Of a DNA stretch of 32,474 nt, positions 1-32,474 are shown piece by piece. The DNA comes from a virus. Taxonomy: Duplodnaviria; Heunggongvirae; Uroviricota; Caudoviricetes. How positions within the stretch are numbered: position 1 is the stretch's first letter; the number at the start of each line of letters is the position of its first letter. The translations under genes were made by a program, and so were the position numbers. The notes below the pieces were generated by a model. It saw only the letters and a list, made by a program, of their open reading frames with translations, did not search any database and was not told where the DNA came from. The stretch lies in the IMG/VR virus record IMGVR_UViG_2554235297_000015; one strand, written 5' to 3'.

Positions 1-237
1 ATGATGGTTAGAAATGAAGTAATGAACAAAGACTGGCACCGCGAGTACATCGTTGCCGCTGTGCACACCAAAGGTTTTACATTGCGTGAACTTTCTGAAC
101 GCGCTGGTCTAAAAAAAGACTCTTTAAAAAATGCACTGTATCGCTCATGCCCTAAATATGAACGCATCATAGCCGATGCTATTGGTGTGGAACCTGCGGA
201 GATCTGGCCAAGCCGGTATGCCAGTAAGGCGGCGTAA
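1..237 (+). CDS. ner: Ner-like DNA-binding protein (Ner/Nlp family)
   Basis: 78 aa; conserved DWHR near the N-terminus and IWPSRY near the C-terminus, as in Mu Ner and E. coli Nlp. Lies immediately upstream of the transposase, overlapping it by 1 nt (TAATG). Confidence 0.8.
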   Translation: MMVRNEVMNKDWHREYIVAAVHTKGFTLRELSERAGLKKDSLKNALYRSCPKYERIIADAIGVEPAEIWPSRYASKAA

Positions 238-2279
238 TGTTTTATTCAGCCAATGAGCTGGCCGGTCTTCCTGGTTTGCCCGGTACAGTTCAGGGGGTGC
301 GCTGGACGCTCAATCGGATCACAGAGACGCACCCAGAATGGAAGCGCAAGCGCGAAGGCACCAAAGCATTCGAGTATCACATCGACTGCCTGCCCGCTGA
401 AGCGCAGAAAGTTTTACGTAAGCGCCTGACTCATCAGGTCCTGGAAGATGCACAACTGCCCGCCGTAGTTGAGCAGAAAGCAGTTAAAAACGTCGCCGTT
501 CGCGATGAACTGGAGGTGATGGTCAAATGCCCGGAGCTGGCATTACGCGAAGTCCAGTCACTGACCGACAAGCAAAAGGCCATCGCTGATGCGCGGATAT
601 TGCTGGCTACTGAAGTGCATAAGCTGCGCGAGTATGCCGGAATGACCAGGAAGGCCGCTTTAAAGCACATCGTTGATGGTGTGCGCATGGGGGCGTTACC
701 TGACCGCATTATCGAAGCAGCGAATACTGCAAATGCACGTCAGGGAAAGCGAACCGGTGTCAGCACCGGCAGCCTGGATAGCTGGTACTCCAGCTGGGTG
801 ATGGCGCGCGGTGATGCCAATCAGTTACTGGCGTTACTGGCTCCCGGTCATCATAAGGGAACACCGTGGGAGCAGGTCTGGTGGTTGAGCGATTTCTTTA
901 TGTTCTATCGCTCATGGAAGCGCCCGACTGTTGAATATGCGTATCGTGAGTTTTCAGCCTGGTGGCATGAAAAACACGCGAATGATGCGGGAATGCTGGC
1001 GGCACTGCCTTCAGTTCACGCAGTAAGACGGGTGTTAAGCAGCGTCCCGGTGATTGTTAAAGAGCGTTTCCGCTCCACCGGTTCAGCCTGGCGTTCGCTC
1101 AATCCCTTTGTGCGGCGCGACTGGACATCATTACCGGTTAATGCGGTATGGGTCGGGGATGGTCACTGTATGAAAATGACCGCGTTTAACCCCCTGACCG
1201 GCAATATTTTCCGGCCAGAAGTGACGCTGGTTATGGATGCGGGGCAACGCTTTGTTGTGGGCTGGTCACTGTCCCTGTCGGAGAACGTGATAGCCGTTGC
1301 TGATGCGTTACGTTACGGCATGGCGCAGCACGGGATACCGCTGATTTATTACTCCGATAACGGGGGCGGTGAAAAAAACCGGGTGCTTGATGCCGATATT
1401 ACCGGGATTCTGCCCCGGCTGGGTGTGGAACATCACACGGGGATACCAGGTAACCCGCAGGGGCGCGGGGTGATTGAACGGGCAAACAAAGGAATACCCA
1501 AAGACGTGGCTCTGAGTTTCCAGACGTACTGCGCAAGGGATGCAGACAAGGAAACCGTAATGATGCAGCAACGGATTATGCAGTCAGCCATTAAGGCCAC
1601 CCACAAAGGGAAAGAACTGACAAAACGGCAGGTTAAGGCGAGGGATGAAATCCCCACCTTTGAGCAACTGCTGGCAGCCATAGAGCTGGAGGTCAGACGC
1701 TATAACAACCGGCCACACAGCAGCCTACCCCGCAAAGAGGATGGCGAATATTACAGCCCGGCAGCGTATCGCCGGAAACTGATAAAAGAGCAGAATGTTG
1801 AAATTGATTTCCTGTCGCCGGAAGAACTGCATGAAATGTTCAGACCGGAAGTGACGCGCAAAACATTTCGCGGGGAAATTCAGTTATTCAACAATATTTA
1901 TTACTCATATGATCTGGCCGCAGAGCACGGGAATGAAGTCAGGGTCAGTTACGATATTCATGATGCAAACAGCGTCATTGTCCGGCGGGCTGATGGCTCT
2001 TATATCTGCGATGCCATCTGGAACGGTAACAAGGTTGATGCCTTCGCTAAACCAGTTATCGAACAAAAACTGGAGAAACGCGTCAGGGGCCGCATTGCAC
2101 GGGCTACGCAGAAAATCGAAGAGGCTAAACGCGAGCTTACCCCGGCTATTACGCAGAAGCCTGACTTTAATCTGGGATATGGACTGGAGCGCCCGGAGAA
2201 AAAGGAAAAAGAAGAACTTTATTTATTCGCATCTGAACGCGAGCGCAATTTAAAGAAAAACGGCACAAACAACCGTTAA
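237..2279 (+). CDS. MuA-like DDE transposase
   Basis: 680 aa. N-terminal region resembles the MuA DNA-binding domain (NELAGLPGLP...). Central integrase-core-like region (WVGDGH...SDNGGGEKN). Size and position match Mu A. Confidence 0.9.
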   Translation: MFYSANELAGLPGLPGTVQGVRWTLNRITETHPEWKRKREGTKAFEYHIDCLPAEAQKVLRKRLTHQVLEDAQLPAVVEQKAVKNVAVRDELEVMVKCPELALREVQSLTDKQKAIADARILLATEVHKLREYAGMTRKAALKHIVDGVRMGALPDRIIEAANTANARQGKRTGVSTGSLDSWYSSWVMARGDANQLLALLAPGHHKGTPWEQVWWLSDFFMFYRSWKRPTVEYAYREFSAWWHEKHANDAGMLAALPSVHAVRRVLSSVPVIVKERFRSTGSAWRSLNPFVRRDWTSLPVNAVWVGDGHCMKMTAFNPLTGNIFRPEVTLVMDAGQRFVVGWSLSLSENVIAVADALRYGMAQHGIPLIYYSDNGGGEKNRVLDADITGILPRLGVEHHTGIPGNPQGRGVIERANKGIPKDVALSFQTYCARDADKETVMMQQRIMQSAIKATHKGKELTKRQVKARDEIPTFEQLLAAIELEVRRYNNRPHSSLPRKEDGEYYSPAAYRRKLIKEQNVEIDFLSPEELHEMFRPEVTRKTFRGEIQLFNNIYYSYDLAAEHGNEVRVSYDIHDANSVIVRRADGSYICDAIWNGNKVDAFAKPVIEQKLEKRVRGRIARATQKIEEAKRELTPAITQKPDFNLGYGLERPEKKEKEELYLFASERERNLKKNGTNNR

Positions 2280-2297
2280 TTTAAAAGGTATTTAATT

Positions 2298-3191
2298 ATG
2301 AGTTTAATTACGCAATTAAATGACGTAATGGCCCGTCGCGGCTATACGCAGACCCACGTCGCCCGTGCTATTGGTCGTAGCAGCGCCGTTATCAACCAGT
2401 ATTTACAGGGTAAATATCAGGGCGATATGGCTGATATTGAAGAACGCATTTCTGCCTTTGTGACCCGTGAGCGGGAAAAGGAAAACAGCCGCCGTATTAA
2501 AGCGAAATTTGTTGCCACCGGTATGGCTGCCAAAGGACTGGAAGTGCTGGCCTATGCTCACCTGGAATGTGAAATCTGCGTACTGTATGGCGCGGCAGGT
2601 CTTGGCAAAACAATGATTCTGCGTGAATACGCCGCCAGAAACCGGGATGCGGTCCTGATTGAAGCTGACCCGGGCTATACAGCCAGAACACTGCTTGAGG
2701 AGCTGTGCCGCCAGCTGGGGGTAAAAGTTCGCGGCAATATCCACGAACTGATTGATGCATGTGTGCGAGAACTGCGTGATTCCGGTCGCCTGCTGATGGT
2801 GGACGAGGCTGAACTGCTCCCCTATCGCGCACTGGAGGTTCTGCGCCGTCTGCATGACAAAGCGGGTATCGGGATTGTCCTGGCGGGTATGCCACGCCTT
2901 CTGATTAACCTCAAGGGACGTCGCGGTGAGTTCGCCCAGTTATACAGCCGTGTGGCGCTGGCGCTTAACCTGGGCGATACGCTGTCGCAGGAAGATTTTA
3001 ACCAGATAGCCACCGGGCTGATGCCGGAAGCAGTAGAACCGGAAATCAGCGAGGCGCTTTACGAACGCTCGCTGGGTAATGCCCGCCGCCTCTTCAAACT
3101 GGCGCGCGGTGTGTACCGGATTTGTGATATCAGCGATGCACCGGTCAGTGTGCAGGCCATTGATAAATTCGCAGAAATGTTAATTCACTGA
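2298..3191 (+). CDS. MuB-like AAA+ ATPase, transposition target-DNA activator
   Basis: 297 aa. Walker A GAAGLGKT, Walker B-like LLMVDEAE, N-terminal HTH-like segment. Sits directly after the transposase as in Mu. Confidence 0.85.
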   Translation: MSLITQLNDVMARRGYTQTHVARAIGRSSAVINQYLQGKYQGDMADIEERISAFVTREREKENSRRIKAKFVATGMAAKGLEVLAYAHLECEICVLYGAAGLGKTMILREYAARNRDAVLIEADPGYTARTLLEELCRQLGVKVRGNIHELIDACVRELRDSGRLLMVDEAELLPYRALEVLRRLHDKAGIGIVLAGMPRLLINLKGRRGEFAQLYSRVALALNLGDTLSQEDFNQIATGLMPEAVEPEISEALYERSLGNARRLFKLARGVYRICDISDAPVSVQAIDKFAEMLIH

Positions 3192-3430
3192 TGGAGAACA
3201 AGACGATGGACAAGCAGACCATTAACGCCGTCCGTTCCCGTGCCCGTGTGGCCATCCACACCACTGGTGGTCGTGTAACGGGACAACATCACCGTTTACC
3301 TGTGGTTTATGCCTGCCCGCCCGTGGGTGGTCCTGTATGGCCGGTAACGGAAATCATCCAGACATTCAGCGGCCTGCGCCGCGTGGTGAAAACATCCTGT
3401 ATCGACGGCTGCACCGTCGTATGGCAATGA
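3191..3430 (+). CDS. hypothetical early protein with several Cys residues
   Basis: ORF overlaps the B stop. The more likely start is ATG 3206, preceded by GGAGAA with a 7 nt spacer. No recognisable family. Confidence 0.4.
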   Translation: MENKTMDKQTINAVRSRARVAIHTTGGRVTGQHHRLPVVYACPPVGGPVWPVTEIIQTFSGLRRVVKTSCIDGCTVVWQ

Positions 3431-3686
3431 GAGGAAATCAGAATGGCGGTCAAGTTAGAAGTAATTATCTACACCGATGAAAATGGCACGCTTCGTGTCA
3501 GGAGTATGGGGGCTATTGATAAAAAGGATTTACGGATGAAGAGGTCGGTGTAAGACAACGGTTATGGGAGGTAATGAATCAAACTCTTAATAAAGAATTT
3601 AACGGCGTTGATTTATTTTCTGTTGGCGTGGAACCCTGCGCGCATAACACACATTAATCTGTAAATATCACTGAGGTAATTTAATT

Positions 3687-4331
3687 ATGACGACTGAAAA
3701 TAAAGTTAAGCAATACACGAAAACTCAAGCGCCTGAAGGTTACTGGGTGGATGCCCGTGGCGTAATGACACCTGAAAGCCTTATCAAAGATATTGACCGC
3801 GACCGCGAGCAGCTGGTCGGTGAGCTTGTGGAGATGGTGATTGCTGCCTCCGCCTCACTGCGGGAACTGAAACTGCGTGCGTTTGGTGATATTCAGGCGT
3901 TTATTGACCTGTCGGCGGAGAAATACGGCGCTGTGAAAGGCGGTAAAAAAGGGAATATCACGCTTTACAGCTTTGACGGGCGTTACAAGATTCAGCGCGC
4001 CATGCAGGACCGTATCGCGTTTGATGAACGCATTCAGACCGCGAAGTCGCTGATTGATGATTGCCTGGCTGACTGGACGGAAGATGCACGCCCTGAAATT
4101 AAGGCCATCATCAGTGAGGCATTCAGCACGGACAAGGAAGGCAACATCAACACCGGTCGCGTTCTGGCCCTGCGTCGCCTCGAGATTGAGGACGAACGCT
4201 GGAATAACGCCATGTCGCTGATTGGTGAAGCCGTCCAGGTAATTGGCAGCAAAAGCTATATCCGCGTGTATGAGCGCGTCGGTGATTCTGCTGAATACCG
4301 CGCAATCCCGCTTGATATTGCAGGGGTTTAA
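3687..4331 (+). CDS. hypothetical early protein, 214 aa (possibly a DUF3164-type Mu-like prophage protein)
   Basis: Long clean ORF with GAGGT upstream of the ATG. The family assignment is from memory only. Confidence 0.6.
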   Translation: MTTENKVKQYTKTQAPEGYWVDARGVMTPESLIKDIDRDREQLVGELVEMVIAASASLRELKLRAFGDIQAFIDLSAEKYGAVKGGKKGNITLYSFDGRYKIQRAMQDRIAFDERIQTAKSLIDDCLADWTEDARPEIKAIISEAFSTDKEGNINTGRVLALRRLEIEDERWNNAMSLIGEAVQVIGSKSYIRVYERVGDSAEYRAIPLDIAGV

Positions 4332-4332
4332 C

Positions 4333-4566
4333 ATGCATCAGGATATCAAAGAGTACAGGGCTGGGAACCGTTGCGCAGCGTATTCGCTGGGCGCGTCCAG
4401 AGCAGAACAACGCGGCGATTATGCCGAAGCTGAAAAACTGTGGCGTAAGGCAGCACAAAGCCCGTGTAGTACCCTGCGCCGCATCTGGGCGGAACACCGG
4501 GCAGAGTTCTGTGCCAATGCTCACCTGAAAGGATGGAAGCCGCCTCATGAACGCGAAACGCTTTAA
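4333..4566 (+). CDS. hypothetical early protein, 77 aa
   Basis: ATG 4333 preceded by AGGGG with a 6 nt spacer, two bases after the upstream stop. The ORF-track start at 4243 overlaps the upstream gene and is less likely. Confidence 0.5.
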   Translation: MHQDIKEYRAGNRCAAYSLGASRAEQRGDYAEAEKLWRKAAQSPCSTLRRIWAEHRAEFCANAHLKGWKPPHERETL

Positions 4567-4738
4567 TCAGCTATATCCGCCAGGGACTCGCTTCATGCAC
4601 ATTGCACATCGGGCAGTGCGTGGTGGTCGGGTGGTAAAAACTGTTGCACCTGCCAGAGATTTTAAATGTGGTTGTGTGGTTGAAATTAATGTCGAGCCTT
4701 ATTTCGTTAAAGTCGAAACACTGAAAGCACCGCATTAA
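4547..4738 (+). CDS. hypothetical early protein, 63 aa
   Basis: Start overlaps the end of the upstream gene. No family recognised. Confidence 0.4.
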   Translation: MNAKRFNQLYPPGTRFMHIAHRAVRGGRVVKTVAPARDFKCGCVVEINVEPYFVKVETLKAPH

Positions 4739-4768
4739 TTTAATTTGTTTTTAATTGTTATTTAAAAC

Positions 4769-4800
4769 AGGCGTAAACCCGCAGGGGCTGGCTTACGCCT
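4769..4800 (-). terminator. stem-loop downstream of the reverse-oriented gene, putative terminator
   Basis: AGGCGTAA ... TTACGCCT inverted repeat (8 bp stem). On the - strand it is followed by an A/T-rich tract. On the + strand no T-run follows. Confidence 0.4.
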
Positions 4801-4878
4801 GAATCTGAGGAAGTTTATTTATGAATATTGCTAAGCAAAAAAAATTCGCCCGCGAAATTAATCTGACAATCGTTTGTT

Positions 4879-5097
4879 TTAATCGTCTTGCGACCAGTTC
4901 TCAATCGACAGCAGATGTTCATCCAGCGCCGCAGCCAGAACGAACTCCCCACGTTCCTGAAGGCCGTGCTGGAAGTTGCGTAATTCAGAATCCAGGGCGC
5001 TGAGGTTCAGACAGCCATTTTCTGAAAGCTGTTTAACCAGAAAGCTCCACGCAGCTTTGTTAGCAGTAATTGCTGCCGCAATTTCATCATCAATCAT
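4879..5097 (-). CDS. hypothetical acidic protein, 72 aa, reverse-oriented relative to the early operon
   Basis: The - strand ATG is preceded by AGGAG with a 7 nt spacer. A stem-loop follows the stop. It is the only convincing - strand gene in the window. Confidence 0.6.
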   Translation of the reverse strand: MIDDEIAAAITANKAAWSFLVKQLSENGCLNLSALDSELRNFQHGLQERGEFVLAAALDEHLLSIENWSQDD

Positions 5098-5131
5098 TTT
5101 TTAACTCCTGATTGGGTATGTTGGGGCAGCG

Positions 5132-5140
5132 ATTATGACA
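5132..5140 (-). promoter_or_regulatory. candidate extended -10 element (TGTCATAAT) for the reverse-oriented gene
   Basis: The - strand reads TGTCATAAT about 35 nt upstream of the - strand ATG, inside an 88 bp divergent intergenic region. Confidence 0.3.
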
Positions 5141-5185
5141 AGTGTTTTGTGGTTATAAGTTGATCAAAAACAATGAGTTACAACC

Positions 5186-5896
5186 ATGAAAGATAAATAC
5201 ATTGCCAAAATCAAAAAACTGTTACGCCTTGCCAAAGGAACATCAAGCCCGGAAGAAGCCGCTAACGCTATTGCAAAAGCCCAGGCTTATATGCGCCAGC
5301 ATGGTATCAGCGAAAACGACGCGGAATTGTTCGACATTCAGGAAGCTGCCAGCGCGGGTGCGCCGAGTGACGCCAGTACGCCGCCGCGTTATATGCACAT
5401 CCTGTGTGACCTGGTCTGTAAAGCCTTCGGTGTCGAGTGTTACATCTCCGGCGAATACCGGGCTTCTGGTTCACTTAAACGTTACGTGCGTTTTTATGGT
5501 CCTGACAGCCGCCCGGAAATCGCGGCTTACGCGTTTGATGTGCTTTCCCGTCAGATGATGGCAGAGCGCAAGAAATATCAGGATAAACACTGCAAACGTT
5601 GTGGTCCGTCCACGCGGGTAGCCCGTGGCGACCAGTTCTGCGAAGGCTGGGTCTTTGGTGCCCGTGATGTCATTGCGGTGTATGACGTCTCCCCGGAAGA
5701 AAAAAGCCGCCTTGAGCTTTACAGAAAGAACCTGCACAGCACTAAGGGACTGCGCGACGGGGATATGCGCACAGCTAAAGCGTGTCGGGGTGCAGAGTTT
5801 GCCGCTACTGCCGGTTTTATCGCCGGGAAGAACGCCAGGCTGCATCAGGGGGTTAATGGTCAGAGCAACAGACCGCTGGCACTGGGGAGGGTGTAA
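5186..5896 (+). CDS. hypothetical protein with a DUF2786-like N-terminus
   Basis: 236 aa. N-terminus KIKKLLRLAKGTSSPEEAANAIAKAQAYM resembles the DUF2786 signature common in phage proteins. Cys-rich C-terminal part (CKRCG). Confidence 0.6.
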   Translation: MKDKYIAKIKKLLRLAKGTSSPEEAANAIAKAQAYMRQHGISENDAELFDIQEAASAGAPSDASTPPRYMHILCDLVCKAFGVECYISGEYRASGSLKRYVRFYGPDSRPEIAAYAFDVLSRQMMAERKKYQDKHCKRCGPSTRVARGDQFCEGWVFGARDVIAVYDVSPEEKSRLELYRKNLHSTKGLRDGDMRTAKACRGAEFAATAGFIAGKNARLHQGVNGQSNRPLALGRV

Positions 5897-5898
5897 CG

Positions 5899-6126
5899 AT
5901 GGCTTTTAAACTTCTTAGTGTTACCGAAGCAATATACCAGCCGCCCGGAGAACGCCACGAATACAGGATGAATGACGGTAGCGCGGTGGTTGAGTTCCCC
6001 GGATATCCGGGGGCTTCCCGGTGGCGGTTCTATGACAGTGTGGGACGTCGGATTATTAAAAGAACCGTGCACAACAATATGAAGGCTGCCGTAGAACGTC
6101 ATAAGAGAAGGTTTAACTGCAAATGA
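5899..6126 (+). CDS. hypothetical early protein, 75 aa
   Basis: Strong RBS GGGGAGGG 5 nt upstream of the ATG. Confidence 0.55.
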   Translation: MAFKLLSVTEAIYQPPGERHEYRMNDGSAVVEFPGYPGASRWRFYDSVGRRIIKRTVHNNMKAAVERHKRRFNCK

Positions 6127-6353
6127 AAATTGAATTTTATGACCATGGGGTCACCGCAACTATCACTATTTCTTGTTGGTTCTGGGAGTTCCACCGTTAC
6201 TTCAGAGTTGTAGATGCTGCGCTGTTTGTTGCACCGGGAGCGTTACATCACAGTGGAATCGGTATTGTTATGAACACTGTCATCAGCGGTAAAACGGTCC
6301 CGATGTTGCGGGCGTTTAAAGTGGCAAAACAGGAGGCTGGCAATGGTCATTGA
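6123..6353 (+). CDS. hypothetical early protein, 76 aa
   Basis: ATGA start/stop overlap with the upstream gene. Weak RBS. Confidence 0.35.
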   Translation: MKIEFYDHGVTATITISCWFWEFHRYFRVVDAALFVAPGALHHSGIGIVMNTVISGKTVPMLRAFKVAKQEAGNGH

Positions 6354-6657
6354 TAAAACGATAACGATAGATGTAGCCATGAATACAGGTCTGGCGCTTA
6401 TCGGTTATGGCTATATCACTTTTATGTCATTCAGGTGGTTGATTTCTTCGCTCTTTAAGCAGCGTGAAAAACATCGTTGTAAAGACAAGCGCGCGAAGGC
6501 GCTAAATGCGTTTAATGACGCTTTTGATATTGACCATATGCAACAGGGCGACCCCGCACGCGTAATTACCCGGGGAGATATTGTAATTCTTGTGTACCGG
6601 AATGAAAAAAATGAACAGGAGACAACCAGTGAGTCAGCAAACCAGAATAAGCGATAA
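6343..6657 (+). CDS. small membrane protein, 104 aa
   Basis: AGGAGG 6 nt upstream of the ATG. Hydrophobic segment GLALIGYGYITFMSFRWLISSLF followed by a charged tail. AT-rich coding sequence. Confidence 0.55.
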   Translation: MVIDKTITIDVAMNTGLALIGYGYITFMSFRWLISSLFKQREKHRCKDKRAKALNAFNDAFDIDHMQQGDPARVITRGDIVILVYRNEKNEQETTSESANQNKR

Positions 6658-6793
6658 GAGTCTGACCAGACTGATTGCCGATGCGGACAAGGTGCTGGAG
6701 CGGAACTCCCCCGTTGCCGATGAGGAATGGTGGCAGGATTTCCGGGCTGCAATGCTGGAACTTCAGGAACGTCGTCGGGAGGTGTTGAAGTGA
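6629..6793 (+). CDS. hypothetical early protein, about 54 aa
   Basis: GTG 6629 preceded by AGGAGA with a 6 nt spacer. The ORF track opens at 6590 in the same frame. Confidence 0.4.
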   Translation: MSQQTRISDKSLTRLIADADKVLERNSPVADEEWWQDFRAAMLELQERRREVLK

Positions 6794-7059
6794 GTGAATT
6801 AAAGTGTCGAATTAATGGCAATCAGATAGAACCGTGTGCGGTACTGGCAAAAGCACTCGAATATGGAAATCCAGCCTTTAAGAGTAAAGGCATATTTATC
6901 CCGGAACGCGTGAATATAAACACCGGCGAGCCAGGCTTAGACATTGCTCAAATTCACTCCGGCCAATATGTCGGTCGTGGTGTTGCCATGTGTTTTTGCC
7001 CGTTCTGTGGTGAAAGTCTGAAAACATGGAAAAAGGAGGCAACCAGTGAGCGAGATTAA
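6790..7059 (+). CDS. hypothetical Cys-rich protein, possible zinc ribbon, about 89 aa
   Basis: GTG 6790 preceded by GGGAGG with a 7 nt spacer, GTGA overlap with the upstream stop. Contains CxxxxxxxxxC and CPFCG. Confidence 0.45.
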   Translation: MSELKCRINGNQIEPCAVLAKALEYGNPAFKSKGIFIPERVNINTGEPGLDIAQIHSGQYVGRGVAMCFCPFCGESLKTWKKEATSERD

Positions 7060-7543
7060 CTATCAGGCACTGCGTGAGGTGGCAGAGGCCGCGAAGGGGG
7101 ATACGACGTGGCAGAACCTACAGGCTTTTCATGCTGCGGCTACGCCGGAGGTTGTGCAGGCGTTGCTGGATGAAAACGAAAGACTGTGTCGCGATCTGAT
7201 AGCTCGTAATGGTGAGATTGAAGGGCTTCGGGAGTGGGCAGAAGAACTGGAGGCACGGGAGGTGGCTTTGCCAGTAGCGTCATGCATTGTTGAAGATGGA
7301 TGCATGTGTGTTGATGGGTTCAGTGAGTATGTAGGTCACTCGCTACCTGATGGAATGCATGAGCTTTATGCTGCCCCGCCAGCGTCGGTAGTGCCGGAAG
7401 GACTAGTTAAAGCAGTGCGTTTCTATGAACAGGTAAAGTGTGAGAATCCGCCAGTCGAAACCGGAGCATGGAAAGACGCGGTTGACTGGGTACTCAACGA
7501 GGCTTGCCAGGCTGTAAATATTGACGCCAAAGGAGGTGCGTAA
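7046..7543 (+). CDS. hypothetical protein, possibly Ead/Ea22-like
   Basis: GTG start preceded by AAGGAGG. N-terminus ALREVAEAAKGDTTWQ...AATPEVVQALLDENERL resembles the Ead/Ea22 prophage family. The family call is from memory. Confidence 0.5.
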   Translation: MSEINYQALREVAEAAKGDTTWQNLQAFHAAATPEVVQALLDENERLCRDLIARNGEIEGLREWAEELEAREVALPVASCIVEDGCMCVDGFSEYVGHSLPDGMHELYAAPPASVVPEGLVKAVRFYEQVKCENPPVETGAWKDAVDWVLNEACQAVNIDAKGGA

Positions 7544-7712
7544 TGCGTGTAGCGTTTATCGGTTTATTACCATACCCGACTCGTTTTTGGGCTTCTGCGC
7601 TAATTGCAAAGCCACATGCCCTGATGGCTGACAGCATCATCCCGGCACAAAAGCGCCATACCGGTATTGCTGCTGCACGACGCGAAGCAAAGAAACGCAG
7701 GAGAGCAAAATG
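7544..7712 (+). CDS. small basic protein, 56 aa
   Basis: Not in the ORF track (below its size cutoff). TAATG overlap with the upstream stop, ATGA overlap with the downstream start. Confidence 0.3.
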
Positions 7713-7898
7713 ATGAAAAACCGTAAGGCAAGACTGCTGATAGCAAAGCCAGGGCAACTTATCCGTATCTCAAATCGACTTGTTGTTCACTATAGATATC
7801 TTGGTTTTAGGGAGTGGTCCTCTATTCGTTTTTACGGTGTCTGGCGAAACAGAAGCGCGACACAAAACCGCTGGAAGAATCACACTAACGCAAAGTAA
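7710..7898 (+). CDS. hypothetical early protein, 62 aa
   Basis: AGGAGA upstream of the ATG. Confidence 0.4.
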   Translation: MMKNRKARLLIAKPGQLIRISNRLVVHYRYLGFREWSSIRFYGVWRNRSATQNRWKNHTNAK

Positions 7899-7915
7899 TT
7901 AAATAATAACCAATA

Positions 7916-7943
7916 GCAGACCAAAAAGTATTTTTTGGTCTGC
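7916..7943. promoter_or_regulatory. perfect 12 bp-stem palindrome (GCAGACCAAAAA gtat TTTTTGGTCTGC)
   Basis: Seen directly in sequence, followed by a second short inverted repeat CCAAAA-N6-TTTTGG (7943..7960). Lies in a 60 bp gap after the run of small early ORFs. Confidence 0.45.
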
Positions 7944-7956
7944 CAAAAGTGATGTT

Positions 7957-8244
7957 TTGGTCATTATGAAGATTGAACAAATCGGAATGGCAGCTTTCAG
8001 GCAACAGGCTGAAAGCGGTGGCGTGGATGAGTTCGTCGTGCAGCGGTTCGGTGGTGTGTATCATCTATTCGCTGTGAATCGCCGCGCCGGGGTGTCCTAT
8101 TTTCTACAGGAACGTCGTGGCGATTACAAGACATGGCTGTCTCTTGACCGTGCCGCTGCGTTCTTGTCAGGGATTGGCGTTTCACGTTTTACCGTGCGTT
8201 TTGAGGATAACAAACATGCTGAAAAAGATGATCGGGGCCATTAA
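7957..8244 (+). CDS. hypothetical protein, 95 aa
   Basis: ORF whose 3' end overlaps the gemA start. Alternative start ATG 7966. Confidence 0.4.
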   Translation: MVIMKIEQIGMAAFRQQAESGGVDEFVVQRFGGVYHLFAVNRRAGVSYFLQERRGDYKTWLSLDRAAAFLSGIGVSRFTVRFEDNKHAEKDDRGH

Positions 8245-8614
8245 AGCCGGTCAGGCGTATCTGGGGTGGGATGATGCCCTTTATCGCCAGACGCTGGCCC
8301 GCCTGACCGGTAAAACCAGCACCACACGCTGCAATCTCGATGAACTGCGCATCATCCGGGAATACATGCACGAACAGGGATTCCCGCGCAAGGCACCCGC
8401 TGGTAAAGGTCGCCGCCCTCGTGTTGCAATGAGCAGAAAATCAGTATTATCCAAAATTGAAGCGTTGCTGGCTGATGCCGGTCGTTCCTGGGCGTATGCA
8501 GAAGGACTGGCATCTCACATGTATAAGCAACATGTGATCGAATGGCTGACGGATGAACAGCTTTTTGGAGTGATGGTGGCGCTGGTTAAAGATTCAAGAA
8601 GGAGAAATCAATGA
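8216..8614 (+). CDS. gemA: GemA-like protein (Mu gp16 family)
   Basis: N-terminus MLKKMIGAIKAGQAYLGWDDALYRQTLARLTGK resembles Mu GemA. GAGGAT 7 nt upstream of ATG 8216. The ORF track opens the same frame earlier at 8117. Confidence 0.75.
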   Translation: MLKKMIGAIKAGQAYLGWDDALYRQTLARLTGKTSTTRCNLDELRIIREYMHEQGFPRKAPAGKGRRPRVAMSRKSVLSKIEALLADAGRSWAYAEGLASHMYKQHVIEWLTDEQLFGVMVALVKDSRRRNQ

Positions 8615-9087
8615 TGAAAAAATGGTTGTTTTGTTTAGTAGGGGTTATTTTCTCTTGTTCTGTGCTGGCACAGACAGAGGAACAGGCGCAAAAGGAACTG
8701 AAACGTTATCAGGATATGAAGCCATTGGCTGAACAGATGCTTCGGGAAAGTGGAAAACTTTATTACGCTATGCCAGAAGCTGCATCGCAGTATCAGCAGG
8801 GAAATATTGAAGAGTGGAAGAATATCAAAAAAGGACTAAAACAACTGGATGAACAGGCCAGTAAACTGGGGGACGACCCGCTTGATCCTGTGTATGGTTC
8901 CTGCATAAAAATGAAAAACCAGCTACAGGATTACTGGTCTAACGTTATCAGGGATGACAGGCAGTTTCTGGAGCGTTCAAGAAATCAGTTTAAAGAATAT
9001 CGTATGGATTGTTTTGATTCGTTTGTTTTTGGTAAAGAGCAAATAGAATCAAGAAAAGGCCTGGTTATTCTAGACCTGACTAAATAA
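8611..9087 (+). CDS. secreted or periplasmic protein of unknown function, 158 aa (AT-rich moron)
   Basis: AAGGAG RBS. N-terminal signal peptide MMKKWLFCLVGVIFSCSVLA with an AxA-like cleavage site before QTEE. Coding sequence is clearly more AT-rich than the flanking genes. Its own terminator follows. Confidence 0.7.
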   Translation: MMKKWLFCLVGVIFSCSVLAQTEEQAQKELKRYQDMKPLAEQMLRESGKLYYAMPEAASQYQQGNIEEWKNIKKGLKQLDEQASKLGDDPLDPVYGSCIKMKNQLQDYWSNVIRDDRQFLERSRNQFKEYRMDCFDSFVFGKEQIESRKGLVILDLTK

Positions 9088-9098
9088 GACTTAGTTTA

Positions 9099-9125
9099 GC
9101 CCCTGCCATGCAGGGGCTTTTTTTG
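9099..9125 (+). terminator. rho-independent terminator
   Basis: GCCCCTGC catg CAGGGGC stem-loop followed by TTTTTTTG. Confidence 0.8.
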
Positions 9126-9130
9126 TGGTC

Positions 9131-9158
9131 TGTACAGGCGATCATGTATGGCTATAAT
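9131..9158 (+). promoter_or_regulatory. candidate sigma70-type promoter for the Mor/C gene
   Basis: TGTACA (9131..9136), 16 bp spacer, perfect TATAAT (9153..9158), about 30 nt upstream of the ATG at 9188. Confidence 0.35.
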
Positions 9159-9187
9159 AACAGTAAGTTACTACCGGAGACGCCATC

Positions 9188-9655
9188 ATGCAGACCTTCA
9201 GTGAAACAGATCTTCGCGATGCGCAGGCACTGCTGCCCGATTCCGTGCAGCAACTGATTAGCGTGATTGGCTTCCCCGCCCTGACCCGGTTGATTCGTTC
9301 TTTTGGTGGCGTGACGTTAAGCGGTAAAACCGGCGTACACGCCGAACGCACCGGCGGTGTCCATGCCCTGTTACATGACGTGCTCACCGAAGACGAAATC
9401 AACAAACTGATCCGCTTTCTTGGCGGTGCTCCGTTTTACATTCCCCGTTGCGATCATGCGTTACGTGCCCTGCGTAACACCCGTTTTATGGCTGATTTAC
9501 AGCAGCATGTAAAAGACGGATGCTCACACCGGCAGGCGCTGGCACTGCTCTGTCCCCGTTACGGCATTTCAGACCGGTACGCATGGCAGCTGATACACCG
9601 ACGACAAAAACAGACTTCGCTGAAAAGCCCCACCCAGGTGGGGCTTTTTGATTAA
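9188..9655 (+). CDS. Mor/C-family transcriptional activator (Mu middle/late activator family)
   Basis: 155 aa. C-terminal HTH-like segment ...RQALALLCPRYGISDRYAWQLIHRR typical of Mor/C proteins. Located between gemA and the lysis genes as in Mu. GGAGA RBS. Confidence 0.7.
   Translation: MQTFSETDLRDAQALLPDSVQQLISVIGFPALTRLIRSFGGVTLSGKTGVHAERTGGVHALLHDVLTEDEINKLIRFLGGAPFYIPRCDHALRALRNTRFMADLQQHVKDGCSHRQALALLCPRYGISDRYAWQLIHRRQKQTSLKSPTQVGLFD
9627..9649 (+). terminator. rho-independent terminator overlapping the last codons of the Mor/C gene
   Basis: GCCCCAC ccag GTGGGGC stem followed by TTTTT. Confidence 0.6.
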
Positions 9656-9681
9656 TGGGCCTCAGAAAAAAGGAGACACTT

Positions 9682-9960
9682 ATGACCAACTATATGGCAC
9701 TTGGCGAGTATACGGCCTACTCAGAGCAGGCCCGGGATGCTGCCGGACGTCGCTTTGCTTATATGAAAAATTTGGCCAGTCAGTTAAACCGAATGGCCGA
9801 ACAACCGGATATGGTTGTTCAGGAAGAAGCGTTGCAGTGTGCCATTGCTGACATCATCGCCAGCGAAAACGAGATGCGCGCAGCGATGGAAAAGGCGAAC
9901 GCCTCTGCTCCGCTTTGTAATAAACCTCTTATTACGCCGGATTCTCTTTCCCGCTTCTGA
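9682..9960 (+). CDS. hypothetical protein, 92 aa
   Basis: ATG 9682 preceded by AGGAGA with a 5 nt spacer. The ORF track opens at 9655. No family recognised. Confidence 0.5.
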   Translation: MTNYMALGEYTAYSEQARDAAGRRFAYMKNLASQLNRMAEQPDMVVQEEALQCAIADIIASENEMRAAMEKANASAPLCNKPLITPDSLSRF

Positions 9961-9979
9961 TTTATCACCCCGCCGCCGC

Positions 9980-9997
9980 GGGGTGCTGAACTCCCCC
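9980..9997 (+). promoter_or_regulatory. dyad element copy A (GGGGTG ctgaa CTCCCC), upstream of the lysis cassette
   Basis: Imperfect copy of the GGGTG-CTGAA-CACCC dyad also found at 18138 and 30056. Overlaps an 8 bp GC hairpin at 9966..9985. Confidence 0.4.
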
Positions 9998-10142
9998 AGC
10001 AGTACCCACCACACCAGACCGTTTACCCTGTCCACTCAGACCACAAGGCACCTTAAGGGATAGCGCCCTGCAAAAGGCTTTTGTGCCTTTGACAGGGTGT
10101 TATTTACGGGCCGTCAGTGGCTCAGATTTACAGGAGAAACTC

Positions 10143-10535
10143 ATGTCTGAACCCTTATCAGGCGGCGGAGCTGTGGCAGTCACCATCGGTGGTGCCAGTG
10201 TGTTTGGCCTTCTCACCAATACCGATTTCGGGGTCGTGGTGGGCGCGTTTGCCGGGGCGCTTTTTGTTGTCACTCAGCAGAAAGAAATCCCGGTATGGCG
10301 AATGGCTATTCACCTGCTCGTCGCGTTTGTGGTTGGCGTTCTGGGGGCTGGCGTGGCTGCGTCACTGATGCAGTGGCTGACCCACTACAACGACAAACCG
10401 CTTGATGCATTGTGTGCGGTCGGTGTCTCGGCGTTATCCATCAAGATACTGACCTTTCTTTATCAACAGGAAATTTCATCGCTGTTCGGCCTGTTTTCCA
10501 GACTGCGCGGCGGAGGGGGTGGAAATGGAAAGTAG
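10143..10535 (+). CDS. holin-like membrane protein, 131 aa
   Basis: AGGAG with a 6 nt spacer before ATG 10143. Three to four hydrophobic helices. Immediately upstream of the endolysin. Confidence 0.6.
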   Translation: MSEPLSGGGAVAVTIGGASVFGLLTNTDFGVVVGAFAGALFVVTQQKEIPVWRMAIHLLVAFVVGVLGAGVAASLMQWLTHYNDKPLDALCAVGVSALSIKILTFLYQQEISSLFGLFSRLRGGGGGNGK

Positions 10536-10821
10536 CCTTGCCGGTATCGTGAACGTCTGGCTGTGTCTCGCCATTGTGCTGGGGTTGTTTGTGTATCGCC
10601 GCCACGGTGCGGCGCATAAACCGATGATTACCTGGCTGGCGTACTGGCTGATGCTCGGCTACATCATCATCCCGTTCCGCTGGCTGTCCGGTACATACAC
10701 GCACTCCAGCTGGCTGGTTGTGGCGCTGAATCTGGTTTTCTGTGCGCTTATCGTGTGGGCGCACGGGAATTTGTCAAAAATCCTTTCGTTACTGAGGCAT
10801 CCACATGAAATCAAAAGATGA
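10525..10821 (+). CDS. second small membrane protein, holin- or antiholin-like
   Basis: GGAGGGGG upstream. Three hydrophobic segments. The ORF track start is GTG 10519. Confidence 0.55.
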   Translation: MESSLAGIVNVWLCLAIVLGLFVYRRHGAAHKPMITWLAYWLMLGYIIIPFRWLSGTYTHSSWLVVALNLVFCALIVWAHGNLSKILSLLRHPHEIKR

Positions 10822-11350
10822 CATTTTTGATGAAGTCCTGGGCAAAGAAGGCGGTTACGTCAATCACCCGGACGATAAGGGCGGTCCGACCAAATGGGGC
10901 ATTACGGAAAAAGTCGCCCGCGCCCACGGATATCGTGGCGATATGCGCGATTTAACCCGCGAACAGGCGCTGGACATCCTTGAAGCCGATTACTGGTATG
11001 GCCCGCGATTTGACCAGATCGCCGCATTATCCCCTGATATTGCCGCAGAGCTGTGTGATACCGGTGTGAATATGGGGCCAACCGTGGCGTCCAGAATGCT
11101 TCAGCGCTGGCTGAATGTGTTCAATCTGCGCGGCAGGCTGTACCCGGATATGGACGCAGACGGACGCATCGGGCCTCGTACCATCAGTGCATTGCGCGCC
11201 TTCCTGAATAATCGCGGTCAGGACGGTGAACGGGTGATGCTGACGGCCCTGAACTGTACGCAGGGGGACCGCTATCTGGAACTGGCAGAGAAACGCGAGG
11301 CTAACGAATCGTTTGTTTATGGCTGGCTGAAGGAGCGCGTGGCGGTATGA
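10805..11350 (+). CDS. endolysin, GH108-type N-terminal domain with a peptidoglycan-binding C-terminal domain
   Basis: N-terminus DDIFDEVLGKEGGYVNHPDDKGGPTKWGIT matches the glycoside hydrolase family 108 signature. No N-terminal transmembrane or SAR segment. Confidence 0.8.
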   Translation: MKSKDDIFDEVLGKEGGYVNHPDDKGGPTKWGITEKVARAHGYRGDMRDLTREQALDILEADYWYGPRFDQIAALSPDIAAELCDTGVNMGPTVASRMLQRWLNVFNLRGRLYPDMDADGRIGPRTISALRAFLNNRGQDGERVMLTALNCTQGDRYLELAEKREANESFVYGWLKERVAV

Positions 11351-11529
11351 CGCGTCAGCACTGGACCCACAGAACGCCACGTAAAGCCGCGCGCTGTGTT
11401 CTGGCCCTGTTTCTGGTGATGTTGCTTCCGGTGGGATGCACAGACATTAACAGAGCGGGCCAGCTGTTTGACGCGGCGGCGCAGGTCTGCCGGATTATCG
11501 ATGGTATCCGGCAGTGTTCACAGAACTGA
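11347..11529 (+). CDS. small protein with signal-anchor and Cys (possible spanin or lipoprotein lysis accessory)
   Basis: 60 aa. Hydrophobic LALFLVMLLPVGC followed by a polar tail with two more Cys. The lipobox is not canonical. Position is right after the endolysin. Confidence 0.35.
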   Translation: MTRQHWTHRTPRKAARCVLALFLVMLLPVGCTDINRAGQLFDAAAQVCRIIDGIRQCSQN

Positions 11530-11549
11530 TTTTTTGAAGGTCTGACACA

Positions 11550-11756
11550 GTGAGCATTATCAGATTTACAGAATACAGAGGTTCAGGAGGTGCTGGCGCT
11601 GTCATGGTGCTCGCTGAACGCATCACCCATTTTTACCGTCAGTACGGTACACATGATGGCACGGTCATTGAACTGGATACCGGGAAAAACGTGTTTGTTC
11701 TTGAAAATCCCGACGAAGTTCAGCGCAGGATTGAACAGGCTCAGAAGGACACTTAA
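11550..11756 (+). CDS. hypothetical protein, 68 aa
   Basis: GTG start. Alternative start ATG 11604. No family recognised. Confidence 0.4.
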   Translation: MSIIRFTEYRGSGGAGAVMVLAERITHFYRQYGTHDGTVIELDTGKNVFVLENPDEVQRRIEQAQKDT

Positions 11757-12256
11757 TGGCGTGGTCACAGGATATCAGGGACAAAGTCCGTAACGGGTAC
11801 ATCTTTGACCAGCTTCCGCTGGATATCGTCGCCATGAAGTACGCCGTGCCGCACGATACCGCGCGGCGCTGGAAAACGCAGGCGATGAAGAACGGCGACG
11901 ACTGGGACAAGCTGCGGGCCGCTCACGCGCTCGCCGGTGACGGGCTGGAAAGTGTCGCCCGCACCGTACTTATCAGTCTGGTGGTGAAGTGTCAGACGAC
12001 GCTTGAACGGCTGAACCAGAACCCGGACATCCCGCCGCAGGAGTCCGTCGAACTGCTGGCGAGTCTGTCTGACAGTCTCAGTAAGGCGGTGTCCAGCAGT
12101 AAAAAAATCCTGCCGGAAACCGACCGGCTGGCCACGGCACTGGAAGTGGTGCAGCGGCTCGGCGCGTTCATCAAGGAGCGTCACCCGGCACAGTATGCCC
12201 CGTTTCTTGAGGTGCTCGAAGGCTTCGCTAAAGAGCTTGAGGATAATTTCAGTTAA
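11756..12256 (+). CDS. terminase small subunit, Mu gp27-like (DUF1804)
   Basis: 166 aa. Position immediately upstream of the large terminase. N-terminal DNA-binding-like region. Confidence 0.65.
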   Translation: MAWSQDIRDKVRNGYIFDQLPLDIVAMKYAVPHDTARRWKTQAMKNGDDWDKLRAAHALAGDGLESVARTVLISLVVKCQTTLERLNQNPDIPPQESVELLASLSDSLSKAVSSSKKILPETDRLATALEVVQRLGAFIKERHPAQYAPFLEVLEGFAKELEDNFS

Positions 12257-12262
12257 CCACAG

Positions 12263-12282
12263 CGGCCCGGTTTTCCGGGCCG
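12263..12282 (+). other. GC-rich hairpin between the small terminase gene and the methyltransferase gene
   Basis: CGGCCCGG tttt CCGGGCCG (8 bp stem). Only a weak U-tract follows. Confidence 0.35.
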
Positions 12283-12302
12283 TCTGATATTCGGGATTTG
12301 TA

Positions 12303-13043
12303 ATGCAAAAACAGATTATTGGTAACGCAACGTTGTATTGCGGTGATGTTCTTGATGTGCTGCCGGCGTTATCCGAACGTTTTGATGCCGTCATTACCGA
12401 CCCGCCTTACAGCAGTGGTGGCACACATAAATCAGACCGCAGCATGGCCCCTTCGGACAAGTATGTCGGTCACACCCAGTATGCCGAGTTCAGCGGGGAT
12501 AACCGCGACCAGCGCAGCTGGGCATACTGGAGCACCCTGTGGATGTCCGGGGCTGCCCGCCTTGTGCGCCCCGGTGGTTATGTCATGGTGTTCAGTGACT
12601 GGCGACAGCTTCCCACCATGACCGACGTTTTTCAGGCCGGTGGTGTGCTGTGGCGTGGTCTTGTTGTCTGGGATAAAACGCAGGCTTCCCGTGCGCCACA
12701 CACCGGCTATTTCCGGCATCAGGCCGAGTATGTGGTCTGGGGCAGCAACGGAAAACTCGACAAATGCCCGCACGGTGGCCCGTTCCCGGGTGTGATTACG
12801 CAGCGCGTTGTCCCGTCCGAAAAACTGCATATGACGGCAAAGCCAGTTCAGTTGATGGCCGAGCTGGTTAAACCGCTGGCACCGGATGCGCACGTTCTCG
12901 ATCCGTTTATGGGAAGCGGCACCACCGCCATCCCTGTACTGGCCCGTGGCGGACGGTTTACCGGCATTGAAATGACTAACCAGTATTTTGATATCGCCTG
13001 CGCACGTCTCGAAAAAGCGCAGGCAGAAGCAGCGCAGGTGTGA
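12303..13043 (+). CDS. orphan DNA methyltransferase, beta class (motif IV DPPY before motif I FMGSGTT), probably N6-adenine
   Basis: 246 aa. DPPY at about residue 33, DPFMGSGTT at about residue 200. No restriction endonuclease gene adjacent. Confidence 0.85.
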   Translation: MQKQIIGNATLYCGDVLDVLPALSERFDAVITDPPYSSGGTHKSDRSMAPSDKYVGHTQYAEFSGDNRDQRSWAYWSTLWMSGAARLVRPGGYVMVFSDWRQLPTMTDVFQAGGVLWRGLVVWDKTQASRAPHTGYFRHQAEYVVWGSNGKLDKCPHGGPFPGVITQRVVPSEKLHMTAKPVQLMAELVKPLAPDAHVLDPFMGSGTTAIPVLARGGRFTGIEMTNQYFDIACARLEKAQAEAAQV

Positions 13044-13044
13044 C

Positions 13045-14685
13045 GTGGCAAAACGTAAACTTTCCATTAAAGAGTTTCAGAGAAGCTTACAGGAGTACAT
13101 CGCCAACCTCCGCCAGACCATTGAGGCTGAATGTCTGGGGTTCGATGTAAACCCGCAGGCCACACAGGCCCGCCGGGCGGCAGTCTGTGACCCGGTGACG
13201 GGCTACGATTATTTTGTCGAAAACTATTTCCCGCACTACGTCCGCAACCCGGCAAAAAGCGAGCTGCATAAATACCTGTTCAGCCGTCTGCCACAGGTTG
13301 TGGCAAGCCCGGACCCGGAGAACGACGCCATCGCCGCGCCCCGTGGTGAAGCAAAATCCACGCTGGTGACTCAGCTGTTTACCCTGTGGAACATTATCCG
13401 GGCCATTAAACATTATCCGGTCATCATTATGGACAGTATCGACCAGGCTTATCCGATGCTGGAAGCCATCAAGGCTGAACTGGAATTTAACCCCCGTTTA
13501 AAAAACGATTTCCCGGAAGTGTGCGGACAGGGGCGCGTCTGGCGTATGGGGACCATCGTCACGGCCAACAATATCAAGGTGACCGTTGCTGGTAGTGGTA
13601 AAAAACTGCGTGGGCTGCGCCACGGTCCGTACCGTCCTGACCTGGTTATCCTCGACGACATCGAGAACGACGAGATGGTGCGTAGCCCGGAGCAGCGCGA
13701 CAAGCTGCATGACTGGCTTACCAAAACCGTGATGCCGCTGGGCGAGGCTGGCGGTAAAACCGATATTATTTATATCGGAACCATCCTGCATTACGACTCC
13801 GTGCTGTCGCGCACACTCAATAACCCGATGTGGAAAACAGCCCGCTTTAAGGCTGTTATTCAGTGGCCTGCCAACATGAAACTGTGGGACGAGTGGGAAG
13901 AACTCATCCGCAACAAACAGCCGGAAGCAGCGGAGGCACTTTACCGACAGAACGAAGCCGACATGCTCGCCGGGTCGGTGGTGTCATGGGCGGCGCGTCC
14001 CCTGCTGGCGCTGATGAAAATCCGTGTCCGTGACGGTCATGACACCTTTGATTCTGAATACCAGAACGACCCGGTCAGCGGTGAAGATGCGCTGTTTGCG
14101 GGCTGCATTAAGTTCTGGGTTAACCGTCTTGATGAATGGGTGTTTTATGGTGCTGTTGACCCCAGTCTCGGGAAGAAGAATAAAAACCGCGACCCGTCGG
14201 CCATTCTCGTGGGGGGCTTTAACCGTTTTACCGGCATTCTGGATGTGGTTGAAGCCGATATCCGCCGACGCCTGCCAAATAAACTTATCGAAGACGTGAT
14301 TAAGTATCAGCGGGAATACCACTGTCTGTGCTGGTCGTTTGAGTCCGTCCAGTTTCAGGAGTTTCTGCGCACCGTGCTGGTTGAGCGTTCGGCGGCGCTG
14401 GGCGTTCCGGTTCCGGCGCTGCCGGTCATCCCGCTGGAGGATAAAGCGCTGCGTATCGAATCCCTTCAGCCGCATATGGCCAACGGCCTGATCCGCATCA
14501 GTCCGGCACATCAGACGCTGATTGACCAGCTGCGCCACTACCCCAAAGCCGACCACGATGATGGCCCGGACTGTCTGCACATGCTGTGGACGCTGGCGGT
14601 ATCGCGTAGCGCAAAATTTCAGATACACACCCCACGCAGCACCGGGCGTGACCGTGGCGGGCGTTTTGGTTCAGGAGGATGGTAA
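13045..14685 (+). CDS. terminase large subunit, Mu gp28-like
   Basis: About 546 aa from GTG 13045, two bases after the methyltransferase stop. The ORF-track frame opens at 12988 inside the methyltransferase gene. Size and position match the Mu large terminase. Confidence 0.8.
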   Translation: MAKRKLSIKEFQRSLQEYIANLRQTIEAECLGFDVNPQATQARRAAVCDPVTGYDYFVENYFPHYVRNPAKSELHKYLFSRLPQVVASPDPENDAIAAPRGEAKSTLVTQLFTLWNIIRAIKHYPVIIMDSIDQAYPMLEAIKAELEFNPRLKNDFPEVCGQGRVWRMGTIVTANNIKVTVAGSGKKLRGLRHGPYRPDLVILDDIENDEMVRSPEQRDKLHDWLTKTVMPLGEAGGKTDIIYIGTILHYDSVLSRTLNNPMWKTARFKAVIQWPANMKLWDEWEELIRNKQPEAAEALYRQNEADMLAGSVVSWAARPLLALMKIRVRDGHDTFDSEYQNDPVSGEDALFAGCIKFWVNRLDEWVFYGAVDPSLGKKNKNRDPSAILVGGFNRFTGILDVVEADIRRRLPNKLIEDVIKYQREYHCLCWSFESVQFQEFLRTVLVERSAALGVPVPALPVIPLEDKALRIESLQPHMANGLIRISPAHQTLIDQLRHYPKADHDDGPDCLHMLWTLAVSRSAKFQIHTPRSTGRDRGGRFGSGGW

Positions 14686-14688
14686 TTA

Positions 14689-16284
14689 ATGGCACAGCTT
14701 GTTGATATTTACGGACGCCCGCTGAAATGTGAGGCACTCAAAACCACGCAGTCGGTCAGAGTGGCGGAACGGCTGCGCATTTATCCAGACCACCCGTCGC
14801 GTGGTCTGAACATCAGAAAACTGCCGCGCATTCTGGAAGCTGCCGAACGCGGCTATCTTCCGGCGCAGGCGATGCTGTTTGCGGACATGGAAGAACGTGA
14901 TGGCCATCTGTTCGCCGAGATGGAAAAGCGCAAAAAAGCCTTGCTGACACTGGACTGGTCGGTGGAGCCGCCCCGCAATGCCTCGAAGGCAGAAAAGGAG
15001 CTGACTGCCGCCGTGGATGAGTGGCTGCACGGCATCCCGGACATGGAGGACATCATCCTCAACGGGATGACCAGTGTCGGTTATGGCTTCAGTTGTCAGG
15101 AAATCAGCTGGGCGTTCGTGGATAAAACGTGGTTACCGGATGCGGTGACGCTGCGCCCGCATAACTGGTTTATTACCCTGCCGGAACACAATGACGAACT
15201 CCGGCTGGATGACGGCAACCGTGGGGAAGACGGTAAGGACGGTTCCGCATTGTGGCCATTCGGCTGGCTGGTTCACCGTTACAACGCCCGGTCGGGGTTC
15301 CTGGGGTCATCCGGCCTGTTCCGCGTACTGGTCTGGCCGTATCTGTTTAAAAACTTTGCGCTGCGTGATATGGCGGAATTTCTGGAGATTTACGGCCTTC
15401 CGGCGCGCATTGCCTACTATGCACAGGGCACCAGTGACGAAGACCGGGATAACATTCTTGAGGCGCTGGTCAATCTGGGGCATGAAGCGGTGGCAGCCCT
15501 GCCGCAGGGTAACGAGATTGAGTTCAAGGAAGCCGCATCCGGCGGACCGGAGGCGTTCATGTCGATGGTGGAATGGGCGGAGCGTACCACCTCAAAAGTG
15601 ATTCTGGGCAGTACGCTGACCAGCCAGGCCGACGGTAAAACCTCCACCAACGCACTGGGTAATGTCCATAACGAGGTCCGGCACGACATTCTGACCGCTG
15701 ATGCACGCCAGCTGTCCGGCATGTTCAGCAGTCTGATACAGATGATGGCCAGTCTCAACGGCTGGCAGGATATCCCGTCACGCCGTCTTCCGCGCCTGGT
15801 GTTTGATGTGCAGCAGGAAGCTGACATTAAGGGCGTGGCGGAAGCCGTCAGCGTGTTGCTCAACAATGTGGGGATGAAGGATATCCCGGCGTCGTGGGTG
15901 CGCAAAAAAACCGGCATCCCCACCCCGAAAGACGGCGAAGAGGTGCTGGTGCCGGTGGCACAGTCTCTCCCTGTGCAGGCCGGACTCAGCCAGCTGCGTG
16001 AGCGGCTGAATGTTGCCGCGCTCAGTCAGCAGGATAACGGGGAGGACGACCCGGCACAGAACGCCATCGACCGGGCAGAACTTCCGGCAGAGGTCATCGC
16101 GCAGGGGATGAACGAACTGGTGGCCCCACTGGTGCAGGCCATACAGGAAGGCCGGGATGCAGACGAGGCCATGAACGTACTGGCGGAAGCCTGGCCGGAG
16201 CTGCCGGATGACACACTGCGGCAGTTGCTGACGCAGGCATTCTTTGTGGCGGATATCTGGGGGCGACTGAATGCCGACAACTGA
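14689..16284 (+). CDS. portal protein, Mu gp29-like (DUF935)
   Basis: 531 aa, directly after the large terminase. Confidence 0.85.
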   Translation: MAQLVDIYGRPLKCEALKTTQSVRVAERLRIYPDHPSRGLNIRKLPRILEAAERGYLPAQAMLFADMEERDGHLFAEMEKRKKALLTLDWSVEPPRNASKAEKELTAAVDEWLHGIPDMEDIILNGMTSVGYGFSCQEISWAFVDKTWLPDAVTLRPHNWFITLPEHNDELRLDDGNRGEDGKDGSALWPFGWLVHRYNARSGFLGSSGLFRVLVWPYLFKNFALRDMAEFLEIYGLPARIAYYAQGTSDEDRDNILEALVNLGHEAVAALPQGNEIEFKEAASGGPEAFMSMVEWAERTTSKVILGSTLTSQADGKTSTNALGNVHNEVRHDILTADARQLSGMFSSLIQMMASLNGWQDIPSRRLPRLVFDVQQEADIKGVAEAVSVLLNNVGMKDIPASWVRKKTGIPTPKDGEEVLVPVAQSLPVQAGLSQLRERLNVAALSQQDNGEDDPAQNAIDRAELPAEVIAQGMNELVAPLVQAIQEGRDADEAMNVLAEAWPELPDDTLRQLLTQAFFVADIWGRLNADN

Positions 16285-24599: not shown

Positions 24600-26862
24600 T
24601 TTCAAAGTTGGCATGACCCTGACTGCGAAGGACGAAGCCTCGCAGGTTCTGGAAAAGGGACAAAAACAGGTTATCAAAGCCACCGAAGGTGTAACAAAGG
24701 CAACCCGGAAGGCAGGCGCAGAGCAGACGCGTACCGGGCAGGAAAGCGTTAACAGCACGAAAAAGGCGGCAAAAGAGATACAGCGTGCCGCCCGTGCCCG
24801 GGAAACGCTCGGTATTCGTGCAGAACGTGAAATCCGGCGTGAAATTTATCAGACGGTTGCCAGCTATAACCGTCTGGCCCGCGCCGGTTTTGAATCTGCG
24901 CAGGAGCAGGAGCGCGCCATGCAGGCCACCCGGGAAAAAGCCCGGGCACTCAAGCGTGAACTGGATGGCGTTACTCAGGCTCAGATGAAGATGGCGAAAA
25001 CGCCTGTTATCCCTGAACCGGGGCGTTTTGCGCGTGCGGCTGCATTTGGCGGGAATGCCATGACAATAGGCGGCGGAATTATGGCAGGAGCCGCCATTAT
25101 GACGCAACCAGTCAGAAATCAAATGAGTTATGAACGTCAGCTCAGCATGATGGCGAACACGGCGTTCAGTGATGGTGGTCTGGAAGGCAGGCAGTTTGGG
25201 CGTGAAAAGCTGAAAAACAGTATCCGCGCGGCGGTAACGTATGGTGGCGGAACGAAAGAGGATGCAGCTGAAGCAATGAATGAGATGTTGGCCAGCGGCG
25301 CTTTTTCCTGGGATACCGCGAATAATCTCTTACCGCAGATTATGAAATTTGCTACTGCATCCGGCGCATCTCCACGCGATCTGGTCACTATGGCGGCCAA
25401 AGCTAAACAAACATTTGGACTGACAGATGACGACCTCCCGGCCATGTTTAATATGGCTGTCGCAGCAGGTAAAGCGGGTAATTTTGAGCTACGGGATATG
25501 GCGGAATATCTTGGACCTCAGATGGCATTAGCTGGTAACGCCGGAATGAAAGGACTGGATGGACTCCAGAAATTACTGGCATTTAATGAGGTCGCAGGGA
25601 TTGCCGCAGGCAGCAGCAGTGAAGCAGGTAATAACGTTGTAAACCTGCTGGCCAAACTTTTCAGTAGTGAATCAGCAACAAGGGCGAAAAGCATCACGAT
25701 TGATGGCAAAGGTATTGATCTACCTGGTACGTTGACCCGAGCTATGGAAAACGGCATTGATCCGATAGAAGCATTTTCACGCCTCACTGATAAAGTCACC
25801 GCGAACAACAAACAATATCAGGAGCTTCAGAAGCGTCTGGCAGCAACAAAAGACAAAGGCCAGCAGGACAAAATCCTAGAGTCTATGGCGAAAATTCTTG
25901 AGGGGTTCGGTGTTGGTGAGCTTGTTGGTGATATGCAGGCACTGAAGGCAATCCTGGCTTACAGGAATAACCCGGAATACCGAAAGCAGGTCGAAACTGA
26001 AATCAGTCAGCAACGCACCCTGCCGGAAGGTCAGCGCGCCGGAGATCTGGATTTTAAATTCATGTCAGGTACGAATGATTTTAAAACCGAACAGGCTAAA
26101 AACACGCTTGAATTTTCACAAATGGACAGCGTGAAAAAGCTGGCTGATGCGTCCGGTGCTGTGGCCGATGCCATAAGCTGGGCGGGTGAAAAGTTCCCGG
26201 GACTGACCACGGCAGTGGTGGGTGCCACGACCGCCATTGAAGCGATGACCGCAGCGGCCCTGACATGGGCCGGGATCAAAATCCTGACCGGGGGTAAACC
26301 CGGTGGCAAGGCTGGCGAGGTTGTCGGTGATGTCATTGAAAACACGGTCAAAAAAGGCAAAGGATTTAAATTCCCCGGCATCGCCGGTAGCCTGCTTTCT
26401 TTCGGTGGCACCGTTACGGCACTGGCCACCGCAACCAGCCCGGAGGAAGACGCCGCCGTCGAAGGAAGCGAAGAACGCTGGAAACGCATCCGCGCCCGAT
26501 ACACCCAGGAAGAAATCGACGCCGCCCGCAAAAAATACCAGCCATGGTGGCAGTTTGGGGAAGGCTATTCCACCGAAAACGAAGAATGGTTGAGGCGCTG
26601 GGAGGAAGACAGGAAAAAAGCCGCAGCTGATGCCCTGCCATCACCGGCGCAGGTTAACAAAGCCGCAGGAAACACAAAGCCTGAACCGGCATCAACTCAA
26701 CCCGGACGCATCACCCAGCCGGAATACCTCACGCACTGGGGACCACCTGCCAGTCCCATTAATTTCACCACACAACTGGTGCTCGATGGTCAGGTTGTGG
26801 CGGAGGCAGTGAACAAATACAACCTTCAGGACGGTAACAGAGGTACGGGAGGAACTTACTGA
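24589..26862 (+). CDS. tail tape measure protein, Mu gp42-like
   Basis: 757 aa, Ala/Gly-rich, hydrophobic stretch near the C-terminal third. Confidence 0.85.
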   Translation: MAGNFKVGMTLTAKDEASQVLEKGQKQVIKATEGVTKATRKAGAEQTRTGQESVNSTKKAAKEIQRAARARETLGIRAEREIRREIYQTVASYNRLARAGFESAQEQERAMQATREKARALKRELDGVTQAQMKMAKTPVIPEPGRFARAAAFGGNAMTIGGGIMAGAAIMTQPVRNQMSYERQLSMMANTAFSDGGLEGRQFGREKLKNSIRAAVTYGGGTKEDAAEAMNEMLASGAFSWDTANNLLPQIMKFATASGASPRDLVTMAAKAKQTFGLTDDDLPAMFNMAVAAGKAGNFELRDMAEYLGPQMALAGNAGMKGLDGLQKLLAFNEVAGIAAGSSSEAGNNVVNLLAKLFSSESATRAKSITIDGKGIDLPGTLTRAMENGIDPIEAFSRLTDKVTANNKQYQELQKRLAATKDKGQQDKILESMAKILEGFGVGELVGDMQALKAILAYRNNPEYRKQVETEISQQRTLPEGQRAGDLDFKFMSGTNDFKTEQAKNTLEFSQMDSVKKLADASGAVADAISWAGEKFPGLTTAVVGATTAIEAMTAAALTWAGIKILTGGKPGGKAGEVVGDVIENTVKKGKGFKFPGIAGSLLSFGGTVTALATATSPEEDAAVEGSEERWKRIRARYTQEEIDAARKKYQPWWQFGEGYSTENEEWLRRWEEDRKKAAADALPSPAQVNKAAGNTKPEPASTQPGRITQPEYLTHWGPPASPINFTTQLVLDGQVVAEAVNKYNLQDGNRGTGGTY

Positions 26863-28211
26863 TGGGCTGGGCTGAAAACCTGCAAAACGCTTCCTTTCGT
26901 GGCGTGCAGTTTGAGGTGCTGAATACTGACGAACAAATCAGCCGCGACCATGCGGTCTATGAATACCCGTTTGTTGACGGGGCGGATTTGCACGACCTCG
27001 GACGCAAGGCGCGACCGTTCCGCATGACGGCGTTCCTGTGGGGCGATGACTATGAATATAAACTCGGGAAACTGACCGCCGCCCTGGATGAAGGCGGCGA
27101 TGGTGAACTGATTCATCCGGTTTATGGCTCTGTGCCGTCGGTGATTGTGACCGGCTACAGCATCCGCCATGACGCAGAAAGCCCGGACAGCTGCACCATT
27201 GACATGAGTTTTCTGGAAAACCGCACCGGTAGCGCGTTGTTCAGCACCCCGTTACCGGAGCTGTTCGCGCAACAGTTGTTTGATGAACTGGACACTTTAC
27301 AGGCGCGGTTAAGTGATTTTTTTGATGCCGTTACTGCACCTTTAAATACCGTTAACAGCATGATTAAAAAAGCCCAGACAGTGCGTGCCACACTGGTGAA
27401 TACCCTGCTGTCGTTCAAAAGTGATTTTGTCTCCACTGTCGATAATATCGTGTCACTGGCAGGCGAACCCGGAAAATTTATCAATGAACTGGCAGAGGTG
27501 CTGGAAATCCACACATCAGATGTCGGGCAACCGGTGCAGGTTCTGCAACGTGTTGATTCTGCCACCCGGACCGGGTTGGCAGGAGAGACGACCGTCGCCA
27601 GTTCTGCGACAGTGATGAACTGCTGGAATAAGGTCATCACTGATATGGATGAATTTGTTGCGTTGCCTGTTACCCTGGTCAGTGGCGATAAAGTAGCGGA
27701 GGTGGCACTTCCTGTGGATGCCTCGCCAGACGATGTGCAGGATGTGAAAGCAGTTTACGCAACACAGGCCGCATCTGAACTGGCCAGTGTTGCAATGGCG
27801 ATACTGGTTGATGATGCGCAGTCAGAACAGCTTATACCGGCGGATATCGGGCGACTGGTCGGGGATGTGCGCACCCGCTTACAGGCTGTCATCACGCTGT
27901 TCCGTGAACGCTATGAAGGCGAACGCGAACGGATAACCGAAACCGCATCACCACTGGGGCTGATGTACCCAGAAATCATTCAGAGCATGAAGAACGTGGC
28001 GGCATCCGTGCAGGATGTCGGCCTGCTGGTTCTGTCACGCCGCCCACCGCTGACGCAGAAACAGGTGCAGGCGGACAGCTGTCTGCTGTTGCTGGCGTGT
28101 CAGTGGTACGGTGATTACAGCCGTGCGGCAGAGCTGCAACGTCTGAACCCGCAGCTGCGTGACCCGAACAACATAACCGCCGGGATGGTGATTAATGCCT
28201 ACGCAAAATAA
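26862..28211 (+). CDS. DNA circularization protein, Mu N (gp43)-like
   Basis: 449 aa. N-terminal region resembles the Mu N DNA-circularisation domain. Follows the tape measure gene. Confidence 0.8.
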   Translation: MGWAENLQNASFRGVQFEVLNTDEQISRDHAVYEYPFVDGADLHDLGRKARPFRMTAFLWGDDYEYKLGKLTAALDEGGDGELIHPVYGSVPSVIVTGYSIRHDAESPDSCTIDMSFLENRTGSALFSTPLPELFAQQLFDELDTLQARLSDFFDAVTAPLNTVNSMIKKAQTVRATLVNTLLSFKSDFVSTVDNIVSLAGEPGKFINELAEVLEIHTSDVGQPVQVLQRVDSATRTGLAGETTVASSATVMNCWNKVITDMDEFVALPVTLVSGDKVAEVALPVDASPDDVQDVKAVYATQAASELASVAMAILVDDAQSEQLIPADIGRLVGDVRTRLQAVITLFRERYEGERERITETASPLGLMYPEIIQSMKNVAASVQDVGLLVLSRRPPLTQKQVQADSCLLLLACQWYGDYSRAAELQRLNPQLRDPNNITAGMVINAYAK

Positions 28212-29406
28212 CGACGACAAAATCAGCCTGGTCATTGCCGGAAGGTCGCATTCTGACTGGAGCAGTTATCGTATTGACAGCGATTTCCTGAAAGCCGCCG
28301 ACGGCTGGCAGCTTCAGCTGGGACTGCCTGAAAAGGTGTTCCCGGCGGATATCGTCCGGGGCGCGCCGGTCCGGTTGCAGGTGGGAGACGAGACGGTGCT
28401 CAGTGGTCGCGTGGACAGCGTGCGCCGCAGTGTATCCCGTCAGAGCTGCACGCTGGCCCTGTCCGGGCGTGATGATGCTGCCATTCTGGTGGACTGTGCC
28501 GCGCCGGTGTTCAGCGCCAATCAGCTGACGCTGGACGAGGTCATCGACAGGATAGTCAGACCACTGGGGATACAGCGCATCCGTATACAGGCGTCCGGCG
28601 TGTCACGTAATGACAAAGTTGTTATTGAGCCTGGGATGCGTGCGTGGGATGCACTGGCCAAAGCTGCCGCCGGTCGCGGCTTATGGCCGTGGTTTGAGCC
28701 TGACGGGACGCTGGTTGTGGGTGGCCCTGACTACACCACCACGCCGGTGGATACGCTGATTCTGAAGCTGAACGGCACCGGGAACAACGTGATGGAGCTG
28801 GACGATACCCGGTCCATTAACGGCTGTTTCTCCGAACTTACTGTGCTGGCCCAGAGCCACGCCCGCCGCGCAGACAGCAAGAAACAGGTGGCCGTGGTGC
28901 CGCTGGATATCTGGAACGAGGACGGCAGCGTGCGCACATTGTCCGGGCAGGACAGCGGTAATACGGACAGTGGCCAGACAGGCATTCATAACATGAAAGC
29001 CGTTGCCACCGACCCCACCGTGGATTATTACCGCCCGCAGATAATCACCCAGGGCGACACCAGCAATCTGGAGCAGGTGAACTGGCGCGCAAAAAAAATG
29101 ATGAGTGATGCCCGCCTGTCGGGGCTGGATATCGTCGCGCTGGTTGCAGGTCATCGCACGGCAGATGGTGTTCTGTGGCAGCCCGGCCAGCGGGTGCGGA
29201 TTGTCAGCGAACTCCACGGCATTGATGCCATCTTTTTCCTGATGGGGCGTGAGTTCAGCGGAGGCCGGAACGGGCAGACAACCCGGCTCCGCTTTAAGGA
29301 GGACGGCGTGTGGATACCTGATGCCTTCCCGCGCGAGAAGAAACGCCATCACCGCAGGGGCAAAAAGAAAAAAGAGGTCGCCATTGTTAAGGTCTGGGAG
29401 AAATGA
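28195..29406 (+). CDS. baseplate hub/tail protein, Mu P (gp44)-like
   Basis: 403 aa, conserved position. Confidence 0.8.
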   Translation: MPTQNNDDKISLVIAGRSHSDWSSYRIDSDFLKAADGWQLQLGLPEKVFPADIVRGAPVRLQVGDETVLSGRVDSVRRSVSRQSCTLALSGRDDAAILVDCAAPVFSANQLTLDEVIDRIVRPLGIQRIRIQASGVSRNDKVVIEPGMRAWDALAKAAAGRGLWPWFEPDGTLVVGGPDYTTTPVDTLILKLNGTGNNVMELDDTRSINGCFSELTVLAQSHARRADSKKQVAVVPLDIWNEDGSVRTLSGQDSGNTDSGQTGIHNMKAVATDPTVDYYRPQIITQGDTSNLEQVNWRAKKMMSDARLSGLDIVALVAGHRTADGVLWQPGQRVRIVSELHGIDAIFFLMGREFSGGRNGQTTRLRFKEDGVWIPDAFPREKKRHHRRGKKKKEVAIVKVWEK

Positions 29407-30056
29407 TGTGGGACAAAGTTAATCAACGCGTACAGCAGGCACTGGCCGCCGTTCGCCAGGCATTCAGGGTGGTGACCGGTACGGTGGACAGTTCGACCAA
29501 AGTACAGCTGCTTCAGCTTAACGGGCTGGCTGGCGAACAGCTGGACGGTGCGGAGTATTTTCAGCATTACGGCCTCACCACATCCCCGCCGCCCGGCTCA
29601 ATGGGTATTGCCGTTCCGCTGAACGGCAATACCTCCCATACTGTCGTGGTGGCCACAGAGCACGGCGCATATCGTCTGACGGAACTGAAACCCGGGGAAG
29701 TGGCCCTGTATACCGATGAAGGCGCGAAAATCGTACTGAAGCGCGGACGGGTTATTGAAACCGAATGTGACGTTTATCGCGTGAAATGCAAACGCTACGA
29801 GGTTGAGGCAGAGGAGAACGCCACATTCACGACACCGTTACTGACAGCCAGTGACAGGCTGACGGTGGAAGGCAAAATCACCGGCAACGGTGGCATGGCC
29901 ATCAGTGGAGGCAAGGGATACACTGCCACCTTTGAAGGCAATATCAACCATGTGGGTGGAGTGATTACCTCCGTTGACGTCACCATTAATGGCGTTAAAA
30001 TCGGAACGCACAAACATCCAACCCCACACGGCATGTCTGACACGCCGGTTAATTAA
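29403..30056 (+). CDS. baseplate assembly/spike protein, Mu gp45-like
   Basis: 217 aa, ATGA overlap with P. Confidence 0.75.
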   Translation: MMWDKVNQRVQQALAAVRQAFRVVTGTVDSSTKVQLLQLNGLAGEQLDGAEYFQHYGLTTSPPPGSMGIAVPLNGNTSHTVVVATEHGAYRLTELKPGEVALYTDEGAKIVLKRGRVIETECDVYRVKCKRYEVEAEENATFTTPLLTASDRLTVEGKITGNGGMAISGGKGYTATFEGNINHVGGVITSVDVTINGVKIGTHKHPTPHGMSDTPVN

Positions 30057-30070
30057 GTGCTGAACACCCT
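30056..30070 (+). promoter_or_regulatory. dyad element copy C (AGTG ctgaa CACCCT), between gp45 and gp46
   Basis: Starts at the last base of the gp45 stop codon. About 40 nt upstream of the gp46 ATG. Confidence 0.4.
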
Positions 30071-30109
30071 CACCTGATTCTGACCTGTCCATGCTGCCAG
30101 ACTGGCGGC

Positions 30110-30460
30110 ATGGACCAGACGATTTCACCTGCAACCGGCGACTACGAACGCCGTCGGATTTATACCCTTCATAACGCGGTTTATCTGCGACTGGCGACGC
30201 CGCTTGGCAGTTACTGGGCGGATGCGTTGCTGGGGTCACGCCTGCACGAGCTGAAGCGGGAAAAAGACGTTTCCCGTGTTCATAAGCTTGCGGCGCAGTA
30301 TGCCAGCCAGGCACTTCAGCCCCTGCTCGATGACGGGCGGGCAAAATCCATTACCGTTGACACAAAACCGGGGCAGCGCGGCTGGTTGTTGCTGTTAATC
30401 ACCGTCACGGATAACGCGGGCACACCGCAGACGTTTGAACACCCTGTGAGGATTATGTAA
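30110..30460 (+). CDS. baseplate protein, Mu gp46-like
   Basis: 116 aa, precedes the baseplate J-like gene. Confidence 0.7.
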   Translation: MDQTISPATGDYERRRIYTLHNAVYLRLATPLGSYWADALLGSRLHELKREKDVSRVHKLAAQYASQALQPLLDDGRAKSITVDTKPGQRGWLLLLITVTDNAGTPQTFEHPVRIM

Positions 30461-31539
30461 TGCCGTTTCCTGTTCCGGGCGTTGCTGAAAACACAGAACG
30501 CCAGCTACGTGATATCGCTAACGCCCTGCCGGGCGAAACCATCGACACCGGCGCTGACAGCGATTACCGCATTCGTGCAAATGCCGTATCCGGCGTGGCG
30601 GACGGACTGTATATGCATCAGGGGTGGATACTCCGTCAGGTGTTTCCTGATACGGCAGACCCTGAATATCTGGAGTTGCACTGCCGCACGCGCAATGTTT
30701 TTCGTAAAAAAGCAACGGCCTCATCCGGTCCGGCAGTGATTACCGGCACACCCGGTAAGACGCTGCCAGCCGGTGCGGAAATTCGTGGTGAAGGTGTCAG
30801 CGTGGCCACCGCAGCAGACTGCACCGTCGGTGATGAAGGCAGCGCAGAGGTGACGGTAAAAAGCACTGCCACGGGTGCACAGACGAATGCATCCACGACG
30901 CAGACGGCAACGCTGGTCAGCCCACCTGAAGGCATCAACAGCACGGTGACGATTAAATCCCTGACCGGCGGAACGGACAGGGAAAGCGACGCCGACCTGC
31001 TGGCGCGTTATCTGGATATTCTGCGCAGGCCGCCCGCTGGCGGTAATAAATATGATTACAAACGCTGGGCGCTGGAAGTGGATGGCGTTACGTCTGCGTA
31101 TGTGGAGCCGTTGCGTCGTGGACTGGGGACGGTTGATGTGGCCATTACGTCAGCCAATGACCTCCCTTCGCAGGAACTGATTAATGCCGTGCTGGCACAT
31201 ATTGAGGAAGTCCGCCCGGTGACAGCGAAGGACACGATGGTGCTGGCCCCGACGAAAAAAGCCGTTGATTTCGTTGTCCGGGTAAAAACCAGTGGTCTTA
31301 CTGTTGAACAGATAAAACCACAGATAACTGAAGTTATCACGGATTTTATGAACCGGCTGGAGCCGGGGCAGGAATTAATTATTTCACAACTGGAAACTCA
31401 GATTTCATTAATTTCTGGCATCAGTGACCGGCGAATTATTATGCCGTCAGATAATGTAAAAGCAGTTGTCAATGAATCCACATGGGAGTGGCTGCGTCCG
31501 GGGAATATTGATATCCAGCCATTTCCCCGGGAGAGTTAA
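30460..31539 (+). CDS. baseplate J-like protein, Mu gp47-like
   Basis: 359 aa, ATGA overlap with gp46. Confidence 0.8.
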   Translation: MPFPVPGVAENTERQLRDIANALPGETIDTGADSDYRIRANAVSGVADGLYMHQGWILRQVFPDTADPEYLELHCRTRNVFRKKATASSGPAVITGTPGKTLPAGAEIRGEGVSVATAADCTVGDEGSAEVTVKSTATGAQTNASTTQTATLVSPPEGINSTVTIKSLTGGTDRESDADLLARYLDILRRPPAGGNKYDYKRWALEVDGVTSAYVEPLRRGLGTVDVAITSANDLPSQELINAVLAHIEEVRPVTAKDTMVLAPTKKAVDFVVRVKTSGLTVEQIKPQITEVITDFMNRLEPGQELIISQLETQISLISGISDRRIIMPSDNVKAVVNESTWEWLRPGNIDIQPFPRES

Positions 31540-31542
31540 TAC

Positions 31543-32115
31543 ATGAATACGGTTGATTTATTTCGTGCCATGTTACCACCGGTCAGCTATGACCCGAACG
31601 GGAAATATATTTCAGCAGAACTGAACGCAGAAGCAGCCATTATGGATGAAGTAAAAGCGTCAGCTGCACGAGTGCTTGCATCTGTCACACCATTTTACGC
31701 ATCCATGACGCTGTCTGACTGGGAACGAGTGTATGGAGTAATACCCCGCGACGGTGCCACACAGCAGGAACGCCGAGAAAATATTCTTATAAAGATGGCT
31801 GCAACTGGTGGGTTATCTATCCCTTATTTTAAACAACTTGCAGCCAGCCTCGGGTACACCATAACAATTACTGAACTTCATCCATTCAGAGCGGGGATAA
31901 ACCGATGTGGTGATCGTCTCTATATAACAGATGCCCGATGGATTTGGCAGGTTAATGTCACAGGAAGCAGAACGCCAGCCTACAGATTCAGAACCGGAGT
32001 ATCTGCTGCCGGGGAGCCGTTACTTTCCTTTGGTGCCCCTGTACTGGAAGAAACATTTAAAGACCTTAAACCCGCTTTTACTTATTGCCATTTCACATAT
32101 AAGGAGGAGCAGTAA
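31543..32115 (+). CDS. tail protein, Mu gp48-like (DUF2313)
   Basis: 190 aa, AT-richer than upstream tail genes. Confidence 0.7.
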
Positions 32116-32474
32116 TGCAAAATCTGATGCCCCCGATAAATACACCGGATCAATTGTTTCATGATGGTGACCCCACTCAGGGGATAGAAGGAACCCTCGT
32201 GACTGCTGGTTATTTAAACAATCAGCAGGGGGCAACCCGTGATTTACAGCAGGAACTCCTTAATGTTCTTGGTGGTGCACATATTCAACCTGACCCCAAA
32301 AAAACGGATCAGCTACTTACCGCGCTTCGCGCGTTGCTGTTAAGCCGCAAGAATCCGTTTGGCGATATCAAATTGGACGGCACGGTGCAAAAGGCTCTCG
32401 AAAACCTTGGTTTGGGAGAAACGATAGATAAAGCCTCCGGAGCTATGCAGAAATCGGCTAATGGATCTGATATT
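32115..32474 (+). CDS. tail fibre protein, N-terminal part (truncated by the window end)
   Basis: Open frame from ATG 32115 (TAATG overlap with gp48) to the last base of the window, 120 codons without a stop. Position matches the Mu tail fibre gene. Confidence 0.55.

Follow-up and report, generated by a model that had tools for sequence, protein, structure and literature searches.

The B-to-gemA interval of the Mu-like prophage of EPEC E2348/69: an accessory early region with a Kil homologue, the regulator gene rnr, and three variable cargo slots

What does a distant relative of phage Mu carry in the roughly 5 kb of DNA between its B and gemA genes, and is this cargo, as a first-pass annotation had proposed, a promising source of new anti-defense or host-takeover functions? 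The window that we analyzed (the whole stretch of 32,474 nucleotides) matches the Mu-like prophage of the human pathogen EPEC E2348/69 at 100% identity, and its Ner, A, and B proteins are 43%, 21%, and 32% identical to their Mu homologues, respectively. The interval follows ner and the genes for the DDE transposase A and the AAA+ ATPase B, and it precedes gemA and mor, all on one strand. GemA and Mor have Pfam matches, and this gene order is kept across 80 related loci. With a probability that we put at about 80%, the interval is best explained as the accessory early region of a transposable prophage distantly related to Mu, built from a conserved backbone and cargo slots. Its boundaries are two plus-strand genes:

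2298-3191, plus strand: B gene, MuB-like AAA ATPase, left boundary
8216-8614, plus strand: gemA, right boundary (Pfam GemA, E 1.5e-18; present in 59 of 80 related loci)

RefSeq annotates 13 coding sequences between B and gemA, and two further ORFs, at 5899-6126 and 7710-7898, match PHROG families (E 1.6e-39 and 3.8e-10, respectively), which brings the count to 15, with 14 ORFs on the plus strand and one on the minus strand, in agreement with the earlier estimate of about 15. Coding sequence makes up about 89% of the interval. Many of the plus-strand ORFs overlap and have good ribosome-binding sites (RBSs), as noted before, and from 5899 to 7898 there is a single chain of genes with 1- to 29-nt overlaps and mostly AGGAG-type Shine-Dalgarno sequences. 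However, the chain is not continuous over the interval as had been described, with gaps at 3431-3686, 4739-5185, and 7899-7965 and an ORF on the minus strand at 4879-5097. Local AT-rich patches were also present, with GC contents of 0.39 to 0.44 near 3451-3750, 4651-5250, and 7651-7950 compared to about 0.54 elsewhere. Many small ORFs could be annotation noise that is not translated, since several are shorter than 65 aa, two were left uncalled by PGAP, and the minus-strand ORF is an orphan that is truncated among relatives. In contrast, 14 of the 15 ORFs match PHROG families with E values of 1e-10 to 1e-93, homologues are kept in other genera at 30 to 60% protein identity, and the ORFs have strong RBSs with start/stop overlaps of the coupled kind; we regard the noise explanation as highly improbable.

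The transcription signals on the early strand include one strong intrinsic terminator, the first on that strand:

9098-9118, plus strand: intrinsic terminator with a 9-bp stem, 7 GC pairs, and a following T run

After it, and upstream of the Mor-family gene, is a promoter-like site at 9131-9158. We found no comparable plus-strand terminator between 3100 and 9098. Sigma-70-like sites were rarer than in shuffled sequence, and none of them was convincing as an internal promoter, the sole candidate being a weak 9/12 site at 3765-3794. The predicted arrangement is one in which the region would be transcribed rightward together with ner-A-B from a repressor-controlled early promoter (Pe), as a single, translationally coupled polycistronic message that would end at the 9098-9118 terminator.

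We compared the interval with 80 related DUF3164-type viral loci and with 80 true-Mu (Gam-type) loci. As the first-pass annotation had anticipated, comparison of related prophages brought out variable cassettes: across the 80 DUF3164-type loci and at indel junctions relative to STEC346, a conserved backbone with the order (kil)-DUF3164-(ANR)-o4547-DUF2786/DUF7168-o5899-gemA is broken by three hypervariable slots. The backbone genes inside the interval are as follows:

3206-3430, plus strand: Kil homologue, 74 aa, pI 10.3 (PHROG 2679 "Kil," E 5.7e-35, full length)
3687-4331, plus strand: DUF3164 protein, 214 aa, encoded by a core early gene that is conserved in the phage lineage
4333-4566, plus strand: rnr (E2348C_2635), ANR-family regulator, 77 aa, 8.9 kDa
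4547-4738, plus strand: o4547, basic protein of 63 aa (PHROG 5591, E 1.4e-40)
5186-5896, plus strand: conserved DUF2786 and DUF7168 protein, 236 aa, called correctly as DUF2786-like before
5899-6126, plus strand: o5899, 75 aa (PHROG 9400, E 1.6e-39), GGAGG RBS, absent from the RefSeq annotation

The o4547 gene occurs in 45 of the 80 loci, immediately downstream of DUF3164 or ANR, and o5899 occurs in 31, mostly directly after DUF2786. Host-directed roles are assignable for two backbone genes, by homology for the Kil homologue and by published experiments for Rnr, so the previous description of every ORF in the region as being of unknown function was wrong for these two; 11 to 12 of the 15 ORFs lack a functional assignment.

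The ORF at 3206-3430 had been listed as a Cys-rich, zinc-ribbon-like protein, but it has three Cys residues, no CxxC, and a single Cys that is conserved in the family. By its PHROG profile, together with a weak pairwise match to Mu Kil (34% identity over the C-terminal 44 aa by BLASTP, at an E value of 6e-4 in a 20-protein database), it is a Kil homologue rather than a zinc ribbon. Mu Kil also has 74 aa, the two proteins have a C-terminal GC(V/I)(I/V)W motif in common, and the gene here is likewise the first after B, with its start 14 nt past the B stop. Related loci carry the homologue in 9 of 80 cases. The earlier remark placed kil in the equivalent region of Mu, but the kil homologue that stands as the first ORF of this region had been overlooked. 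Mu Kil kills the host and disturbs cell shape or division, and a killing role may be assigned to the protein encoded here by homology.

The earlier finding of no Gam-like sequence was borne out by a Pfam search of every ORF in the window, which gave no Gam match, while the positive control, Mu Gam itself, matched PF07352, the family of this Ku-like DNA-end binder, with an E value of 4e-42; tblastn of Mu Gam against the window gave a best E value of 0.18. Mu Gam was found in 0 of 80 DUF3164 loci, and DUF3164 was found in 0 of 80 Gam loci. The DUF3164 protein was also considered as a divergent or structural Gam and rejected, with an hhalign probability of 0.26%; the two are unrelated by profile or fold. 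DUF3164 fills the conserved position equivalent to that of Gam and is not homologous to it. Could it nevertheless substitute functionally for Gam in this lineage, binding DNA ends and protecting them from RecBCD? The shared early position between B and gemA and the strictly reciprocal exclusion in the sampled 80 plus 80 loci are consistent with such a role, as are the reported absence of Gam from published DUF3164 Mu-like phages (PMC5488378) and the lack of a Pfam Gam match in the annotated DUF3164 phages of Mannheimia, Pseudomonas (Ab30), and Vibrio. However, the protein is related to Gam neither in sequence nor in profile, the exclusion may simply mirror two clades with gene content fixed in each, and the acidity of the DUF3164 protein (pI 5.1) would be unusual for a DNA-end binder, though not every Gam-like protein is basic. 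We consider functional substitution quite unlikely.

The remainder of the interval consists of the three slots:

3431-3686, no strand assigned: slot 1, AT-rich spacer without an annotated gene (GC 0.39)
4768-5140, minus strand: slot 2, a self-contained unit with, as predicted from its sequence, a promoter-like site, RBS, ORF, and terminator
6123-8244, plus strand: slot 3, the largest, made up of small genes with predicted translational coupling, all with PHROG families

Slot 1 contains a possible 36-aa mini-ORF (3444-3554). The distance from B to DUF3164 among relatives ranges from 0.2 to 2.6 kb, and STEC346 has about 180 bp of extra DNA in this slot, with a 63-aa ORF, inserted at 3443/3445. 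In slot 2, a predicted extended -10 element (TGTCATAAT, 5140-5132) is followed by an AGGAG RBS, an ORF for an acidic protein of 72 aa (5097-4879), and, after the ORF, a terminator hairpin (4801-4768) that leads into UUUU. We found no match for this protein in Pfam, PHROG, NCBIfam, or PADLOC and only 4 clusters among 5.8 billion proteins, and the predicted promoter and the N terminus of the ORF are deleted in the relatives L004, L005, and L008. The cargo of slot 2 is an orphan minus-strand moron.

Slot 3 contains, in order, o6123, the DUF4752 gene, o6629, o6790, the Ead/Ea22-like gene, o7543, o7710, a hairpin at 7914-7945, and o7966, of which the following are placed here:

6343-6657, plus strand: DUF4752 protein
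6790-7059, plus strand: o6790, protein with four Cys residues
7046-7543, plus strand: Ead/Ea22-like protein
7710-7898, plus strand: o7710, unannotated (PHROG E 3.8e-10)
7966-8244, plus strand: o7966

The DUF4752 protein, described before as a small membrane protein, is borderline in this respect, with a best 19-residue Kyte-Doolittle mean of 1.24 against a usual threshold of about 1.6. Cys-rich character held for o6790, a candidate zinc-binding protein in which C6, C16, C70, and C73 form two Cys pairs (C-X9-C ... C-X2-C) that do not vary among 6 homologues with identities as low as 45%; P7, Rac, and P22-like phages carry homologues of it. It did not hold for the protein at 7046-7543, also listed as zinc-ribbon-like, which has six scattered Cys residues with no CxxC pair and matches Ead_Ea22. 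Each slot 3 gene is present in just 1 to 5 of the 80 related loci, the slot is partly replaced in STEC346, and DNA from about 7030 to 7745 is 86 to 90% identical to that of Stx, phiV10, and P1-like phages. Counterparts of the Ead/Ea22-like protein, o7543, o6790, and the DUF4752 protein that are 45 to 90% identical are found in the ea/ead regions of lambdoid and P1-like phages, including Stx phages, phiV10, Rac, P7, D6, and P22-like phages; here, these genes sit in a predicted early operon of a transposable phage instead of a lambdoid b/exo-xis region. Slot 3 is built as a mosaic whose small genes are exchanged with phages of the lambdoid and P1-like types.

These slots bear on the proposal that most of the region is a reservoir of new anti-defense or host-takeover genes unrelated to known functions. 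Most ORFs lack functional annotation, slots 1 to 3 are hypervariable among close relatives, as is often the case in anti-defense islands, genes of slot 3 are passed among temperate phages that are not related to each other, and early expression is the expected timing. However, searches of PADLOC (which covers defense proteins), Pfam, NCBIfam, and PDB gave no lead linking any ORF to anti-defense, so nothing positive ties an ORF to a defense system; Kil and Rnr have known identities, and the slot 3 genes are common members of the lambdoid Ead/Ea22 neighborhood (393 phage records) rather than special cargo. We find the reservoir proposal rather doubtful, although some slot genes may have an anti-defense function. 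The interval holds mostly ordinary phage cargo, plus a Kil homologue and the already-characterized virulence regulator gene rnr.

In Mu, the semi-essential early (SEE) region (kil ... gam ... gemA, Mup05-Mup16) has the same place and orientation, after ner-A-B and extending to gemA and the Mor-family gene. In both regions, small genes are packed tightly into about 4 to 5 kb, beginning with kil or its homologue, and each region has one embedded small minus-strand gene (gp15 in Mu and 4879-5097 here). In contrast, nothing here corresponds to Mu gp6-gp15 or Gam, and DUF3164, ANR, o4547, DUF2786, and o5899 are missing from Mu, leaving Kil as the only shared gene. The expectation that the cargo would be largely unlike that of Mu was therefore correct; Kil apart, no ORF matches Mu gp6-gp15, and the possibility that all ORFs closely resemble Mu early proteins did not hold. 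The accessory region of the EPEC E2348/69 prophage is of the semi-essential early region type. Closer relatives are the DUF3164-type phages Pseudomonas VW-6B, Klebsiella ST405-OXA48phi1.1, Yersinia vB_YpM_Tongde, Mannheimia vB_MhM_3927AP2, and Vibrio martha 12B12, whose transposases are 40 to 49% identical to the one here. Their early order, ner-A-B-(Kil)-DUF3164-...-ANR-...-GemA-Mor, is the same as here, with one gene between DUF3164 and ANR in the Mannheimia and Vibrio phages, whereas nearly all of their slot cargo is different. To our knowledge, none of the ANR genes of these five phages has been studied.

Proteins of the ANR (AraC negative regulator) family are characterized by down-regulation of AraC/XylS-type activators and by binding to H-NS. 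The ANR-family gene of the region is EPEC rnr itself: its coordinates correspond to FM180568.1 2,721,409-2,721,642, the published rnr knockout primers map to 4320-4380 and 4517-4570, and the protein scores 56.9 bits against NCBIfam NF033650 (cutoff, 32). At 8.9 kDa, it falls inside the reported ranges for the ANR family (4.4 to 9.5 kDa) and its clade 2 (8.5 to 9.05 kDa) (PMC10148876). Rnr represses LEE/T3SS genes in E2348/69, deletion of rnr derepresses LEE, perA, and hns, and Rnr is reported to interact with H-NS and Ler, with two-hybrid constructs made for both (PMC10148876). That paper makes no mention of phage; for the Citrobacter rodentium copy, a "predicted phage-encoded region" had been pointed out in 2014 (PMC4038620). 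Among the known family members (Aar of EAEC, Cnr of ETEC, and Rnr of C. rodentium and EPEC), Aar and Cnr are encoded by plasmid genes beside AraC-type activators, whereas rnr lies within a predicted early operon of a phage.

One explanation for rnr in this position is that it is a domesticated host virulence regulator with its own host-controlled promoter and no part in the phage life cycle. In favor of domestication, the deletion phenotypes were seen in uninduced cultures, rnr expression is described as activated in DMEM (PMC10148876), and the EAEC and ETEC genes adjoin AraC-type activators on plasmids and not on phages (PMC4038620). For the early-operon reading, the phenotypes in ordinary culture are a difficulty, since they imply production of Rnr in lysogens, where silencing of the early operon by the repressor would be expected. 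Against domestication, only 1 nt separates the start of rnr from the end of DUF3164, and rnr shares 20 nt with o4547, so these tight junctions leave no room for a promoter or terminator of its own. The arrangement also recurs, with proteins 30 to 57% identical, in other genera and in Mu-like phages that have been isolated and are lytic competent, and the NCBIfam ANR cutoff was passed in 9 of 9 Mu-like early regions tested, including those of isolated Mannheimia and Vibrio phages. In E. coli, all 58 rnr-positive genomes have the DUF3164-rnr-o4547 block; the strains come from chickens, cattle, mice, soil, and river water, showing that the block is not tied to the EPEC pathotype. Domestication therefore seems unlikely to us. 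With the ANR HMM, 34 of 80 DUF3164-type loci were positive compared to 0 of 80 true-Mu loci, so ANR is a frequent but not universal gene of these phages.

As part of the accessory-region explanation, we infer that the native role of Rnr is a phage early function that neutralizes H-NS and AraC-type host regulators, which would make its virulence-regulator phenotype a by-product of prophage carriage. As a more tentative extension, possible but short of an even chance, Rnr-type ANR "antivirulence regulators" may be originally and primarily early-operon proteins of DUF3164-type Mu-like phages that sequester H-NS and other regulators for lytic commitment. H-NS represses the Mu early promoter, and hns mutations derepress Mu transposition. 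An Rnr-type protein that sequesters H-NS, and regulators of the AraC type or similar to Ler, could lift H-NS silencing of the phage early promoter and of AT-rich target DNA and so strengthen the commitment of the phage to transposition and lytic growth. Rnr was already known as a virulence regulator, and the present analysis adds that rnr is a frequent early gene of DUF3164-type Mu-like phages. If the phage-protein proposal is true, LEE/T3SS repression in EPEC and C. rodentium would be a side effect of leaky or subpopulation prophage expression.

The 5,054-bp interval between B and gemA (3191-8244) is 100% identical to the chromosome of enteropathogenic Escherichia coli (EPEC) O127:H6 E2348/69 (NC_011601.1, 2,720,267-2,725,320), and at least 80% of it is present in only 10 of 5,426 complete E. 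coli genomes. The first gene of the window is the prophage's ner-like gene, and to its left on the chromosome lie a repressor-like HTH gene and a truncated eutC. The eutC copy, a pseudogene that has lost its N-terminal part (NC_011601.1 ~2,715,507-2,715,944; 1-178 of the retrieved locus), forms the left flank of the prophage, so the ethanolamine-utilisation operon of E2348/69 appears to be the insertion site. Identity to the phage Mu counterparts is distant (Ner 43%, A 21%, B 32%), and the closest sequenced phages by transposase identity are Pseudomonas VW-6B (49%), Yersinia vB_YpM_Tongde (46%), Klebsiella ST405-OXA48phi1.1 (45%), Mannheimia 3927AP2 (40%) and Haemophilus SuMu (40%). The interval is largely ordinary: it is the accessory early part of a prophage already known from a reference strain, and common phage families without known function fill it. 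The features discussed below are as follows.

3206-3430, plus strand: kil-like gene
3431-3686: slot 1, an exchangeable region
3687-4331: DUF3164 (Pfam E 1e-80)
4333-4566, plus strand: rnr, ANR-family (AraC negative regulator) gene
4547, start: o4547, the ORF overlapping the end of rnr
4768-5140, minus strand: slot 2 cargo
5186-5896: DUF2786 plus DUF7168
5899-6126: o5899
6123-8244: slot 3
6343-6657: DUF4752
7046-7543: Ead/Ea22-like
7710-7898: o7710
8611-9087, plus strand: 158-aa protein
9098-9118: terminator
9188-9655: Mor-family gene

The product of 4333-4566 scored 56.9 bits against the NCBI curated ANR-family model (cutoff 32), and the gene is exactly the rnr locus E2348C_2635 (FM180568.1, 2,721,409-2,721,642), with record coordinates in agreement and the published rnr recombineering primers mapping to 4320-4380 and 4517-4570 of the window. 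Rodriguez-Valverde et al. deleted rnr in E2348/69, found about 500 differentially expressed genes with derepression of the LEE/T3SS, and reported interaction assays of Rnr with H-NS and Ler; EutR is among the AraC-type regulators affected by Rnr (PMC10148876). The words "phage" and "prophage" are both absent from the main text of that paper; for the C. rodentium rnr, a "predicted phage-encoded region" is mentioned in a passing remark of an earlier paper (PMC4038620). The primer homology arms stop at 4380 and resume at 4517. The deletion therefore leaves 48 nt at the start and 50 nt at the end of rnr in place, which keeps intact the start at 4547 of the following, overlapping gene. The inserted cassette may have effects on the downstream early genes.

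We found that rnr belongs to a recurrent phage gene order. With tblastn, 22 related loci have an Rnr homologue, and in 20 of them it immediately follows DUF3164 and shares an overlap with o4547. All nine such ANR ORFs tested passed the NCBIfam ANR cutoff (44-63 bits), among them genes of the isolated phages Mannheimia vB_MhM_3927AP2 and Vibrio martha 12B12. We built an HMM on 12 of these sequences and used it to look for an early-strand ANR ORF within ~1.1 kb downstream of DUF3164; one was found in 34 of 80 DUF3164-type loci, compared to 0 of 80 Gam-type (true Mu) loci. The Mannheimia and Vibrio phage genes were detectable by HMM only; tblastn of Rnr against sequenced phages gave no match, and a single-protein scan of one bacterial genome per species returned no close Rnr relatives. 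The DUF3164-ANR-o4547 module recurs in phages of Enterobacterales, Pasteurellaceae and Vibrionaceae. Among the 5,426 complete E. coli genomes, 58 carry rnr; these strains come not only from humans but also from chickens, cattle, mice, a crow, soil and river water. Because all 58 contain the whole DUF3164-rnr-o4547 block and come from so many hosts and sources, rnr in E. coli tracks this prophage type and not the EPEC pathotype.

We searched 80 IMG/VR loci with DUF3164 relatives (55-99% identity) using all window and Mu early proteins. The recurrent genes were DUF3164 (80 loci), A (65), B (64), GemA (59), ner (56), o4547 (45), Mor (45), DUF2786 (37) and o5899 (31); a kil-like gene was less frequent (9), and the genes from 6123 to 8244 were rare (1-5 loci each). 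The conserved order is ner-A-B-[slot 1, with or without kil]-DUF3164-(ANR)-o4547-[slot 2]-DUF2786-o5899-[slot 3]-GemA-Mor. In the close relative STEC346, the indels relative to the window fall exactly within the slots: it carries ~180 bp more behind kil and an additional ~1 kb with two ORFs behind o4547, and pieces of slot 3 are replaced. These comparisons show a backbone-plus-slots architecture and its gene content, and they bear out the suggestion in the first-pass annotation that related prophages carry variable cassettes here.

The same annotation described a continuous chain of some 15 small ORFs of unknown function. The count agrees with 13 CDS annotated by RefSeq between B and gemA plus 5899-6126 and 7710-7898, which have PHROG matches (E 1.6e-39 and 3.8e-10), recur in related phages, and have good ribosome-binding sites and coupled junctions. 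These two ORFs are unannotated by RefSeq/PGAP in E2348/69, as is 5899-6126 in STEC346. Coding sequence makes up 89% of the interval, and the AT-rich patches described are real. Genes overlap by 1-29 nt from 5899 to 7898, with AGGAG-type sites ahead of most, but the chain is broken elsewhere by gaps at 3431-3686, 4739-5185 and 7899-7965 and by one opposite-strand gene. The remaining small ORFs belong, with one exception, to PHROG families without known function, and in the DUF4752 protein, proposed to be a membrane protein, the hydrophobic segment is only borderline. Of three proposed zinc-ribbon proteins, the family of o6790 (the ORF starting at 6790) does have four invariant cysteines, while 3206-3430 has a single conserved Cys and the Ea22-like protein lacks CxxC pairs. 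PDB sequence searches with DUF3164, DUF2786, the minus-strand ORF and Rnr returned nothing meaningful. A candidate NCBIfam ParC assignment for o7966, the ORF starting at 7966, was rejected (17 bits against a cutoff of 95).

A lack of known function does not hold for rnr, nor for 3206-3430, which matched Kil family PHROG 2679 over its full length (E 5.7e-35). Across the C-terminal 44 residues it shares 34% identity with Mu Kil, both proteins are 74 aa and are encoded immediately after B, and a C-terminal GC(V/I)(I/V)W motif is common to the two and to homologues of other Mu-like elements. By these sequence criteria, 3206-3430 is a Kil homologue. Kil apart, no ORF matches any Mu early protein, in line with the proposal that this cargo differs from that of Mu. 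Nothing supports the suggested anti-defence role, and no ORF of the region matched the PADLOC defence models. What was observed in the first reading was essentially right, and its interpretation was partly right; it overlooked that one ORF is a Kil homologue and another is rnr, which had already been characterised.

The reported lack of Gam was reproduced, both by Pfam and by tblastn of the whole window. DUF3164 occupies a comparable conserved position, and the two genes exclude each other within our samples, with Mu Gam in 0 of 80 DUF3164 loci and DUF3164 in 0 of 80 Gam loci, in agreement with published descriptions of these phages (PMC5488378). DUF3164 may functionally replace Gam, but that reading is unsupported, and the exclusion could simply reflect two clades, each with fixed gene content. 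DUF3164 is not a cryptic Gam by profile-profile comparison (probability 0.26%). Just upstream of DUF3164 in Mannheimia phage vB_MhM_3927AP2, gp06 (4546-4737) is named "host nuclease inhibitor" in RefSeq. This name looks unsupported, as gp06 matched neither the Pfam Mu Gam model nor NCBIfam models, and at 63 aa with no Gam match it is not a counter-example to the exclusion.

In slot 3, the DNA at ~7030-7745 matches segments of Stx-converting, phiV10-like and P1-like phages with 86-90% identity (393 phage records matched), and the 88-90% segment shared with phiV10, Stx and P1-like phages is at 7528-7744 (the Ea22 end, o7543 and o7710). Homologues of o6790 occur in P7, D6, Rac and P22-like phages. 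Slot 2 holds a self-contained minus-strand unit, in which an extended -10 (TGTCATAAT) and an AGGAG site accompany an acidic ORF of 72 aa and a 12-bp GC-rich hairpin followed by UUUU. Its protein is nearly an orphan (4 clusters among 5.8 billion proteins), and three of five close relatives have a deletion of the 5' part. Rfam identified no RNA family in the region, the sole item being a below-threshold "Lnt" match on the slot 2 terminator. In slot 1, a putative coding ORF of 36 aa (MAVKLEVIIYTDENGTLRVRSMGAIDKKDLRMKRSV; 3444-3554) has an AGAGGA site and is annotated nowhere; its start is the exact junction of the extra 180-bp cassette of STEC346. The 67-nt gap between o7710 and o7966 contains a hairpin with a 14-bp stem (TAGCAGACCAAAAA-GTAT-TTTTTGGTCTGCCA, 7914-7945) and no U-tract after it on the plus strand. 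Because spacing at this point differs among close relatives (71 to ~1,000 bp), the hairpin may mark a cassette junction.

Between 3100 and 9098 we found no strong plus-strand terminator and fewer promoter-like sites than in shuffled sequence. The region would be transcribed rightward from the early promoter together with A and B, as far as the terminator at 9098-9118, with its genes translationally coupled, and rnr would be an internal, coupled gene of this Mu-like early operon. In its native role, Rnr would act early in the phage programme to neutralise H-NS and related regulators. The rnr deletion phenotypes in uninduced cultures are not readily explained by a repressor-silenced operon, and we found no convincing internal promoter. 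Rnr could be made in lysogens through leaky expression, induction in a subpopulation or an unrecognised promoter.

Beyond gemA, the 158-aa protein encoded at 8611-9087 (GC 0.40, which is low) begins with a segment that clearly resembles a signal peptide (Kyte-Doolittle 1.69). It matched nothing in Pfam, PHROG or NCBIfam and is present in only 2 of 80 related loci. It looks like more exchangeable cargo and is possibly periplasmic or surface-acting. It is followed by the terminator at 9098-9118, the strongest in the region, and by a promoter-like TGTACA-16-TATAAT at 9131-9158. The Mor-family gene lies after the early terminator with its own promoter-like site, whereas Mu mor directly follows gemA. 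Its place in the cascade is ambiguous because it matches Mu C (E 0.001) and Mu Mor (E 0.002) about equally.

The region is of value mainly in two ways. It identifies DUF3164, o4547 and DUF2786/DUF7168 as uncharacterised early genes that form a conserved core in a very large group of Gam-less Mu-like phages, and functional work is better directed at these genes than at the variable cargo of the slots. It also sets a published ANR regulator, Rnr, studied as an "antivirulence" gene of EPEC and C. rodentium, in a phage context. This context changes how rnr deletion phenotypes are read, bringing in the repression state of the prophage, induction in a subpopulation, and polar effects on neighbouring early genes.

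What the first reader, a model, noticed from the sequence alone, without database searches (positions are those of the whole stretch)
4769..5185. Single reverse-oriented small gene with its own expression signals inside the early operon
The 72 aa acidic ORF at 4879..5097 on the - strand has AGGAG 7 nt upstream of its ATG, a candidate extended -10 (TGTCATAAT) about 35 nt further upstream, and a stem-loop with an A/T tract after its stop. Every other supported gene in the window is on the + strand. A convergent, independently expressed gene in a transposable-phage early region is a typical place for a factor expressed in the lysogen (exclusion, anti-defence or regulation) or for transcriptional interference with early transcription.
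Basis: partly seen in the sequence, partly recalled or inferred. Interest (0 to 1): 0.7.

Follow-up and report, generated by a model that had tools for sequence, protein, structure and literature searches.

The report
Conserved backwards gene in Mu-like prophages
The backwards-pointing 72-codon gene is real, belongs to a small uncharacterised protein family that sits in the same place and orientation in Mu-like prophages of several enterobacteria, and is an optional accessory gene whose function is still untested.

Summary
The window is the Mu-like prophage of E. coli E2348/69. The minus-strand ORF 4879..5097 is already annotated in RefSeq as a hypothetical protein (WP_000564495.1).

An exhaustive search found a small family of 16 clusters, 72-77 aa, with no Pfam, NCBIfam, PHROG or PADLOC match. 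It occurs in E. coli, Salmonella, Serratia and Trabulsiella. In every Mu-like context the gene lies on the strand opposite the early operon, directly upstream of the DUF2786/DUF7168 gene.

The minus frame is under purifying selection (dN/dS 0.13-0.48). The tail of the rival + ORF 4821..5003 is not (pN >= pS), and its openness follows from the minus protein's sequence.

The Shine-Dalgarno sequence, a -10 hexamer 32-37 nt before the ATG, an invariant GATCA and a downstream hairpin are conserved. No canonical -35 or terminator is present.

The gene is dispensable. About 35 of 59 E. coli genomes carry a 169-bp deletion that removes its promoter and first 26 codons, and others lack it altogether.

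The AlphaFold2 model is an acidic three-helix bundle (pLDDT 89) with no informative structural match.

Best reading: a self-contained, moron-type accessory cassette, probably expressed in the lysogen, whose product acts by binding a protein. The function is inferred, not shown.

The parts
4879..5097 (-). CDS of the reverse gene. It encodes 72 aa, net charge about -9, and is predicted to be a three-helix bundle. RefSeq calls it WP_000564495.1, 'hypothetical protein'.
   Evidence: Family of 16 clusters. dN/dS 0.13-0.48. AlphaFold2 with the alignment gives pLDDT 89 and pTM 0.72. GC skew turns negative across the gene.
5105..5109 (-). Shine-Dalgarno AGGAG, 7 nt before the ATG.
   Evidence: A purine-rich Shine-Dalgarno sequence sits at the same place in all homologues.
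5132..5140 (-). Candidate extended -10 (TGT-CATAAT). The hexamer ends 34 nt before the ATG. There is no recognisable -35 element.
   Evidence: A -10-like hexamer ends 32-37 nt before the ATG in 7 of 7 diverged representatives, including non-Mu contexts, and nowhere else in the 90 nt upstream. TGn is present in 3 of 7. The consensus scan finds no full sigma-70 promoter.
5160..5167 (.). TTGATCAA palindrome holding an invariant GATCA (5162-5166), which contains a Dam site. It lies 22 nt upstream of the -10 hexamer of the reverse gene and about 20 nt upstream of the DUF2786 ATG.
   Evidence: GATCA is the only invariant internal block in the alignment of seven divergent intergenic regions. Its role was not tested.
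4768..4801 (-). Conserved G+C-rich hairpin, followed on the minus strand by UGUUUUAAAU. It is the likely terminator of the reverse gene. It is also the shared left boundary of the cassettes in this slot.
   Evidence: Folding energy is -24 kcal/mol (z = -5.1) as minus RNA and -19.6 kcal/mol (z = -1.8) as plus RNA. It is conserved downstream of the gene in all Mu-like contexts. It is also repeated in front of other + strand cassettes. It does not fit the strict terminator pattern. The only Rfam match is a sub-threshold one.
4821..5003 (+). Early-strand 'stub' ORF of 60 aa, with Shine-Dalgarno GAGGAAG at 4807-4813. The first ~24 codons are conserved. The rest is the antisense shadow of the reverse gene.
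   Evidence: The same start, phase and N-terminal motif (REI..TI..[YF].RL) occur in all Mu-like contexts. For the head, pS > pN; for the tail, pN >= pS. The openness is explained by the minus protein's sequence, P = 0.57-0.80 in 5 of 7. PGAP calls this ORF in short-form prophages.
5019..5187 (.). 169-bp segment that is deleted in the common 'short form'. The deletion lies between the near-repeats ACAGCCAT (5011-5018) and ACAACCAT (5180-5187). It removes the promoter, the Shine-Dalgarno sequence and codons 1-26 of the reverse gene.
   Evidence: Alignment of 25 distinct sequences. About 35 of 59 E. coli genomes carry the short form.
4739..5185 (.). Variable cargo slot between the 63-aa gene (phrog_5591) and the DUF2786/DUF7168 gene.
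   Evidence: In relatives the slot is empty, or filled with + strand cassettes, or holds the reverse-gene cassette, either intact or truncated.

Best explanation
The region is a self-contained accessory ('moron'-type) cassette in a variable slot of the early region of a Mu-like prophage. It consists of one small gene on the strand opposite the early operon, with its own -10-driven promoter, its own Shine-Dalgarno sequence and a downstream hairpin.

Shown:
- The gene is a real protein-coding gene under purifying selection.
- It belongs to a small uncharacterised family.
- It keeps its position, orientation and expression signals across Mu-like prophages of E. coli, Salmonella and Serratia.
- It is dispensable and is exchanged horizontally.

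Inferred:
- The promoter does not depend on the repressed early promoter and faces it. The gene would therefore be transcribed in the lysogen and damped by converging early transcription after induction.
- The product is an acidic 72-aa three-helix bundle with no DNA-binding features. It most likely acts alone, by binding and blocking a host or phage protein, to the benefit of the lysogen (exclusion- or defence-type) or of the phage.

The target is unknown.
For: Gene reality:
- Full-length homologues at 33-64% identity.
- pS > pN in all pairs, omega 0.13-0.48.
- Confident model from a 16-sequence alignment, pLDDT 89.
- GC-skew inversion across the gene.

Conserved architecture:
- Always reverse-oriented and divergent from the DUF2786/DUF7168 gene in the Mu-like contexts.

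Own signals:
- A -10-like hexamer 32-37 nt before the ATG in 7 of 7 diverged representatives, including the two non-Mu contexts. The chance per sequence is 0.07-0.14.
- Conserved Shine-Dalgarno sequence and invariant GATCA.
- A hairpin that folds better as minus-strand RNA.

Accessory and mobile nature:
- Intact in 8, truncated in about 35 and absent in 16 of 59 E. coli genomes.
- The slot is empty or holds other cargo in relatives.
- Intact in 2 of 80 phage contigs that carry a DUF2786 relative.
- One variable column in 219 among long forms, while flanking genes differ by 3.9-8.7%.
- A subclade stands alone in IS-rich islands outside phages.
Against: - No expression data were found. An EPEC RNA-seq supplement could not be mapped to this gene.
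- The promoter has no -35 element and fails a simple consensus scan. The terminator tail is weak.
- No match to any defence, anti-defence, phage or Pfam family, and no specific fold match. The mode of action is therefore inferred only from size, charge and context.
- Frequent loss of the gene shows that it is often not needed.
Confidence: 0.5

Rival explanations
1. It is an anti-defence or host-takeover protein. It would be made from its own promoter immediately after DNA entry or at induction, rather than in the lysogen. One possibility is an acidic inhibitor or DNA mimic of a host restriction or defence protein.
For: The protein is small, strongly acidic and helical, stands alone, and is patchily distributed and horizontally exchanged. 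The promoter travels with the gene into non-phage islands.
Against: There is no neighbouring HTH (Aca-like) regulator. There is no match to known families. The orientation against the strong early operon is awkward for an early lytic function. A 72-aa three-helix bundle is small for a DNA mimic.
Confidence: 0.2
2. The unit works mainly at the RNA or transcription level. Convergent transcription from its promoter would interfere with, or give an antisense RNA against, early transcripts entering the DUF2786-to-Mor part of the operon. The protein would be secondary.
For: The unit is convergent to the early operon and sits upstream of DUF2786, GemA and Mor. The conserved GATCA near the promoter could tie its activity to Dam methylation or replication. 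A conserved early-strand stub ORF is translated into the antisense region.
Against: The amino-acid sequence is under purifying selection. Family members occur outside any operon. Most related prophages do without the unit.
Confidence: 0.12
3. It is a dedicated partner (inhibitor, antidote or modulator) of the adjacent, divergently transcribed DUF2786/DUF7168 protein.
For: It is invariably adjacent to that gene, with a divergent arrangement, in all Mu-like contexts.
Against: Short-form and empty-slot prophages keep DUF2786 without it. 66 of 80 DUF2786 loci have no trace of it. The non-Mu subclade has no DUF2786 neighbour.
Confidence: 0.08
4. The minus ORF is spurious, and the + strand ORF 4821..5003 is the real gene.
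For: Within E. coli, 13 of 27 variable sites fall on + third codon positions and only 5 of 19 on minus third positions. PGAP annotates the + ORF in short-form prophages. Its Shine-Dalgarno sequence, ATG and first ~24 codons are conserved.
Against: The E. coli signal comes from short forms, in which the minus gene is already dead. Across diverged homologues the minus frame has omega 0.13-0.48 and the + tail has pN >= pS. The most conserved minus residues (8-24) lie outside the + ORF. The + frame closes after 3-5 codons in the non-Mu members.
Confidence: 0.02

Closest known systems
Phage 'morons': accessory genes with their own promoter and terminator, inserted between conserved genes of temperate phages (concept of Hendrix and co-workers, from my own knowledge; examples are lambda bor and lom).
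   Same: Present in some closely related prophages and absent in others, at one fixed junction. Carries its own promoter-like and terminator-like signals. Slightly lower G+C than its neighbours. Exchanged horizontally.
   Different: The protein family is unrelated to any described moron product. Expression from the prophage is not shown. The cassette also carries a conserved stub ORF on the opposite strand.
Semi-essential early region of phage Mu (kil, gam and small accessory ORFs upstream of gemA and mor; from my own knowledge of the Mu genome).
   Same: Same genomic compartment: after the transposase and MuB-type ATPase genes and before the GemA and Mor homologues. The region is rich in small dispensable genes.
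   Different: From my own knowledge, the genes of that region in Mu all lie on the early strand. This one is reversed and has its own signals. No DNA or protein match was found in 50,697 phage records.
Lysogen-expressed exclusion genes that sit against the flow of lytic operons (lambda rexAB and sieB, P22 sieA/sieB; from my own knowledge).
   Same: A unit expressed independently of the lytic promoters, located inside a region that is silent in the lysogen. Dispensable for phage growth.
   Different: No sequence or fold similarity. The product is a soluble acidic mini-protein, not a membrane protein. No phenotype is known.
Convergent or antisense units inside phage early operons (lambda oop RNA opposite cII; the face-to-face pR/pL promoters of coliphage 186; from my own knowledge).
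   Same: A promoter that fires against an incoming early transcript.
   Different: Here the unit encodes a conserved protein that also occurs outside operons.

Membership tests
Moron-type accessory cassette | Present or absent at the same junction among closely related phage genomes. | tested here: met
   Among 59 E. coli genomes it is intact in 8, truncated in about 35 and absent in 16. Empty slot in L044 and L045, other cargo in L003, L006 and L043.
Moron-type accessory cassette | Own promoter upstream and own terminator downstream. | tested here: inconclusive
   A conserved -10 lies at a fixed distance from the ATG in 7 of 7 representatives. A conserved hairpin favours the minus RNA. However, there is no -35, the U-tract is weak, and the consensus scan gives no hit. 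The hairpin is shared with other cassettes.
Moron-type accessory cassette | Base composition differs from the flanking phage genes. | tested here: inconclusive
   G+C is 0.36-0.50 across 4700-5199, against 0.51-0.58 in the flanks. Much of the drop lies in the A+T-rich intergenic parts.
Moron-type accessory cassette | Transcribed from the repressed prophage. | not testable with these tools
   No usable transcript data. The supplement of PMC4464170 could not be mapped to this gene.
Known anti-phage defence or anti-defence protein families | Sequence match to a described family. | tested here: not met
   PADLOC gave no family for the query or for any of the 16 members. PHROGs, Pfam and NCBIfam gave only non-significant scattered hits.
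Known structural families | Specific fold match of the confident model. | tested here: not met
Toxin-antitoxin or immunity pair with the neighbouring gene | Obligate co-occurrence with a partner gene. | tested here: not met
   DUF2786 occurs without it in 66 of 80 loci. Family members occur without DUF2786.

The most novel reading that the evidence does not exclude
The cassette is a compact lysogeny-versus-lysis switch module that moves between Mu-like prophages.
- A promoter with a conserved Dam site drives a new acidic inhibitor protein in the lysogen. This protein would be an exclusion or anti-defence factor with a new fold family.
- The conserved early-strand stub ORF keeps ribosomes on the early transcript as it crosses the reversed gene. 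This would prevent Rho-dependent polarity on DUF2786, GemA and Mor after induction.
Probability: 0.15. Interest if true: 0.65.

Novelty: new member of a known kind. Interest (0 to 1): 0.4.

Why it matters
If the product has a phenotype, it would define a new small-protein family from transposable prophages of enteric pathogens (EPEC, STEC, Salmonella). It would also give a clean natural comparison, because intact, half-deleted and empty alleles sit at one junction.

The conserved stub ORF that reads into the antisense of the gene is a testable case of how an operon tolerates a reversed insert.

Otherwise this is an ordinary accessory gene of unknown function. It is already annotated as a hypothetical protein.

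Tried and rejected
- Close-relative searches for both ORFs returned only near-identical E. coli sequences. The one '60% identical' + ORF relative (P0009) is a frameshifted copy in an assembly with several broken genes.
- A codon-position count within E. coli seemed to favour the + ORF. I rejected it as decisive, because most of the variation comes from short-form remnants in which the minus gene is already dead.
- DNA and tblastn searches of the phage and plasmid collections found nothing. The one genome-contig hit is a 17-residue chance match in a Sphingomonadales MAG.
- Pfam, NCBIfam, PHROGs, PADLOC, PDB-sequence and three fold searches gave no lead. The afdb50 library was unavailable.
- Rfam returned only a sub-threshold 'Lnt RNA' hit on the hairpin, at 26.9 bits against a gathering score of 55.
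- I found no LexA-box-like sequence on reading the promoter region.
- I tested whether codon choice keeps the + frame open. It does not.
- I considered that the stub is a relic of the 5' end of DUF2786. It occupies exactly the position of the DUF2786 start in empty-slot prophages, and it shares IAK.KK and RLA..SS. The similarity is too short and too low in complexity to score.
- The literature searches found nothing on this gene, on WP_000564495, or on a reversed early gene in Mu-like phages.

Full report
**Origin and observation**

The window is 100% identical to the Mu-like prophage of enteropathogenic E. coli O127:H6 E2348/69 (NC_011601.1). This prophage splits eutC. The window starts at the Ner-like gene. 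It then runs through the transposase gene, the MuB-type ATPase gene, small early genes, a DUF3164 gene, an ANR-family gene and a 63-aa gene (phrog_5591). Next comes a 447-nt gap (4739-5185), followed by the DUF2786/DUF7168 gene.

The reported minus ORF lies in that gap:
- the ORF at 4879..5097;
- AGGAG at 5105-5109, 7 nt before the ATG;
- TGTCATAAT at 5132-5140;
- a hairpin at 4768-4801.

RefSeq already annotates the ORF as WP_000564495.1, 'hypothetical protein'. Every other CDS in the window's range is on the + strand.

**Is it a gene?**

Word-indexed searches found only near-identical E. coli proteins for both the minus ORF and the overlapping + ORF 4821..5003. The exhaustive HMMER search found full-length relatives of the minus ORF at 37-61% identity. 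A profile search widened this to 16 clusters of 72-77 aa from E. coli, Salmonella enterica, Serratia fonticola, S. odorifera and Trabulsiella. The invariant N-terminal motif is AAI.AN..AW..L...L.

Nei-Gojobori counts on nine genes give pS > pN in every pair, with dN/dS 0.13-0.48. GC skew, which is positive in the + genes, turns negative across 4800-5099. AlphaFold2 with the 16-sequence alignment gives a three-helix bundle at pLDDT 89 and pTM 0.72, against pLDDT 71.6 without the alignment.

**The rival + ORF**

Within E. coli, variable sites lean towards + third codon positions. Most of that variation, however, comes from prophages in which the minus gene is already truncated.

In every Mu-like context an early-strand ORF starts just after the hairpin, with a good Shine-Dalgarno sequence. 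It has 16-19 codons outside the minus gene, in the same phase, and then runs 125-197 nt into the antisense of that gene.
- The first 24 codons show pS > pN.
- The remainder shows pN >= pS in all nine pairs.
- Synonymous recoding of the minus genes shows that the open antisense frame is what their amino-acid sequences predict: P = 0.57-0.80 in five of seven, and 0.03 and 0.20 in the other two.
- In the non-Mu members the frame closes after 3-5 codons.

So the minus ORF is the gene. The + ORF is a conserved translation start plus a short conserved head, followed by a shadow tail.

**Context**

The gene lies on the strand opposite the early operon and directly upstream of, and divergent from, the DUF2786/DUF7168 gene in these Mu-like prophages:
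- Salmonella: L029, L035, L036;
- Serratia-type: L030, L121;
- three unnamed lineages: L031-L033, L034, L039.

A subclade (P0021-P0024) is different. There the gene stands alone in IS-rich islands, about 280-300 nt after a large ORF and with no Mu genes nearby.

**Expression signals**

In seven diverged representatives, including the two non-Mu ones, a -10-like hexamer ends 32-37 nt before the ATG and appears nowhere else in the 90 nt upstream. The hexamers are CATAAT, TAGAAT, GATAAT and AATAAT. The chance per sequence is 0.07-0.14. TGn precedes the hexamer in three of the seven. No -35 element is recognisable, and a simple consensus scan reports no promoter and no terminator.

In the Mu-like contexts an invariant GATCA lies 20-23 nt upstream of the -10. 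In the window it sits inside the palindrome TTGATCAA at 5160-5167.

The downstream hairpin is conserved in all Mu-like contexts. It folds better as minus RNA (-24 kcal/mol, z = -5.1) than as plus RNA (-19.6 kcal/mol, z = -1.8), because of a G.U pair that becomes an A.C mismatch on the other strand. The same hairpin-TGAAT-Shine-Dalgarno unit also precedes other + strand cassettes in relatives. It is therefore a shared cassette boundary as well as the probable terminator of this gene.

**Dispensability and mobility**

Among the 59 E. coli genomes that match the region:
- 8 hold the long form, from five distinct strains;
- about 35 hold a short form;
- 16 share only the hairpin region.

The short form lacks 169 bp (5019-5187), between the near-repeats ACAGCCAT and ACAACCAT. 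The deletion removes the promoter, the Shine-Dalgarno sequence and codons 1-26. Because distant lineages have the full gene in the same place, the short form is a deletion and not the ancestral state.

In other prophages the slot is empty, so the hairpin is followed directly by DUF2786 (L044, L045). In others it holds + strand cargo of phrog_7741 or phrog_2650.

In 80 IMG/VR loci with a DUF2786 relative, 2 carry an intact copy, 12 a truncated copy and 66 none. Almost all of the 66 have + ORFs packed tightly against DUF2786.

Among seven long-form sequences the gene has one variable column in 219, a mean pairwise difference of 0.13%. The flanking genes differ by 3.9-8.7%. Protein-level selection cannot remove synonymous differences. 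The likely cause is recent horizontal spread of one allele by recombination through the conserved flanks.

**Function**

From anatomy and distribution, I commit to this reading: a moron-type accessory cassette that is expressed independently of the repressed early promoter. It would therefore be on in the lysogen and opposed by converging early transcription after induction. Its acidic mini-protein would act alone, by binding a host or phage protein.

The gene, the family, the architecture, the conserved signals and the dispensability are shown. The timing of expression and the mode of action are inferred.

The rivals, in order of likelihood, are:
- an anti-defence protein made at infection;
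- a mainly transcription- or RNA-level role;
- a partner of DUF2786/DUF7168, which is contradicted by their frequent separation;
- a spurious ORF, which is rejected.

**Verdict**

The result is a new, small, uncharacterised family filling a known kind of niche. It is of moderate interest. The conserved stub ORF, the invariant Dam site and the natural allelic series make it easy to test.

Noticed in passing
window 4739-5185, and L003, L006, L007, L043, L044, L045: The junction between the 63-aa gene and the DUF2786 gene is a cargo hotspot. Each cassette, on either strand, begins with the same hairpin-TGAAT-Shine-Dalgarno unit. In L029 even the 3' end of the 63-aa gene is duplicated. This suggests cassette shuffling by recombination at a repeated boundary sequence.
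   Followed up: partly
window 4821-4892 (+): A Shine-Dalgarno sequence, an ATG and about 24 codons (motif REI..TI..[YF].RL) are conserved on the early strand in every Mu-like context. They read into the antisense of the reverse gene. The same N-terminal motif heads a 188-aa phrog_7741-like protein in L029. This may be a relic of a DUF2786 5' end, or a device to keep the early mRNA translated across the reversed gene.
   Followed up: partly
window 5162-5166: An invariant GATCA, containing a Dam methylation site, lies between the divergent starts of the reverse gene and DUF2786. It is the only invariant internal block in seven diverged intergenic regions.
   Followed up: partly
window 4879-5097 compared with 3687-4738 and 5186-5896: Among long-form prophages there is a sharp trough of diversity: a 0.13% pairwise difference in the reverse gene against 3.9-8.7% in the neighbouring genes. 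This points to recent horizontal spread of a single allele.
   Followed up: yes
L034 1325-2183: A Mu-like prophage from a Logan assembly carries T6SS Hcp and Tlde1-domain genes between the GemA/Mor region and the lysis genes.
   Followed up: no
L001 32-469 and L042 23662-24135 (outside the window): The prophage is inserted in eutC of the ethanolamine-utilisation operon, leaving two eutC pseudogene halves. eutA nearby is also truncated, next to an ISEc13 element.
   Followed up: no
L035 and L036 3662-4189: The Salmonella Mu-like prophages carry a 175-aa protein with faint sigma-70 region-4/HTH hits just after DUF2786. It is absent from the window.
   Followed up: no
L008: The assembly GCA_036681295.1 has many frameshifts in this prophage; DUF3164, DUF2786 and the stub ORF are all broken. 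The apparently '60% identical' + ORF relative (P0009) is therefore an artefact.
   Followed up: yes

What the first reader, a model, noticed from the sequence alone, without database searches (positions are those of the whole stretch)
6343..6657. Small early membrane protein with a strong RBS, candidate host-killing or division-inhibitor function
104 aa with one clear hydrophobic helix followed by a highly charged tail (KQREKHRCKDKRAKA...), AGGAGG 6 nt upstream, AT-rich coding sequence. Small early membrane proteins of phages are often toxic to the host when expressed alone.
Basis: inference. Interest (0 to 1): 0.45.

Follow-up and report, generated by a model that had tools for sequence, protein, structure and literature searches.

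The report
Uncharacterised DUF4752 gene in Mu-like prophage
The ORF is a real, conserved but optional early gene of a Mu-like prophage of E. coli E2348/69, already catalogued as the function-unknown family DUF4752; it probably encodes a small membrane-tethered protein, and nothing found here shows that it kills the host or blocks division.

Summary
The ORF at 6343-6657 encodes 104 aa, has AGGAGG 6 nt upstream, and is 42.5% GC against 54.3% for the window. It is a real gene: Pfam DUF4752 matches at E=1.5e-38, and dN/dS is about 0.26.

The window is the Mu-like prophage of E. coli O127:H6 E2348/69. RefSeq already annotates this gene as "DUF4752 family protein".

The "clear" hydrophobic helix is only marginal in this copy (Kyte-Doolittle 1.24). 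However, an uncharged N-terminal segment followed by a polybasic stretch is conserved across the family. That fits an N-out/C-in membrane anchor carrying a small cytoplasmic helix-plus-beta-hairpin module. The module has no detectable structural relative.

The gene is a single-gene cassette:
- It is bounded by repeated Shine-Dalgarno junctions.
- It is present in some and cleanly absent from other closely related Mu-like prophages.
- It also sits in early accessory regions of lambdoid, P22-like and P1-like phages.

The prophage's own Kil homologue is a different gene (3206-3430). The host-killing or division-inhibitor reading therefore stays a base-rate guess without specific support. This is a known unknown of low novelty.

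The parts
6330..6337 (+). Upstream cassette junction CAGGAGGC. It contains the Shine-Dalgarno AGGAGG (6331-6336) of the DUF4752 gene and lies inside the 3' end of the upstream gene.
   Evidence: Sequence read. In the alignment of prophages with and without the gene, the indel begins right after this 8-mer.
6343..6657 (+). DUF4752 family gene, 104 aa (RefSeq WP_000234091.1).
   Evidence: Pfam PF15944 E=1.5e-38. phrog_667. RefSeq annotation. dN/dS about 0.26.
6367..6456 (+). Residues 9-38: hydrophobic, Gly/aromatic-rich helix, the probable N-out/C-in membrane anchor. Alignment columns 12-27 are uncharged almost family-wide. A basic or polar residue sits at column 28/31 (R31 in this copy), and W32 is nearly invariant.
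   Evidence: Hydropathy against in-window controls. Column statistics. AF2 gives one continuous helix over residues 3-60, with block-mean pLDDT of 90-92 over residues 11-30.
6457..6501 (+). Residues 39-53: polybasic juxtamembrane stretch KQREKHRCKDKRAKA. K/R is conserved at family columns 39, 43, 45, 46, 49, 50 and 52.
6499..6606 (+). Residues 53-88: the conserved C-terminal module, a helix (residues 47-60) followed by a beta-hairpin (72-75 / 81-84). It is the most constrained part of the protein (pN/pS 0.29).
   Evidence: AF2 of residues 45-92 gives pLDDT 83.9. Regional pN/pS. Conservation.
6607..6654 (+). Residues 89-104: low-confidence tail. Compared with the 96-aa alleles (ending ...EQEAAQ*), a 1-nt difference near 6620-6625 lets this lineage read 8 codons further, into the start of the next gene.
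   Evidence: DNA alignment. Allele list. pLDDT below 50 at 89-98 and 102-104. The 104-aa form is itself common, on >=1000 contigs.
6614..6633 (+). Downstream cassette junction AACAGGAGACAACCAGTGAG: the SD and GTG start of the next gene. It is repeated at 7031-7050 in front of the Ead/Ea22-like gene.
   Evidence: the repeat finder family D1. Indel boundary.
6123..6353 (+). Upstream 76-aa gene (phrog_1001, unknown function). Its stop codon overlaps the DUF4752 start by 11 nt, which suggests translational coupling.
6629..6793 (+). Downstream 54-aa gene (phrog_14672 / phrog_7520, unknown function). It starts 29 nt inside the DUF4752 tail. In prophages that lack DUF4752 it follows the 76-aa gene directly.

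Best explanation
The ORF encodes a member of the uncharacterised phage family DUF4752. It is an accessory, single-gene cassette in the early (Pe-type) operon of a Mu-like prophage.

Inferred, not shown: the protein inserts into the inner membrane through its N-terminal hydrophobic helix, with a short acidic N-terminus outside and the C-terminus inside. This places a polybasic juxtamembrane helix and a roughly 40-residue helix-plus-beta-hairpin module at the cytoplasmic face. There the hairpin pairs with a second copy or with a target by beta-strand addition.

Inferred from genetics: its job is a non-essential, host- or competitor-directed function during early lytic development. It is not a core step in transposition, replication or lysis, and it is not the phage's dedicated division inhibitor.

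Shown: gene reality, family membership, cassette anatomy, early-operon position, dispensability and the two-module architecture.
For: - Family and selection: Pfam and PHROG membership. Purifying selection, strongest on the C-terminal module.
- Architecture: charge distribution follows the positive-inside rule, with residues 1-12 net -1 and residues 38-56 net +6. The same pattern holds across 32 members, with an uncharged core at columns 12-27 and then K/R-rich columns 39-52.
- Hydrophobicity: the Hessa score of the segment is far below every soluble protein in the window, and half the family passes Kyte-Doolittle 1.6.
- Structure prediction: AF2 gives an isolated 58-residue helix that does not pack on the C-terminal module. 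The C-terminal module folds confidently on its own, pLDDT 83.9.
- Early operon: the gene is tightly overlapped with both neighbours, has no + strand promoter-like site nearby, and the operon ends at a terminator at 9098-9118 just before mor.
- Accessory cassette: it occupies a fixed slot in 12 Mu-like loci. Two of these carry a 56%-identical allele between 93-98%-identical flanks. It is cleanly absent from two otherwise syntenic prophages, with the indel bounded by the CAGGAGGC repeat.
- No conserved partner: distant members sit in another Mu-like early region and in lambdoid nin regions with different neighbours.
- Division inhibitor elsewhere: the Kil-family gene is at 3206-3430.
Against: - In this copy the hydrophobic segment is weak: Kyte-Doolittle 1.24, summed Hessa +3.7, with R31 inside it. 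I could run no dedicated topology predictor and no experiment.
- The uncharged core is only about 16 residues family-wide, which is short for a membrane span.
- No partner, target or phenotype is known.
- The full-length AF2 model has pTM 0.31.
- Rare chimeras replace the hydrophobic half with an Ead/Ea22 coiled-coil N-terminus. This would also fit a purely oligomerising role for the N-terminal helix. These chimeras are singletons, seen on 1-2 contigs each.
Confidence: 0.55

Rival explanations
1. One reading: a host-killing protein or cell-division inhibitor that is toxic when expressed alone. It would act by membrane damage or by blocking the divisome from the membrane.
For: - It is a small, early, probably membrane-associated protein.
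- By analogy, small early membrane proteins of other phages can block division. One example is PhiNM1 Gp11 in S. aureus (PMC11237401, listed).
- The gene sits in the Mu-type semi-essential early region, which in Mu holds host-directed functions.
Against: - There is no similarity to Kil, DicB, Hok/Gef or any annotated toxin in four HMM libraries.
- The prophage has its own Kil-family gene right after the MuB-like gene. It matches phrog_2679 at E=5.7e-35, is 34% identical to Mu Kil over 44 aa, and has the same 74-aa length.
- The most constrained part is a folded cytoplasmic module rather than the hydrophobic helix. That is unlike simple membrane-damaging peptides.
Confidence: 0.12
2. A soluble oligomeric protein. 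The N-terminal hydrophobic helix forms the core of a helical bundle rather than a membrane span. The basic stretch plus the helix-hairpin module bind nucleic acid or a protein, in the manner of a half SpoVT/AbrB/MazE-type unit.
For: - Hydrophobicity is weak in this copy.
- Polar or small residues recur on one helix face, at columns 14, 21, 28 and 35.
- One chimera joins an Ead/Ea22 coiled-coil N-terminus to the DUF4752 C-terminal half.
- hhalign places residues 56-86 on MazE residues 20-48, the helix-hairpin I expected from the sequence pattern.
Against: - The MazE and AbrB alignments are not significant: E=0.31 and E=0.55, probability 0.2% or less.
- No member gives a weak Pfam hit to SpoVT/AbrB.
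- Weak chance-level hits go to membrane proteins instead: COX6C, HemY_N and SieB.
- The charge asymmetry around the hydrophobic segment is what a signal-anchor shows.
Confidence: 0.15
3. A superinfection-exclusion or defence gene that protects the lysogen, expressed from the repressed prophage like a moron.
For: - The cassette shows optional presence or absence, allele replacement within a fixed slot, and low GC.
- It is shared among many temperate phage types of Enterobacterales.
Against: - No promoter-like site lies in front of it. It overlaps both neighbours inside the early operon, which in Mu-type phages is repressed in lysogens.
- At most about 12 residues would face the periplasm, where DNA entry is usually blocked.
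- It has no PADLOC hit.
Confidence: 0.1

Closest known systems
Pfam DUF4752 (PF15944) / PHROG 667, e.g. VT2-Sakai H0158, Salmonella phage BTP1_045, phage D6 orf94
   Same: It is a full-length member, with 84/84 model positions matched. It has the same architecture of N-terminal hydrophobic helix, polybasic stretch and helix-hairpin, and the same kind of location among early accessory genes.
   Different: It sits in a Mu-like transposable prophage rather than a lambdoid one. This lineage has a weaker hydrophobic segment and an 8-codon C-terminal extension. No member has a known function.
Phage Mu Kil (Mup05) and its family, PHROG 2679
   Different: It is not homologous to Kil. The Kil-family gene of this prophage is a separate ORF at 3206-3430. 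Mu Kil has no hydrophobic helix: its best Kyte-Doolittle window is 0.78. Mu itself has no DUF4752 gene.
Small N-out/C-in single-span phage proteins such as Pf3 coat protein; membrane-tethered early proteins such as phi29 p16.7 (both from my own knowledge, not tested here)
   Same: They share a short N-terminus, one hydrophobic helix followed by R-W and basic residues, and a functional part on the cytoplasmic side. phi29 p16.7 likewise combines an N-terminal anchor with a small dimeric C-terminal domain in an early gene.
   Different: There is no sequence or fold similarity. I retrieved no structural match to any solved protein.
Ead/Ea22-like modular early proteins (PF13935)
   Same: It is a frequent neighbour, within 3 kb in at least 35 of 84 loci and 389 nt downstream in this window. 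It belongs to the same mosaic pool of early accessory genes. One chimera joins an Ea22 N-terminus to the DUF4752 C-terminal half.
   Different: It is a different family. Ea22 proteins have no hydrophobic N-terminal helix, and the neighbourhood is not obligatory.

Membership tests
DUF4752 (Pfam PF15944) | Score above the curated gathering threshold over the whole model. | tested here: met
   131.1 bits against a cut-off of 27; residues 7-90 match model positions 1-84 of 84. All 32 aligned relatives also match.
DUF4752 (Pfam PF15944) | Shared architecture: N-terminal hydrophobic helix, polybasic stretch, conserved helix-hairpin. | tested here: met
   Alignments A1-A3 and column statistics. AF2 models.
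Mu Kil family (PHROG 2679) | Sequence similarity to Kil profiles. | tested here: not met
   The PHROG scan of the ORF gives only function-unknown families: phrog_667, phrog_29388, phrog_9744 (E=3.8e-4) and phrog_16281 (E=0.058). phrog_2679 is matched by a different ORF, 3206-3430.
Other phage division inhibitors or small toxins with Pfam models (lambda/Rac Kil, DicB, Hok/Gef) | Any profile match, even a weak one. | tested here: not met
   No such family appears at E<=10 for any of the 32 members. PADLOC and NCBIfam give nothing.
Integral single-span membrane protein (N-out/C-in) | Hydrophobic span long and hydrophobic enough to cross the bilayer. | tested here: inconclusive
   This copy scores Kyte-Doolittle 1.24 and Hessa +3.7. 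15 of 32 relatives score 1.6 or higher. Holin controls score 2.4-2.6. No dedicated predictor was available.
Integral single-span membrane protein (N-out/C-in) | Positive-inside charge asymmetry. | tested here: met
   N-flank net -1, C-flank net +6. The asymmetry is conserved across the family.
Integral single-span membrane protein (N-out/C-in) | Physical membrane association and topology. | not testable with these tools
   This needs cell fractionation and PhoA/GFP fusions.
SpoVT/AbrB/MazE swapped-hairpin fold | Significant profile or fold match. | tested here: not met
Superinfection exclusion protein SieB (PF14163) | Profile match. | tested here: not met
   Only one of 32 members gives a chance-level hit, E=0.25.

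The most novel reading that the evidence does not exclude
DUF4752 proteins are a still-undescribed class of membrane-tethered early effectors. They are shared as single-gene cassettes among Mu-like, lambdoid, P22-like and P1-like temperate phages of Enterobacterales. Their cytoplasmic helix-hairpin module binds and neutralises a host inner-membrane-associated machine, such as a divisome component, FtsH or a membrane-bound anti-phage system. Allele replacement within a fixed slot would then reflect adaptation to variable targets.
Probability: 0.25. Interest if true: 0.5.

Novelty: already known. Interest (0 to 1): 0.2.

Why it matters
The gene itself is already catalogued, so the result has two uses.

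First, it corrects the functional guess. The Kil-type division inhibitor of this prophage is a different gene.

Second, it gives a concrete, testable description of a widespread unknown:
- a two-module protein, with a probable membrane anchor plus a small cytoplasmic hairpin module;
- carried as an RBS-to-RBS cassette;
- gained, lost or swapped between unrelated temperate phages of E. coli, Salmonella, Klebsiella, Erwinia and Hafnia.

If a target were found, it would add one more entry to the list of phage early accessory functions. It would not resolve a long-standing question.

Tried and rejected
- **Sequence search of solved structures.** A single sequence and a family profile found nothing below E=0.087. 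The weak hits are single-span membrane proteins or chance.
- **SpoVT/AbrB/MazE idea.** I suspected from the sequence pattern that the C-terminal module is half of a SpoVT/AbrB/MazE domain. hhalign aligned the expected residues but without significance, and the folds did not match. I rejected it as a membership claim.
- **Literature.** DUF4752, PF15944 and the locus tags or accessions of homologues appear in no paper in the library.
- **Species-representative genomes.** The pattern scan returned no confirmed relatives. The diverse alignment was too variable to use for a pattern scan.
- **Kil homologue against the phage collection.** tblastn of the 74-aa protein found no match at E<=1e-3. Homology to Mu Kil therefore rests on the PHROG profile and a weak direct BLASTP, E=2e-5.
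- **Domain chimeras as evidence for module independence.** They are singletons, seen on 1-2 contigs each, so I treat them as weak evidence.
- **Non-coding or antisense explanations.** Rfam finds nothing in or near the ORF. The 136-aa antisense ORF at 6411-6821 has no support, and the + frame shows purifying selection.
- **A conserved partner gene.** The neighbours differ between Mu-like, lambdoid and P1-like contexts.

Full report
**What the window is.** Window 5000-9000 is 100% identical to the chromosome of E. coli O127:H6 str. E2348/69, NC_011601.1 around 2.72 Mb. The RefSeq annotation and my family scans show a Mu-like transposable prophage read left to right:
- a Ner-like HTH gene;
- a MuA-type transposase (window 237-2279);
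- a MuB-type AAA ATPase (2298-3191);
- a run of small early genes;
- GemA/gp16 (8216-8614);
- a strong terminator (9098-9118) and a promoter-like site (9131-9158) in front of Mor (9188-9655);
- holins, an endolysin, terminase, and head and tail genes.

The layout parallels phage Mu, which I fetched for comparison.

**The observation.**
- The ORF at 6343-6657 (+) encodes 104 aa.
- AGGAGG lies at 6331-6336, exactly 6 nt before the ATG.
- The ORF is 42.5% GC against 54.3% for the window, among the lowest values in the early region.
- The basic stretch KQREKHRCKDKRAKA is at residues 39-53.

The ORF is not a chance reading frame:
- It matches Pfam DUF4752 over the full model (131 bits against a cut-off of 27, E=1.5e-38) and phrog_667.
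- RefSeq names it "DUF4752 family protein".
- Across 26 distinct nucleotide alleles, the median pairwise dN/dS is 0.26.
- The start is conserved. Relatives begin at the same position with ATG or GTG behind AGGAGG-type sites.

**The hydrophobic helix is less clear than stated.**
- The best 19-residue Kyte-Doolittle window is 1.24. That is below the classical 1.6 threshold and similar to soluble proteins of the same window. The two holins score 2.4-2.6.
- On the Hessa biological scale the segment scores +3.7 kcal/mol as a simple sum. That is well separated from all soluble proteins in the window (6.5-20.6) and close to the signal peptide of the 8611-9087 product (3.9).
- Across 32 family members, 15 exceed 1.6.
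- Column statistics show an essentially uncharged core at positions 12-27. Acidic residues lie before it. K/R is at position 28 in 66% of members, R/E/Q at position 31, W32 is nearly invariant, and positions 39-52 are K/R-rich.
- In this copy the N-flank is net -1 and the C-flank net +6.

This is the charge pattern of an N-out/C-in signal-anchor. I call the membrane helix probable, at about two in three, not demonstrated.

**Structure prediction.**
- With a 32-sequence alignment, AF2 predicts one continuous helix over residues 3-60 (block-mean pLDDT 90-92 over residues 11-30). It does not pack against the rest of the protein. A beta-hairpin at 72-75 / 81-84 follows at low confidence (mean pLDDT 69, pTM 0.31).
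- Predicted alone, residues 45-92 give a confident helix-plus-hairpin (pLDDT 83.9).
- Profile searches of PDB sequences give nothing.
- The sequence pattern of the module reminded me of the second half of a SpoVT/AbrB/MazE domain. hhalign aligned exactly those residues but with E=0.31. I record this as a rejected lead.

**Family size and distribution.**
- An exhaustive HMM search of 1.84 billion cluster representatives finds only 53 clusters at E<=1e-3. The family is narrow.
- Phage records with a relative come from Escherichia, Shigella and Stx phages, Salmonella, Klebsiella, Erwinia and Hafnia.
- At least 210 of 5426 complete E. coli genomes carry a blastn-detectable copy, always chromosomal.

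**Locations in other phages.** All are early accessory regions:
- next to attR in VT2-Sakai, which places it downstream of int once the phage is circular;
- between the replication genes and ninB or Q in P22-like BTP1 and another lambdoid prophage;
- among Ead/Ea22-like genes in the P1-like phage D6;
- at the equivalent early position of a second, distant Mu-like phage whose copy is only 29% identical.

Neighbouring genes differ between these contexts. Ead/Ea22-like genes are frequent neighbours but not obligatory. Phage Mu itself has no member.

**Cassette anatomy.**
- In 12 Mu-like loci the gene occupies one fixed slot: DUF2786, a 75-aa gene, a 76-aa gene, DUF4752, then a 54/62-aa gene.
- Two of these loci carry an allele only 56% identical, between flanks that are 93-98% identical. 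The allele's first and last roughly 10 residues match the Mu-type allele, so this is an intragenic mosaic.
- Of 58 E. coli genomes with the upstream block, I inspected three. One has the gene and two lack it.
- The DNA alignment shows a clean indel bounded by the 8-mer CAGGAGGC. This is the Shine-Dalgarno region of DUF4752 on one side and of the next gene on the other.
- A related 20-nt SD-GTG junction recurs at 6614-6633 and 7031-7050.
- The same alignment shows that the 104-aa form differs from the 96-aa form by a 1-nt change near the 3' end. This lets translation run 8 codons into the next gene. The 104-aa form is itself common.
- The gene overlaps its upstream neighbour by 11 nt and its downstream neighbour by 29 nt, and has no promoter-like site of its own on the + strand.

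**Function.** No experimental information exists in the searchable literature.
No toxin or division-inhibitor family matches in Pfam, PHROGs, NCBIfam or PADLOC.
- The prophage already has a Kil-family gene in the canonical place, immediately after the MuB-like gene. It is 74 aa like Mu Kil, matches phrog_2679 at E=5.7e-35, and is 34% identical to Mu Kil over 44 aa.
- Selection is strongest on the folded C-terminal module (pN/pS 0.29) rather than on the hydrophobic helix (0.47). This argues against a simple membrane-damaging peptide.
- The clean natural deletions show the gene is dispensable.

My best reading is a membrane-tethered accessory early protein. Its cytoplasmic hairpin module engages a partner, either itself or a host or competitor component, at the inner face of the membrane. 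Only the architecture and the genetics are shown; the localisation and the partner are inferred.

A few chimeras are consistent with two separable modules: an Ea22 N-terminus joined to the DUF4752 C-terminal half, and a DUF4752 N-terminal half joined to DUF4406. They are singletons, so the evidence is weak.

**Verdict.** The gene is real, early and probably membrane-associated. The functional interpretation is an untested base-rate guess. The object is an already catalogued domain of unknown function, so novelty is low. Its modest interest lies in the clear cassette behaviour and in being a tractable unknown shared by many temperate enterobacterial phages.

Noticed in passing
window 3206-3430 (+): A 74-aa ORF directly after the MuB-like gene is the prophage's Kil-family gene. 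It matches phrog_2679 'Kil protein for bacterial septation inhibition' at E=5.7e-35. It is 34% identical to Mu Kil over 44 aa and has the same length. It has no tblastn match in the phage collection at E<=1e-3, and no Pfam or NCBIfam model matches it.
   Followed up: partly
window 8611-9087 (+), terminator 9098-9118, promoter-like site 9131-9158: A 158-aa ORF of low GC (40.3%) lies between GemA and Mor. Its N-terminus looks like a signal peptide (MMKKWLFCLVGVIFSCSVL) and it may be a lipoprotein. It has no significant hit in Pfam (three sub-threshold hits, E about 0.04-0.05), PHROG, NCBIfam or PADLOC. It is present in only some related prophages. It sits just before the strongest terminator of the early region and looks like a moron-type insertion.
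   Followed up: no
window 6326-6345, 6614-6633, 7031-7050: Conserved SD-containing gene junctions, A(A/C)AGGAG(G/A)C...(A/G)TG, recur in front of successive small early genes. Translated, they give the shared C-terminal '...EQEA...' endings of unrelated upstream proteins. They coincide with the boundaries of a natural single-gene indel.
   Followed up: partly
L014 and L023 (IMG/VR Mu-like contigs), match at 8001-8285 / 8001-8279: This is allele replacement inside a fixed slot. The DUF4752 gene is only 56% identical to the window's copy while both flanks are 93-98% identical. The first and last roughly 10 codons are of the window's type, which indicates recombination within the gene with a lambdoid-type allele.
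   Followed up: partly
proteins P0047, P0042, P0036, P0057 (metagenome/Logan contigs): These are rare chimeras. One joins an Ead/Ea22 N-terminus to the DUF4752 C-terminal half. Another joins the DUF4752 N-terminal half to DUF4406. Two others have unrelated N-termini. Each was seen on 1-2 contigs only.
   Followed up: partly
window 4879-5097 (-): A 72-aa gene is annotated on the opposite strand in the middle of the otherwise unidirectional early operon. It has no Pfam or PHROG hit.
   Followed up: no
window 7046-7543 (+): An Ead/Ea22-like protein, normally a lambdoid 'ea' region gene, sits inside the Mu-like early region 389 nt downstream of the DUF4752 gene. This shows that the early accessory gene pool is shared between transposable and lambdoid phages.
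   Followed up: partly

Follow-up and report, generated by a model that had tools for sequence, protein, structure and literature searches.

A conserved single-copy palindromic element before the gemA module of Mu-like Escherichia coli prophages

The 32,474-nucleotide stretch of viral DNA analyzed here (the window) is identical to sequence of Escherichia coli O127:H6 E2348/69 and represents a Mu-like prophage inserted in eutC. Its genes run, all on the plus strand, in the order ner-like gene, Mu-type transposase, AAA ATPase, small accessory ORFs, a gene for a 92-residue protein, gemA, a gene for a 158-residue protein, mor, holins, and endolysin. In Mu and Mu-like phages, the early operon begins at ner and continues over A, B, and the accessory genes as far as gemA and mor, and the whole stretch is a single early operon, gemA and mor included, both in Mu and in a Mu-like Pseudomonas phage studied by RNA-seq (PMC2582627; PMC9936078). 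The subject of this work is a palindrome within a 67-nt gap (7899–7965) of the rightward early operon, the transcription of which was inferred from operon organization.

The gap is bounded on the left by the last of the small upstream ORFs (7710–7898, plus strand), which encodes 62 amino acids assigned to phrog_1380 (E = 4e-10), has an AGGAGA ribosome-binding site, and is joined to the preceding gene by an ATGA overlap. This ORF is unannotated in RefSeq/PGAP, so that the record shows an apparent gap of 250 nt. On the right lies the 92-residue gene (7966–8244, plus strand; phrog_7844); in the E. coli clade, its start at 7966 is not preceded by a recognizable Shine-Dalgarno sequence. At its 3' end the gene runs into gemA (8216–8614, plus strand; Pfam GemA PF06252), its downstream partner in the module. 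The 92-residue protein has no Pfam domain, and its structural model suggests an α/β fold resembling eL38 or the FtsH N-domain rather than a helix-turn-helix (HTH) or ribbon-helix-helix (RHH) fold. A protein search of the GenBank phage collection returned no match. Elsewhere in the prophage, the 158-residue ORF (8611–9087), situated between gemA and a terminator, has a signal-peptide-like N terminus, is found in a subset of relatives only (E2348, 20KM0223N), and resembles inserted cargo of the moron type. In the accessory early region, 4333–4566 is annotated in RefSeq as a small protein of the ANR (AraC negative regulator) family, with no Pfam match at E <= 0.01. An AT-rich near-palindrome, AATCGTTTTTAAAA / TTTTAAAAACGGTT, lies near the middle of the prophage at 18075–18105, which is roughly the position of the strong gyrase site in Mu.

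The original prediction described a perfect palindrome with a 12-bp stem at 7916–7943, a second inverted repeat after it, and a non-coding setting for both, and each of these points is confirmed by reading of the sequence, the first also by a repeat finder. The arms GCAGACCAAAAA (7916–7927) and TTTTTGGTCTGC (7932–7943) enclose the loop GTAT (7928–7931) in a plus-strand hairpin with no mismatch. The second repeat consists of CCAAAA (7943–7948) and TTTTGG (7955–7960) separated by a 6-nt spacer, with C7943 common to both repeats. The 7916–7943 palindrome is the longest inverted repeat that the repeat finder returned in the window, and three loci there (7916, 9623, and 29604) have perfect inverted repeats whose arms reach 12 or more and whose loops measure 0–8, against 0.03 per dinucleotide shuffle. 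The E2348 28-mer alone folds at -16.1 kcal/mol (z = -7.0), and the consensus hairpin at -18.4 kcal/mol (z ~ -7); in an 80-nt context the values are -22 kcal/mol (z = -4.3) on the plus strand and -26.5 kcal/mol (z = -5.5) on the minus strand. A stable fold, well beyond that of shuffled sequence, thus lies in an intercistronic gap, as is expected of a structured mRNA element.

The unit under study extends beyond the two repeats originally described, to include a four-hexamer array, outer complementarity with a start codon, and conservation of the whole unit with the downstream gene. As far as sequence can tell, the palindrome is the core of a cis-acting element of ~65 nt (7903–7968) that ends at the ATG of the 92-residue gene. 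Within this element lies the array CCAAAA-N6-TTTTGG-N4-CCAAAA-N6-TTTTGG, whose hexamers H1 (7921–7926), H2 (7933–7938), H3 (7943–7948), and H4 (7955–7960) follow a 6-4-6 spacing; it is equally readable as two 22-bp dyads in tandem (7919–7940 and 7941–7962). The hexamer motif is unique within the window, and the three exact GACCAAAA octamers in its 32 kb all fall inside the 45-nt stretch of the array. H2-TCTG-H3 (7933–7948) is unchanged in all haplotypes, and H3 and H4, which as a pair (7943–7960, plus strand) form a weak hairpin of -3.8 kcal/mol, are invariant across 23 haplotypes while the N6 spacer between them is hypervariable. Outside the array, a possible outer helix has its left arm at 7903–7913 (AUAAU.ACCAA, plus strand), just 3' of the upstream stop codon (7896–7898), and its right arm at 7957–7967 (UUGGU.AUUAU, plus strand), overlapping H4 and taking in the A and U of the start codon. 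Across 23 haplotypes 93% of its cells are paired, a value not significant against shuffles, and the 7903–7913 flank is the most variable part of the unit despite that pairing. Inspection also suggests a mini-ORF of six codons at 7952–7969 on the plus strand, (A/G)TG TTT TGG TCA TTA TGA, the stop of which overlaps the ATG of the 92-residue gene (ATGA); it begins with ATG or GTG in 23/23 haplotypes and is not preceded by a Shine-Dalgarno sequence. An N-terminally extended ORF of 104 residues starting from an ATG at the palindrome center was rejected, since E2348 has ATT in place of this codon and other haplotypes have it in a different frame.

The distribution of the element follows that of its downstream neighbor. 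The 92-residue gene family is small, comprising 13 clusters, and all retrieved relatives that have the gene carry the element directly upstream, whatever gene precedes it. Among 5426 E. coli genomes, 83 match a 551-nt query and 58 match the 59-nt element alone; further carriers are 20 IMG/VR contigs and 7 metagenome contigs. Homology to E2348 in relatives starts at window position 7854 or at 7898–7903, or has an interruption of ~500 bp upstream, and the element persists in four or more distinct recombination contexts upstream, in which ORF 7710–7898 is swapped for other genes. As the upstream gene varies while the element is always kept with the 92-residue gene, the element belongs with the gene downstream. 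Most relatives have a perfect 28-bp palindrome with the halves GCAGACCAAAACAT and ATGTTTTGGTCTGC. Relative to it, E2348 carries C>A and G>T at positions that pair, which together make a compensatory change, and an A>G substitution that creates a G.U pair.

Sequence variation across 24 haplotypes shows how closely the element is constrained. Nucleotide diversity (pi) in the conserved core is 0.008, with 3/39 columns variable, compared with 0.0175 at codon positions 1–2, 0.097 at third codon positions (50/93 columns variable), and 0.19 in the two N6 spacers (9/12 columns variable). Core diversity is thus 12-fold lower than at third codon positions and 24-fold lower than in the adjacent loops (Fisher test, p = 2.4e-7 against third positions and p = 1.3e-5 against spacers), and the element is therefore under selection. 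The stem and the 33 nt before the ATG are under purifying selection matching that on the amino-acid-determining codon positions, and both loops drift freely. Conservation in related prophages, which the original prediction had put forward as a check, is therefore strongly positive and points to a functional element rather than a chance palindrome.

Several familiar classes of repeat can be set aside. A dispersed extragenic palindrome (REP/BIME or MITE-like) was rejected since the element, found in 58/5426 genomes, has a median of one copy and a maximum of two per E. coli genome, occurs in the same annotated context among the matches listed, and is unique in the window. Iterons of a replication origin were rejected because only two units are present, there is no rep gene, and the transposase genes are of the Mu type; a true 22-bp iteron array that matches the pattern (L065) is unrelated to the element in sequence. 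A search of Rfam 15 at E <= 10 returned nothing relevant, the best overlap being Plastid-psbA-2, which scores 19 bits where the gathering score is 55.8 (E = 3). Taken on this comparative sequence evidence, the palindrome is a real, selected, single-copy cis-element in the leader of the 92-residue gene/gemA module of a family of Mu-like E. coli prophages.

Conservation of this kind might be thought to reflect history rather than present function, with the element left over from the 3' end of an upstream gene in an ancestor and made a perfect palindrome by template-switch (quasi-palindrome) mutation. One frame through the element reads [N/D]Q...[F/Y]G.PK in all lineages, and in Leminorella-type prophages the same frame is the real C terminus of a Cys-rich ORF with its stop 16 nt short of the ATG. 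Correction of palindromes can, moreover, yield apparent compensatory changes without selection. In three relatives H1–H3 lie inside the 3' end of the upstream ORF, so that the deep conservation may partly reflect coding or shared ancestry. Neither the 12-fold and 24-fold deficits in core diversity nor the survival of the element through the different upstream recombination contexts is readily accommodated by a functionless relic, and this explanation is accordingly given little credence. The Cys-rich ORF of the Leminorella-type Mu-like prophages is 124–134 residues long and runs through H1–H3 (L029 2611–2985, L026 2581–2985, L027 2593–2985). Its N-terminal half has a weak homologue at window 4541–4681, and in L008 the homologue is found downstream of the 92-residue gene homologue instead.

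The palindrome is not predicted to terminate plus-strand transcription because it lacks a U-tract, sits in mid-operon, and is followed by canonical terminators further on. Directly 3' of the stem, the plus strand reads CAAAAGUGAUG, with the tail CAAAAGTGATG, and a consensus scan of three genomes made no plus-strand terminator call at the palindrome. Nor does the site mark the end of a transcription unit, as the 92-residue gene and gemA follow on the plus strand with no conserved promoter between. Canonical GC-rich terminators with T-tracts lie 1.15 and 1.7 kb downstream. The canonical terminator before mor (9098–9118, plus strand), AGCCCCTGC-CAT-GCAGGGGCT followed by T7, is kept in all E. coli-clade relatives examined, strain GF75 having a different hairpin at the same spot as a functional replacement. 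It is followed, up to 9158, by the promoter-like sequence TGTACA-16-TATAAT (10/12), also conserved in all E. coli-clade relatives. In Mu, mor overlaps gemA in the early operon, unlike in the E2348 prophage, and the presence here of a terminator and a promoter-like site before mor suggests that Mor may be made from its own promoter or by read-through. At the 3' end of mor, the perfect 12-bp palindrome AAAAGCCCCACC-GG-GGTGGGGCTTTT (9623–9648) has the appearance of a bidirectional terminator and may correspond to the one that ends early transcription in Mu. The terminators of the phage resemble the element in being perfect or near-perfect hairpins (-17.1 against -16.1 kcal/mol), but they have 9–12 GC-rich pairs followed by T6–T7, whereas the element has an A/U-rich upper stem and no plus-strand T-tract.

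The stable hairpin at the end of the accessory ORF run might still suggest that the early transcript is terminated or attenuated on the plus strand before gemA is reached, and one distant GemA clade (L162/L163) indeed has a genuine terminator immediately before gemA. Such a role is nevertheless quite improbable for the element, given the missing U-tract and plus-strand call, the presence of gemA in the same operon, the canonical conserved terminator available downstream just before mor, and the linkage of the element to the downstream rather than the upstream gene.

On the opposite strand, the case is slightly better. An intrinsic minus-strand terminator would halt leftward transcription, whether antisense or host read-through, before it enters the accessory and transposase region, with the U-rich tail UUGAUUA supplied by the conserved TAATCAA flank. 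The consensus scan does call a terminator at the palindrome on the minus strand only, in E2348 (14 pairs, tail TTGGTTATTA) and in a type-C relative with another upstream context; the stem has a GC-rich base, the minus-strand fold is the more stable of the two, and the orientation of the prophage inside the eut operon is such that host transcription would enter antisense. The tail, however, is only moderately U-rich (4–5 U in 8), and the GF75-type (type-B) relative gives no call on either strand. No minus-strand gene or promoter-like site lies to the right within the module, and the region is coding in some relatives. Termination leftward would also not account for the lack of variation in H3, H4, and the bases leading to the ATG, or for the linkage to the downstream gene, and a hairpin at the equivalent position in a sister clade, described below, has no U-tract on either strand. 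Minus-strand termination is therefore considered improbable.

The array has, in addition, the conserved half-sites, fixed spacing, and variable center of a palindromic operator. The two 22-bp dyads, with centers two helical turns apart, could, as duplex DNA, be the target of a phage or host regulator that binds as a dimer of dimers, and so act as a roadblock or architectural site before the 92-residue gene/gemA module. Consistent with this, the hexamers are invariant and the N6 spacers free, the motif has no second site in the window, and CCA/TGG cores keep the strict 6-4-6 spacing in seven lineages, some of which have no stable hairpin; the distant relatives with these cores (Intestinirhabdus, Leminorella, and metagenomic contigs) share 62–76% protein identity. 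By inspection, the dinucleotides that follow H2 and H4 match within a genome in most lineages (TC/TC, TG/TG, CT/CT, TT/TT). The same two-unit architecture with other spacers also occurs in a lambdoid prophage fragment, in a promoter-like region upstream of a phd/doc-like toxin-antitoxin pair, and an E. coli relative, SMN013SH2 (L066 ~2640–2660), has a one-unit version, a single hybrid unit exactly 22 bp shorter; the lambdoid match may, however, be a coincidence after a 22-bp duplication. In the lambdoid fragment (L038 5942–5981), CCAAAA-GTGTTG-TTTTGG-CTTA-CCAAAA-CGATCG-TTTTGG lies between a terminator-like hairpin and the phd/doc-like (Fic) pair; the fragment also shares an Ea22-region segment with window 6736–7180.

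Other observations fit an operator less well. No conserved promoter overlaps the element across its upstream contexts, and no candidate binding protein was found, the only constant partner being the 92-residue protein, whose modeled fold is neither HTH nor RHH. The element shows no similarity to the c/ner operator of the prophage, GGATAACAC-N4-GTGTTATCC, and the repressor is of the CI type. To our knowledge, no regulator that can be named recognizes a CCAAAA/TTTTGG half-site, and the consensus sequences of IHF, Fis, sigma-54, and hix/gix, compared by eye, do not fit the element. Complementarity that runs beyond the hexamers, the compensatory change in E2348, and the unrelated sequences of the sister-clade analogues likewise count against recognition as duplex DNA, which is regarded as possible but rather unlikely. 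A search of IMG/VR with GACCAAAA-N6-TTTTGGTC led to a contig of 68% GC whose repeat is terminator-like and probably unrelated, and the result was left out of the evidence. This 82-kb contig (IMGVR_UViG_3300035661_000038; L067–L089) has ~16 copies of GAC-GACCAAAA-N6-TTTTGGTC-GTC, mostly just 3' of stop codons, which probably represent that phage's own terminator-like repeat.

Of the three roles originally proposed for the palindrome, an RNA structure and an operator thus survive, with the RNA structure favored, while the bidirectional terminator is unsupported and at most a weak minus-strand terminator is left of it; the doubt expressed at the time about a simple terminator is borne out for the plus strand by the absent U-tract, the position of gemA downstream, and the restriction of terminator calls to the minus strand. 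The best reading, to which we commit only tentatively, is that the element acts as an intercistronic stem-loop or structured leader in the early mRNA, where it would modulate stability, processing, or translation downstream. Pairing is kept in 97–98% of cells across haplotypes. There is one compensatory change, from C:G to A:U, in E2348 itself, and one-sided changes of the G.U type are seen at pairs 27–52 and 30–49. Complementarity continues past the hexamers (GCAGA/TCTGC), which together with the E2348 change points to selection on pairing. Covariation as such is weak, with one compensatory pair and 80–109 of 500 shuffles reaching the observed values. Wobble changes leave the strand undecided in the E. 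coli clade, where 7 types fit the plus and 5 the minus strand. No conserved sigma-70 promoter was found upstream on the plus strand at 9 E. coli-clade loci and 6 distant relatives, nor was any conserved promoter found on the minus strand. The only antisense candidate is a poor CTGCCA-19-CATAAT within the 92-residue gene, and the idea of an antisense small RNA was dropped on this account. A search of literature and supplements for transcript maps of the E2348 Mu-like prophage produced nothing usable.

Hairpins of other sequence at the same boundary provide a further line of evidence. In a GemA-anchored survey, a sister clade with GemA 62–65% identical was found to have the hairpin GCAGGCACT-loop-AGTGCCTGC before gemA, filling the gap from the upstream stop codon to the gemA Shine-Dalgarno sequence. 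It shows no sequence similarity to the E. coli-clade element above that of shuffles, and homology was rejected. This hairpin (-26.7 kcal/mol) has no U-tract on either strand and a hypervariable loop; C>U and A>G changes in its left arm keep plus-strand pairing, and its outer helix GTCATTA/TAATGAC has a compensatory change from C-G to U-A. Compensatory support thus appears clearer in the sister-clade analogue than in the E. coli-clade element. In Mu, the GC-rich palindrome GGCGGTG-ttgcag-CACCGCC (8193–8212) lies 20 nt before the gemA ATG. That hairpins unrelated in sequence recur at this boundary in other Mu-like clades suggests punctuation of a general kind, not a feature peculiar to one prophage. 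The Mu gap before gemA (Mu 7896–8232; L064 2397–2733) also contains the annotated minus-strand gene Mup15. Some GemA-bearing contigs (L164–L166) have one to three REP-like palindromes, CCCCTC(C/T)CCC-N4-GGG(G/A)GAGGGG, 80–160 nt before gemA.

A structured RNA does not account for everything. The strong hairpin is found only in the E. coli clade, and the folds of distant relatives (z -0.6 to -2.2) are not beyond those of shuffles. As these relatives keep the hexamers and the 6-4-6 spacing without a stable fold, they fit sequence-specific recognition better than structure. In addition, variation is seen in the left outer arm but in neither the right arm nor the TCTG spacer, a constraint greater than pairing alone would impose.

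If the element does act as a stem-loop in the early mRNA, a plausible sequence of events can be outlined. After transcription from the early promoter, a hairpin of 12–14 bp (-16 to -18 kcal/mol) would form, and weaker flanking pairings, either H3:H4 or 7903–7913 with 7957–7967, would join it in enclosing the start codon that lacks a Shine-Dalgarno sequence. Enclosure of this codon may set the level of translation of the 92-residue gene/GemA segment. The hairpin could also be a decay barrier or processing point, with cleavage by RNase E in the AU-rich 7896–7915 or by RNase III on the helix, and would then allow the accessory-gene and gemA segments to differ in stability. A more elaborate mechanism is highly improbable. 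In it, the four interchangeable hexamers would make a two-state RNA switch, with H1:H2 and H3:H4 alternating with H1:H4 and H2:H3, and the nascent RNA would either gate translation of the 92-residue gene and gemA or modify RNA polymerase in the manner of the HK022 put RNAs, leading to read-through of the strong 9098–9118 terminator. Such read-through would couple the synthesis of Mor, and so the lytic cascade, to the element. The GF75 haplotype can adopt the alternative fold H1:H4 plus H2:H3, and the strong hairpin and the terminator before mor occur together in the E. coli clade and are both missing from three distant relatives. No terminator was seen after gemA in the sister clade, however, which has its own hairpin, and the proposed link between hairpin and terminator was rejected for this reason.

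The element lies where the exchangeable accessory genes of Mu-like prophages give way to the gemA/mor regulatory module, in a region whose control has hardly been studied. If the element determines the yield of GemA, and indirectly of Mor, from the early transcript, it would form part of the timing of the lytic cascade. At 28 nt and with natural compensatory variants, it is also a compact and mutable test object.

Comparison with known systems places the element among several types of regulatory site. Tetrameric regulators bind tandem dyad operators with a 22-bp period, as in the four-element sites of OxyR/LysR-type proteins; the element shares with these two dyads centered 22 bp apart, conserved half-sites, and free spacers, but differs in having no promoter overlap and no cognate protein found. 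Within the Mu family itself, the com-mom mRNA has a translation-inhibiting stem. Here too, a start codon is predicted to be enclosed in a helix, just 3' of the end of a Cys-rich upstream ORF or in some relatives overlapping it, although the locus is another one, sequence similarity is lacking, and the E. coli clade has no adjacent gene for a Com-like activator. The RNase III processing hairpins of the phage T7 early genes and of the lambda N-leader and sib sites are likewise conserved hairpins that punctuate the early polycistronic mRNA of a phage, and the sister-clade analogue, a helix of ~19 bp with an internal loop, resembles them; at 12–14 bp without stacking of the outer arms, the E2348 helix would be a short substrate for RNase III. 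Finally, the REP hairpins between malE and malF and the hairpins of the puf and pap operons are intercistronic stem-loops that set differential mRNA stability. Like them, the element is a stable hairpin between cistrons without a U-tract, its stems conserved and its loops free, and by analogy it may be expected to serve as an exonuclease barrier or decay boundary. REP elements, however, are dispersed and multi-copy, whereas the one described here occurs as a single copy in a single prophage family, and, differing in this from the REP, puf, and pap hairpins alike, it is tied to the downstream cistron and reaches its start codon.

What the first reader, a model, noticed from the sequence alone, without database searches (positions are those of the whole stretch)
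8611..9125. AT-rich moron encoding a secreted protein between gemA and the Mor/C gene
The 158 aa ORF has an N-terminal signal peptide with an AxA-type cleavage site, is markedly more AT-rich than its neighbours, is translationally coupled to gemA (ATGA overlap, AAGGAG RBS) and ends in a strong terminator. In Mu, mor follows gemA directly. Here the insertion and its terminator separate the Mor/C gene from the early operon, and that gene has a candidate promoter of its own. A periplasmic phage protein made early could act in superinfection exclusion or envelope remodelling.
Basis: partly seen in the sequence, partly recalled or inferred. Interest (0 to 1): 0.65.

Follow-up and report, generated by a model that had tools for sequence, protein, structure and literature searches.

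The report
Exported accessory protein in Mu-like prophage
A small AT-rich gene at the end of the early operon of a Mu-like prophage of E. coli E2348/69 encodes a probable periplasmic four-helix protein of unknown function, and it sits in a swap-prone slot that in sister prophages is empty or holds other exported proteins; this is a tidy but fairly ordinary phage accessory gene.

Summary
ORF 8611-9087 (158 aa) is real and under purifying selection. It is the most AT-poor-in-GC stretch of the window (40% against 54%). It overlaps the gemA stop (ATGA) behind an AAGGAG site and is followed by a strong terminator. It has a conserved cleavable signal peptide and is not a lipoprotein. The window is the Mu-like prophage in eutC of E. 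coli O127:H6 E2348/69.

The gemA-mor junction is a swap slot. Among 58 near-identical E. coli prophages, 23 carry this family, 12 a 112-aa exported protein, 5 a 174-aa exported protein, and 18 nothing. One chimera joins this gene's signal-peptide codons to the 174-aa family.

The terminator and the mor promoter are also present in empty-slot prophages.

The family is tiny (11 representatives among 1.8 billion proteins, all Enterobacterales transposable prophages) and matches no named family. The model is a generic four-helix bundle with two invariant cysteines.

The function is untested. My best guess is an envelope-acting protein made in the lytic cycle, for example in superinfection exclusion. 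It is a new member of a known kind, of modest interest.

The parts
8216..8614 (+). gemA (gp16 family). Its last ~9 codons (from about 8586) belong to the swapped cassette and contain the RBS of the next gene.
   Evidence: Pfam GemA E 1.5e-18. RefSeq calls it 'gp16 family protein'. The C-terminal tail differs between slot states.
8599..8604 (+). AAGGAG ribosome-binding site, 6 nt upstream of the ATG and inside the gemA coding sequence.
   Evidence: Read from the sequence. The same junction is present in L002 and L036, and a related one in L004.
8611..9087 (+). orf158 (WP_000976762.1), a precursor of 158 aa. ATGA overlap with the gemA stop.
   Evidence: dN/dS 0.17 against the L002 allele. Family alignment.
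8611..8670 (+). Signal peptide (residues 1-20, MMKKWLFCLVGVIFSCSVLA), with predicted SPase I cleavage A20|Q21.
   Evidence: Hydropathy. The -3/-1 rule is kept in all 17 homologues, and Cys16 is replaced by Phe in P0003 and P0005, so there is no lipobox.
8671..9084 (+). Mature domain, 138 aa, about 16.4 kDa, all-helical bundle. Invariant G64, C98, W109, C134.
   Evidence: AlphaFold2 pLDDT 83.6, pTM 0.74, helices only. Invariant columns. Composition.
8586..9097 (+). Approximate extent of the exchangeable cassette, relative to empty-slot prophages.
   Evidence: Alignment of six slot states. Conservation ends after GGTGGCGCTG (about 8585) and resumes at the terminator and promoter.
9098..9125 (+). 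Intrinsic terminator (AGCCCCTGC-CAT-GCAGGGGCT followed by T7), the end of the early transcription unit.
   Evidence: It is also present in empty-slot L003 and in L005 and L036. A second hairpin type (ACCTCCGC..GCGGAGGT) occurs in L002 and L004.
9131..9158 (+). Candidate promoter of the Mor-family gene (TGTACA, 16 nt, TATAAT).
   Evidence: 10 of 12 matches. It is invariant in all E. coli slot states. Both hexamers are kept in Salmonella relatives although the spacer differs.
9188..9655 (+). Mor/C-family transcription activator. Not part of the cassette.
   Evidence: Pfam Mor E 1.7e-6 and phrog_836 E 3.5e-42. A hairpin plus T-run at 9626-9649 lies at its 3' end.

Best explanation
orf158 is a dispensable cargo gene in a recombination-prone slot at the 3' end of the early (Pe-type) operon of a Mu-like transposable prophage.

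Shown or directly read:
- It is transcribed without a promoter of its own, as the last cistron after gemA.
- Translation starts by coupling at the ATGA overlap.
- Transcription ends at the lineage's own terminator, just before the separately promoted mor gene.

Inferred from sequence and model:
- The precursor is exported by Sec and cut after Ala20.
- The 16-kDa mature protein folds in the periplasm into a four-helix bundle, probably pinned by a C98-C134 disulfide.

Inferred, low certainty:
- Because the early operon is repressed in the lysogen, the protein would be made within minutes of induction or infection. It would act on the envelope of the committed cell.
- The most likely action is blocking adsorption or DNA entry of superinfecting phages, or sparing progeny from dead-end adsorption. 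This would be analogous to T4 Sp/Imm or T5 Llp.

The slot is refilled by recombination between the gemA tail or signal-peptide codons on the left and the terminator on the right. This gives alternative exported cargo in sister prophages.

My probability is about 0.8 for the anatomy and the accessory, exported nature, and about 0.3 for the exclusion-type function.
For: Anatomy.

Identity of the window (E2348/69 prophage in eutC).

Presence/absence and alternative cargo in prophages with 96-98% identical flanks:
- 58 genomes, of which 23 carry the orf158 family, 12 orf112, 5 orf174 and 18 are empty. Representatives were read.
- IMG/VR: 6, 5, 7 and 1 chimera.

All three cargo families have N-terminal signal peptides and low GC, 0.38-0.43.

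Allele exchange rather than in-place drift: dS is 1.18 in orfX against about 0.1 in the flanks, and the first ~115 nt are nearly identical. The chimera L036 shares orf158's first 13 codons.

Real protein: dN/dS 0.17; invariant G64, C98, W109, C134 and a cleavable signal peptide in all 17 members.

Fold: pLDDT 83.6, all helical.

No own promoter.

Tight packing behind the upstream gene in every lineage, by ATGA overlap or a gap of 10 nt.

Precedent for exclusion genes among accessory genes of the early operon of transposable phages: Ps56/Fc02 gene 10 (PMC9936078).
Against: - No experiment or homology links the protein to exclusion. Pfam, NCBIfam, PHROGs, PADLOC and the PDB give nothing.
- Overall purifying selection (0.17) is not the signature of an arms-race protein.
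- In distant relatives the gene follows mor and abuts holin or endolysin genes, so early timing is not conserved across the family.
- Export, cleavage and the disulfide are predictions.
- Expression from the repressed prophage (read-through or an unrecognised promoter) is not excluded.
Confidence: 0.5

Rival explanations
1. Lysogenic-conversion factor (a true moron). The protein is made from the repressed prophage and benefits the host, for example in gut colonisation, immune evasion or stress resistance of EPEC.
For: - AT-rich, strain-variable cargo is typical of morons.
- A neighbouring slot variant looks Sel1-like, a repeat common in host-interaction proteins, though the match is weak: Pfam E 0.026 and PDB 6ok3 E 0.0013.
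- The exact protein is widespread in sequenced E. coli, on 993 or more contigs.
Against: - There is no sigma-70-like promoter within 700 nt upstream, and the gene is ATGA-coupled to gemA inside the repressor-controlled early operon.
- Hosts include dog, soil, river, cattle and pig isolates, with no pathotype link.
- Only 23 of 5,426 complete genomes carry the family.
Confidence: 0.2
2. Lysis-associated periplasmic protein: an i-spanin-like, antiholin-like or other regulator of envelope disruption.
For: - The outline resembles an i-spanin. It has an N-terminal hydrophobic segment, a helical periplasmic domain and conserved cysteines, at about 155 aa. Compare the description of Mu gp23 in PMC9239132.
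- In the Klebsiella phage ST405-OXA48phi1.1, Xenorhabdus and metagenomic relatives, the gene lies directly upstream of endolysin or holin genes.
- The window's lysis cassette has a 60-aa lipobox ORF (11347-11529) with no obvious i-spanin next to it.
Against: - Empty-slot prophages carry the identical holins, GH108 endolysin and 60-aa ORF, so the cassette works without orf158.
- The family co-occurs with three different endolysin types: GH108, M15 and GH24/GH19.
- The AxA cleavage site is conserved and the hydrophobic core is only about 15 residues.
- The model is a compact bundle, not an extended coiled coil.
- There is no embedded or adjacent lipoprotein ORF.
Confidence: 0.07
3. Signalling decoy. 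The protein is a soluble copy of a periplasmic four-helix-bundle sensor domain that titrates a ligand or a partner, such as a lipoprotein co-sensor, to rewire host two-component or chemoreceptor signalling.
Against: - Sequence identity is 5-15%.
- The best Foldseek E-value is 0.078 and TM-scores are no more than 0.52.
- There is no profile match to any sensor family.
This is what any 140-residue up-down bundle returns.
Confidence: 0.05
4. Chance ORF or annotation artefact in an AT-rich spacer.
For: No named domain in any library.
Against: - dN/dS is 0.17 at dS 1.18.
- The reading frame is conserved, with a signal peptide and two cysteines, in six genera down to 23% identity.
- The structure model is confident.
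Confidence: 0.01

Closest known systems
Phage morons (lambda bor and lom, the HK97 gp15 element; concept of Juhala/Hendrix, reviewed by Cumby et al. 2012 as cited)
   Same: Extra gene present in some and absent from otherwise near-identical phage genomes. It has a deviant, lower GC content, is followed by a terminator, and its product is aimed at the envelope.
   Different: No promoter of its own. It is translationally coupled to an early lytic gene. The terminator is the operon's own and is also present without the insert. Expression from the repressed prophage is therefore doubtful.
Early, envelope-located superinfection-exclusion proteins (T4 Sp and Imm, T5 Llp, phi80/N15 Cor, HK97 gp15); from established knowledge, not tested here
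   Same: Small phage proteins exported to the periplasm or membrane. Several are made early in the lytic cycle and are dispensable for growth.
   Different: No sequence or specific fold relation. Llp and Cor are lipoproteins, whereas orf158 is not (Cys16 is not conserved). No functional data exist.
Accessory genes of the early operon of Pseudomonas transposable phages, e.g. gene 10 of Ps56/Fc02 with exclusion activity (PMC9936078), and the plasticity regions of PMC4378225
   Same: Non-core genes embedded in the Pe operon of Mu-like phages, variable between close relatives. At least one blocks superinfection.
   Different: Different position (next to ner, not gemA-mor) and unrelated sequence. 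Gp10 is found in the insoluble fraction, with no evidence of a cleaved signal peptide.
Mu gemA-mor arrangement (Mu: mor is the last gene of the early operon; quoting Mathee and Howe 1990)
   Same: The order gemA then a Mor-family gene. The empty-slot relatives reproduce it.
   Different: In this lineage a terminator and a promoter-like site lie between gemA and mor whether or not cargo is present. Mu itself encodes no exported protein here; its only membrane proteins are gp19, gp20, gp23 and gp25 (PMC9239132).
Periplasmic four-helix-bundle sensor domains (Tar/Tsr, NarQ, TorS, QseE)
   Same: Size, all-helical up-down bundle, periplasmic location. The first helix is continuous with an N-terminal hydrophobic helix.
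   Different: Soluble after predicted cleavage, with no transmembrane or cytoplasmic signalling part. There is no profile similarity and the structural scores are non-specific.
phrog_29261 (unknown function)
   Same: The distant family member P0019 (Yersinia) matches it at E 1.4e-19 and P0015 matches weakly. This is the only library family touching the group.
   Different: The window protein itself does not match, and the PHROG has no function assigned.

Membership tests
Moron (independent accessory transcription unit in a prophage) | Present in some, absent from otherwise near-identical phage genomes | tested here: met
   18 of 58 E. coli prophages and 7 of 19 IMG/VR loci have gemA followed directly by terminator, promoter and mor.
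Moron (independent accessory transcription unit in a prophage) | Nucleotide composition distinct from the surrounding phage genes | tested here: met
   GC 0.403 against 0.52-0.55. This is the lowest 0.04% of windows. The same holds in all homologues.
Moron (independent accessory transcription unit in a prophage) | Own promoter upstream of the gene | tested here: not met
   No sigma-70-like site on the + strand between 7907 and 9131. The start codon overlaps the gemA stop. Only a consensus scan was run, so weak or non-sigma-70 promoters are not excluded.
Moron (independent accessory transcription unit in a prophage) | Own terminator downstream | tested here: inconclusive
   A strong terminator follows, but the same hairpin is present in empty-slot L003. 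Two hairpin types segregate with cassettes.
Moron (independent accessory transcription unit in a prophage) | Expressed from the repressed prophage | not testable with these tools
   Needs RNA-seq or qRT-PCR of the E2348/69 lysogen.
Sec/SPase I exported protein | Positive n-region, hydrophobic h-region of 10-16 residues, small residues at -3 and -1, no further hydrophobic segment | tested here: met
   K3 and K4; core W5-L19; V18-L19-A20|Q21. The next best 15-residue hydropathy window is 0.02. The pattern is kept in all 17 homologues. Actual export was not tested.
Bacterial lipoprotein (SPase II) | Invariant lipobox cysteine at +1 | tested here: not met
   The IFSC motif's Cys16 is Phe in P0003 and P0005 and absent in distant members.
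i-spanin (Rz-like) | Uncleaved N-terminal transmembrane anchor | tested here: not met
   Short core and a conserved AxA site. This is prediction only.
i-spanin (Rz-like) | Partner o-spanin lipoprotein gene embedded, overlapping or adjacent, within the lysis cassette | tested here: not met
   No lipobox ORF within or next to 8611-9087. The gene lies 1.0 kb upstream of the first holin gene, with mor and a 92-aa ORF in between.
i-spanin (Rz-like) | Conserved together with the lysis cassette | tested here: not met
   The identical lysis cassette occurs in empty-slot prophages.
Periplasmic 4HB sensor or ligand-binding domains | Profile-level sequence similarity to a 4HB sensor family | tested here: not met
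   No Pfam hit for any of the 17 members. No PDB sequence hit to sensor domains at E of 10 or below.
Periplasmic 4HB sensor or ligand-binding domains | Specific structural similarity | tested here: inconclusive
Known defence or exclusion protein families (PADLOC-DB) | Match to a model of a known or candidate anti-phage system | tested here: not met
   0 of 17 members match at E of 1 or below.

The most novel reading that the evidence does not exclude
The gemA-mor junction of this prophage lineage is a dedicated diversity locus for periplasm-directed effectors. Its cargo is shuffled by recombination inside the signal-peptide codons and at the terminator. orf158 is one effector that acts as a soluble mimic of a host four-helix-bundle sensor domain, or binds a specific envelope machine, to shut the door on competing phages or to rewire envelope signalling during lytic growth.
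Probability: 0.08. Interest if true: 0.7.

Novelty: new member of a known kind. Interest (0 to 1): 0.33.

Why it matters
E2348/69 is the reference EPEC strain, and its Mu-like prophage is little studied.

The result gives a clean natural experiment. Sister prophages with 96-98% identical flanks carry one of three unrelated exported proteins, or nothing, at the same junction. The contribution of each cargo can therefore be tested by simple swaps.

If the cargo proteins block superinfection or alter the envelope, the slot would be a compact source of new periplasmic anti-phage or phage-competition factors. It would also be an example of cassette exchange that uses signal-peptide codons as the recombination joint.

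If they do nothing measurable, this is one more orphan phage gene.

The analysis also corrects the idea that the insert reorganised mor transcription. The terminator-promoter unit around mor is a property of the lineage.

Tried and rejected
Searches that found nothing:
- Megablast of 7900-9900 against 50,697 phage records.
- tblastn of orf158 against the same collection. Only the distant member P0019 found one Klebsiella phage.
- Two scans of 185,579 species-representative genomes, with Mor and with the family alignment. The family is strain-level prophage cargo.
- Pfam, PHROGs, NCBIfam and PADLOC for the protein and for all 17 members.
- PDB profile search, which returned only designed helical bundles at E of 0.0013 or above.
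- BFVD viral structures, with no hit at E of 0.001 or below.
- Rfam on 7400-10200, which gave only sub-threshold terminator-like hits after mor.

- The AlphaFold database library was not available.
- The A3 alignment was too divergent for locus scanning.
- A literature search for E2348/69 plus 'Mu-like prophage' gave 0 papers, and the genome paper is not held.

Readings considered and rejected:
- Lipoprotein: the lipobox Cys is not conserved.
- i-spanin: see the rival explanation.
- Chance ORF.
- Recent foreign acquisition as the sole cause of low GC: low GC persists in members down to 23% identity.
- Rapid in-place divergence of the allele in L002: dS is tenfold above the flanks, which points to recombination.

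Full report
WHERE THE WINDOW COMES FROM

The 520 bases of the finding are 100% identical to Escherichia coli O127:H6 E2348/69 (NC_011601.1, 2,725,687-2,726,206). The RefSeq annotation around them shows a Mu-like transposable prophage inserted in eutC. In order it carries:
- an HTH repressor, a ner-like gene, the Mu transposase and the AAA ATPase B protein;
- a string of small early genes;
- a 'gp16 family protein' (gemA), a 158-aa hypothetical protein (WP_000976762.1), and a Mor-family activator;
- two holins and a GH108 endolysin;
- DUF1804, terminase, a DUF935 portal, protease and a Mu gpT-like head protein.

CHECKING THE OBSERVATION

Every descriptive element is correct.

- ORF. It runs 8611-9087 on the + strand.
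- Neighbours. gemA (8216-8614) matches Pfam GemA at 1.5e-18. The downstream gene (9188-9655) matches Pfam Mor and phrog_836 'late transcriptional activator'.
- Coupling. The gemA TGA at 8612-8614 overlaps the ATG at 8611-8613. AAGGAG lies six bases upstream, at 8599-8604.
- Composition. GC is 0.403 (GC3 0.403), against 0.521/0.526 for gemA and 0.547/0.571 for mor. Only 0.04% of equally long windows in the 32-kb sequence are as low, z = -3.0. Because GC3 is as low as total GC, the dip is not merely an effect of amino-acid content.
- Terminator. The hairpin at 9098-9118 (9 pairs, 7 G-C, T7 tail) folds at -22.7 kcal/mol, better than all 200 shuffles.
- Promoter. A TGTACA-16-TATAAT site lies at 9131-9158.

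IS IT A REAL, EXPORTED PROTEIN?

A word-indexed search of 5.8 billion proteins found 10 clusters. A full HMMER profile search of 1.84 billion representatives found only 11. Named members come from E. coli, E. albertii, Salmonella enterica, Yersinia enterocolitica, Edwardsiella tarda and Xenorhabdus nematophila, and all are annotated 'hypothetical'.

In the 17-sequence alignment, identity to the window protein falls to 23%. Every member still keeps the following:
- a basic N-terminus, a hydrophobic core of about 15 residues, and small residues at -3 and -1 before a polar mature N-terminus;
- four invariant residues: G64, C98, W109 and C134.

The Cys16 that could be read as a lipobox (IFSC) is Phe in two close homologues. 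The protein is therefore a signal peptidase I substrate, not a lipoprotein. No other hydrophobic segment exists.

Against the divergent allele in strain 08-00022 (L002), dN is 0.20, dS is 1.18 and dN/dS is 0.17. This is a coding sequence under purifying selection.

AlphaFold2 with the nine-sequence alignment gives an all-helical model with pLDDT 83.6 and pTM 0.74. By helix register, C98 (start of helix 96-112) and C134 (middle of helix 117-157) lie on neighbouring antiparallel helices, which is compatible with a disulfide. This is an inference, because the coordinates could not be inspected.

WHAT THE FOLD SAYS

Foldseek gives no hit below E 0.078 and TM-scores of 0.52 or less, again led by Tsr, Tar, PcaY and NarQ. 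BFVD gives nothing. Pfam, NCBIfam, PADLOC and PDB sequence profiles give nothing either.

The fold is a generic up-down bundle. The sensor-domain resemblance is a lead, not evidence.

THE KEY RESULT: A SWAP SLOT

A 2-kb query spanning orf95-gemA-orf158-mor-orf92 hits 58 of 5,426 complete E. coli genomes. I classified the slot states from the span of each match. Representatives of each state were read.

| Slot state | Genomes | Notes |
|---|---|---|
| This gene, 99% or more identical | 12 | |
| A 75-77% identical allele | 11 | |
| 112-aa ORF | 12 | MKKLLLLILTLCFTGISHA\|SD...; phrog_5882; weakly Sel1-like |
| 174-aa ORF | 5 | ...LLLSTPVFA\|DW...; phrog_19473 |
| Empty | 18 | gemA stop, terminator, promoter, mor, with 95 nt between the two genes |

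Nineteen IMG/VR contigs give the same picture: 6 with the orf158 family, 5 with orf112, 7 empty, and one chimera. The chimera (L036) has the gemA junction and the first 13 codons of orf158, fused to a mature domain of the 174-aa family.

All cargo genes are AT-rich, with GC 0.38-0.43 against about 0.52-0.55 in the flanks. All encode signal peptides.

The multiple alignment places the left boundary after GGTGGCGCTG (about 8585), so each cassette rewrites the last codons of gemA and carries its own ribosome-binding site. The right boundary is at the terminator.

Between the window and L002 the flanking genes are 97% identical (dS about 0.1). The cargo is 75% identical (dS 1.18), and its first ~115 nt are nearly the same. 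This is the mark of allele replacement by recombination, not of fast divergence in place.

One part is wrong: that the insertion and its terminator cut mor off from the early operon.

- Empty-slot prophages have the same hairpin (two substitutions, one giving a G-U pair) and the identical 70 bases up to the mor start.
- In Salmonella relatives both promoter hexamers are kept while the spacer differs. This speaks for a real promoter that belongs to the lineage.
- A second hairpin with a T-run (9626-9649, -21.2 kcal/mol, z = -2.9) closes mor. mor therefore looks like a monocistronic unit in all these phages.

The gene also fails the strict moron definition, because no promoter of its own was found.

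POSITION IN DISTANT RELATIVES

- In Salmonella prophages, members at 45% and 27% identity sit in the same place with the same ATGA overlap.
- In Xenorhabdus the order is gemA, an HI1489-like gene, Mor, X, a second Mor-family gene, then lysozyme.
- In metagenomic contigs the order is Mor, X, holin.
- In Klebsiella phage ST405-OXA48phi1.1 the order is gemA, an unannotated mor, X, GH19 endolysin.

Everywhere X is packed 10 nt or less behind the upstream gene and is followed by an intergenic gap of 80 nt or more. It is always the last cistron of a unit at the early-to-late boundary. Whether that unit is early or Mor-dependent differs between lineages.

RIVALS

An i-spanin-like or other lysis role was taken seriously, for three reasons. 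The outline (hydrophobic N-terminus, helical periplasmic domain, cysteines, about 155 aa) recalls Rz and Mu gp23. Distant members abut lysis genes. The window's lysis cassette has a 60-aa lipobox ORF without an obvious partner. The idea fails on these points:
- empty-slot prophages carry the identical lysis cassette;
- the family co-occurs with GH108, M15, GH24 and GH19 endolysins;
- the cleavage site is conserved;
- the model is compact;
- no lipoprotein ORF is embedded or adjacent.

A lysogenic-conversion role cannot be excluded without expression data. It is disfavoured by the coupling to gemA inside the repressed operon.

MOST LIKELY MECHANISM

Shown:
- the gene is accessory, real and positionally fixed at the end of a transcription unit;
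- it is translationally coupled to gemA, followed by the operon terminator, and exchangeable.

Inferred from sequence and model:
- Sec export, cleavage after A20, and a periplasmic disulfide-braced four-helix bundle.

Inferred from context only, at about 0.3:
- production early after induction or infection;
- action on the envelope, most plausibly exclusion of superinfecting phages or protection of progeny.

These context inferences rest on analogy with early exported exclusion proteins of T4 and T5 (established knowledge). They also rest on the exclusion activity of an accessory early-operon gene in Pseudomonas transposable phages (PMC9936078). Mu itself has no exported protein in this region (PMC9239132).

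VERDICT

This is a new, uncharacterised small protein family, but of a familiar kind: phage accessory cargo in a plasticity slot. Two details stand out. Three unrelated signal-peptide proteins alternate in one slot, and one chimera is joined within the signal-peptide codons. Both make the locus experimentally attractive. Interest is 0.33.

Noticed in passing
window 4614-5302 (ORF 4879-5097, minus strand): Second low-GC island of the window (minimum 0.409). It holds a 72-aa ORF on the strand opposite to the early operon (RefSeq WP_000564495.1, hypothetical). This is another candidate accessory insert. No promoter-like site was found by the scan.
   Followed up: partly
window 9098-9655: The Mor-family gene looks like a monocistronic unit. 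It is bounded by the terminator at 9098-9118, the TGTACA-16-TATAAT site at 9131-9158, and a hairpin plus T-run at 9626-9649 that overlaps its 3' end (-21.2 kcal/mol, z = -2.9). The consensus scan did not list the second hairpin. The promoter hexamers are conserved in Salmonella relatives while the spacer differs. How a near-consensus promoter for a late activator is kept silent in the lysogen is unexplained.
   Followed up: partly
window 11347-11529: A 60-aa ORF with a lipobox (LLPVG|C) lies directly after the GH108 endolysin. It is o-spanin-like in position, but no i-spanin-like ORF (N-terminal transmembrane segment plus helical domain) is adjacent or overlapping.
   Followed up: partly
window 7710-7957: An unannotated 62-aa ORF (7710-7898) has an ATGA overlap with the preceding ORF. 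It is followed by a 14-bp-stem AT-rich palindrome (7914-7945) and a weak promoter-like site (7879-7907), just before orf95-gemA-orf158. This could be a sub-operon boundary inside the early region.
   Followed up: no
L036 2398-2901 (IMGVR_UViG_2737471844_000002): A chimeric cargo gene. Its first 13 codons and the gemA junction are identical to orf158. The rest is a 167-aa homologue of the 174-aa slot protein (phrog_19473, E 2.2e-53). Recombination occurred inside the signal-peptide coding region.
   Followed up: yes
L014 4469-4560, L043 3780-3861, L015 739-872: In the three lineages where the family member lies downstream of mor, the intergenic gap after it carries a shared motif, CCACTGAA(C/G)CCCCTCA, with further ACTGA repeats. 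This could be an activator-dependent (Mor/C) promoter element.
   Followed up: no
L043 2819-3289 (MK388859.1, Klebsiella phage ST405-OXA48phi1.1): A 156-aa Mor-family gene (TTG start, containing the motif YLPRCEQALRELRN) is not annotated in the GenBank record. It fills the apparent gap between gemA and the family member.
   Followed up: partly
L001 1821-2258 (NC_011601.1): The prophage interrupts eutC, which is annotated as partial and missing its N-terminus. The ethanolamine-utilisation operon of E2348/69 is therefore disrupted at this point.
   Followed up: no
P0010 and P0012: Frameshifted or truncated remnants of orf158 exist in some E. coli assemblies. P0010 (106 aa) reads through the terminator sequence; P0012 is a 66-aa fragment. 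This is consistent with a dispensable gene.
   Followed up: no
H75, H76 (NZ_OZ547097.1, NZ_OZ547049.1): Two empty-slot copies of the gemA-mor region lie on records of about 249 kb that are classed as plasmids. A Mu-like element has apparently transposed into a large plasmid.
   Followed up: no

Follow-up and report, generated by a model that had tools for sequence, protein, structure and literature searches.

Phage Mu has two paralogous transcription activators, Mor in the early operon and C in the middle operon. Genes of the Mor/C family are treated as core marker genes of transposable phages (PMC8705779). The C-dependent promoters of Mu have a −10 hexamer, no −35 hexamer, and an upstream site at about −30 to −55 (PMC2582627, PMC12867686). 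C supplied alone is toxic and activates the late promoters, and a β-clamp-binding motif found in the Mor/MuC family, with the C-terminal consensus QPDLF, is required for Mu C function (PMC12867686). In phage Fc02, the pE early operon includes a mor homolog, and induction is followed by transcription of the late gene clusters one after another (PMC9936078). On copy number, the literature yielded general statements only; an explicit statement on single versus double Mor/C copies was not found. Likewise, no published regulation data were found for the activators of SuMu, 3927AP2, the D3112/MP22-like phages, or ST405-OXA48phi1.1.

The locus described here lies in a stretch of 32,474 nucleotides, hereafter the window. 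The region from 8600 to 10100 is 100% identical to the genome of E. coli O127:H6 strain E2348/69 (NC_011601.1), and similar sequence is present in 58 of 5426 complete E. coli genomes. In the annotated host record, the region is part of a complete Mu-like transposable prophage of ~35.7 kb that sits within eutC, with eutC halves on both sides. The prophage spans 4946–40661 of the host locus, L001. The window begins at a ner-like gene and ends in the tail genes; of the prophage, only the repressor gene, to its left, and tail-fibre genes, to its right, lie beyond it. Searched with blastn, the region had no match in the phage collection, and the element is known only as a prophage, on which the literature offered nothing relevant.

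The gene content is typical of Mu-like phages. Pfam matches and annotation identify a Ner-type HTH protein, a Mu-type transposase, the B ATPase, a DUF3164 protein, GemA, holins, an endolysin, a DUF1804 protein, a DNA methylase, terminase, a Mu-type portal, the F protein, a protease, the major head protein, and sheath, tape measure, and baseplate proteins. The gene order is ner, transposase, B ATPase, GemA, a cargo ORF, the activator, holins, endolysin, portal, and F. That is, the activator gene is found where a transposable phage is expected to have it, 3′ of gemA and 5′ of the lysis and morphogenesis genes.

The activator gene occupies 9188–9655 on the + strand. It has a Shine–Dalgarno sequence, GGAG, at 9175–9178, encodes 155 amino acid residues with the C-terminus QVGLFD, and ends with a stop codon at 9653–9655. 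RefSeq labels it a Mor transcription activator family protein, and residues 59–143 match Pfam PF08765 (Mor) with 28.5 bits, a small margin over the cutoff of 24.9. The segment LGGAPFYIPR aligns with LGGRQFYIPC of Mu C and includes the GGxxFYIP linker. The AlphaFold model (mean pLDDT 82) has a strand at residues 83–85 with helixes on either side; fold searches with the model returned generic helical and HTH matches, and the Mor/C structures 1RR7, 9L0X, and 9L0Y were not retrieved. Residues Q150, L153, and F154 are nearly invariant in the activator's subfamily, and QVGLF fits the clamp-binding motif of the Mor/MuC family. Its resemblance to the motif of Mu C suggests that the activator may bind the clamp, and because of this resemblance late transcription may depend on phage replication too.

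An earlier note on this DNA, made from the letters of the window, had seen a single Mor/C-family gene, set it against the two activators of Mu, and allowed that a second might lie outside the window. Pfam, for the ORFs scanned, and a six-frame profile search both show 9188–9655 alone. Thirty ORFs, covering the early region, the repressor, and a few lysis and late-region ORFs, gave no other Pfam Mor match. With a subfamily profile, 822 family clusters were found in the library, and a Mor/C profile was built from ~135 of the family members returned. This profile was run against all stop-to-stop ORFs of at least 25 residues, in six frames, over L001 4900–40700. One match was found at E = 3e-55; the next best had E ~2. 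As a positive control, a profile without Mu sequences finds both Mu C (1.4e-8) and Mu Mor (2.9e-6) in the first 13 kb of Mu. The search took in the small early ORFs, among which a second homolog had been thought conceivable, and the rest of the prophage, and none was detected in either. For this prophage, a paralog beyond the window is excluded, since the search covered everything between the eutC halves. Within the reach of sequence profiles, the prophage has exactly one Mor/C gene.

The comparison with Mu is where the earlier note needs amending: the gene is indeed single here, but the Mu layout is the exception and not the default. A tblastn search with Mu C returned 56 phage records, in 14 of which the match fell in two places and in 42 of which it fell in one. 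The two-place records all belong to Muvirus, as follows: Mu, D108, SfMu, Yersinia YpM, and PhiR68_1. A search with the activator protein gave 154 places in 154 phage records; the 40 records listed of these have one place each, and most are D3112-like phages of Pseudomonas. In the phage collection, Mu-like phages usually have one activator. The relay from Mor to C is particular to the close relatives of Mu, and a single activator is no anomaly among transposable phages. The gene being already annotated as Mor family and one copy being usual, the finding of a lone activator is correct and largely ordinary, and its main value is one of calibration.

The question had also been raised of whether the gene groups with Mor or with C. 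It groups with neither. The activator scores 26.6 bits against C, over a 41-residue segment, and 25.8 bits against Mor, whereas Mor and C score 76.6 bits against each other. In a neighbour-joining tree, Mor and C form a clade without the activator in 100 of 100 bootstraps, a clade that also holds proteins of Vibrio martha, BcepMu, MuM16-1, and Pmp9 and Mu-like proteins borne by Stx phages. The activator's own clade, the SuMu/D3112-type branch, includes SuMu, MP22, Klebsiella ST405-OXA48phi1.1, and enterobacterial prophages. The dichotomy of Mor-type versus C-type is rejected, since the protein falls outside the clade that contains both. Searched against solved structures, the subfamily profile finds C with E = 9e-4 but Mor with only E = 0.78. 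Its alignment to Mu C includes the GGxxFYIP linker, the HTH region, and Q..LF at the C-terminus. An assignment as a Mor ortholog fails on three counts: a terminator cuts the gene off from the early operon, there is no second activator, and there is no grouping with Mor. An assignment as a C ortholog fails as well, given the position outside the Mor+C clade, a σ70-like promoter of its own, and late boxes of a different sequence, GTGCTGAAC. To summarize, the activator probably works like Mu C, though it is no C ortholog.

Among related loci, orthologs of the gene are wired in three ways. In the first, seen in Serratia, Aeromonas, and two metagenomic loci, the ortholog is 52–56% identical and shares bases with the end of gemA, and neither a terminator nor a promoter is present. 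The protein of the Klebsiella phage (41% identical) is likewise encoded by a gene that overlaps gemA, and MP22, BcepMu, and MuM16-1 have the same layout, with a single activator overlapping or abutting gemA. The second wiring is that of E2348/69, a Salmonella prophage (L003, 66% identical), and L006 (82% identical): gemA, a cargo ORF with a signal peptide, a terminator (T1), a promoter (P_act), the activator, and a second terminator (T2). SuMu provides an analogue, with a terminator and then a promoter before its single activator. The third is found in 5 of 23 related loci, from Xenorhabdus, Photorhabdus, and Morganella, which have two tandem paralogs ~0.6 kb apart (L015 at 1488–2959, and L021, L023, L026, and L028 at about 8900–10460). 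The activator groups with the distal paralog in 100 of 100 bootstraps, at 56% identity, and the ORF between the two paralogs is homologous to the cargo ORF of our prophage. The tree thus places the activator, within its own subfamily, as the ortholog of the distal, C-position copy. The distal gene of these relatives has a CTGAAC-box promoter upstream, followed by a hairpin with a T-tract that starts at about the expected transcription start. By this comparison, E2348/69 carries only the distal type, apparently rewired to a σ70-like promoter. Because a distinct two-activator layout occurs in the SuMu/D3112-type subfamily, relays exist there too, apart from the Mor/C pair of Mu.

In E2348/69, 9188–9655 forms its own small transcription unit: T1 ends the early operon, P_act drives the gene, and T2 closes the unit. 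The two flanking terminators and the promoter with a perfect TATAAT had been noted earlier, and all three are there, at the coordinates given. T1 (9098–9125, + strand) consists of a stem-loop at 9098–9118 followed by U7 at 9119–9125. Its 9-bp stem has 7 GC pairs and folds with −20.2 kcal/mol (z = −3.5), a stability reached by 1 of 200 shuffles. T1 is kept in L006, and in the Salmonella locus two stem pairs are altered on both sides, i.e., by compensatory changes. T2 (9622–9649, + strand) overlaps the last nine codons of the activator, encoding KSPTQVGLF, and folds with −20.6 kcal/mol (z = −3.5; 0 of 200 shuffles equal it). A simple scanner missed it because its T-tract pairs with the upstream A-tract. 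With an A-tract before the stem and a U-tract after it, T2 is potentially bidirectional. It is kept in L003 and L006; the Serratia locus (L005), where the C-terminus is QPGLF, has no T2 hairpin. The 3′ arm and T-tract of T2 (9634–9652) also encode QVGLF. The same bases specify an RNA structure and a protein motif, and this short stretch is therefore under two constraints.

P_act is a σ70-type promoter at 9131–9158 on the + strand, with the −35 hexamer TGTACA at 9131–9136, a 16-bp spacer, and the −10 hexamer TATAAT at 9153–9158. It matches the consensus at 10 of 12 positions, the −10 being perfect and the −35 matching at 4 of 6. A promoter scan of positions 1–20000 gave 4 sites versus 13.6 ± 3.4 in shuffles, with P_act the best of them. 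Elsewhere, another 10/12 site, TTGACG-16-TAAAAT at 29974–30001, lies inside the baseplate V gene, ~55 bp 5′ of the third late box described below. In three relatives, the blocks CTGTACA, CGATCA, and GGCTATAAT are unchanged, whereas the rest of the spacer and the flanks vary. Terminator, −35, and −10 are kept where the activator itself is only 82% and 66% identical, and the conservation of this predicted terminator-promoter module exceeds chance.

The surroundings of the unit are less constant. The cargo ORF (8611–9087, + strand) comes last in the early operon, shares 4 nt with the end of gemA, and encodes 158 residues with a signal peptide. It matches no Pfam family and is 29% identical (E = 1e-13) to an ORF in the same slot in Xenorhabdus. 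In the same slot, L003 and L006 have a different signal-peptide ORF of ~175 residues, unrelated to 8611–9087. The slot between gemA and the activator looks like a variable cargo, or moron-like, slot. On the other side, a conserved 92-residue ORF with a good Shine–Dalgarno sequence (9682–9960, + strand) lies between T2 and the first late promoter. It has no Pfam match and has counterparts in L003, L006, L017, and L018. As there is no space for a promoter of its own after T2, it can be expressed solely via read-through of T2.

Some further features of the early region deserve mention. A small early gene at 4333–4566 is annotated in RefSeq as an ANR-family transcriptional regulator (AraC negative regulator family), an unexpected cargo for the early region of a Mu-like element in an EPEC strain. 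Just 5′ of it, at 4288, is a weak late-box-like site with a weight-matrix score of 12. A perfect hairpin of 12–14 bp at 7914–7945, just 5′ of the ORF preceding gemA, is flanked by an A-tract and a T-tract, one at each end. It folds with −17 kcal/mol on one strand (z = −6) and −22 kcal/mol on the other (z = −7.5) and may be a bidirectional terminator dividing the early operon. Just left of the window, at L001 6029–6050, between the early promoter and ner, is a perfect dyad, GGATAACAC-N4-GTGTTATCC. It has one occurrence in the prophage and is probably the operator for the repressor or Ner.

The predicted targets of the activator are three late promoters. The 13-mer GTGCTGAACNCCC has exactly three perfect matches in the window, all on the + strand, intergenic, and at operon starts. 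The first predicted promoter (9983–10029) precedes the holins and would serve the lysis and packaging operon; its box, GTGCTGAAC, is at 9983–9991 and its −10, TACCCT, at 10024–10029. The second (18141–18187; box 18141–18149, −10 CATCAT at 18182–18187) precedes the protease/scaffold gene and would serve the head operon. The third (30057–30103; box 30057–30065, −10 CAGACT at 30098–30103) precedes a gp46-like baseplate gene and would serve the baseplate and tail-fibre operon. The motif reads GTGCTGAAC(N)CC..TCA, with a fixed 32 bp to the −10 hexamer. The box is ~53 to 45 bp 5′ of the predicted start, and there is a weak −10 (NA...T) and no −35. The same box is found at orthologous places in seven other loci (L003, L005, L006, and L015–L018), which include Salmonella, Serratia, Xenorhabdus, and Aeromonas. 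In all 13 of the compiled sites, position 43 is A and position 47 is T, i.e., at hexamer positions 2 and 6, for which the background is 4.7%; the hexamers include TACCCT, CATCAT, CAGACT, TACACT, CACAAT, and others. With a weight matrix, the three late sites score 33–36 bits and the next best site in the window 12.

Thus far viewed, the three predicted late promoters share the grammar of the C-dependent promoters of Mu with another recognition sequence. From the co-occurrence and position of boxes and gene, the activator would bind the GTGCTGAAC boxes and act directly on all three. At the head and baseplate promoters, an ATG is present 6–7 nt 3′ of the predicted −10 (18182–18197 and 30098–30112), and L003 and L005 have the same spacing. 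For late promoters 2 and 3, the predicted start thus coincides with an annotated ATG, which is unusual and counts against the explanation; either the transcripts are leaderless or the true start codons are further 3′. For this group of enterobacterial Mu-like prophages, the signature of GTGCTGAAC, 32 bp, and NA...T can be put to the test.

We consider it probable that the prophage has a single, insulated activator unit driven by P_act, whose product is a late-gene activator working at the three boxed promoters. The proposed sequence of events is as follows. The early operon, from ner, A, and B through gemA to the cargo ORF, would stop at T1. P_act would transcribe the activator, and T2 would close the unit. 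The product, a presumed functional equivalent of Mu C, would act directly on the late promoters at 9983, 18141, and 30057. Our guess, a weak one, is that P_act is a modest constitutive promoter with a low output in the lysogen. After induction, residual read-through of T1 from the derepressed early promoter may make the output of P_act effective, while replicative transposition would amplify the template and raise activator output. Threshold behaviour of an oligomeric activator could sharpen the switch. The outcome would be an early-to-late cascade without a dedicated Mor. The earlier note's suggestion of a simpler two-stage cascade is plausible; at the same time, a strong T1 and a conserved promoter of its own mean that a separate intermediate transcription unit still exists.

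How a near-consensus promoter before a potentially lethal regulator is tolerated in a lysogen is the question posed by this prophage. A promoter with a perfect −10 and a 4/6 −35 should fire in the lysogen, and Mu C alone is toxic, so that some unrecognised control of P_act is likely. We reject autoregulation by way of a late-type box in P_act: the best weight-matrix score there is −21.7 bits, against 33–36 bits at the late sites. A comparison of P_act with the c-ner region for a shared repressor- or Ner-operator-like sequence found only the 7-mer GGCTATA in common. Control of P_act by the repressor is unsupported, as the GGATAACAC-N4-GTGTTATCC dyad occurs once, at the early promoter.

The main rival to the single unit described above is a hidden regulator of P_act. 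That is, three stages remain, and P_act is switched on by an early protein outside the Mor/C family or held off by a factor expressed in the lysogen. GemA, the ANR-like protein, or another small early ORF could supply the regulator, and the T1 dyad or the palindromic CTGTACAG the site. A near-consensus promoter before a lethal regulator needs control; in Mu, by annotation and sequence, the early terminator dyad overlaps the Mor site at Pm; and in the close relatives with an extra upstream paralog, a boxed promoter of the activator type precedes the orthologous gene. CTGTACA and CGATCA are also conserved beyond what σ70 contacts need, although the invariant blocks fall on the −35 and −10 hexamers. 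No protein stands out as the regulator, however, and P_act shares no operator-like sequence with the c-ner control region, and we regard this rival as unlikely. Another proposal is that P_act is a replication-sensing promoter that replaces Mor. Dam methylation would hold P_act low in the lysogen, and the transposition burst, by producing hemi- and unmethylated DNA and more copies, would turn the activator on. If true, P_act would time the late genes without a middle activator protein. The prophage has 1.09 GATC per kb where its base composition predicts 3.8, a ~3.5-fold depletion; the host flanks have 5.2. One GATC, at 9141–9144 in the P_act spacer, is kept in three diverged relatives, and another, at L001 6008, is in the spacer of the early promoter; two of the five intergenic GATCs lie in promoter spacers. 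The intergenic excess (5 observed versus ~2.7 expected) is too small a sample to serve as evidence, and the proposal strikes us as a long shot.

Reliance on P_act itself may also be doubted. The activator could be simply the last early gene, expressed through a leaky T1, as in Serratia, Aeromonas, and the D3112-like and BcepMu-type phages, with P_act of no importance. Many relatives indeed have the orthologous gene overlapping gemA, without a promoter of its own. Here, however, T1 is a strong hairpin followed by U7 and maintained by compensatory changes, the −35 and −10 are invariant at 66% identity while neighbouring bases vary, and SuMu has the same terminator-then-promoter layout before its single activator. 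These features make an unimportant P_act very unlikely. Least probable of all, to the point of being remote, is a second Mor/C activator, either supplied in trans by another prophage or present as a too-diverged homolog among the small early ORFs. E2348/69 carries several prophages, the protein-level search covered this prophage alone, and very remote homologs can escape sequence profiles. The profile does, however, detect Mu Mor and Mu C, which are only ~26 bits from the query, and nothing else in the prophage does better than E ~2; moreover, P_act is no activator-type promoter.

The related loci also supply a comparison set: orthologous activators wired in three ways, i.e., fused to the early operon, placed behind a terminator and a σ70-type promoter, or placed behind an activator-type promoter with an extra paralog. 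Of the known systems, Mu C shares with the activator the Pfam family, the GGxxFYIP linker, an HTH region towards the C-terminus, and Q..LF at the end. Like C, the activator is encoded in a separate unit after an early terminator, just before the lysis genes, and the promoters predicted as its targets lack a −35 but have a −10 and, at about −30 to −55, an upstream site. The two differ in that the predicted box of the activator is GTGCTGAAC, whereas Mu C uses TTAT-N5-6-ATAA; in that the activator's own promoter is σ70-like, whereas that of C is Mor-dependent; and in sequence, the proteins being distant (26.6 bits over 41 residues) and the activator not being in the Mor+C clade. The prophage also differs from Mu in having no Mor, mom, or E18–E20 genes.

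Mu Mor belongs to the same family, and the single activators of Serratia, Aeromonas, MP22, and BcepMu occupy Mor's gemA-overlapping position. Unlike Mor, the E2348/69 activator is parted from gemA by a cargo ORF and a terminator, and no second activator follows downstream. The closest phage homologs, at 31–41% identity, are those of SuMu, Mannheimia 3927AP2, the D3112/MP22-like Pseudomonas phages, and Klebsiella ST405-OXA48phi1.1. Like the prophage, these have one copy, which lies beside or soon after gemA and ahead of lysis. MP22 and the Klebsiella phage depart from the prophage in that gemA and the activator gene overlap and the latter lacks its own promoter. The two-activator prophages (L015, L021, L023, L026, and L028) share with ours the late box, the orthologous distal gene, and the homologous signal-peptide ORF, but hold an extra proximal paralog in the early operon, and their distal gene is without T1 and a σ70 promoter. 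SuMu resembles the prophage in layout too, with a terminator and a promoter-like site before the activator and a terminator-like hairpin after it.

Follow-up and report, generated by a model that had tools for sequence, protein, structure and literature searches.

A probable gene-end hairpin abuts a predicted Mor-type late promoter ahead of the lysis genes of a Mu-like prophage

Introduction

The lysis genes of the prophage analysed here (32,474 nucleotides, IMG/VR record IMGVR_UViG_2554235297_000015; this whole stretch is referred to as the window) are preceded by a short GC-rich hairpin, which follows the stop codon of a gene for a 92-aa protein and runs directly into one of three copies of a repeated motif. 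The initial annotation read hairpin and motif as two mutually exclusive structures, and the question raised by the locus is whether it holds an RNA switch acting on the lysis genes, a protein-binding site extended in the DNA, a leftover of recombination between modules, or the end of the transcripts that arrive from upstream. We address this question through the anatomy of the locus, its variation among related prophages, and a comparison with phage Mu.

Results

Gene content and the early operon

Judged by its gene content, the window is to be classed as a transposable prophage of the Mu type, with one activator of the Mor/C family. It codes for a Mu-type transposase A, an AAA+ B-like protein, GemA, a Mor-family protein, and DUF1804, for lysis functions (two holins and a GH108 endolysin), and for the Mu-like late proteins Mu I-type protease, gp45, gp46, and baseplate J. 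The stretch from 9100 to 10900 matches E. coli O127:H6 E2348/69 at 100% identity and has close relatives in 61 E. coli genomes; it has no match in the phage collection (megablast), and the element is known as a prophage only.

The activator gene (9188–9655, 155 aa; all features are on the plus strand) is annotated in RefSeq as a Mor/C-family late transcription activator. Its product matches Pfam Mor with 28.5 bits (cut-off 24.9) and PHROG 836, 'late transcriptional activator' (E=3.5e-42), and has the LGG.xFYIP motif common to Mu Mor and C; residues of its HTH region are invariant across the Mor homologues. A tblastn search that used the Mor and C proteins of Mu and the window's own activator as queries found no second Mor/C-family gene in the window.

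The early operon ends in a canonical intrinsic terminator at 9098–9118 (AGCCCCTGC-CAT-GCAGGGGCT and then T7), and directly after it, just before the activator gene, is a near-consensus sigma70-like promoter (TGTACA-16-TATAAT, 9131–9158). A strong terminator hairpin (AAAAGCCCCAC-CCAG-GTGGGGCTTTT, −18.5 kcal/mol, then a T run) occupies the last codons of the Mor gene (9623–9648) and is kept in the sister locus L024 and in the Salmonella relative L018. Downstream of it lies the 92-aa gene (9682–9960; phrog_7152), which has a strong RBS and for which no promoter was found. Other perfect hairpins in the window are CGGCCCGG-TTTT-CCGGGCCG between the DUF1804 and methylase genes (12263–12282), a perfect 13-bp stem within the gp45-like gene (29604–29633), a perfect AT-rich 12-bp stem at 7916–7943, and an AT-rich hairpin with a T-rich tail at 18078–18102, about 40 nt ahead of the I promoter box described below.

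The GC hairpin downstream of the 92-aa gene

Exactly as initially annotated, an 8-bp GC stem stands right after the stop of the 92-aa ORF. It lies at 9966–9985, 5 nt past the TGA, where CACCCCGC (9966–9973) pairs perfectly with GCGGGGTG (9978–9985) across the 4-nt loop CGCC (9974–9977); seven of the eight pairs are GC, and the stability as RNA is −15.5 kcal/mol by folding. The stem is followed by CTGAACTC, with two T in eight positions, so that the stable GC-rich stem of an intrinsic terminator is present and its U-tract is not, and a terminator scan did not call the 9966–9985 hairpin.

A count of perfect stems with 8 or more pairs and loops of 3–8 nt gives 22 hits in the window (13 of them distinct) against 3.3 ± 2.2 in dinucleotide shuffles, and stems with at least seven of eight GC pairs occur five times against 0.36 expected. 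One GC-rich 8-bp hairpin taken alone is only mildly to moderately improbable, and what makes this one credible is its position and its pattern of conservation, rather than its rarity. There is no Rfam family match at 9966–10143, and a search of 9000–10700 gave sub-threshold matches at the two canonical terminators only, with the hairpin and the leader blank. Two other identities were considered and ruled out: a REP/BIME element, to which the single-copy sequence bears no resemblance, and a minus-strand terminator, for which the stem would be followed on the reverse strand by ATAAATCAG and near which there are no minus-strand genes.

The repeated motif and three predicted late promoters

The motif had been described as a GGGTG-N5-CACCC dyad with a lysis copy and two others. 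All three copies are present, the other two at 18139–18153 and 30055–30069, but the dyad is not the conserved unit. Its lysis copy, GGGGTG-CTGAA-CTCCCC (9980–9997), is imperfect (5 of 6 pairs), and the form GGGTG-N6-CACCC with 2 mismatches has 18 matches against 19.4 expected, which is chance level. Searches of distant loci for the dyad GGGTGCTGAACACCC with at most 2 mismatches returned the window only, plus one site upstream of Mor in the locus L007, and for this reason the motif was re-registered.

The loci compared carry Mor homologues 44–82% identical, in 13 related prophage lineages with hosts among Salmonella, Xenorhabdus, Photorhabdus, Trabulsiella, Intestinirhabdus, Buttiauxella, and Morganella. 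The element conserved among them is a 16-bp box, GCTGA-N6-(T/C)CAGC, in which inverted repeats of 5 bp enclose a C-rich spacer of 6 bp; the box sits 4–5 bp further downstream than the dyad. In the family form GCTGAAC-CCC(C/T)-TCA(G/A)C it is found downstream of every Mor homologue examined, once ahead of the lysis genes and once ahead of the I-like gene, and exactly 23 nt past it is a hexamer of the form NAnnnT (TACACT, TATACT, CAGAAT, CACAAT, CATCAT, and others; 23 sites). In the alignment of these 23 sites, positions −51 to −45, −43, −39, −38, and −36 show little or no variation; the site search demanded GCTGAA, A at −11, and T at −7, and only the remaining positions are independent evidence, among them −45 C, −43 C, −39 C, −38 A, and −36 C. 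The left arm of the dyad, GGG at −55 to −53, has 0.03–1.1 bits per position across the same sites. The GGGTG/CACCC symmetry, which occurs in the E. coli group only and is missing from some copies, is best explained as a G-run upstream of the box that would pair with the conserved C-rich spacer.

Within the window the composite of box and hexamer has three matches against 0.02 expected, all of them intergenic and on the coding strand, and these head the holin, Mu-like_Pro (I-like), and GP46/Baseplate_J genes. At the lysis genes, the predicted activator-binding box GCTGA-ACTCCC-CCAGC is at 9985–10000 (about −51 to −36 by comparison and Mu geometry), the −10-like hexamer TACCCT follows 23 nt after it at 10024–10029, the −35 region AGTACC agrees with TTGACA in only two of its six bases, and the transcript is predicted from promoter geometry to start at about 10036 (± 2 nt). 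The box is centred at −43.5 with the −10 hexamer at −12 to −7, or at −44.5 under the spacing of Mu Pm. The protease/scaffold promoter (18143–18187) consists of the box GCTGAACACCCTCCAC (18143–18158) and, after 23 nt, the −10 hexamer CATCAT (18182–18187), and the baseplate promoter (30059–30103) of the box GCTGAACACCCTCACC (30059–30074) and, again after 23 nt, CAGACT (30098–30103); A at the second and T at the sixth position are present in all three hexamers.

The Mor element of Mu takes up the 16 bp from −51 to −36, with its centre at −43.5, and consists of two 5-bp inverted repeats on either side of a G/C-rich hexanucleotide spacer; the Mor footprint covers −56 to −36, and Mu late promoters have a −10 element and lack a −35 element (PMC4390567, PMC4287176, PMC2582627). 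The window promoters match this Mor/C-dependent geometry to within 1 bp, and the repeated motif is best read as the operator of the Mor-family activator in three late promoters, a protein site in double-stranded DNA. Activator binding and transcript starts are what we infer here: as homology and geometry suggest, the activator would take over the −35 contact and recruit sigma70 RNA polymerase, like Mor/C in Mu. The sequence CAGTACC to the right of the box is common to L036 and to window copies 1 and 2, and the activator may read beyond the 16-bp core. In L007 (Tenebrionibacter intestinalis, 9936–9985) a box-like TGGTGCTGAACACTCCCCAC is followed after 23 nt by TACCGT, upstream of the Mor homologue rather than downstream of it, which hints at autoregulation or a different operon order.

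The start codon of the I-like protease/scaffold gene (18195) is 7 nt past its hexamer and that of the gp46-like baseplate gene (30110) is 6 nt past, and neither ATG has a Shine-Dalgarno sequence ahead of it. Since the ATG follows the −10 hexamer by 6–7 nt, both mRNAs are predicted to be leaderless. For the I-like gene, 8 diverged lineages share the distance seen in the window (the L004–L011 and L018 sites), and a literature search for leaderless late mRNAs in Mu-like phages returned nothing specific.

With the box so placed, the GC hairpin falls at about −70 to −51 in the lysis promoter and shares its final base with the start of the box. The claim that GGGGTG doubles as the left arm of the dyad and the 3' arm of the hairpin is borne out, 9980–9985 being common to both. 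The two structures are mutually exclusive, as had been proposed, but very unequal (−15.5 versus −6.2 kcal/mol by folding), and both lie upstream of the predicted start, so that neither would be part of the lysis mRNA.

Variation among sister prophages

Variants of the hairpin were gathered from public contigs by searches with the 92-aa protein and the box sequence. In the seven hairpin variants all eight pairs are kept, with changes confined to the loop (CGCC, CGCG, CGCT, CGTG, TGCC, and AATA) or converting G-C to G-T; in L024, all four loop bases are changed and the flanks have diverged by about 30%, yet the stem is intact.

A second E. coli allele (allele 2) has a different upstream gene (95 aa), the same promoter and leader, and no GC hairpin. 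Homology between it and the window starts at 9975–9980, inside the hairpin, and the 5' arm would accordingly belong to the upstream gene module; the distribution indicates that the hairpin travels with the 92-aa gene allele. L037–L040, L036, and Salmonella L018 have an identical promoter and leader and are without the GC hairpin. The Salmonella relatives have no hairpin whatever at the lysis promoter, from which we take the hairpin to be dispensable.

Most of the sister prophages without the GC hairpin have a different one over the lysis operator site, and these hairpins of other alleles are strong (−17 to −25 kcal/mol). In allele 2 the initially annotated dyad pairs perfectly over 7 bp, with CUGC/GCAG on its flanks (−21 kcal/mol), and is the sole hairpin, whereas in L036 (IMGVR_UViG_2785510720_000001, 1793–1826) the operator dyad has grown to 13 perfect bp (−25.5 kcal/mol), an inverted repeat of GCAGGTACTGCTG and CAGCAGTACCTGC with the spacer AACTCCCC. 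At the Xenorhabdus and Photorhabdus loci, CAGCAGG pairs with CCTGCTG across the left half-site. The hairpins of the sister alleles lack a U-tract as well. Between −90 and −30, there is in general more structure at the lysis promoters than at the I promoters.

Mosaic joints flank the lysis promoter, one at 9975–9980 (as seen against allele 2) and one at about 10045–10059, lambdoid prophages sharing sequence only from about 10059 on. On these comparisons the promoter is to be regarded as a separate small module of about 80 bp.

The holin leader

The first holin gene (Phage_holin_8, 10143–10535) is followed by a holin_3_7 gene (10525, the RefSeq start, to 10821) and the GH108 endolysin gene (10805–11350). 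The holin ATG had been placed about 150 bp downstream, and at 10143 it is 146 nt past the end of the dyad at 9997; the leader is also much longer than at the other two copies, as had been noted (predicted lengths of about 107 nt versus 0–1 nt).

The predicted lysis leader folds strongly (z = −5.1), with two hairpins: one at 10060–10103 with 19-nt arms and the degraded U-tract TGTTATTTAC, and one at 10108–10123 (GGGCC-GTCAGT-GGCTC) with the degraded T-tract CAGATTTAC. They are homologous to the tandem terminators, with T7 and T6 tracts, of L042 (2498–2595) and L043 (2497–2592), and two of their pairs show compensatory changes. The likeness is to the lambdoid late leader with its Q antitermination, in that Q-encoding E. 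coli prophages have tandem hairpins just upstream of the same holin cassette; the window differs in having no Q gene and interrupted T-tracts, and the resemblance concerns the leader, not the GC hairpin. Because the hairpins are homologous to lambdoid ones, and the 44-nt leader of L035 does without them, the long leader is most simply taken as baggage of a mosaic lysis module of lambdoid type. The broken T-tracts suggest module transfer followed by decay of the termination signals, or a residual attenuation of holin expression.

Discussion

The reading that we favour, and consider probably correct, is that the GC hairpin is the gene-end hairpin of the Mor/92-aa unit, abutting a Mor-type late promoter, and that it ends or caps read-through transcripts. 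Such a role is plausible since the stem is conserved while the loop varies. The hairpin would sit tightly against the operator on its upstream side, with the G-run at −57 to −52 as its 3' arm, and its overlap with the initially annotated dyad would be a result of tight packing, not a switch. In read-through RNA from upstream it would most likely stop or cap the transcript; lacking a U-tract, it would most probably act as a protective 3' stem-loop, with termination that is Rho-dependent or inefficient taking place in the very C-rich, G-poor sequence just downstream. Early transcription would in this manner be kept off the holin genes until the activator fires the promoter. The region 9965–10058 is the most C-rich and G-poor of the 32-kb window (42% C and 15% G in the 73-nt stretch 9986–10058, whose excess of C over G is at the 99.97th percentile), and 9986–10058 has the composition and length looked for in a Rho-type site, an untranslated C-rich and G-poor stretch of about 70–80 nt past a stop codon; the composition is unspecific, being typical of this promoter family as well (the spacer of the I promoter is 44% C). 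The stretch could serve as a rut-like site at which Rho loads onto read-through RNA, or else its composition could be something that the promoter class requires. Little transcription may reach the hairpin at all, because the canonical terminator at 9623–9648 precedes the 92-aa gene. The anatomy of the locus, its conservation, and its agreement with Mu geometry are seen directly; the termination or capping role is one that we infer.

The 3' arm may, as a counterpoint to a role in pairing, be conserved as a flank of the operator, and it could be that the G-run and the GC palindrome extend the operator at the DNA level, through an upstream Mor dimer, the alpha-CTD, or a local distortion, with the hairpin potential incidental. 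The reach of the Mu Mor footprint, to −56 and with RNA polymerase to between −61 and −59, would accommodate this, as would Mor/C tetramers, which cryo-EM suggests span about three helical turns; two of the three window copies have the G-run at −55 to −52, allele 2 retains it across the mosaic joint, and in L036 it is the operator dyad itself that is lengthened, to 13 perfect bp. We nevertheless think this rather unlikely, for positions −55 to −53 carry low information across the family, AAGT replaces the G-run at the baseplate copy and at the lysis copy of Salmonella, the 5' arm (−70 to −63) is outside any reported footprint and is missing in allele 2 with the same promoter, and the distribution of substitutions between stem and loop fits selection on pairing, not on sequence contacts. 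That same distribution tells against the hairpin being a chance occurrence or the scar of a mosaic joint, a neutral by-product of recombination between the 92-aa module and the promoter module at a GC-rich stretch: substitutions in the seven variants avoid or preserve the stem (most strikingly in L024, with its four changed loop bases and divergent flanks), strong hairpins occur independently at the same place in different alleles, and Mu has the same arrangement. This origin is unlikely too, even with the homology breakpoint of allele 2 falling within the hairpin (9975–9980), several viable-looking sister prophages lacking it, and an 8-bp GC stem being no more than moderately improbable at 0.36 expected per window.

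An RNA switch of the terminator/antiterminator type, with the GC hairpin and the dyad hairpin as alternatives controlling the lysis genes, is the reading invited by the initial annotation, and we consider it very improbable. The two foldings do share 9980–9985, and in allele 2 the dyad hairpin is perfect, 7 bp long, and the only hairpin present; against this, the structures are far from comparable in stability, differing by 9 kcal/mol, a U-tract follows neither, there is no Rfam match, and the register of the dyad is not conserved in the wider family. The two folds are never conserved together, each allele keeping one or neither, and because the predicted transcript starts at about 10036, downstream of both, neither could switch the lysis leader. 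Strong hairpins lie over or against the lysis Mor-type operator in at least four registers (allele 1, which is that of the window, allele 2, L036, and Xenorhabdus/Photorhabdus), and one could suppose that such repeated hairpins, Mu Pm and Plys included, reflect a functional coupling beyond packing, for instance if the last polymerases of the early operon, by terminating or forming a hairpin at the operator, gated access of the activator or cleared the promoter and thereby timed the early-to-late switch and holin expression; this we regard as a distinctly improbable extension.

The analysis provides an operator and promoter map for widespread Mu-like prophages of the Enterobacterales, including that of the EPEC reference strain E2348/69, for whose Mu-like prophage our literature searches found no published promoter analysis. 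It removes the tempting RNA-switch reading, and it is of practical use for annotation and for the design of induction or lysis-timing experiments.

Comparison with phage Mu

The comparison is based on the GenBank annotation of Mu and the primer table of PMC4390567, with Pm mapped by anchoring on primer JM40 (−87 to −47). The mapped Pm dyad is AGTAAAGCCGGTTAAT, and its −10 hexamer TATCCT is 22 nt downstream. Pm and the window promoters are alike in having a Mor/C-family activator, a 16-bp dyad spanning −51 to −36, and a −10 hexamer unaccompanied by a −35 element, and also in that a predicted terminator hairpin of the preceding operon overlaps the operator: in Mu (AF083977) the predicted early-operon terminator downstream of mor (9179–9200) lies within the Pm feature (9163–9233) and, by our mapping, extends over the Mor dyad from −45 to −36. 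The hairpin in Mu comes with a T7 tract and shares about 10 bp with its operator, whereas the one in the window lacks a U-tract and shares 1 bp with the box. The boxes differ as well (AGTAA..TTAAT in Mu and GCTGA..TCAGC in the window group), as does the gap from box to −10 (22 nt in Mu, by mapping, and 23 nt in the window), and the window activator is only about 27% identical to that of Mu over about 75 residues.

The resemblance to Plys is one of slot order, which is identical in the two elements (activator gene, hairpin, activator-dependent promoter, lysis genes); the Mu terminator annotated downstream of gene C as predicted (10383–10406) overlaps the first bases of the Plys feature (10403–10469), and both elements have additional promoter copies ahead of the I and baseplate genes. 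Mu runs a three-tier cascade, with Mor and then C, whereas the window prophage has one activator, and an extra 92-aa gene lies between activator and promoter in the window. The Mu promoter feature ends 10 nt before the lys ATG, in contrast to the window leader of about 107 nt. At PI, ahead of which the Mu GenBank record has a third predicted terminator at a distance of 24 nt, an RBS is annotated and the I start codon is 12 nt past the end of the promoter feature, whereas the I-like and baseplate transcripts of the window look leaderless.

An operon-end hairpin set against an activator operator is thus the standard layout of Mu, and the layout seen in the Mu record recurs in distant relatives by way of non-homologous sequences. 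The arrangement ahead of the lysis genes in the window is an ordinary feature of such elements, not a new RNA switch or mechanism.

Follow-up and report, generated by a model that had tools for sequence, protein, structure and literature searches.

Mu-like prophages that lack mom carry adenine methyltransferases, namely, Hin1523, Nma1821, and Hia5, which block many restriction enzymes (Drozdz et al. 2012, PMC3299994). These three proteins are Dam-related members of the alpha class, in which the FxGxG motif comes first and DPPY lies near residue 194; they generate m6A non-specifically, and their genes occupy the right end of the prophage, in the position of mom (PMC3299994). M.EcoGII, in turn, is a prophage-borne beta-class enzyme that is silent in the lysogen and presumably becomes active upon induction (PMC5778455). 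The methylases of P2-like phages have been predicted to shield the DNA of the phage from restriction, and one of them, KS5 gp20 of a Burkholderia P2-like phage, is accompanied by the Com-like gp21 (PMC3091744). A further system is defined by its location. The slot that separates the small terminase gene from the large one in transposable phages has been described as a moron site, and in phage JBD26 it holds Tab and anti-Tab, of which the latter is encoded on the same strand as the late operon, is co-transcribed with it, and acts in the lytic cycle (PMC10884400). By gene numbering, JBD26 gp29 is the protein that Patel et al. 2024 term the "small terminase", and deletion of the small terminase of phage DMS3 results in empty proheads (PMC10884400).

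The gene considered here occupies the same slot in a window of 32,474 nucleotides, which is the whole stretch of viral DNA that was analyzed. Positions 11700-13400 of the window were found by megablast to be 100% identical to positions 2728776-2730476 of the E. coli O127:H6 E2348/69 genome (NC_011601.1). According to the RefSeq annotation, the corresponding element of E2348/69 is a Mu-like transposable prophage of approximately 35.7 kb that splits eutC. Its genes encode a repressor, a Ner-like protein, a Mu-type transposase with its AAA+ partner, GemA, and an activator of the Mor/C family, as well as holins, a GH108 lysin, a DUF1804 protein, a DNA-methyltransferase, TerL, a Mu-type portal, head and contractile-tail proteins, and tail fibres. 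Related prophages in strains Ec55 and OkiPb01701 end directly behind the tail fibres, as is the case here, and their insertion sites differ, being a gene for an M24 peptidase and fliH. A megablast search of the region against GenBank phages returned no match, and the element is known as a prophage only. The methyltransferase gene already bears the RefSeq label "DNA-methyltransferase" (WP_001171800.1), and our literature searches found no published work on the gene, its protein accession, the E2348/69 methylome, the Bpm protein of phage BPP-1, or the Mu-like element of E2348/69.

The gene extends over positions 12303..13043 on the plus strand, starts with ATG, and encodes a solitary beta-class DNA amino-methyltransferase of 246 amino acids. 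This assignment had been made in the initial annotation from the sequence alone, and the open reading frame, the motifs, the Pfam match, and the fold agree with it. The catalytic motif IV, T-DPPY (12399..12410 on the plus strand, with DPPY at amino acids 33-36), precedes the AdoMet-binding motif I, FMGSGTT (12906..12926 on the plus strand, amino acids 202-208), and the order of DPPY followed by FxGxG corresponds to the beta permutation. The protein matched the Pfam family PF01555 (N6_N4_Mtase; 82.3 bits, E 6.5e-23, cut-off 26.7), the PADLOC model MTase_II (Type II MTase; 7.6e-65), and phrog_67 of PHROGs (1.3e-55). No catalytic motif was lost in an alignment of 24 homologues with identities down to 56%, in which T32, D33, P34, P35, and Y36 as well as D200, P201, F202, M203, G204, S205, and T208 are invariant, together with about 70 further columns outside both motifs. 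With dN/dS values of 0.07-0.22 relative to its relatives, the gene is intact and under purifying selection.

An AlphaFold model generated from the 24-homologue alignment (pLDDT 81.7, pTM 0.82) was matched by Foldseek, at a probability of 1.0 and with 17-24% sequence identity, to the solved methyltransferases CcrM, M1.HpyAVI, M.BceJIV, M.MboIIA, and M.RsrI, for which the query-normalised TM-scores were 0.62-0.77. Reading the target sequence off these solved relatives was ruled out, given these identities and their differing specificities (GANTC, GAGG, and GTWWAC). The methylated base is most likely N6-adenine. The family is compact and has no discrete target-recognition domain. The two predicted low-confidence loops of the model, at amino acids 37-68 and 129-137, coincide with the highly conserved sequences GDNRDQRSW and SSRAPHTGYFRHQ; these presumed DNA-contact loops are almost invariant from the phages of Enterobacterales to those of Burkholderiales, and their conservation suggests that the whole family may share one target. 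A separate observation concerns variation among the E. coli alleles of the gene: compared with the E2348/69 allele, they show about 14 substitutions that are tightly clustered at amino acids 70-112, in the helix that follows motif IV, between flanks that are 99% identical. This cluster resembles a recombination patch.

Upstream of the methyltransferase gene, positions 11756..12256 on the plus strand encode a DUF1804 protein (Pfam DUF1804, E 4.5e-52), the small-terminase equivalent of transposable phages of the D3112/JBD26 type. With D3112 orf24 and JBD26 gp29 it shares about 50% identity, and it is this kinship, rather than a route through Mu, that makes the label "small terminase" reasonable. 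Downstream lies the large terminase gene terL (13045..14685 on the plus strand; TIGR01630, 2.4e-24; phrog_38, 1.1e-142; annotated as terL in RefSeq), and this is followed by the gene for the Mu-type portal, which is 36% identical to Mu gp29. The flanking genes had initially been described as gp27-like and gp28-like, with the remark that their counterparts are adjacent in Mu. The remark is correct, since gp27 and gp28 of Mu are separated by a spacer of just 7 nt, and the neighbours are indeed the genes for the small and the large terminase, but the similarity implied by the names was not recovered: no sequence similarity to Mu gp27/gp28 could be detected for either the DUF1804 gene or terL (E > 1 in tblastn). 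Judged by their sequences, both flanking genes are of the D3112/JBD26 type and are positional analogues, not homologues, of the Mu genes.

The methyltransferase gene is an accessory cassette with a presence/absence polymorphism in E. coli. Among 55 E. coli genomes with a match to the region, it was present in 36 and absent from 19, with flanks that are 95-100% identical. The 19 alleles without the gene are 736 bp shorter, and their flanks are 97.6-99.2% identical. Junction alignment showed that the segment specific to the methyltransferase-carrying allele comprises positions 12292..13034 on the plus strand, that is, a weak Shine-Dalgarno sequence, GGGA, and the open reading frame up to codon 244; where the gene is missing, the 7 nt TGTATAC take the place of this segment. 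Four such alleles read CCGGGCCGTCTGATATT-TGTATAC-CAGGTGTGACGTGG across the junction, with TGCATAC in one. The alleles lacking the gene also keep CAGGTGTGA, which forms the last two codons and the stop of the methyltransferase gene and is at the same time the ribosome-binding site of terL. The content of the cassette is thus a Shine-Dalgarno sequence and an open reading frame alone, without the promoter and terminator of its own that belong to the classical definition of a moron. Any benefit that the gene confers is conditional, since it is missing from 19 of 55 near-identical E. coli prophages.

As to the origin of this polymorphism, the methyltransferase gene is located immediately 5' of terL in three viral contigs (L091, L092, and L093) and in a Yersinia prophage. 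In the three contigs the methyltransferases are 70-76% and the TerL proteins 77-89% identical to those described here, and the junction "CAGGTGTAA C GTG" is kept in L091 and L092. The presence of the gene next to terL in these diverged elements favours an old association that was followed by loss; the 7-nt filler TGTATAC is not accounted for by a simple deletion. Elsewhere the same slot carries other cargo: apart from Tab/anti-Tab in JBD26, there is a reverse-strand open reading frame in D3112 and there are three small open reading frames in a Klebsiella phage.

At its 3' end the gene is tightly joined to terL. The junction, at positions 13036..13047 on the plus strand, is composed of the Shine-Dalgarno sequence AGGTG (13036-13040), the stop codon TGA (13041-13043), C 13044, and the start codon GTG (13045-13047), so that a single base, and not two as had been noted initially, separates the stop of the methyltransferase gene from the start of terL. 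The arrangement "CAGGTGTRA C GTG" is conserved in the diverged contigs L091 and L092, whose TerL proteins are 88-89% identical to the present one, and also in the alleles without the methyltransferase gene. As the AGGTG of terL sits within the last methyltransferase codons, we propose that translation of the two genes may be coupled.

The 46-nt spacer upstream of the methyltransferase gene contains a backbone hairpin only. This G+C hairpin 3' of the DUF1804 gene (12263..12282 on the plus strand) has a perfect 8-bp stem, 12263-12270 / 12275-12282, and a TTTT loop, and its 86-nt context folds with a z of -3.7 relative to shuffles. It has no U-tract and was not called by the terminator scan. The initial annotation had placed the hairpin in front of the gene; it is present there, but it is no part of the cassette, since it is identical in the alleles without the methyltransferase gene, where it lies directly upstream of terL. 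The position of terL directly behind it in those alleles also indicates that the hairpin is no efficient terminator. It is a possible attenuator of transcription, yet terL is located behind the same hairpin there. Interpretations of the hairpin as a cassette boundary, as a terminator, or as a translational element of the Com type were rejected in view of its retention in these alleles, the missing U-tract, and the absence of Com.

From the Mor/C-like gene onward, every gene is encoded on the plus strand. In front of this gene lie a strong terminator at 9098-9118 and a promoter-like site at 9131-9158, and no sigma-70-like site was detected between positions 9159 and 15000. A box of 27 nt, GGGTGCTGAACNCCCNCNNCAGTACCC, located at 9981..10007 on the plus strand upstream of the holin gene, is a putative late promoter or activator site. 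A second copy is found at 18139..18165, upstream of the protease/capsid genes; the box occurs exactly twice in the window as compared to 0 occurrences in 100 shuffles, and its two positions are equivalent to those of Plys and PI of Mu. No copy is near the methyltransferase gene, which is located about 2.3 kb downstream of the first box. This box would be the putative late promoter for the transcription unit to which the methyltransferase gene belongs, and we infer that the first late transcript includes the gene, which would be silent in the lysogen. The earlier proposal that its placement favours co-expression with the packaging genes is in line with the shared strand, with the lack of a promoter-like site in this interval, and with the terL Shine-Dalgarno sequence in its last codons.

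A regular expression search of the 35.7-kb prophage for open reading frames of at least 60 amino acids with both [DNS]PP[YFWH] and FxGxG identified the methyltransferase gene as the only one. No restriction endonuclease is annotated across the prophage, and PADLOC returned no defence match for the neighbouring and antisense open reading frames, which bears out the initial statement that no cognate restriction endonuclease is nearby. A hidden gene on the opposite strand was also considered and rejected: two antisense open reading frames of 211 and 209 amino acids had no PADLOC match and look like shadow reading frames in G+C-rich coding DNA. The gene had furthermore been set apart from the mom system, which Mu carries at the opposite end of the genome. 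There is, however, no second system from which it could be separate, as this prophage and its relatives are without Mom or Com. Searches of the whole prophage with Mu Mom, Mu Com, and the Com protein of phage Chuche gave best tblastn E values of 0.55-6.5, and near the right end there is a remnant of a Gin-like invertase that consists of its first 31 codons only. With Mom and Com missing, the methyltransferase gene is the only DNA-modification gene of this lineage.

The prophage bears traces of restriction. GATC is strongly depleted, with 39 observed and 149 expected sites, and many 6-bp palindromes are depleted as well, among them CTGCAG (0 observed, 15 expected), GGCGCC (0 and 16), and GCCGGC (1 and 23); for 6-bp palindromes overall, 367 were observed and 545 expected. 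Such avoidance of restriction sites shows a history of restriction pressure on the prophage and hence a real selective force. Given its depletion, GATC is an unlikely target of the methyltransferase.

The enzyme belongs to a large family with more than 5,900 homologues at E <= 1e-20, and a homologue is present in 703 phage records; a scan of genome contigs yielded mostly distant homologues. The genomic placement of family members varies. In the Yersinia prophage mentioned above the order is small terminase, methyltransferase, and large terminase, and in an Enterobacter element the methyltransferase likewise comes after the small terminase but is followed by two small open reading frames before the large terminase. 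A widespread Salmonella Mu-like prophage has the gene between holin and lysozyme, and in individual contigs it is found upstream of DUF1804 (L106), overlapping the terL start (L112, with a TerL identity of 34%), between large terminase and portal (L108), or after the portal (L116, L118, L119, and L141). In P2-like phages it either follows gpX or is located between the sheath gene and the tail-fibre/invertase genes, and in many P2-like phages of E. coli and Burkholderia it lies directly 3' of a gene for a Com-like zinc-finger protein. Bpm of BPP-1, with 52% identity, adjoins the repressor/cro (cI/cro) genes. The initial emphasis on terminase adjacency consequently applies to the present prophage and is no fixed feature of the family, given the holin/lysozyme, post-terminase, and post-portal sites and those in the tail modules of P2-like phages. 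What the Mu-like and P2-like placements have in common is the late operon and not a given neighbour, with BPP-1 as the exception.

The best explanation of these data, which we consider probable, is late-expressed self-methylation that serves the evasion of restriction in the next host; the late expression, the methylated base, the target, and the anti-restriction benefit all enter into this proposal as inferred elements. After induction, the Mor/C-type activator would activate the late promoter that lies upstream of the holin gene, and the methyltransferase would be translated from one mRNA together with the small and large terminases. The enzyme would then methylate the replicated DNA of the phage just before headful packaging or in its course, so that progeny DNA would reach the next host pre-modified and escape restriction enzymes with sites that overlap the methylated motif. 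In functional terms the enzyme would stand in for Mom, which is missing from the lineage. As the gene is expected to be silent in the lysogen, we propose that the host DNA is left unmodified there.

Two alternatives assign a different role to the enzyme. Dam methylation, as Sternberg and Coulby reportedly found in 1990, controls pac cleavage in phage P1, and the methyltransferase might likewise mark or regulate the pac/terminase substrate or time packaging. Such a role would fit the conservation of the tight terL junction in L091 and L092 at a TerL identity of only 88-89%, the location directly 5' of terL in L093 and across the terL start in L112, and the proximity to the large terminase or the portal in other Mu-like contigs. 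The varied late-operon placements of the family weaken a packaging-specific model, however: the Salmonella site between holin and lysozyme, the P2-like sites at the tail-fibre/invertase-sheath interval or after gpX, and the BPP-1 site beside cI/cro are all at odds with it. Moreover, the 19 near-identical E. coli prophages without the gene are inserted at other loci, such as fliH, which indicates that it is not needed for packaging, and terL has an identical ribosome-binding site with and without the methyltransferase. A role in packaging is very unlikely. Orphan methyltransferases can also act as epigenetic regulators, and this general possibility is a point in favour of a moron that is expressed in the lysogen and methylates the host DNA, thereby altering gene expression or marking self for a restriction or exclusion function encoded elsewhere. 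Many morons of the same slot are indeed defences expressed in the lysogen, Tab of JBD26 being one of them (PMC10884400). Tab, however, lies on the minus strand and possesses a promoter of its own, whereas the methyltransferase gene is on the late strand, has a weak Shine-Dalgarno sequence and no promoter-like site, and comes as a cassette of Shine-Dalgarno sequence and reading frame. The homologues of P2-like phages are under late translational control of the Com type, and neither the annotation of the prophage nor PADLOC, applied to the neighbours, revealed a partner nuclease. We therefore regard a function in the lysogen as very unlikely.

The remaining alternative leaves restriction evasion as the role of the enzyme and concerns its chemistry, in that N4-cytosine rather than N6-adenine would be methylated. 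DPPY is typical of adenine enzymes, whereas N4-cytosine enzymes usually have SPP[YF]. The motif IV of the present protein is DPPY, its best sequence and fold matches are the adenine enzymes M1.HpyAVI, CcrM, and M.BceJIV, and JGI annotates its homologues as adenine-specific, although this is an annotation and not a test. On the other hand, PF01555 covers both N6-adenine and N4-cytosine enzymes (also PMC3091744), and in the fold search a rotifer N4-cytosine methyltransferase and M.PvuII fell within the range of the adenine enzymes, the rotifer enzyme scoring nearly as high. On balance, an N4-cytosine enzyme is unlikely.

Self-methylation for restriction evasion remains the preferred interpretation, and it can be extended tentatively. 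The family may be the beta-class counterpart of Hia5, with very short or relaxed specificity, that serves mom-less transposable phages and P2-like phages as a general substitute for Mom and is timed by coupling to the terminase or by Com, so that only DNA near packaging becomes heavily methylated. We consider this generalization unlikely. If the enzyme is active, the DNA of the induced Mu-like phage of E2348/69 would bear a methylation motif that is missing from the lysogen. This would be relevant for the interpretation of methylomes and for host-range prediction among restricting E. coli strains, with a modest practical value.

A comparison with the known systems shows where this locus stands. 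With Mom/Com of Mu it shares the modification of self DNA for restriction evasion in a transposable phage, expressed late in Mu and, as inferred, also here; there is no homology (tblastn E >= 0.55), the product is acetamidoadenine in one case and presumably a methylated base in the other, and location and control differ. Hin1523, Nma1821, and Hia5 follow the same logic of a solitary adenine methyltransferase in a mom-less Mu-like prophage. The present enzyme, in contrast, is of the beta class, has DPPY at residue 33, and is encoded in the packaging region; it is the published description of the motif order that sets the two types apart, and kinship with the alpha-class Hia5 was rejected. M.EcoGII and M.EcoGI, which are non-specific enzymes of E. 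coli prophages, resemble it in being beta-class, prophage-encoded members of the broad phrog_67. They differ in their length of 349-352 amino acids, with a central region about 100 residues longer, and in their location between Q and stx of lambdoid phages instead of the packaging region of a Mu-like one. The 352-residue M.EcoGII homologue of phage 1720a-02 gave motif-level matches only (34% over 56 and 38% over 32 amino acids), and by way of this homologue kinship with M.EcoGII was rejected as well, there being no full-length similarity and no match for the central domain. Tab/anti-Tab of JBD26 occupies the same genomic slot beside a small terminase that is a DUF1804 homologue (about 50% identity), and the cargo differs, being a tail-assembly blocker with its antidote there and a DNA methyltransferase here.

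By sequence, the nearest true relatives are uncharacterised enzymes of about 250 amino acids from P2-like phages and BPP-1. The N4/N6 methylases of P2-like phages (gp20 of Burkholderia KS5, KL3 gp28, and the enzymes of Escherichia phage Chuche and Stenotrophomonas Smp131) and Bpm of Bordetella BPP-1 belong to the same family, with identities of 43-55% across some 95% of the length (55% for the Chuche enzyme and 43% for those of Burkholderia P2-like phages). Like the present enzyme, they are compact, of the beta class, and solitary, and with the exception of Bpm they are encoded in late operons. The P2-like genes often lie behind a Com-like zinc-finger regulator, whereas here there is no Com and the gene sits between the terminase genes and is, as proposed, coupled to terL. 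The core reading of the locus is sound but ordinary: the gene encodes an uncharacterised member of a large and recognised family of solitary phage methyltransferases and resides in a documented moron slot. One and the same methyltransferase family occupies at least five late-operon positions in Mu-like phages, stands under Com in P2-like phages, and is found in the early region of BPP-1. This comparative picture belongs to a known phage strategy, to which it adds no new principle, and it illustrates for most placements the precedence of late timing over genomic neighbourhood.

Restriction-site avoidance is strong across the whole 35.7-kb prophage, which comprises the window and its flanks. GATC occurs 39 times against 149 expected and GCCGGC once against 23; CTGCAG, GGCGCC, GCATGC, GAATTC, and GGATCC do not occur at all in these 35.7 kb. 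Pooled 6-bp palindromes number 367, compared with 545 expected.

Within the methyltransferase gene, approximately 14 clustered substitutions (window 12510..12640, corresponding to amino acids 70-112) distinguish other E. coli alleles from that of E2348/69, as determined by a comparison with L088, L089, L090, and L006, while identity among the E. coli alleles is about 99% over the remainder of the gene and in the two genes on either side of it. This stretch, located in the helix and strand following motif IV (DPPY), looks like a recombination patch.

In the diverged viral contig L092, an additional 99-amino-acid lipoprotein-like ORF with a Cys-containing signal peptide (1914..2213) lies between the small terminase and methyltransferase genes, and is a second moron in the slot of the methyltransferase; a terminator-like hairpin is also found there. 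The Phaseolibacter flectens locus L007 harbors two methyltransferase copies (3765..4544 and 6001..7413) about 1.5 kb apart, of which the second reads on as a 470-amino-acid ORF, suggesting a duplication and possibly a fusion. In a common Salmonella enterica Mu-like prophage (L180/L181, 2807..4286), a methyltransferase with 63% identity is located between the holin and lysozyme genes, overlapping each neighbor by 4 nt, and other small ORFs fill the slot between the terminase genes. In P2-like phages, a Com-like zinc-finger ORF is found directly 5' of the homologous methyltransferase (L002, 5778..5984; L120-L140; L011, L115, L117, and L151) and has a CxxC...CxxC core like that of Mu Com. These phages have thus put translational control of the Com type to a second use, on an unrelated modification enzyme.

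A 27-nt box, GGGTGCTGAACNCCCNCNNCAGTACCC, is present on the plus strand in exactly two copies (0 expected), one 5' of the holin/lysis-packaging genes (9981..10007) and the other 5' of the protease/capsid genes (18139..18165). The late activator of the Mor/C family probably binds at both copies or uses them as promoters; by analogy, they are probably the equivalents of Mu Plys and PI. Just 5' of the activator gene, the segment 9098..9158 (plus strand) holds a strong intrinsic terminator, with a 9-bp stem and a T7 tract after it, and immediately behind this a sigma-70-like promoter, the only one predicted between 9000 and 15000.

Neither Mom nor Com was found in the prophage. Adjoining its right end, just past the window, is a remnant of a Gin-like invertase with 77% identity to Mu Gin, of which only the first 31 codons are left (NC_011601.1, 2751460..2751552; positions 3461..3553 of the right-end flank L167). 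Inverted alternative tail-fibre genes have been kept. The related prophages of strains Ec55 and OkiPb01701 stop directly after the tail fibres.

Compared with Mu, the packaging module (window 11756..14685) is a hybrid. Its portal is Mu gp29-like (36% identity), whereas its DUF1804 small terminase and TerL have no detectable similarity to Mu gp27/gp28 and are of the D3112/JBD26 type.

Follow-up and report, generated by a model that had tools for sequence, protein, structure and literature searches.

In which part of a Mu-like tail module a late promoter lies, and how it would serve the gene behind it, is the question raised by a short motif, AGTGCTGAACACCCT (30056-30070). The window, i.e. the whole stretch of DNA analysed here (32,474 nucleotides), represents a Mu-like prophage of E. 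coli O127:H6 E2348/69. The first base of the motif is the last base of the stop codon of gp45/V (baseplate spike; 29406-30056, + strand, ORF start 29403/29406), the last gene 5' of the element, and the motif is contained in the 53-bp gap between this stop (30056) and the ATG (30110) of gp46 (baseplate wedge protein, Pfam GP46; 30110-30460, + strand). A sequence-only reading of the window had placed a conserved dyad in this gap and had contrasted it with Mu, in which the tail promoter lies 5' of P; if the dyad marked a promoter, the tail operon would be divided differently from that of Mu. The statement about Mu is correct (PP is located at Mu 27299, inside N, with about 390 bp between it and P), and no gap separates gp45 from gp46 in Mu, where the two genes overlap. 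In the window, tight overlaps join the tape-measure gene, N, P and V (26862/26862, 28195/28211 and 29403-6/29406). We propose that 30056-30112 is the third late promoter in this prophage, belonging to the same kind as Mu Plys, PI and PP, and name it P46; its predicted transcription unit opens with gp46 and continues through gp47 and gp48 into the tail-fibre genes. A probability of about 0.75 is assigned to this explanation, which is detailed below.

Motif copies, recognition dyad and activator gene

Two further copies of the motif, read as sister promoters, are found on the + strand of the window: one before gene I (GGTGCTGAACACCCT, 18140-18197, with the -10-like CATCAT at 18182-18187 and, after a further 7 nt, the ATG at 18195) and one before the lysis cassette (GGTGCTGAACTCCCC, 9982-10029, with the -10-like TACCCT at 10024-10029). 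Between the lysis copy and the holin ATG at 10143 lies a leader of about 105 nt, which contains a Shine-Dalgarno sequence. Compared with the gap copy, the I copy (18140-18154) has one mismatch and the lysis copy (9982-9996) three; matches to AGTGCTGAACACCCT with up to three mismatches were observed four times, versus 0.79 expected by chance. Common to all three copies is CTGAAC-N32-xAxxxT (starts 9986, 18144 and 30060), the hexamers after N32 being TACCCT (lysis), CATCAT (I) and CAGACT (gp46). When both strands of the window were scanned with a weight matrix built from sites of other genera only, with 200 shuffles as control, the site at 30060 was the top match (29.0 bits; shuffles: mean maximum 2.4, largest 16.3), which confirms the motif in the gap as real. 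The matrix scan also bears out that N, P and gp45 have no comparable element before them. The sole candidate for a Mu-like promoter inside N, ACTGGTGAATACCCT at 27392 (three mismatches, CACTGT at N32), scores low on the family matrix and is lost in relatives of 85% identity, in which the core has become GTAAAT and the hexamer is gone. A partial copy, TTGAACACCCT (30435-30445), at the end of gp46 lacks a -10 hexamer at N32 and is taken as chance. A mom promoter was not found in the sequence examined.

Regarding the symmetry of the element, the motif noted by the sequence-only reading is conserved, whereas the symmetry it had described (GGGTG-N5-CACCC) is not. The latter is perfect in the I copy only, is reduced in the gap copy to weak GTG/CAC arms of 3 bp, and involves positions (-53 to -51 and -45 to -43) which are not kept complementary in the relatives, these having CCCACTGAACCCC. 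The dyad conserved in the family, offset from it by about 4.5 bp, is TGAA-N4-TTCA, embedded in the consensus ACCCACTGAACCCCTTCAnCTGA. Across 94 aligned sites TGAA is kept at -49 to -46 and TTCA at -41 to -38; C-39 is invariant (94/94) and T-40 occurs in 88 of the 94, whereas G-48, although also invariant, lies inside the CTGA used as alignment anchor, so that only C-39 is independent. The gp46 copy of the window is imperfect, with TGAA (30061-30064) and CTCA (30069-30072), and the right half-dyad is degenerate in the lysis and I copies of the window as well (TGAActccCCCA and TGAAcaccCTCC, respectively). The centre of the dyad, 30066.5, corresponds to -43.5 when counted from the A of the gp46 ATG, a numbering that rests on the predicted start (+1 = A of ATG). 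The distance of 31.5 bp from the dyad centre to the start of the -10 hexamer is independent of the start and is the same at Mu Pmom, whose dyad centre is also at -43.5 by our own count on the Mu sequence. Motif copies, matrix and family consensus together delimit AGTGCTGAACACCCTCACCTGA (30056-30077, + strand) as the predicted binding region of a Mor/C-family activator.

The -10-like hexamer CAGACT (30098-30103, + strand; A at its second and T at its sixth position) begins 32 nt past CTGAAC, ends 6 nt before the ATG and is weak; this weakness counts against the promoter reading, as does the degenerate right half-dyad of the lysis and I copies. Of the -35 candidates, TGATTC (17-bp spacer) matches TTGACA at one of six positions and CTGATT (18-bp spacer) at three of six; a typical -35 hexamer was not found at the gap element, and the site is not called by a sigma-70 consensus scan. 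On inspection, readings of CTGAAC ... TCTGA as an ECF/sigma-E-type or a -35/-10 promoter did not fit in spacing and were not conserved.

A single gene for a Mor/C-family activator is present in the window, at 9188-9655 (+ strand). Its 155-aa product matches Pfam PF08765 (E 1.7e-6; 28.5 bits, cut-off 24.9), carries the signature FLGG..FYIPRC, resembles Mu C (E 3e-4) and Mu Mor (E 5e-4), and is 33-41% identical to the single activators of SuMu and of Klebsiella phage ST405-OXA48phi1.1; the RefSeq label is 'Mor transcription activator family protein'. This product is presumed to activate all three promoters. The ORF 8611-9087, suggested as a Mor homologue by the place of mor in Mu, showed neither a Pfam match nor similarity to Mor or C. 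The product of this ORF resembles a secreted protein.

Conservation in related prophages

The comparison with related prophages proposed in the sequence-only reading was made as an unbiased search of about 9.6 kb of tail genes per locus. Of 48 distinct loci from relatives, 45 had their best match to the 16-mer of the I promoter at 40-70 nt before gp46, and this placement is kept even where V and gp46 are separated by an insertion of 0.66-2.1 kb. In those sequences whose fetched part covers all three places, the motif was found before the lysis genes, I and gp46 in prophages of Trabulsiella, Kosakonia, Symbiopectobacterium, Pectobacterium, Serratia and Paludibacterium and in Klebsiella phage ST405-OXA48phi1.1; no motif was found upstream of N or P in the prophages of these six genera or in the Klebsiella phage. 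SuMu has another motif, GGAA-N4-TTCC, again before lysis, I and gp46 (TATCCT, 6 nt, ATG at the latter); because this different motif occupies the same three places, the promoter site co-varies with the phage's own motif. In another group of relatives the predicted tail promoter is located directly upstream of N. A search for near-identical phages in a phage collection yielded none, the matches being fragments of tail-fibre genes only.

An xAxxxT hexamer ending 6-7 nt before the start codon was present at 50 of 53 gp46 sites (the spacing does not fit at the other three) and at all 44 I sites. The lysis-gene copies have xAxxxT at N31-33, with neither a hairpin nor a start codon nearby. Close E. 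coli relatives differ by 0-1 changes in the 53-bp gap and, by our own count, by about 12 in the adjacent last ~42 nt of V. The promoter reading of P46 is supported because the motif, the N32 spacing and the distance to the start codon recur before both I and gp46, and the condition set in the sequence-only reading, a promoter at the gap element, gains strong support from this comparison; P46 is very probably an activator-dependent late promoter for gp46.

Start codon, hairpin and rival explanations

A Shine-Dalgarno core (AGGA, GGAG or GAGG within -18 to -4) was detected at two of 53 gp46 sites and none of 45 I sites, versus 21 of 31 other late genes of the window. Because the hexamer lies 6-7 nt before the start codon and a Shine-Dalgarno sequence is almost always missing, a leaderless mRNA is suggested, and transcription starting at the gp46 ATG (30110-30112, + strand; predicted +1 = A 30110) is slightly favoured. 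The window and most relatives have an ATG start, the Klebsiella-phage group (L083, L099, L103, L105 and L108) a GTG. AUG is preferred as the 5'-terminal codon of leaderless mRNAs in E. coli and GTG is a poor substrate for leaderless translation there; the GTG of this group counts against a leaderless gp46 mRNA.

The start codon is part of a hairpin (inverted repeat GTCCATGCTGCCAG / CTGGCGGCATGGAC; 30087-30115, + strand), with the -10 hexamer at the apex and the ATG in the 3' arm. The folding energy is -24.9 kcal/mol (z -5.4; second estimate z -5.5). At each of ten positions 73-98% of the sequences pair, versus 30-38% for shifted centres, and the compensatory changes include ATG to GTG paired with CAT to CAC. 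G-T pairs outnumber A-C pairs by 32 to 9, a bias towards the sense strand; these pair counts refer to sequences, not to independent events. A-11 and T-7 do not covary and are invariant in 41/41 sequences. The hairpins of the I sites are weaker and less uniform, so the hairpin claim applies mainly to gp46 sites. A conserved sense-strand hairpin suggests that read-through RNA exists; as it implies that such RNA matters, the gap would therefore not be a clean separator of two operons.

In the mechanism proposed for P46, the motif, its spacings, the missing Shine-Dalgarno sequence, the covariation of the hairpin and the place among the genes are shown by sequence and comparison; that the activator binds, where exactly transcription starts and what the hairpin does are the steps which we infer. 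The single Mor/C-family activator (9188-9655) would bind the imperfect dyad TGAAcaccCTCA, centred at -43.5, and help sigma-70 RNA polymerase to use the weak -10 CAGACT without a good -35. Transcription would begin at, or within 1-2 bases of, A30110 of the gp46 ATG, and gp46, gp47, gp48 and the tail-fibre genes would be carried on a leaderless mRNA. The hairpin would form only in RNA entering from the upstream genes, in which it would bury the gp46 start codon that lacks a Shine-Dalgarno sequence, and efficient translation of gp46 would then depend on initiation at P46. Such masking of the gp46 start in read-through RNA is rather doubtful, taken by itself.

The covariation would also suit a transcript starting further upstream, at about 30080-30087, in which the hairpin of a leader of about 25 nt sequesters the ATG, opening of this hairpin controls translation in the way Com acts on mom mRNA in Mu, and the hexamer in the loop is not a -10. 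Such a leadered mRNA would agree with a conserved hairpin that includes the start codon, with the sense-strand G-T bias and, better than a leaderless one, with the GTG of the Klebsiella-phage group. Yet inspection of the relatives revealed no -10-like hexamer conserved at a fixed distance between motif and hairpin, A-11 and T-7 are invariant where covariation would be expected, xAxxxT is retained by lysis copies that have no hairpin or start codon nearby, and only +1 at the ATG puts the dyad centre at exactly -43.5, which together leave this explanation improbable. Even less probable is an element without any promoter, whose motif and hairpin act in RNA derived from upstream as a processing or stability site, or as a weak terminator or pause tuning the ratio of hub/spike to wedge/fibre proteins. 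N, P and V are needed in few copies, gp46-48 and the fibres in many, and a hairpin of this stability at the boundary between the two sets, with a G-T bias, would fit a role in RNA. However, the stem is followed by CAGACGATTTCACC, without a T-run, as opposed to an intrinsic terminator; a terminator scan of the + strand (29400-30700) found none, and Rfam covariance models gave no match with E <= 1 in 29700-30500. A role in RNA would also leave unexplained the identical motif before the lysis genes, where there is no hairpin, as well as the missing Shine-Dalgarno sequence and the fixed -43.5/-10 geometry of Mu C promoters.

An ordinary sigma-70 promoter in the 3' end of V (TTGACG-16-TAAAAT, 29974-30001), with the gap motif serving as an operator in its leader, could drive gp46 in principle; it matches the consensus at 10 of 12 positions, and the close E. 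coli lineage has kept it. The site is, however, part of a coding sequence, a scan of this length (1.3 kb) should yield about 0.8 matches of this quality by chance, and the more distant relatives (L092, L093, L095, L096, L100, L009, L011 and L003) all lack it and still keep the arrangement of motif, hexamer and ATG; a promoter at this place is therefore highly improbable as the source of gp46 transcripts. That the gap element is a functionless chance or relic copy would agree with the weakness of its -10 hexamer, but is effectively refuted by conservation, as the top-scoring site of the window is near-invariant beside a fast-changing coding region and keeps its place before gp46 across orders of bacteria (45/48 loci).

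Comparison with known late promoters and leaderless genes

To our knowledge, late transcription has been dissected for no member of this large family but Mu, whose map of four promoters is the annotation template for Mu-like prophages. Mu C recognizes a 16-bp imperfect dyad centred at -43.5 at promoters with a -10 hexamer and no -35 hexamer (PMC2582627), and Mu PP reads CATAACCCC ... TATCCT (primer sequence in PMC4461284). The window resembles Mu Plys, PI, PP and Pmom in having the activator gene just upstream of the lysis genes, motif copies before lysis, head gene I and tail, and an imperfect dyad at -43.5 which overlaps the -35 region and is combined with a recognisable -10 and no good -35; CAGACT is also similar to the Mu hexamers TAGACT (Plys) and CAAACT (PI). 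Unlike in Mu, the recognition sequence is TGAA-N4-TTCA in ACCCACTGAACCCCTTCA instead of TTAT-N6-ATAA / CATAAYCCC, the tail copy is placed in the V-gp46 gap instead of inside N, and a single Mor/C gene replaces the cascade of Mor, then C. The start codon follows 6-7 nt past the -10 without a Shine-Dalgarno sequence, whereas Mu lys and I apparently have short leaders with Shine-Dalgarno-like sequences (own reading), and a covarying hairpin spanning the -10 and the start codon is a further difference from Mu. The comparison suggests that Mu is not typical: most sampled relatives have the tail promoter before gp46 and another group directly before N, the relatives have one Mor/C activator and not two, and a start codon directly adjoins their I and tail promoters, without a ribosome-binding site.

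SuMu and ST405-OXA48phi1.1 share with the window the three positions (lysis, I and V-gp46 gap), the geometry and a start codon 6 nt past the -10. SuMu differs in its GGAA-N4-TTCC dyad and in having only a weak hairpin, ST405-OXA48phi1.1 in CTGAAG and the GTG start. No literature on the late promoters of these two phages, or on leaderless or late promoters in Mu-like phages, was found in a search of incomplete coverage.

For the broad Mu-like group a common design is put forward tentatively, as possible rather than probable: an activator at -43.5 would fire polymerase onto the start codon of a structural gene and a hairpin would gate translation of read-through RNA, the whole forming a portable module. 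In that design, leaderless mRNAs for I, gp46 or, in other lineages, N may be made in enterobacteria, where such mRNAs are rare; the choice of promoter, not a ribosome-binding site, may gate translation of baseplate-wedge and tail-fibre genes; and the module may be placed before N, inside N (Mu, leadered) or before gp46, depending on the lineage. If confirmed, the locus would provide a clean natural system in which to study how abundant structural proteins are made from activator-dependent leaderless mRNAs in E. coli, and a hairpin coupling promoter choice to translation. The arrangement may also serve as a rule for late promoters (the phage's own dyad, 31.5 bp to the -10 hexamer, 6-7 nt, ATG), which helps to choose the start codons of I and gp46 in Mu-like prophages.

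Outside this group, the lambda cI mRNA from the regulated promoter PRM is leaderless, as is the transcript of the C-protein gene of PvuII-type restriction-modification systems (C.PvuII). P46 is like both in its predicted start on the codon of a gene without a Shine-Dalgarno sequence at an activator-dependent promoter. It is unlike them in serving virion structural genes (I and gp46, and N in other phages), with the start predicted, and in the additional hairpin, which in read-through RNA would hide this start codon. In Mu mom, the start codon is buried in an RNA hairpin of the late transcript and translation depends on Com; gp46 has its start codon within a hairpin of a late transcript as well, but in the proposed mechanism the hairpin would be bypassed by starting transcription inside it and not opened by a protein.

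Prophage context and motif copies

The chromosome of E. coli O127:H6 E2348/69 (fetched as L001; L001 coordinate + 9299 = window coordinate) showed 100% identity to the window region, which is annotated in RefSeq as a Mu-like prophage. The annotated order is Mor-family activator, hypothetical gene, two holins and endolysin, followed by terminase, portal, F and G, then protease I and major head protein T; the tail genes are sheath, tube, tape measure, N (DNA circularisation protein), P (baseplate) and V (gp45, baseplate), after which come gp46, gp47 (baseplate J), gp48 and the tail fibres. Pfam matches were obtained for GemA, Mor, DNA_circ_N, GpP/gp44, Mu gp45, GP46, Baseplate_J and Mu gp48. A DNA methyltransferase gene (12303-13043) is located in the late region, with a DUF1804 gene on one side and the large terminase gene on the other; the sequence examined showed no com/mom-like module. 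To the right of the prophage, beyond the window (L001 25085-30116), a truncated eutC adjoins it, which suggests insertion of the prophage, by transposition, into the ethanolamine-utilisation operon. In the same stretch eutA is broken by a separate ISEc13.

The motif AGTGCTGAACACCCT is located at 30056-30070, its first base doubling as the final base of the V stop codon, in the 53-bp gap before the gp46 ATG (30110). The sequence-only reading, which had placed the motif in the V-gp46 gap behind overlapping N, P and V genes, is borne out by the coordinates and the gene map (overlaps were found among the tape-measure gene, N, P and V). Further copies are GGTGCTGAACACCCT at 18140, upstream of I (ATG 18195), and GGTGCTGAACTCCCC at 9982, upstream of the lysis cassette (holin ATG 10143). 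All three copies carry, exactly 32 nt past CTGAAC, a hexamer whose second base is A and whose sixth is T: TACCCT at 10024 in the lysis copy, CATCAT at 18182 in the I copy (ending 7 nt before the ATG) and CAGACT at 30098 in the gp46 copy (ending 6 nt before the ATG).

Two other motif-like sequences were rejected. TTGAACACCCT at 30435-30445, at the end of gp46 and just before the gp47 start (30460), matches the motif core at 10 of 11 positions, has no -10-like hexamer at N32 and is probably a chance match. ACTGGTGAATACCCT at 27392-27406 within N is followed by CACTGT at N32; it was ruled out as a counterpart of the Mu PP promoter, as it is not kept in 85%-identical relatives. The predicted leader of the lysis transcript (~105 nt) contains the inverted repeat AAGGCAC ... 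GTGCCTT (10046-10092). A/T repeats of the TTTTTAAAAGGGTTTTAAAAACGG type occur at 18060-18110, between G and I and ahead of the predicted I promoter, as well as in Mu (L002 17890-17960; annotated gyrase cut site at 17879), Haemophilus phage SuMu, Klebsiella phage ST405-OXA48phi1.1 and all enterobacterial relatives displayed; this region may be a conserved central strong gyrase site region.

Conservation of the gp46 element

Loci of 20 kb from other species were fetched from genome contigs with the major head protein as anchor, and syntenic prophages were found in Trabulsiella, Kosakonia, Symbiopectobacterium, Pectobacterium, Serratia and Paludibacterium, with tail proteins only 35-69% identical to those of the window. 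The comparison with related prophages envisaged in the sequence-only reading gave a uniform result: CCACTGAACCCCTTC was present upstream of gp46 in all of these prophages, and no motif copy was found in N or before P in any of them. CCACTGAACCCCTTC was also present upstream of I and of the lysis genes wherever the fetched stretches extend there, and the N32 spacing to the xAxxxT hexamer was unchanged. When a weight matrix built solely from the sites of other genera was scanned over both strands of the window, the gp46 copy was the top match with 29.0 bits (200 shuffles: mean maximum 2.4 bits, largest 16.3); the I copy scored 8.8 bits and the lysis copy was absent from the top list.

For the IMG/VR loci the tail sheath served as anchor, and tblastn was used to locate I, N, P, V and gp46, with start codons assigned automatically from the alignments. 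The 16-mers of the 90 bp preceding I were compared with the ~9.6-kb tail region of each locus. Of 48 distinct loci, 45 have the best match to any of them 40-70 nt ahead of the gp46 start (chance rate for a 30-nt target in 9.6 kb about 0.3%), IMG/VR and genome loci being phylogenetically non-independent. Five loci (L132, L155, L125, L161 and L110) carry 0.66-2.1 kb inserted between the V stop codon and the predicted gp46 promoter, including an IS3-family element plus a 174-aa ORF lacking a Pfam match (L132, 17218-19305) and a reverse-strand ORF of 361 aa, also lacking one (L155, 17474-18582). Since the motif remains 54-62 nt from gp46 even in loci with an insert, it belongs to gp46 rather than to the V end, and extra DNA seems to be tolerated ahead of the predicted promoter. 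The 53-bp gap shows 0-1 differences among close E. coli relatives, and the last ~42 nt of V roughly a dozen (manual count).

Start codon and hairpin

At 50 of 53 distinct gp46 sites and at all 44 I sites, 6 or 7 nt separate an xAxxxT hexamer from the start codon that follows. As sigma-70 RNA polymerase usually starts about 7 nt past the -10 hexamer, the predicted +1 is the A of the ATG. A Shine-Dalgarno core was found at 2/53 gp46 sites and 0/45 I sites, compared with 21/31 other late genes of the window; unlike the I and gp46 copies, the lysis copies have leaders with a Shine-Dalgarno sequence. We infer that the gp46 and I mRNAs are probably leaderless, a reading on which the GTG start codon of gp46 in the Klebsiella-phage group urges caution.

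Hexamer and start codon lie within a hairpin with arms at 30087-30100 and 30102-30115 (93% complementary; -24.9 kcal/mol, z -5.4); in a 101-nt context z was -5.5 and no shuffle folded equally well. All relatives' gp46 sites that were folded gave comparable hairpins (-15 to -24 kcal/mol), whereas those of the I sites were weaker. With the ATG as reference point, 41 distinct sequences were aligned; each of ten pairs, running outwards from (-12,-6) to -21 with the G after the ATG, was formed in 73-98% of them, for an overall 84% (30-38% with a shifted centre), and non-Watson-Crick cells comprised 32 G-T versus 9 A-C, these being counts of sequences, not of independent events, to which base composition may contribute. 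The G-T excess speaks more for an RNA structure of the sense strand than for a symmetric DNA cruciform. Compensatory types were observed at several positions (CG/GC/TG; CG/TA/TG/GC), and the pair of the first start-codon base changes from T-A to C-G where ATG becomes GTG. A-11 and T-7 are invariant (41/41), which fits sequence-specific -10 recognition rather than mere pairing. By inspection, a sub-group of relatives (e.g. L126, L131, L138) keeps motif, hexamer and ATG without an obvious hairpin, so the hairpin is common, not obligatory. Because its 5' arm is upstream of the predicted start, it would form only in RNA coming from V; on the simplest reading it would silence the Shine-Dalgarno-less gp46 start in read-through RNA, and it could also act as a processing site, in 3'-end protection or as a pause.

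Other explanations of the gap element all leave unexplained the fixed dyad-to-hexamer geometry, which is common to the hairpin-less lysis copies. A transcription start upstream of the hairpin is unlikely on this account, and an element acting only in RNA, with no promoter, somewhat more so. A sigma-70-like site inside V as the driver of gp46 is improbable: the match at 29974-30001 is strong (TTGACG-16-TAAAAT, 10/12, ~110 bp before gp46), but conservation of the site stops at the close E. coli lineage, in which it is part of coding sequence (3' end of V). A chance copy is the least credible of all. The gap element is very probably an activator-dependent late promoter, for which a leaderless gp46 mRNA is predicted. 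No earlier description of these promoters was found in a literature coverage that was incomplete and could have missed one.

Activator and comparison with other phages

The sole Mor/C-family gene in the window (9188-9655) encodes a product with the FLGG..FYIPRC signature, nearer to the activators of SuMu and Klebsiella phage ST405-OXA48phi1.1 (33-41% identity) than to Mu Mor or C. The ORF at 8611-9087, after GemA and in the position of Mu mor, was rejected as Mor, being unrelated to it; it starts with the signal-peptide-like sequence MMKKWLFCLVGVIFSCSVLAQ. With this single gene and an unrelated ORF at the mor position, the cascade may have one activator tier, compared with Mor and then C in Mu; a single activator was also found in the two phages named.

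SuMu repeats another motif, GTGTGGAAG-N3-CTTCC, containing the dyad GGAA-N4-TTCC, before the lysis gene, before I and in the 102-bp V-gp46 gap, where TATCCT comes after it at an unchanged distance, followed by 6 nt and ATG. ST405-OXA48phi1.1 has ACCCACTGAAGCCC at lysis, at I and in the V-gp46 gap. With each phage's own motif at the same three places, the gap sequence tracks the late motif of each phage, as activator sites would.

Mu C binds to an imperfect dyad of 16 bp whose centre lies at -43.5 and which overlaps with the -35 region, with a footprint from about -30 to -55, at late promoters that have -10 hexamers and no typical -35 (PMC2582627). In the Mu sequence, the Pmom dyad TTAT-N6-ATAA is centred 31.5 bp before the hexamer TAAGAT, and in Plys, PI and PP the conserved 9-mer CATAAYCCC precedes the -10 hexamer by 20 nt. 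Aligning 94 sites from before I and gp46 in the window's clade gave the consensus ACCCACTGAACCCCTTCAnCTGA; the alignment was anchored on CTGA, whose four positions are invariant by construction, and independent signal comes from the other side of the dyad (C-39 94/94, T-40 88/94, A-38 68/94). The conserved symmetry is TGAA (-49..-46) / TTCA (-41..-38). The dyad GGGTG-N5-CACCC (centre -48) of the sequence-only reading did not hold as the conserved element: it occurs solely in the E. coli lineage, where the I copy alone shows it well; CCA at -53..-51 and CCC at -45..-43 are found in most relatives. The TGAA/TTCA centre is 31.5 bp before the hexamer, or at -43.5 if +1 is the A of the ATG, and in this geometry the sites of the window's clade match the Mu C promoters.

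The position of the tail promoter differs. Mu has it within N, about 390 bp ahead of P, with overlapping gp45 and gp46. V and gp46 also overlap or nearly abut in a second IMG/VR group (L153, L150, L154, L160, L159 and L136), which has a promoter-like module directly upstream of N (in L153 at 14255-14332): GGAA-N4-TTCC or a similar dyad, next TAACCT, TAGGCT or TAATCT between G+C-rich repeats, and lastly 6-10 nt and ATG. This would be a third position for a predicted tail late promoter; no such module is present upstream of N in the window's clade, where N has an ordinary Shine-Dalgarno sequence. The proposal that the tail genes are divided otherwise than in Mu is supported and forms part of a wider pattern: with a position within N in Mu and predicted ones before N in the second group and before gp46 in the window's clade, the tail late promoter is, as judged from these sites, evolutionarily mobile.
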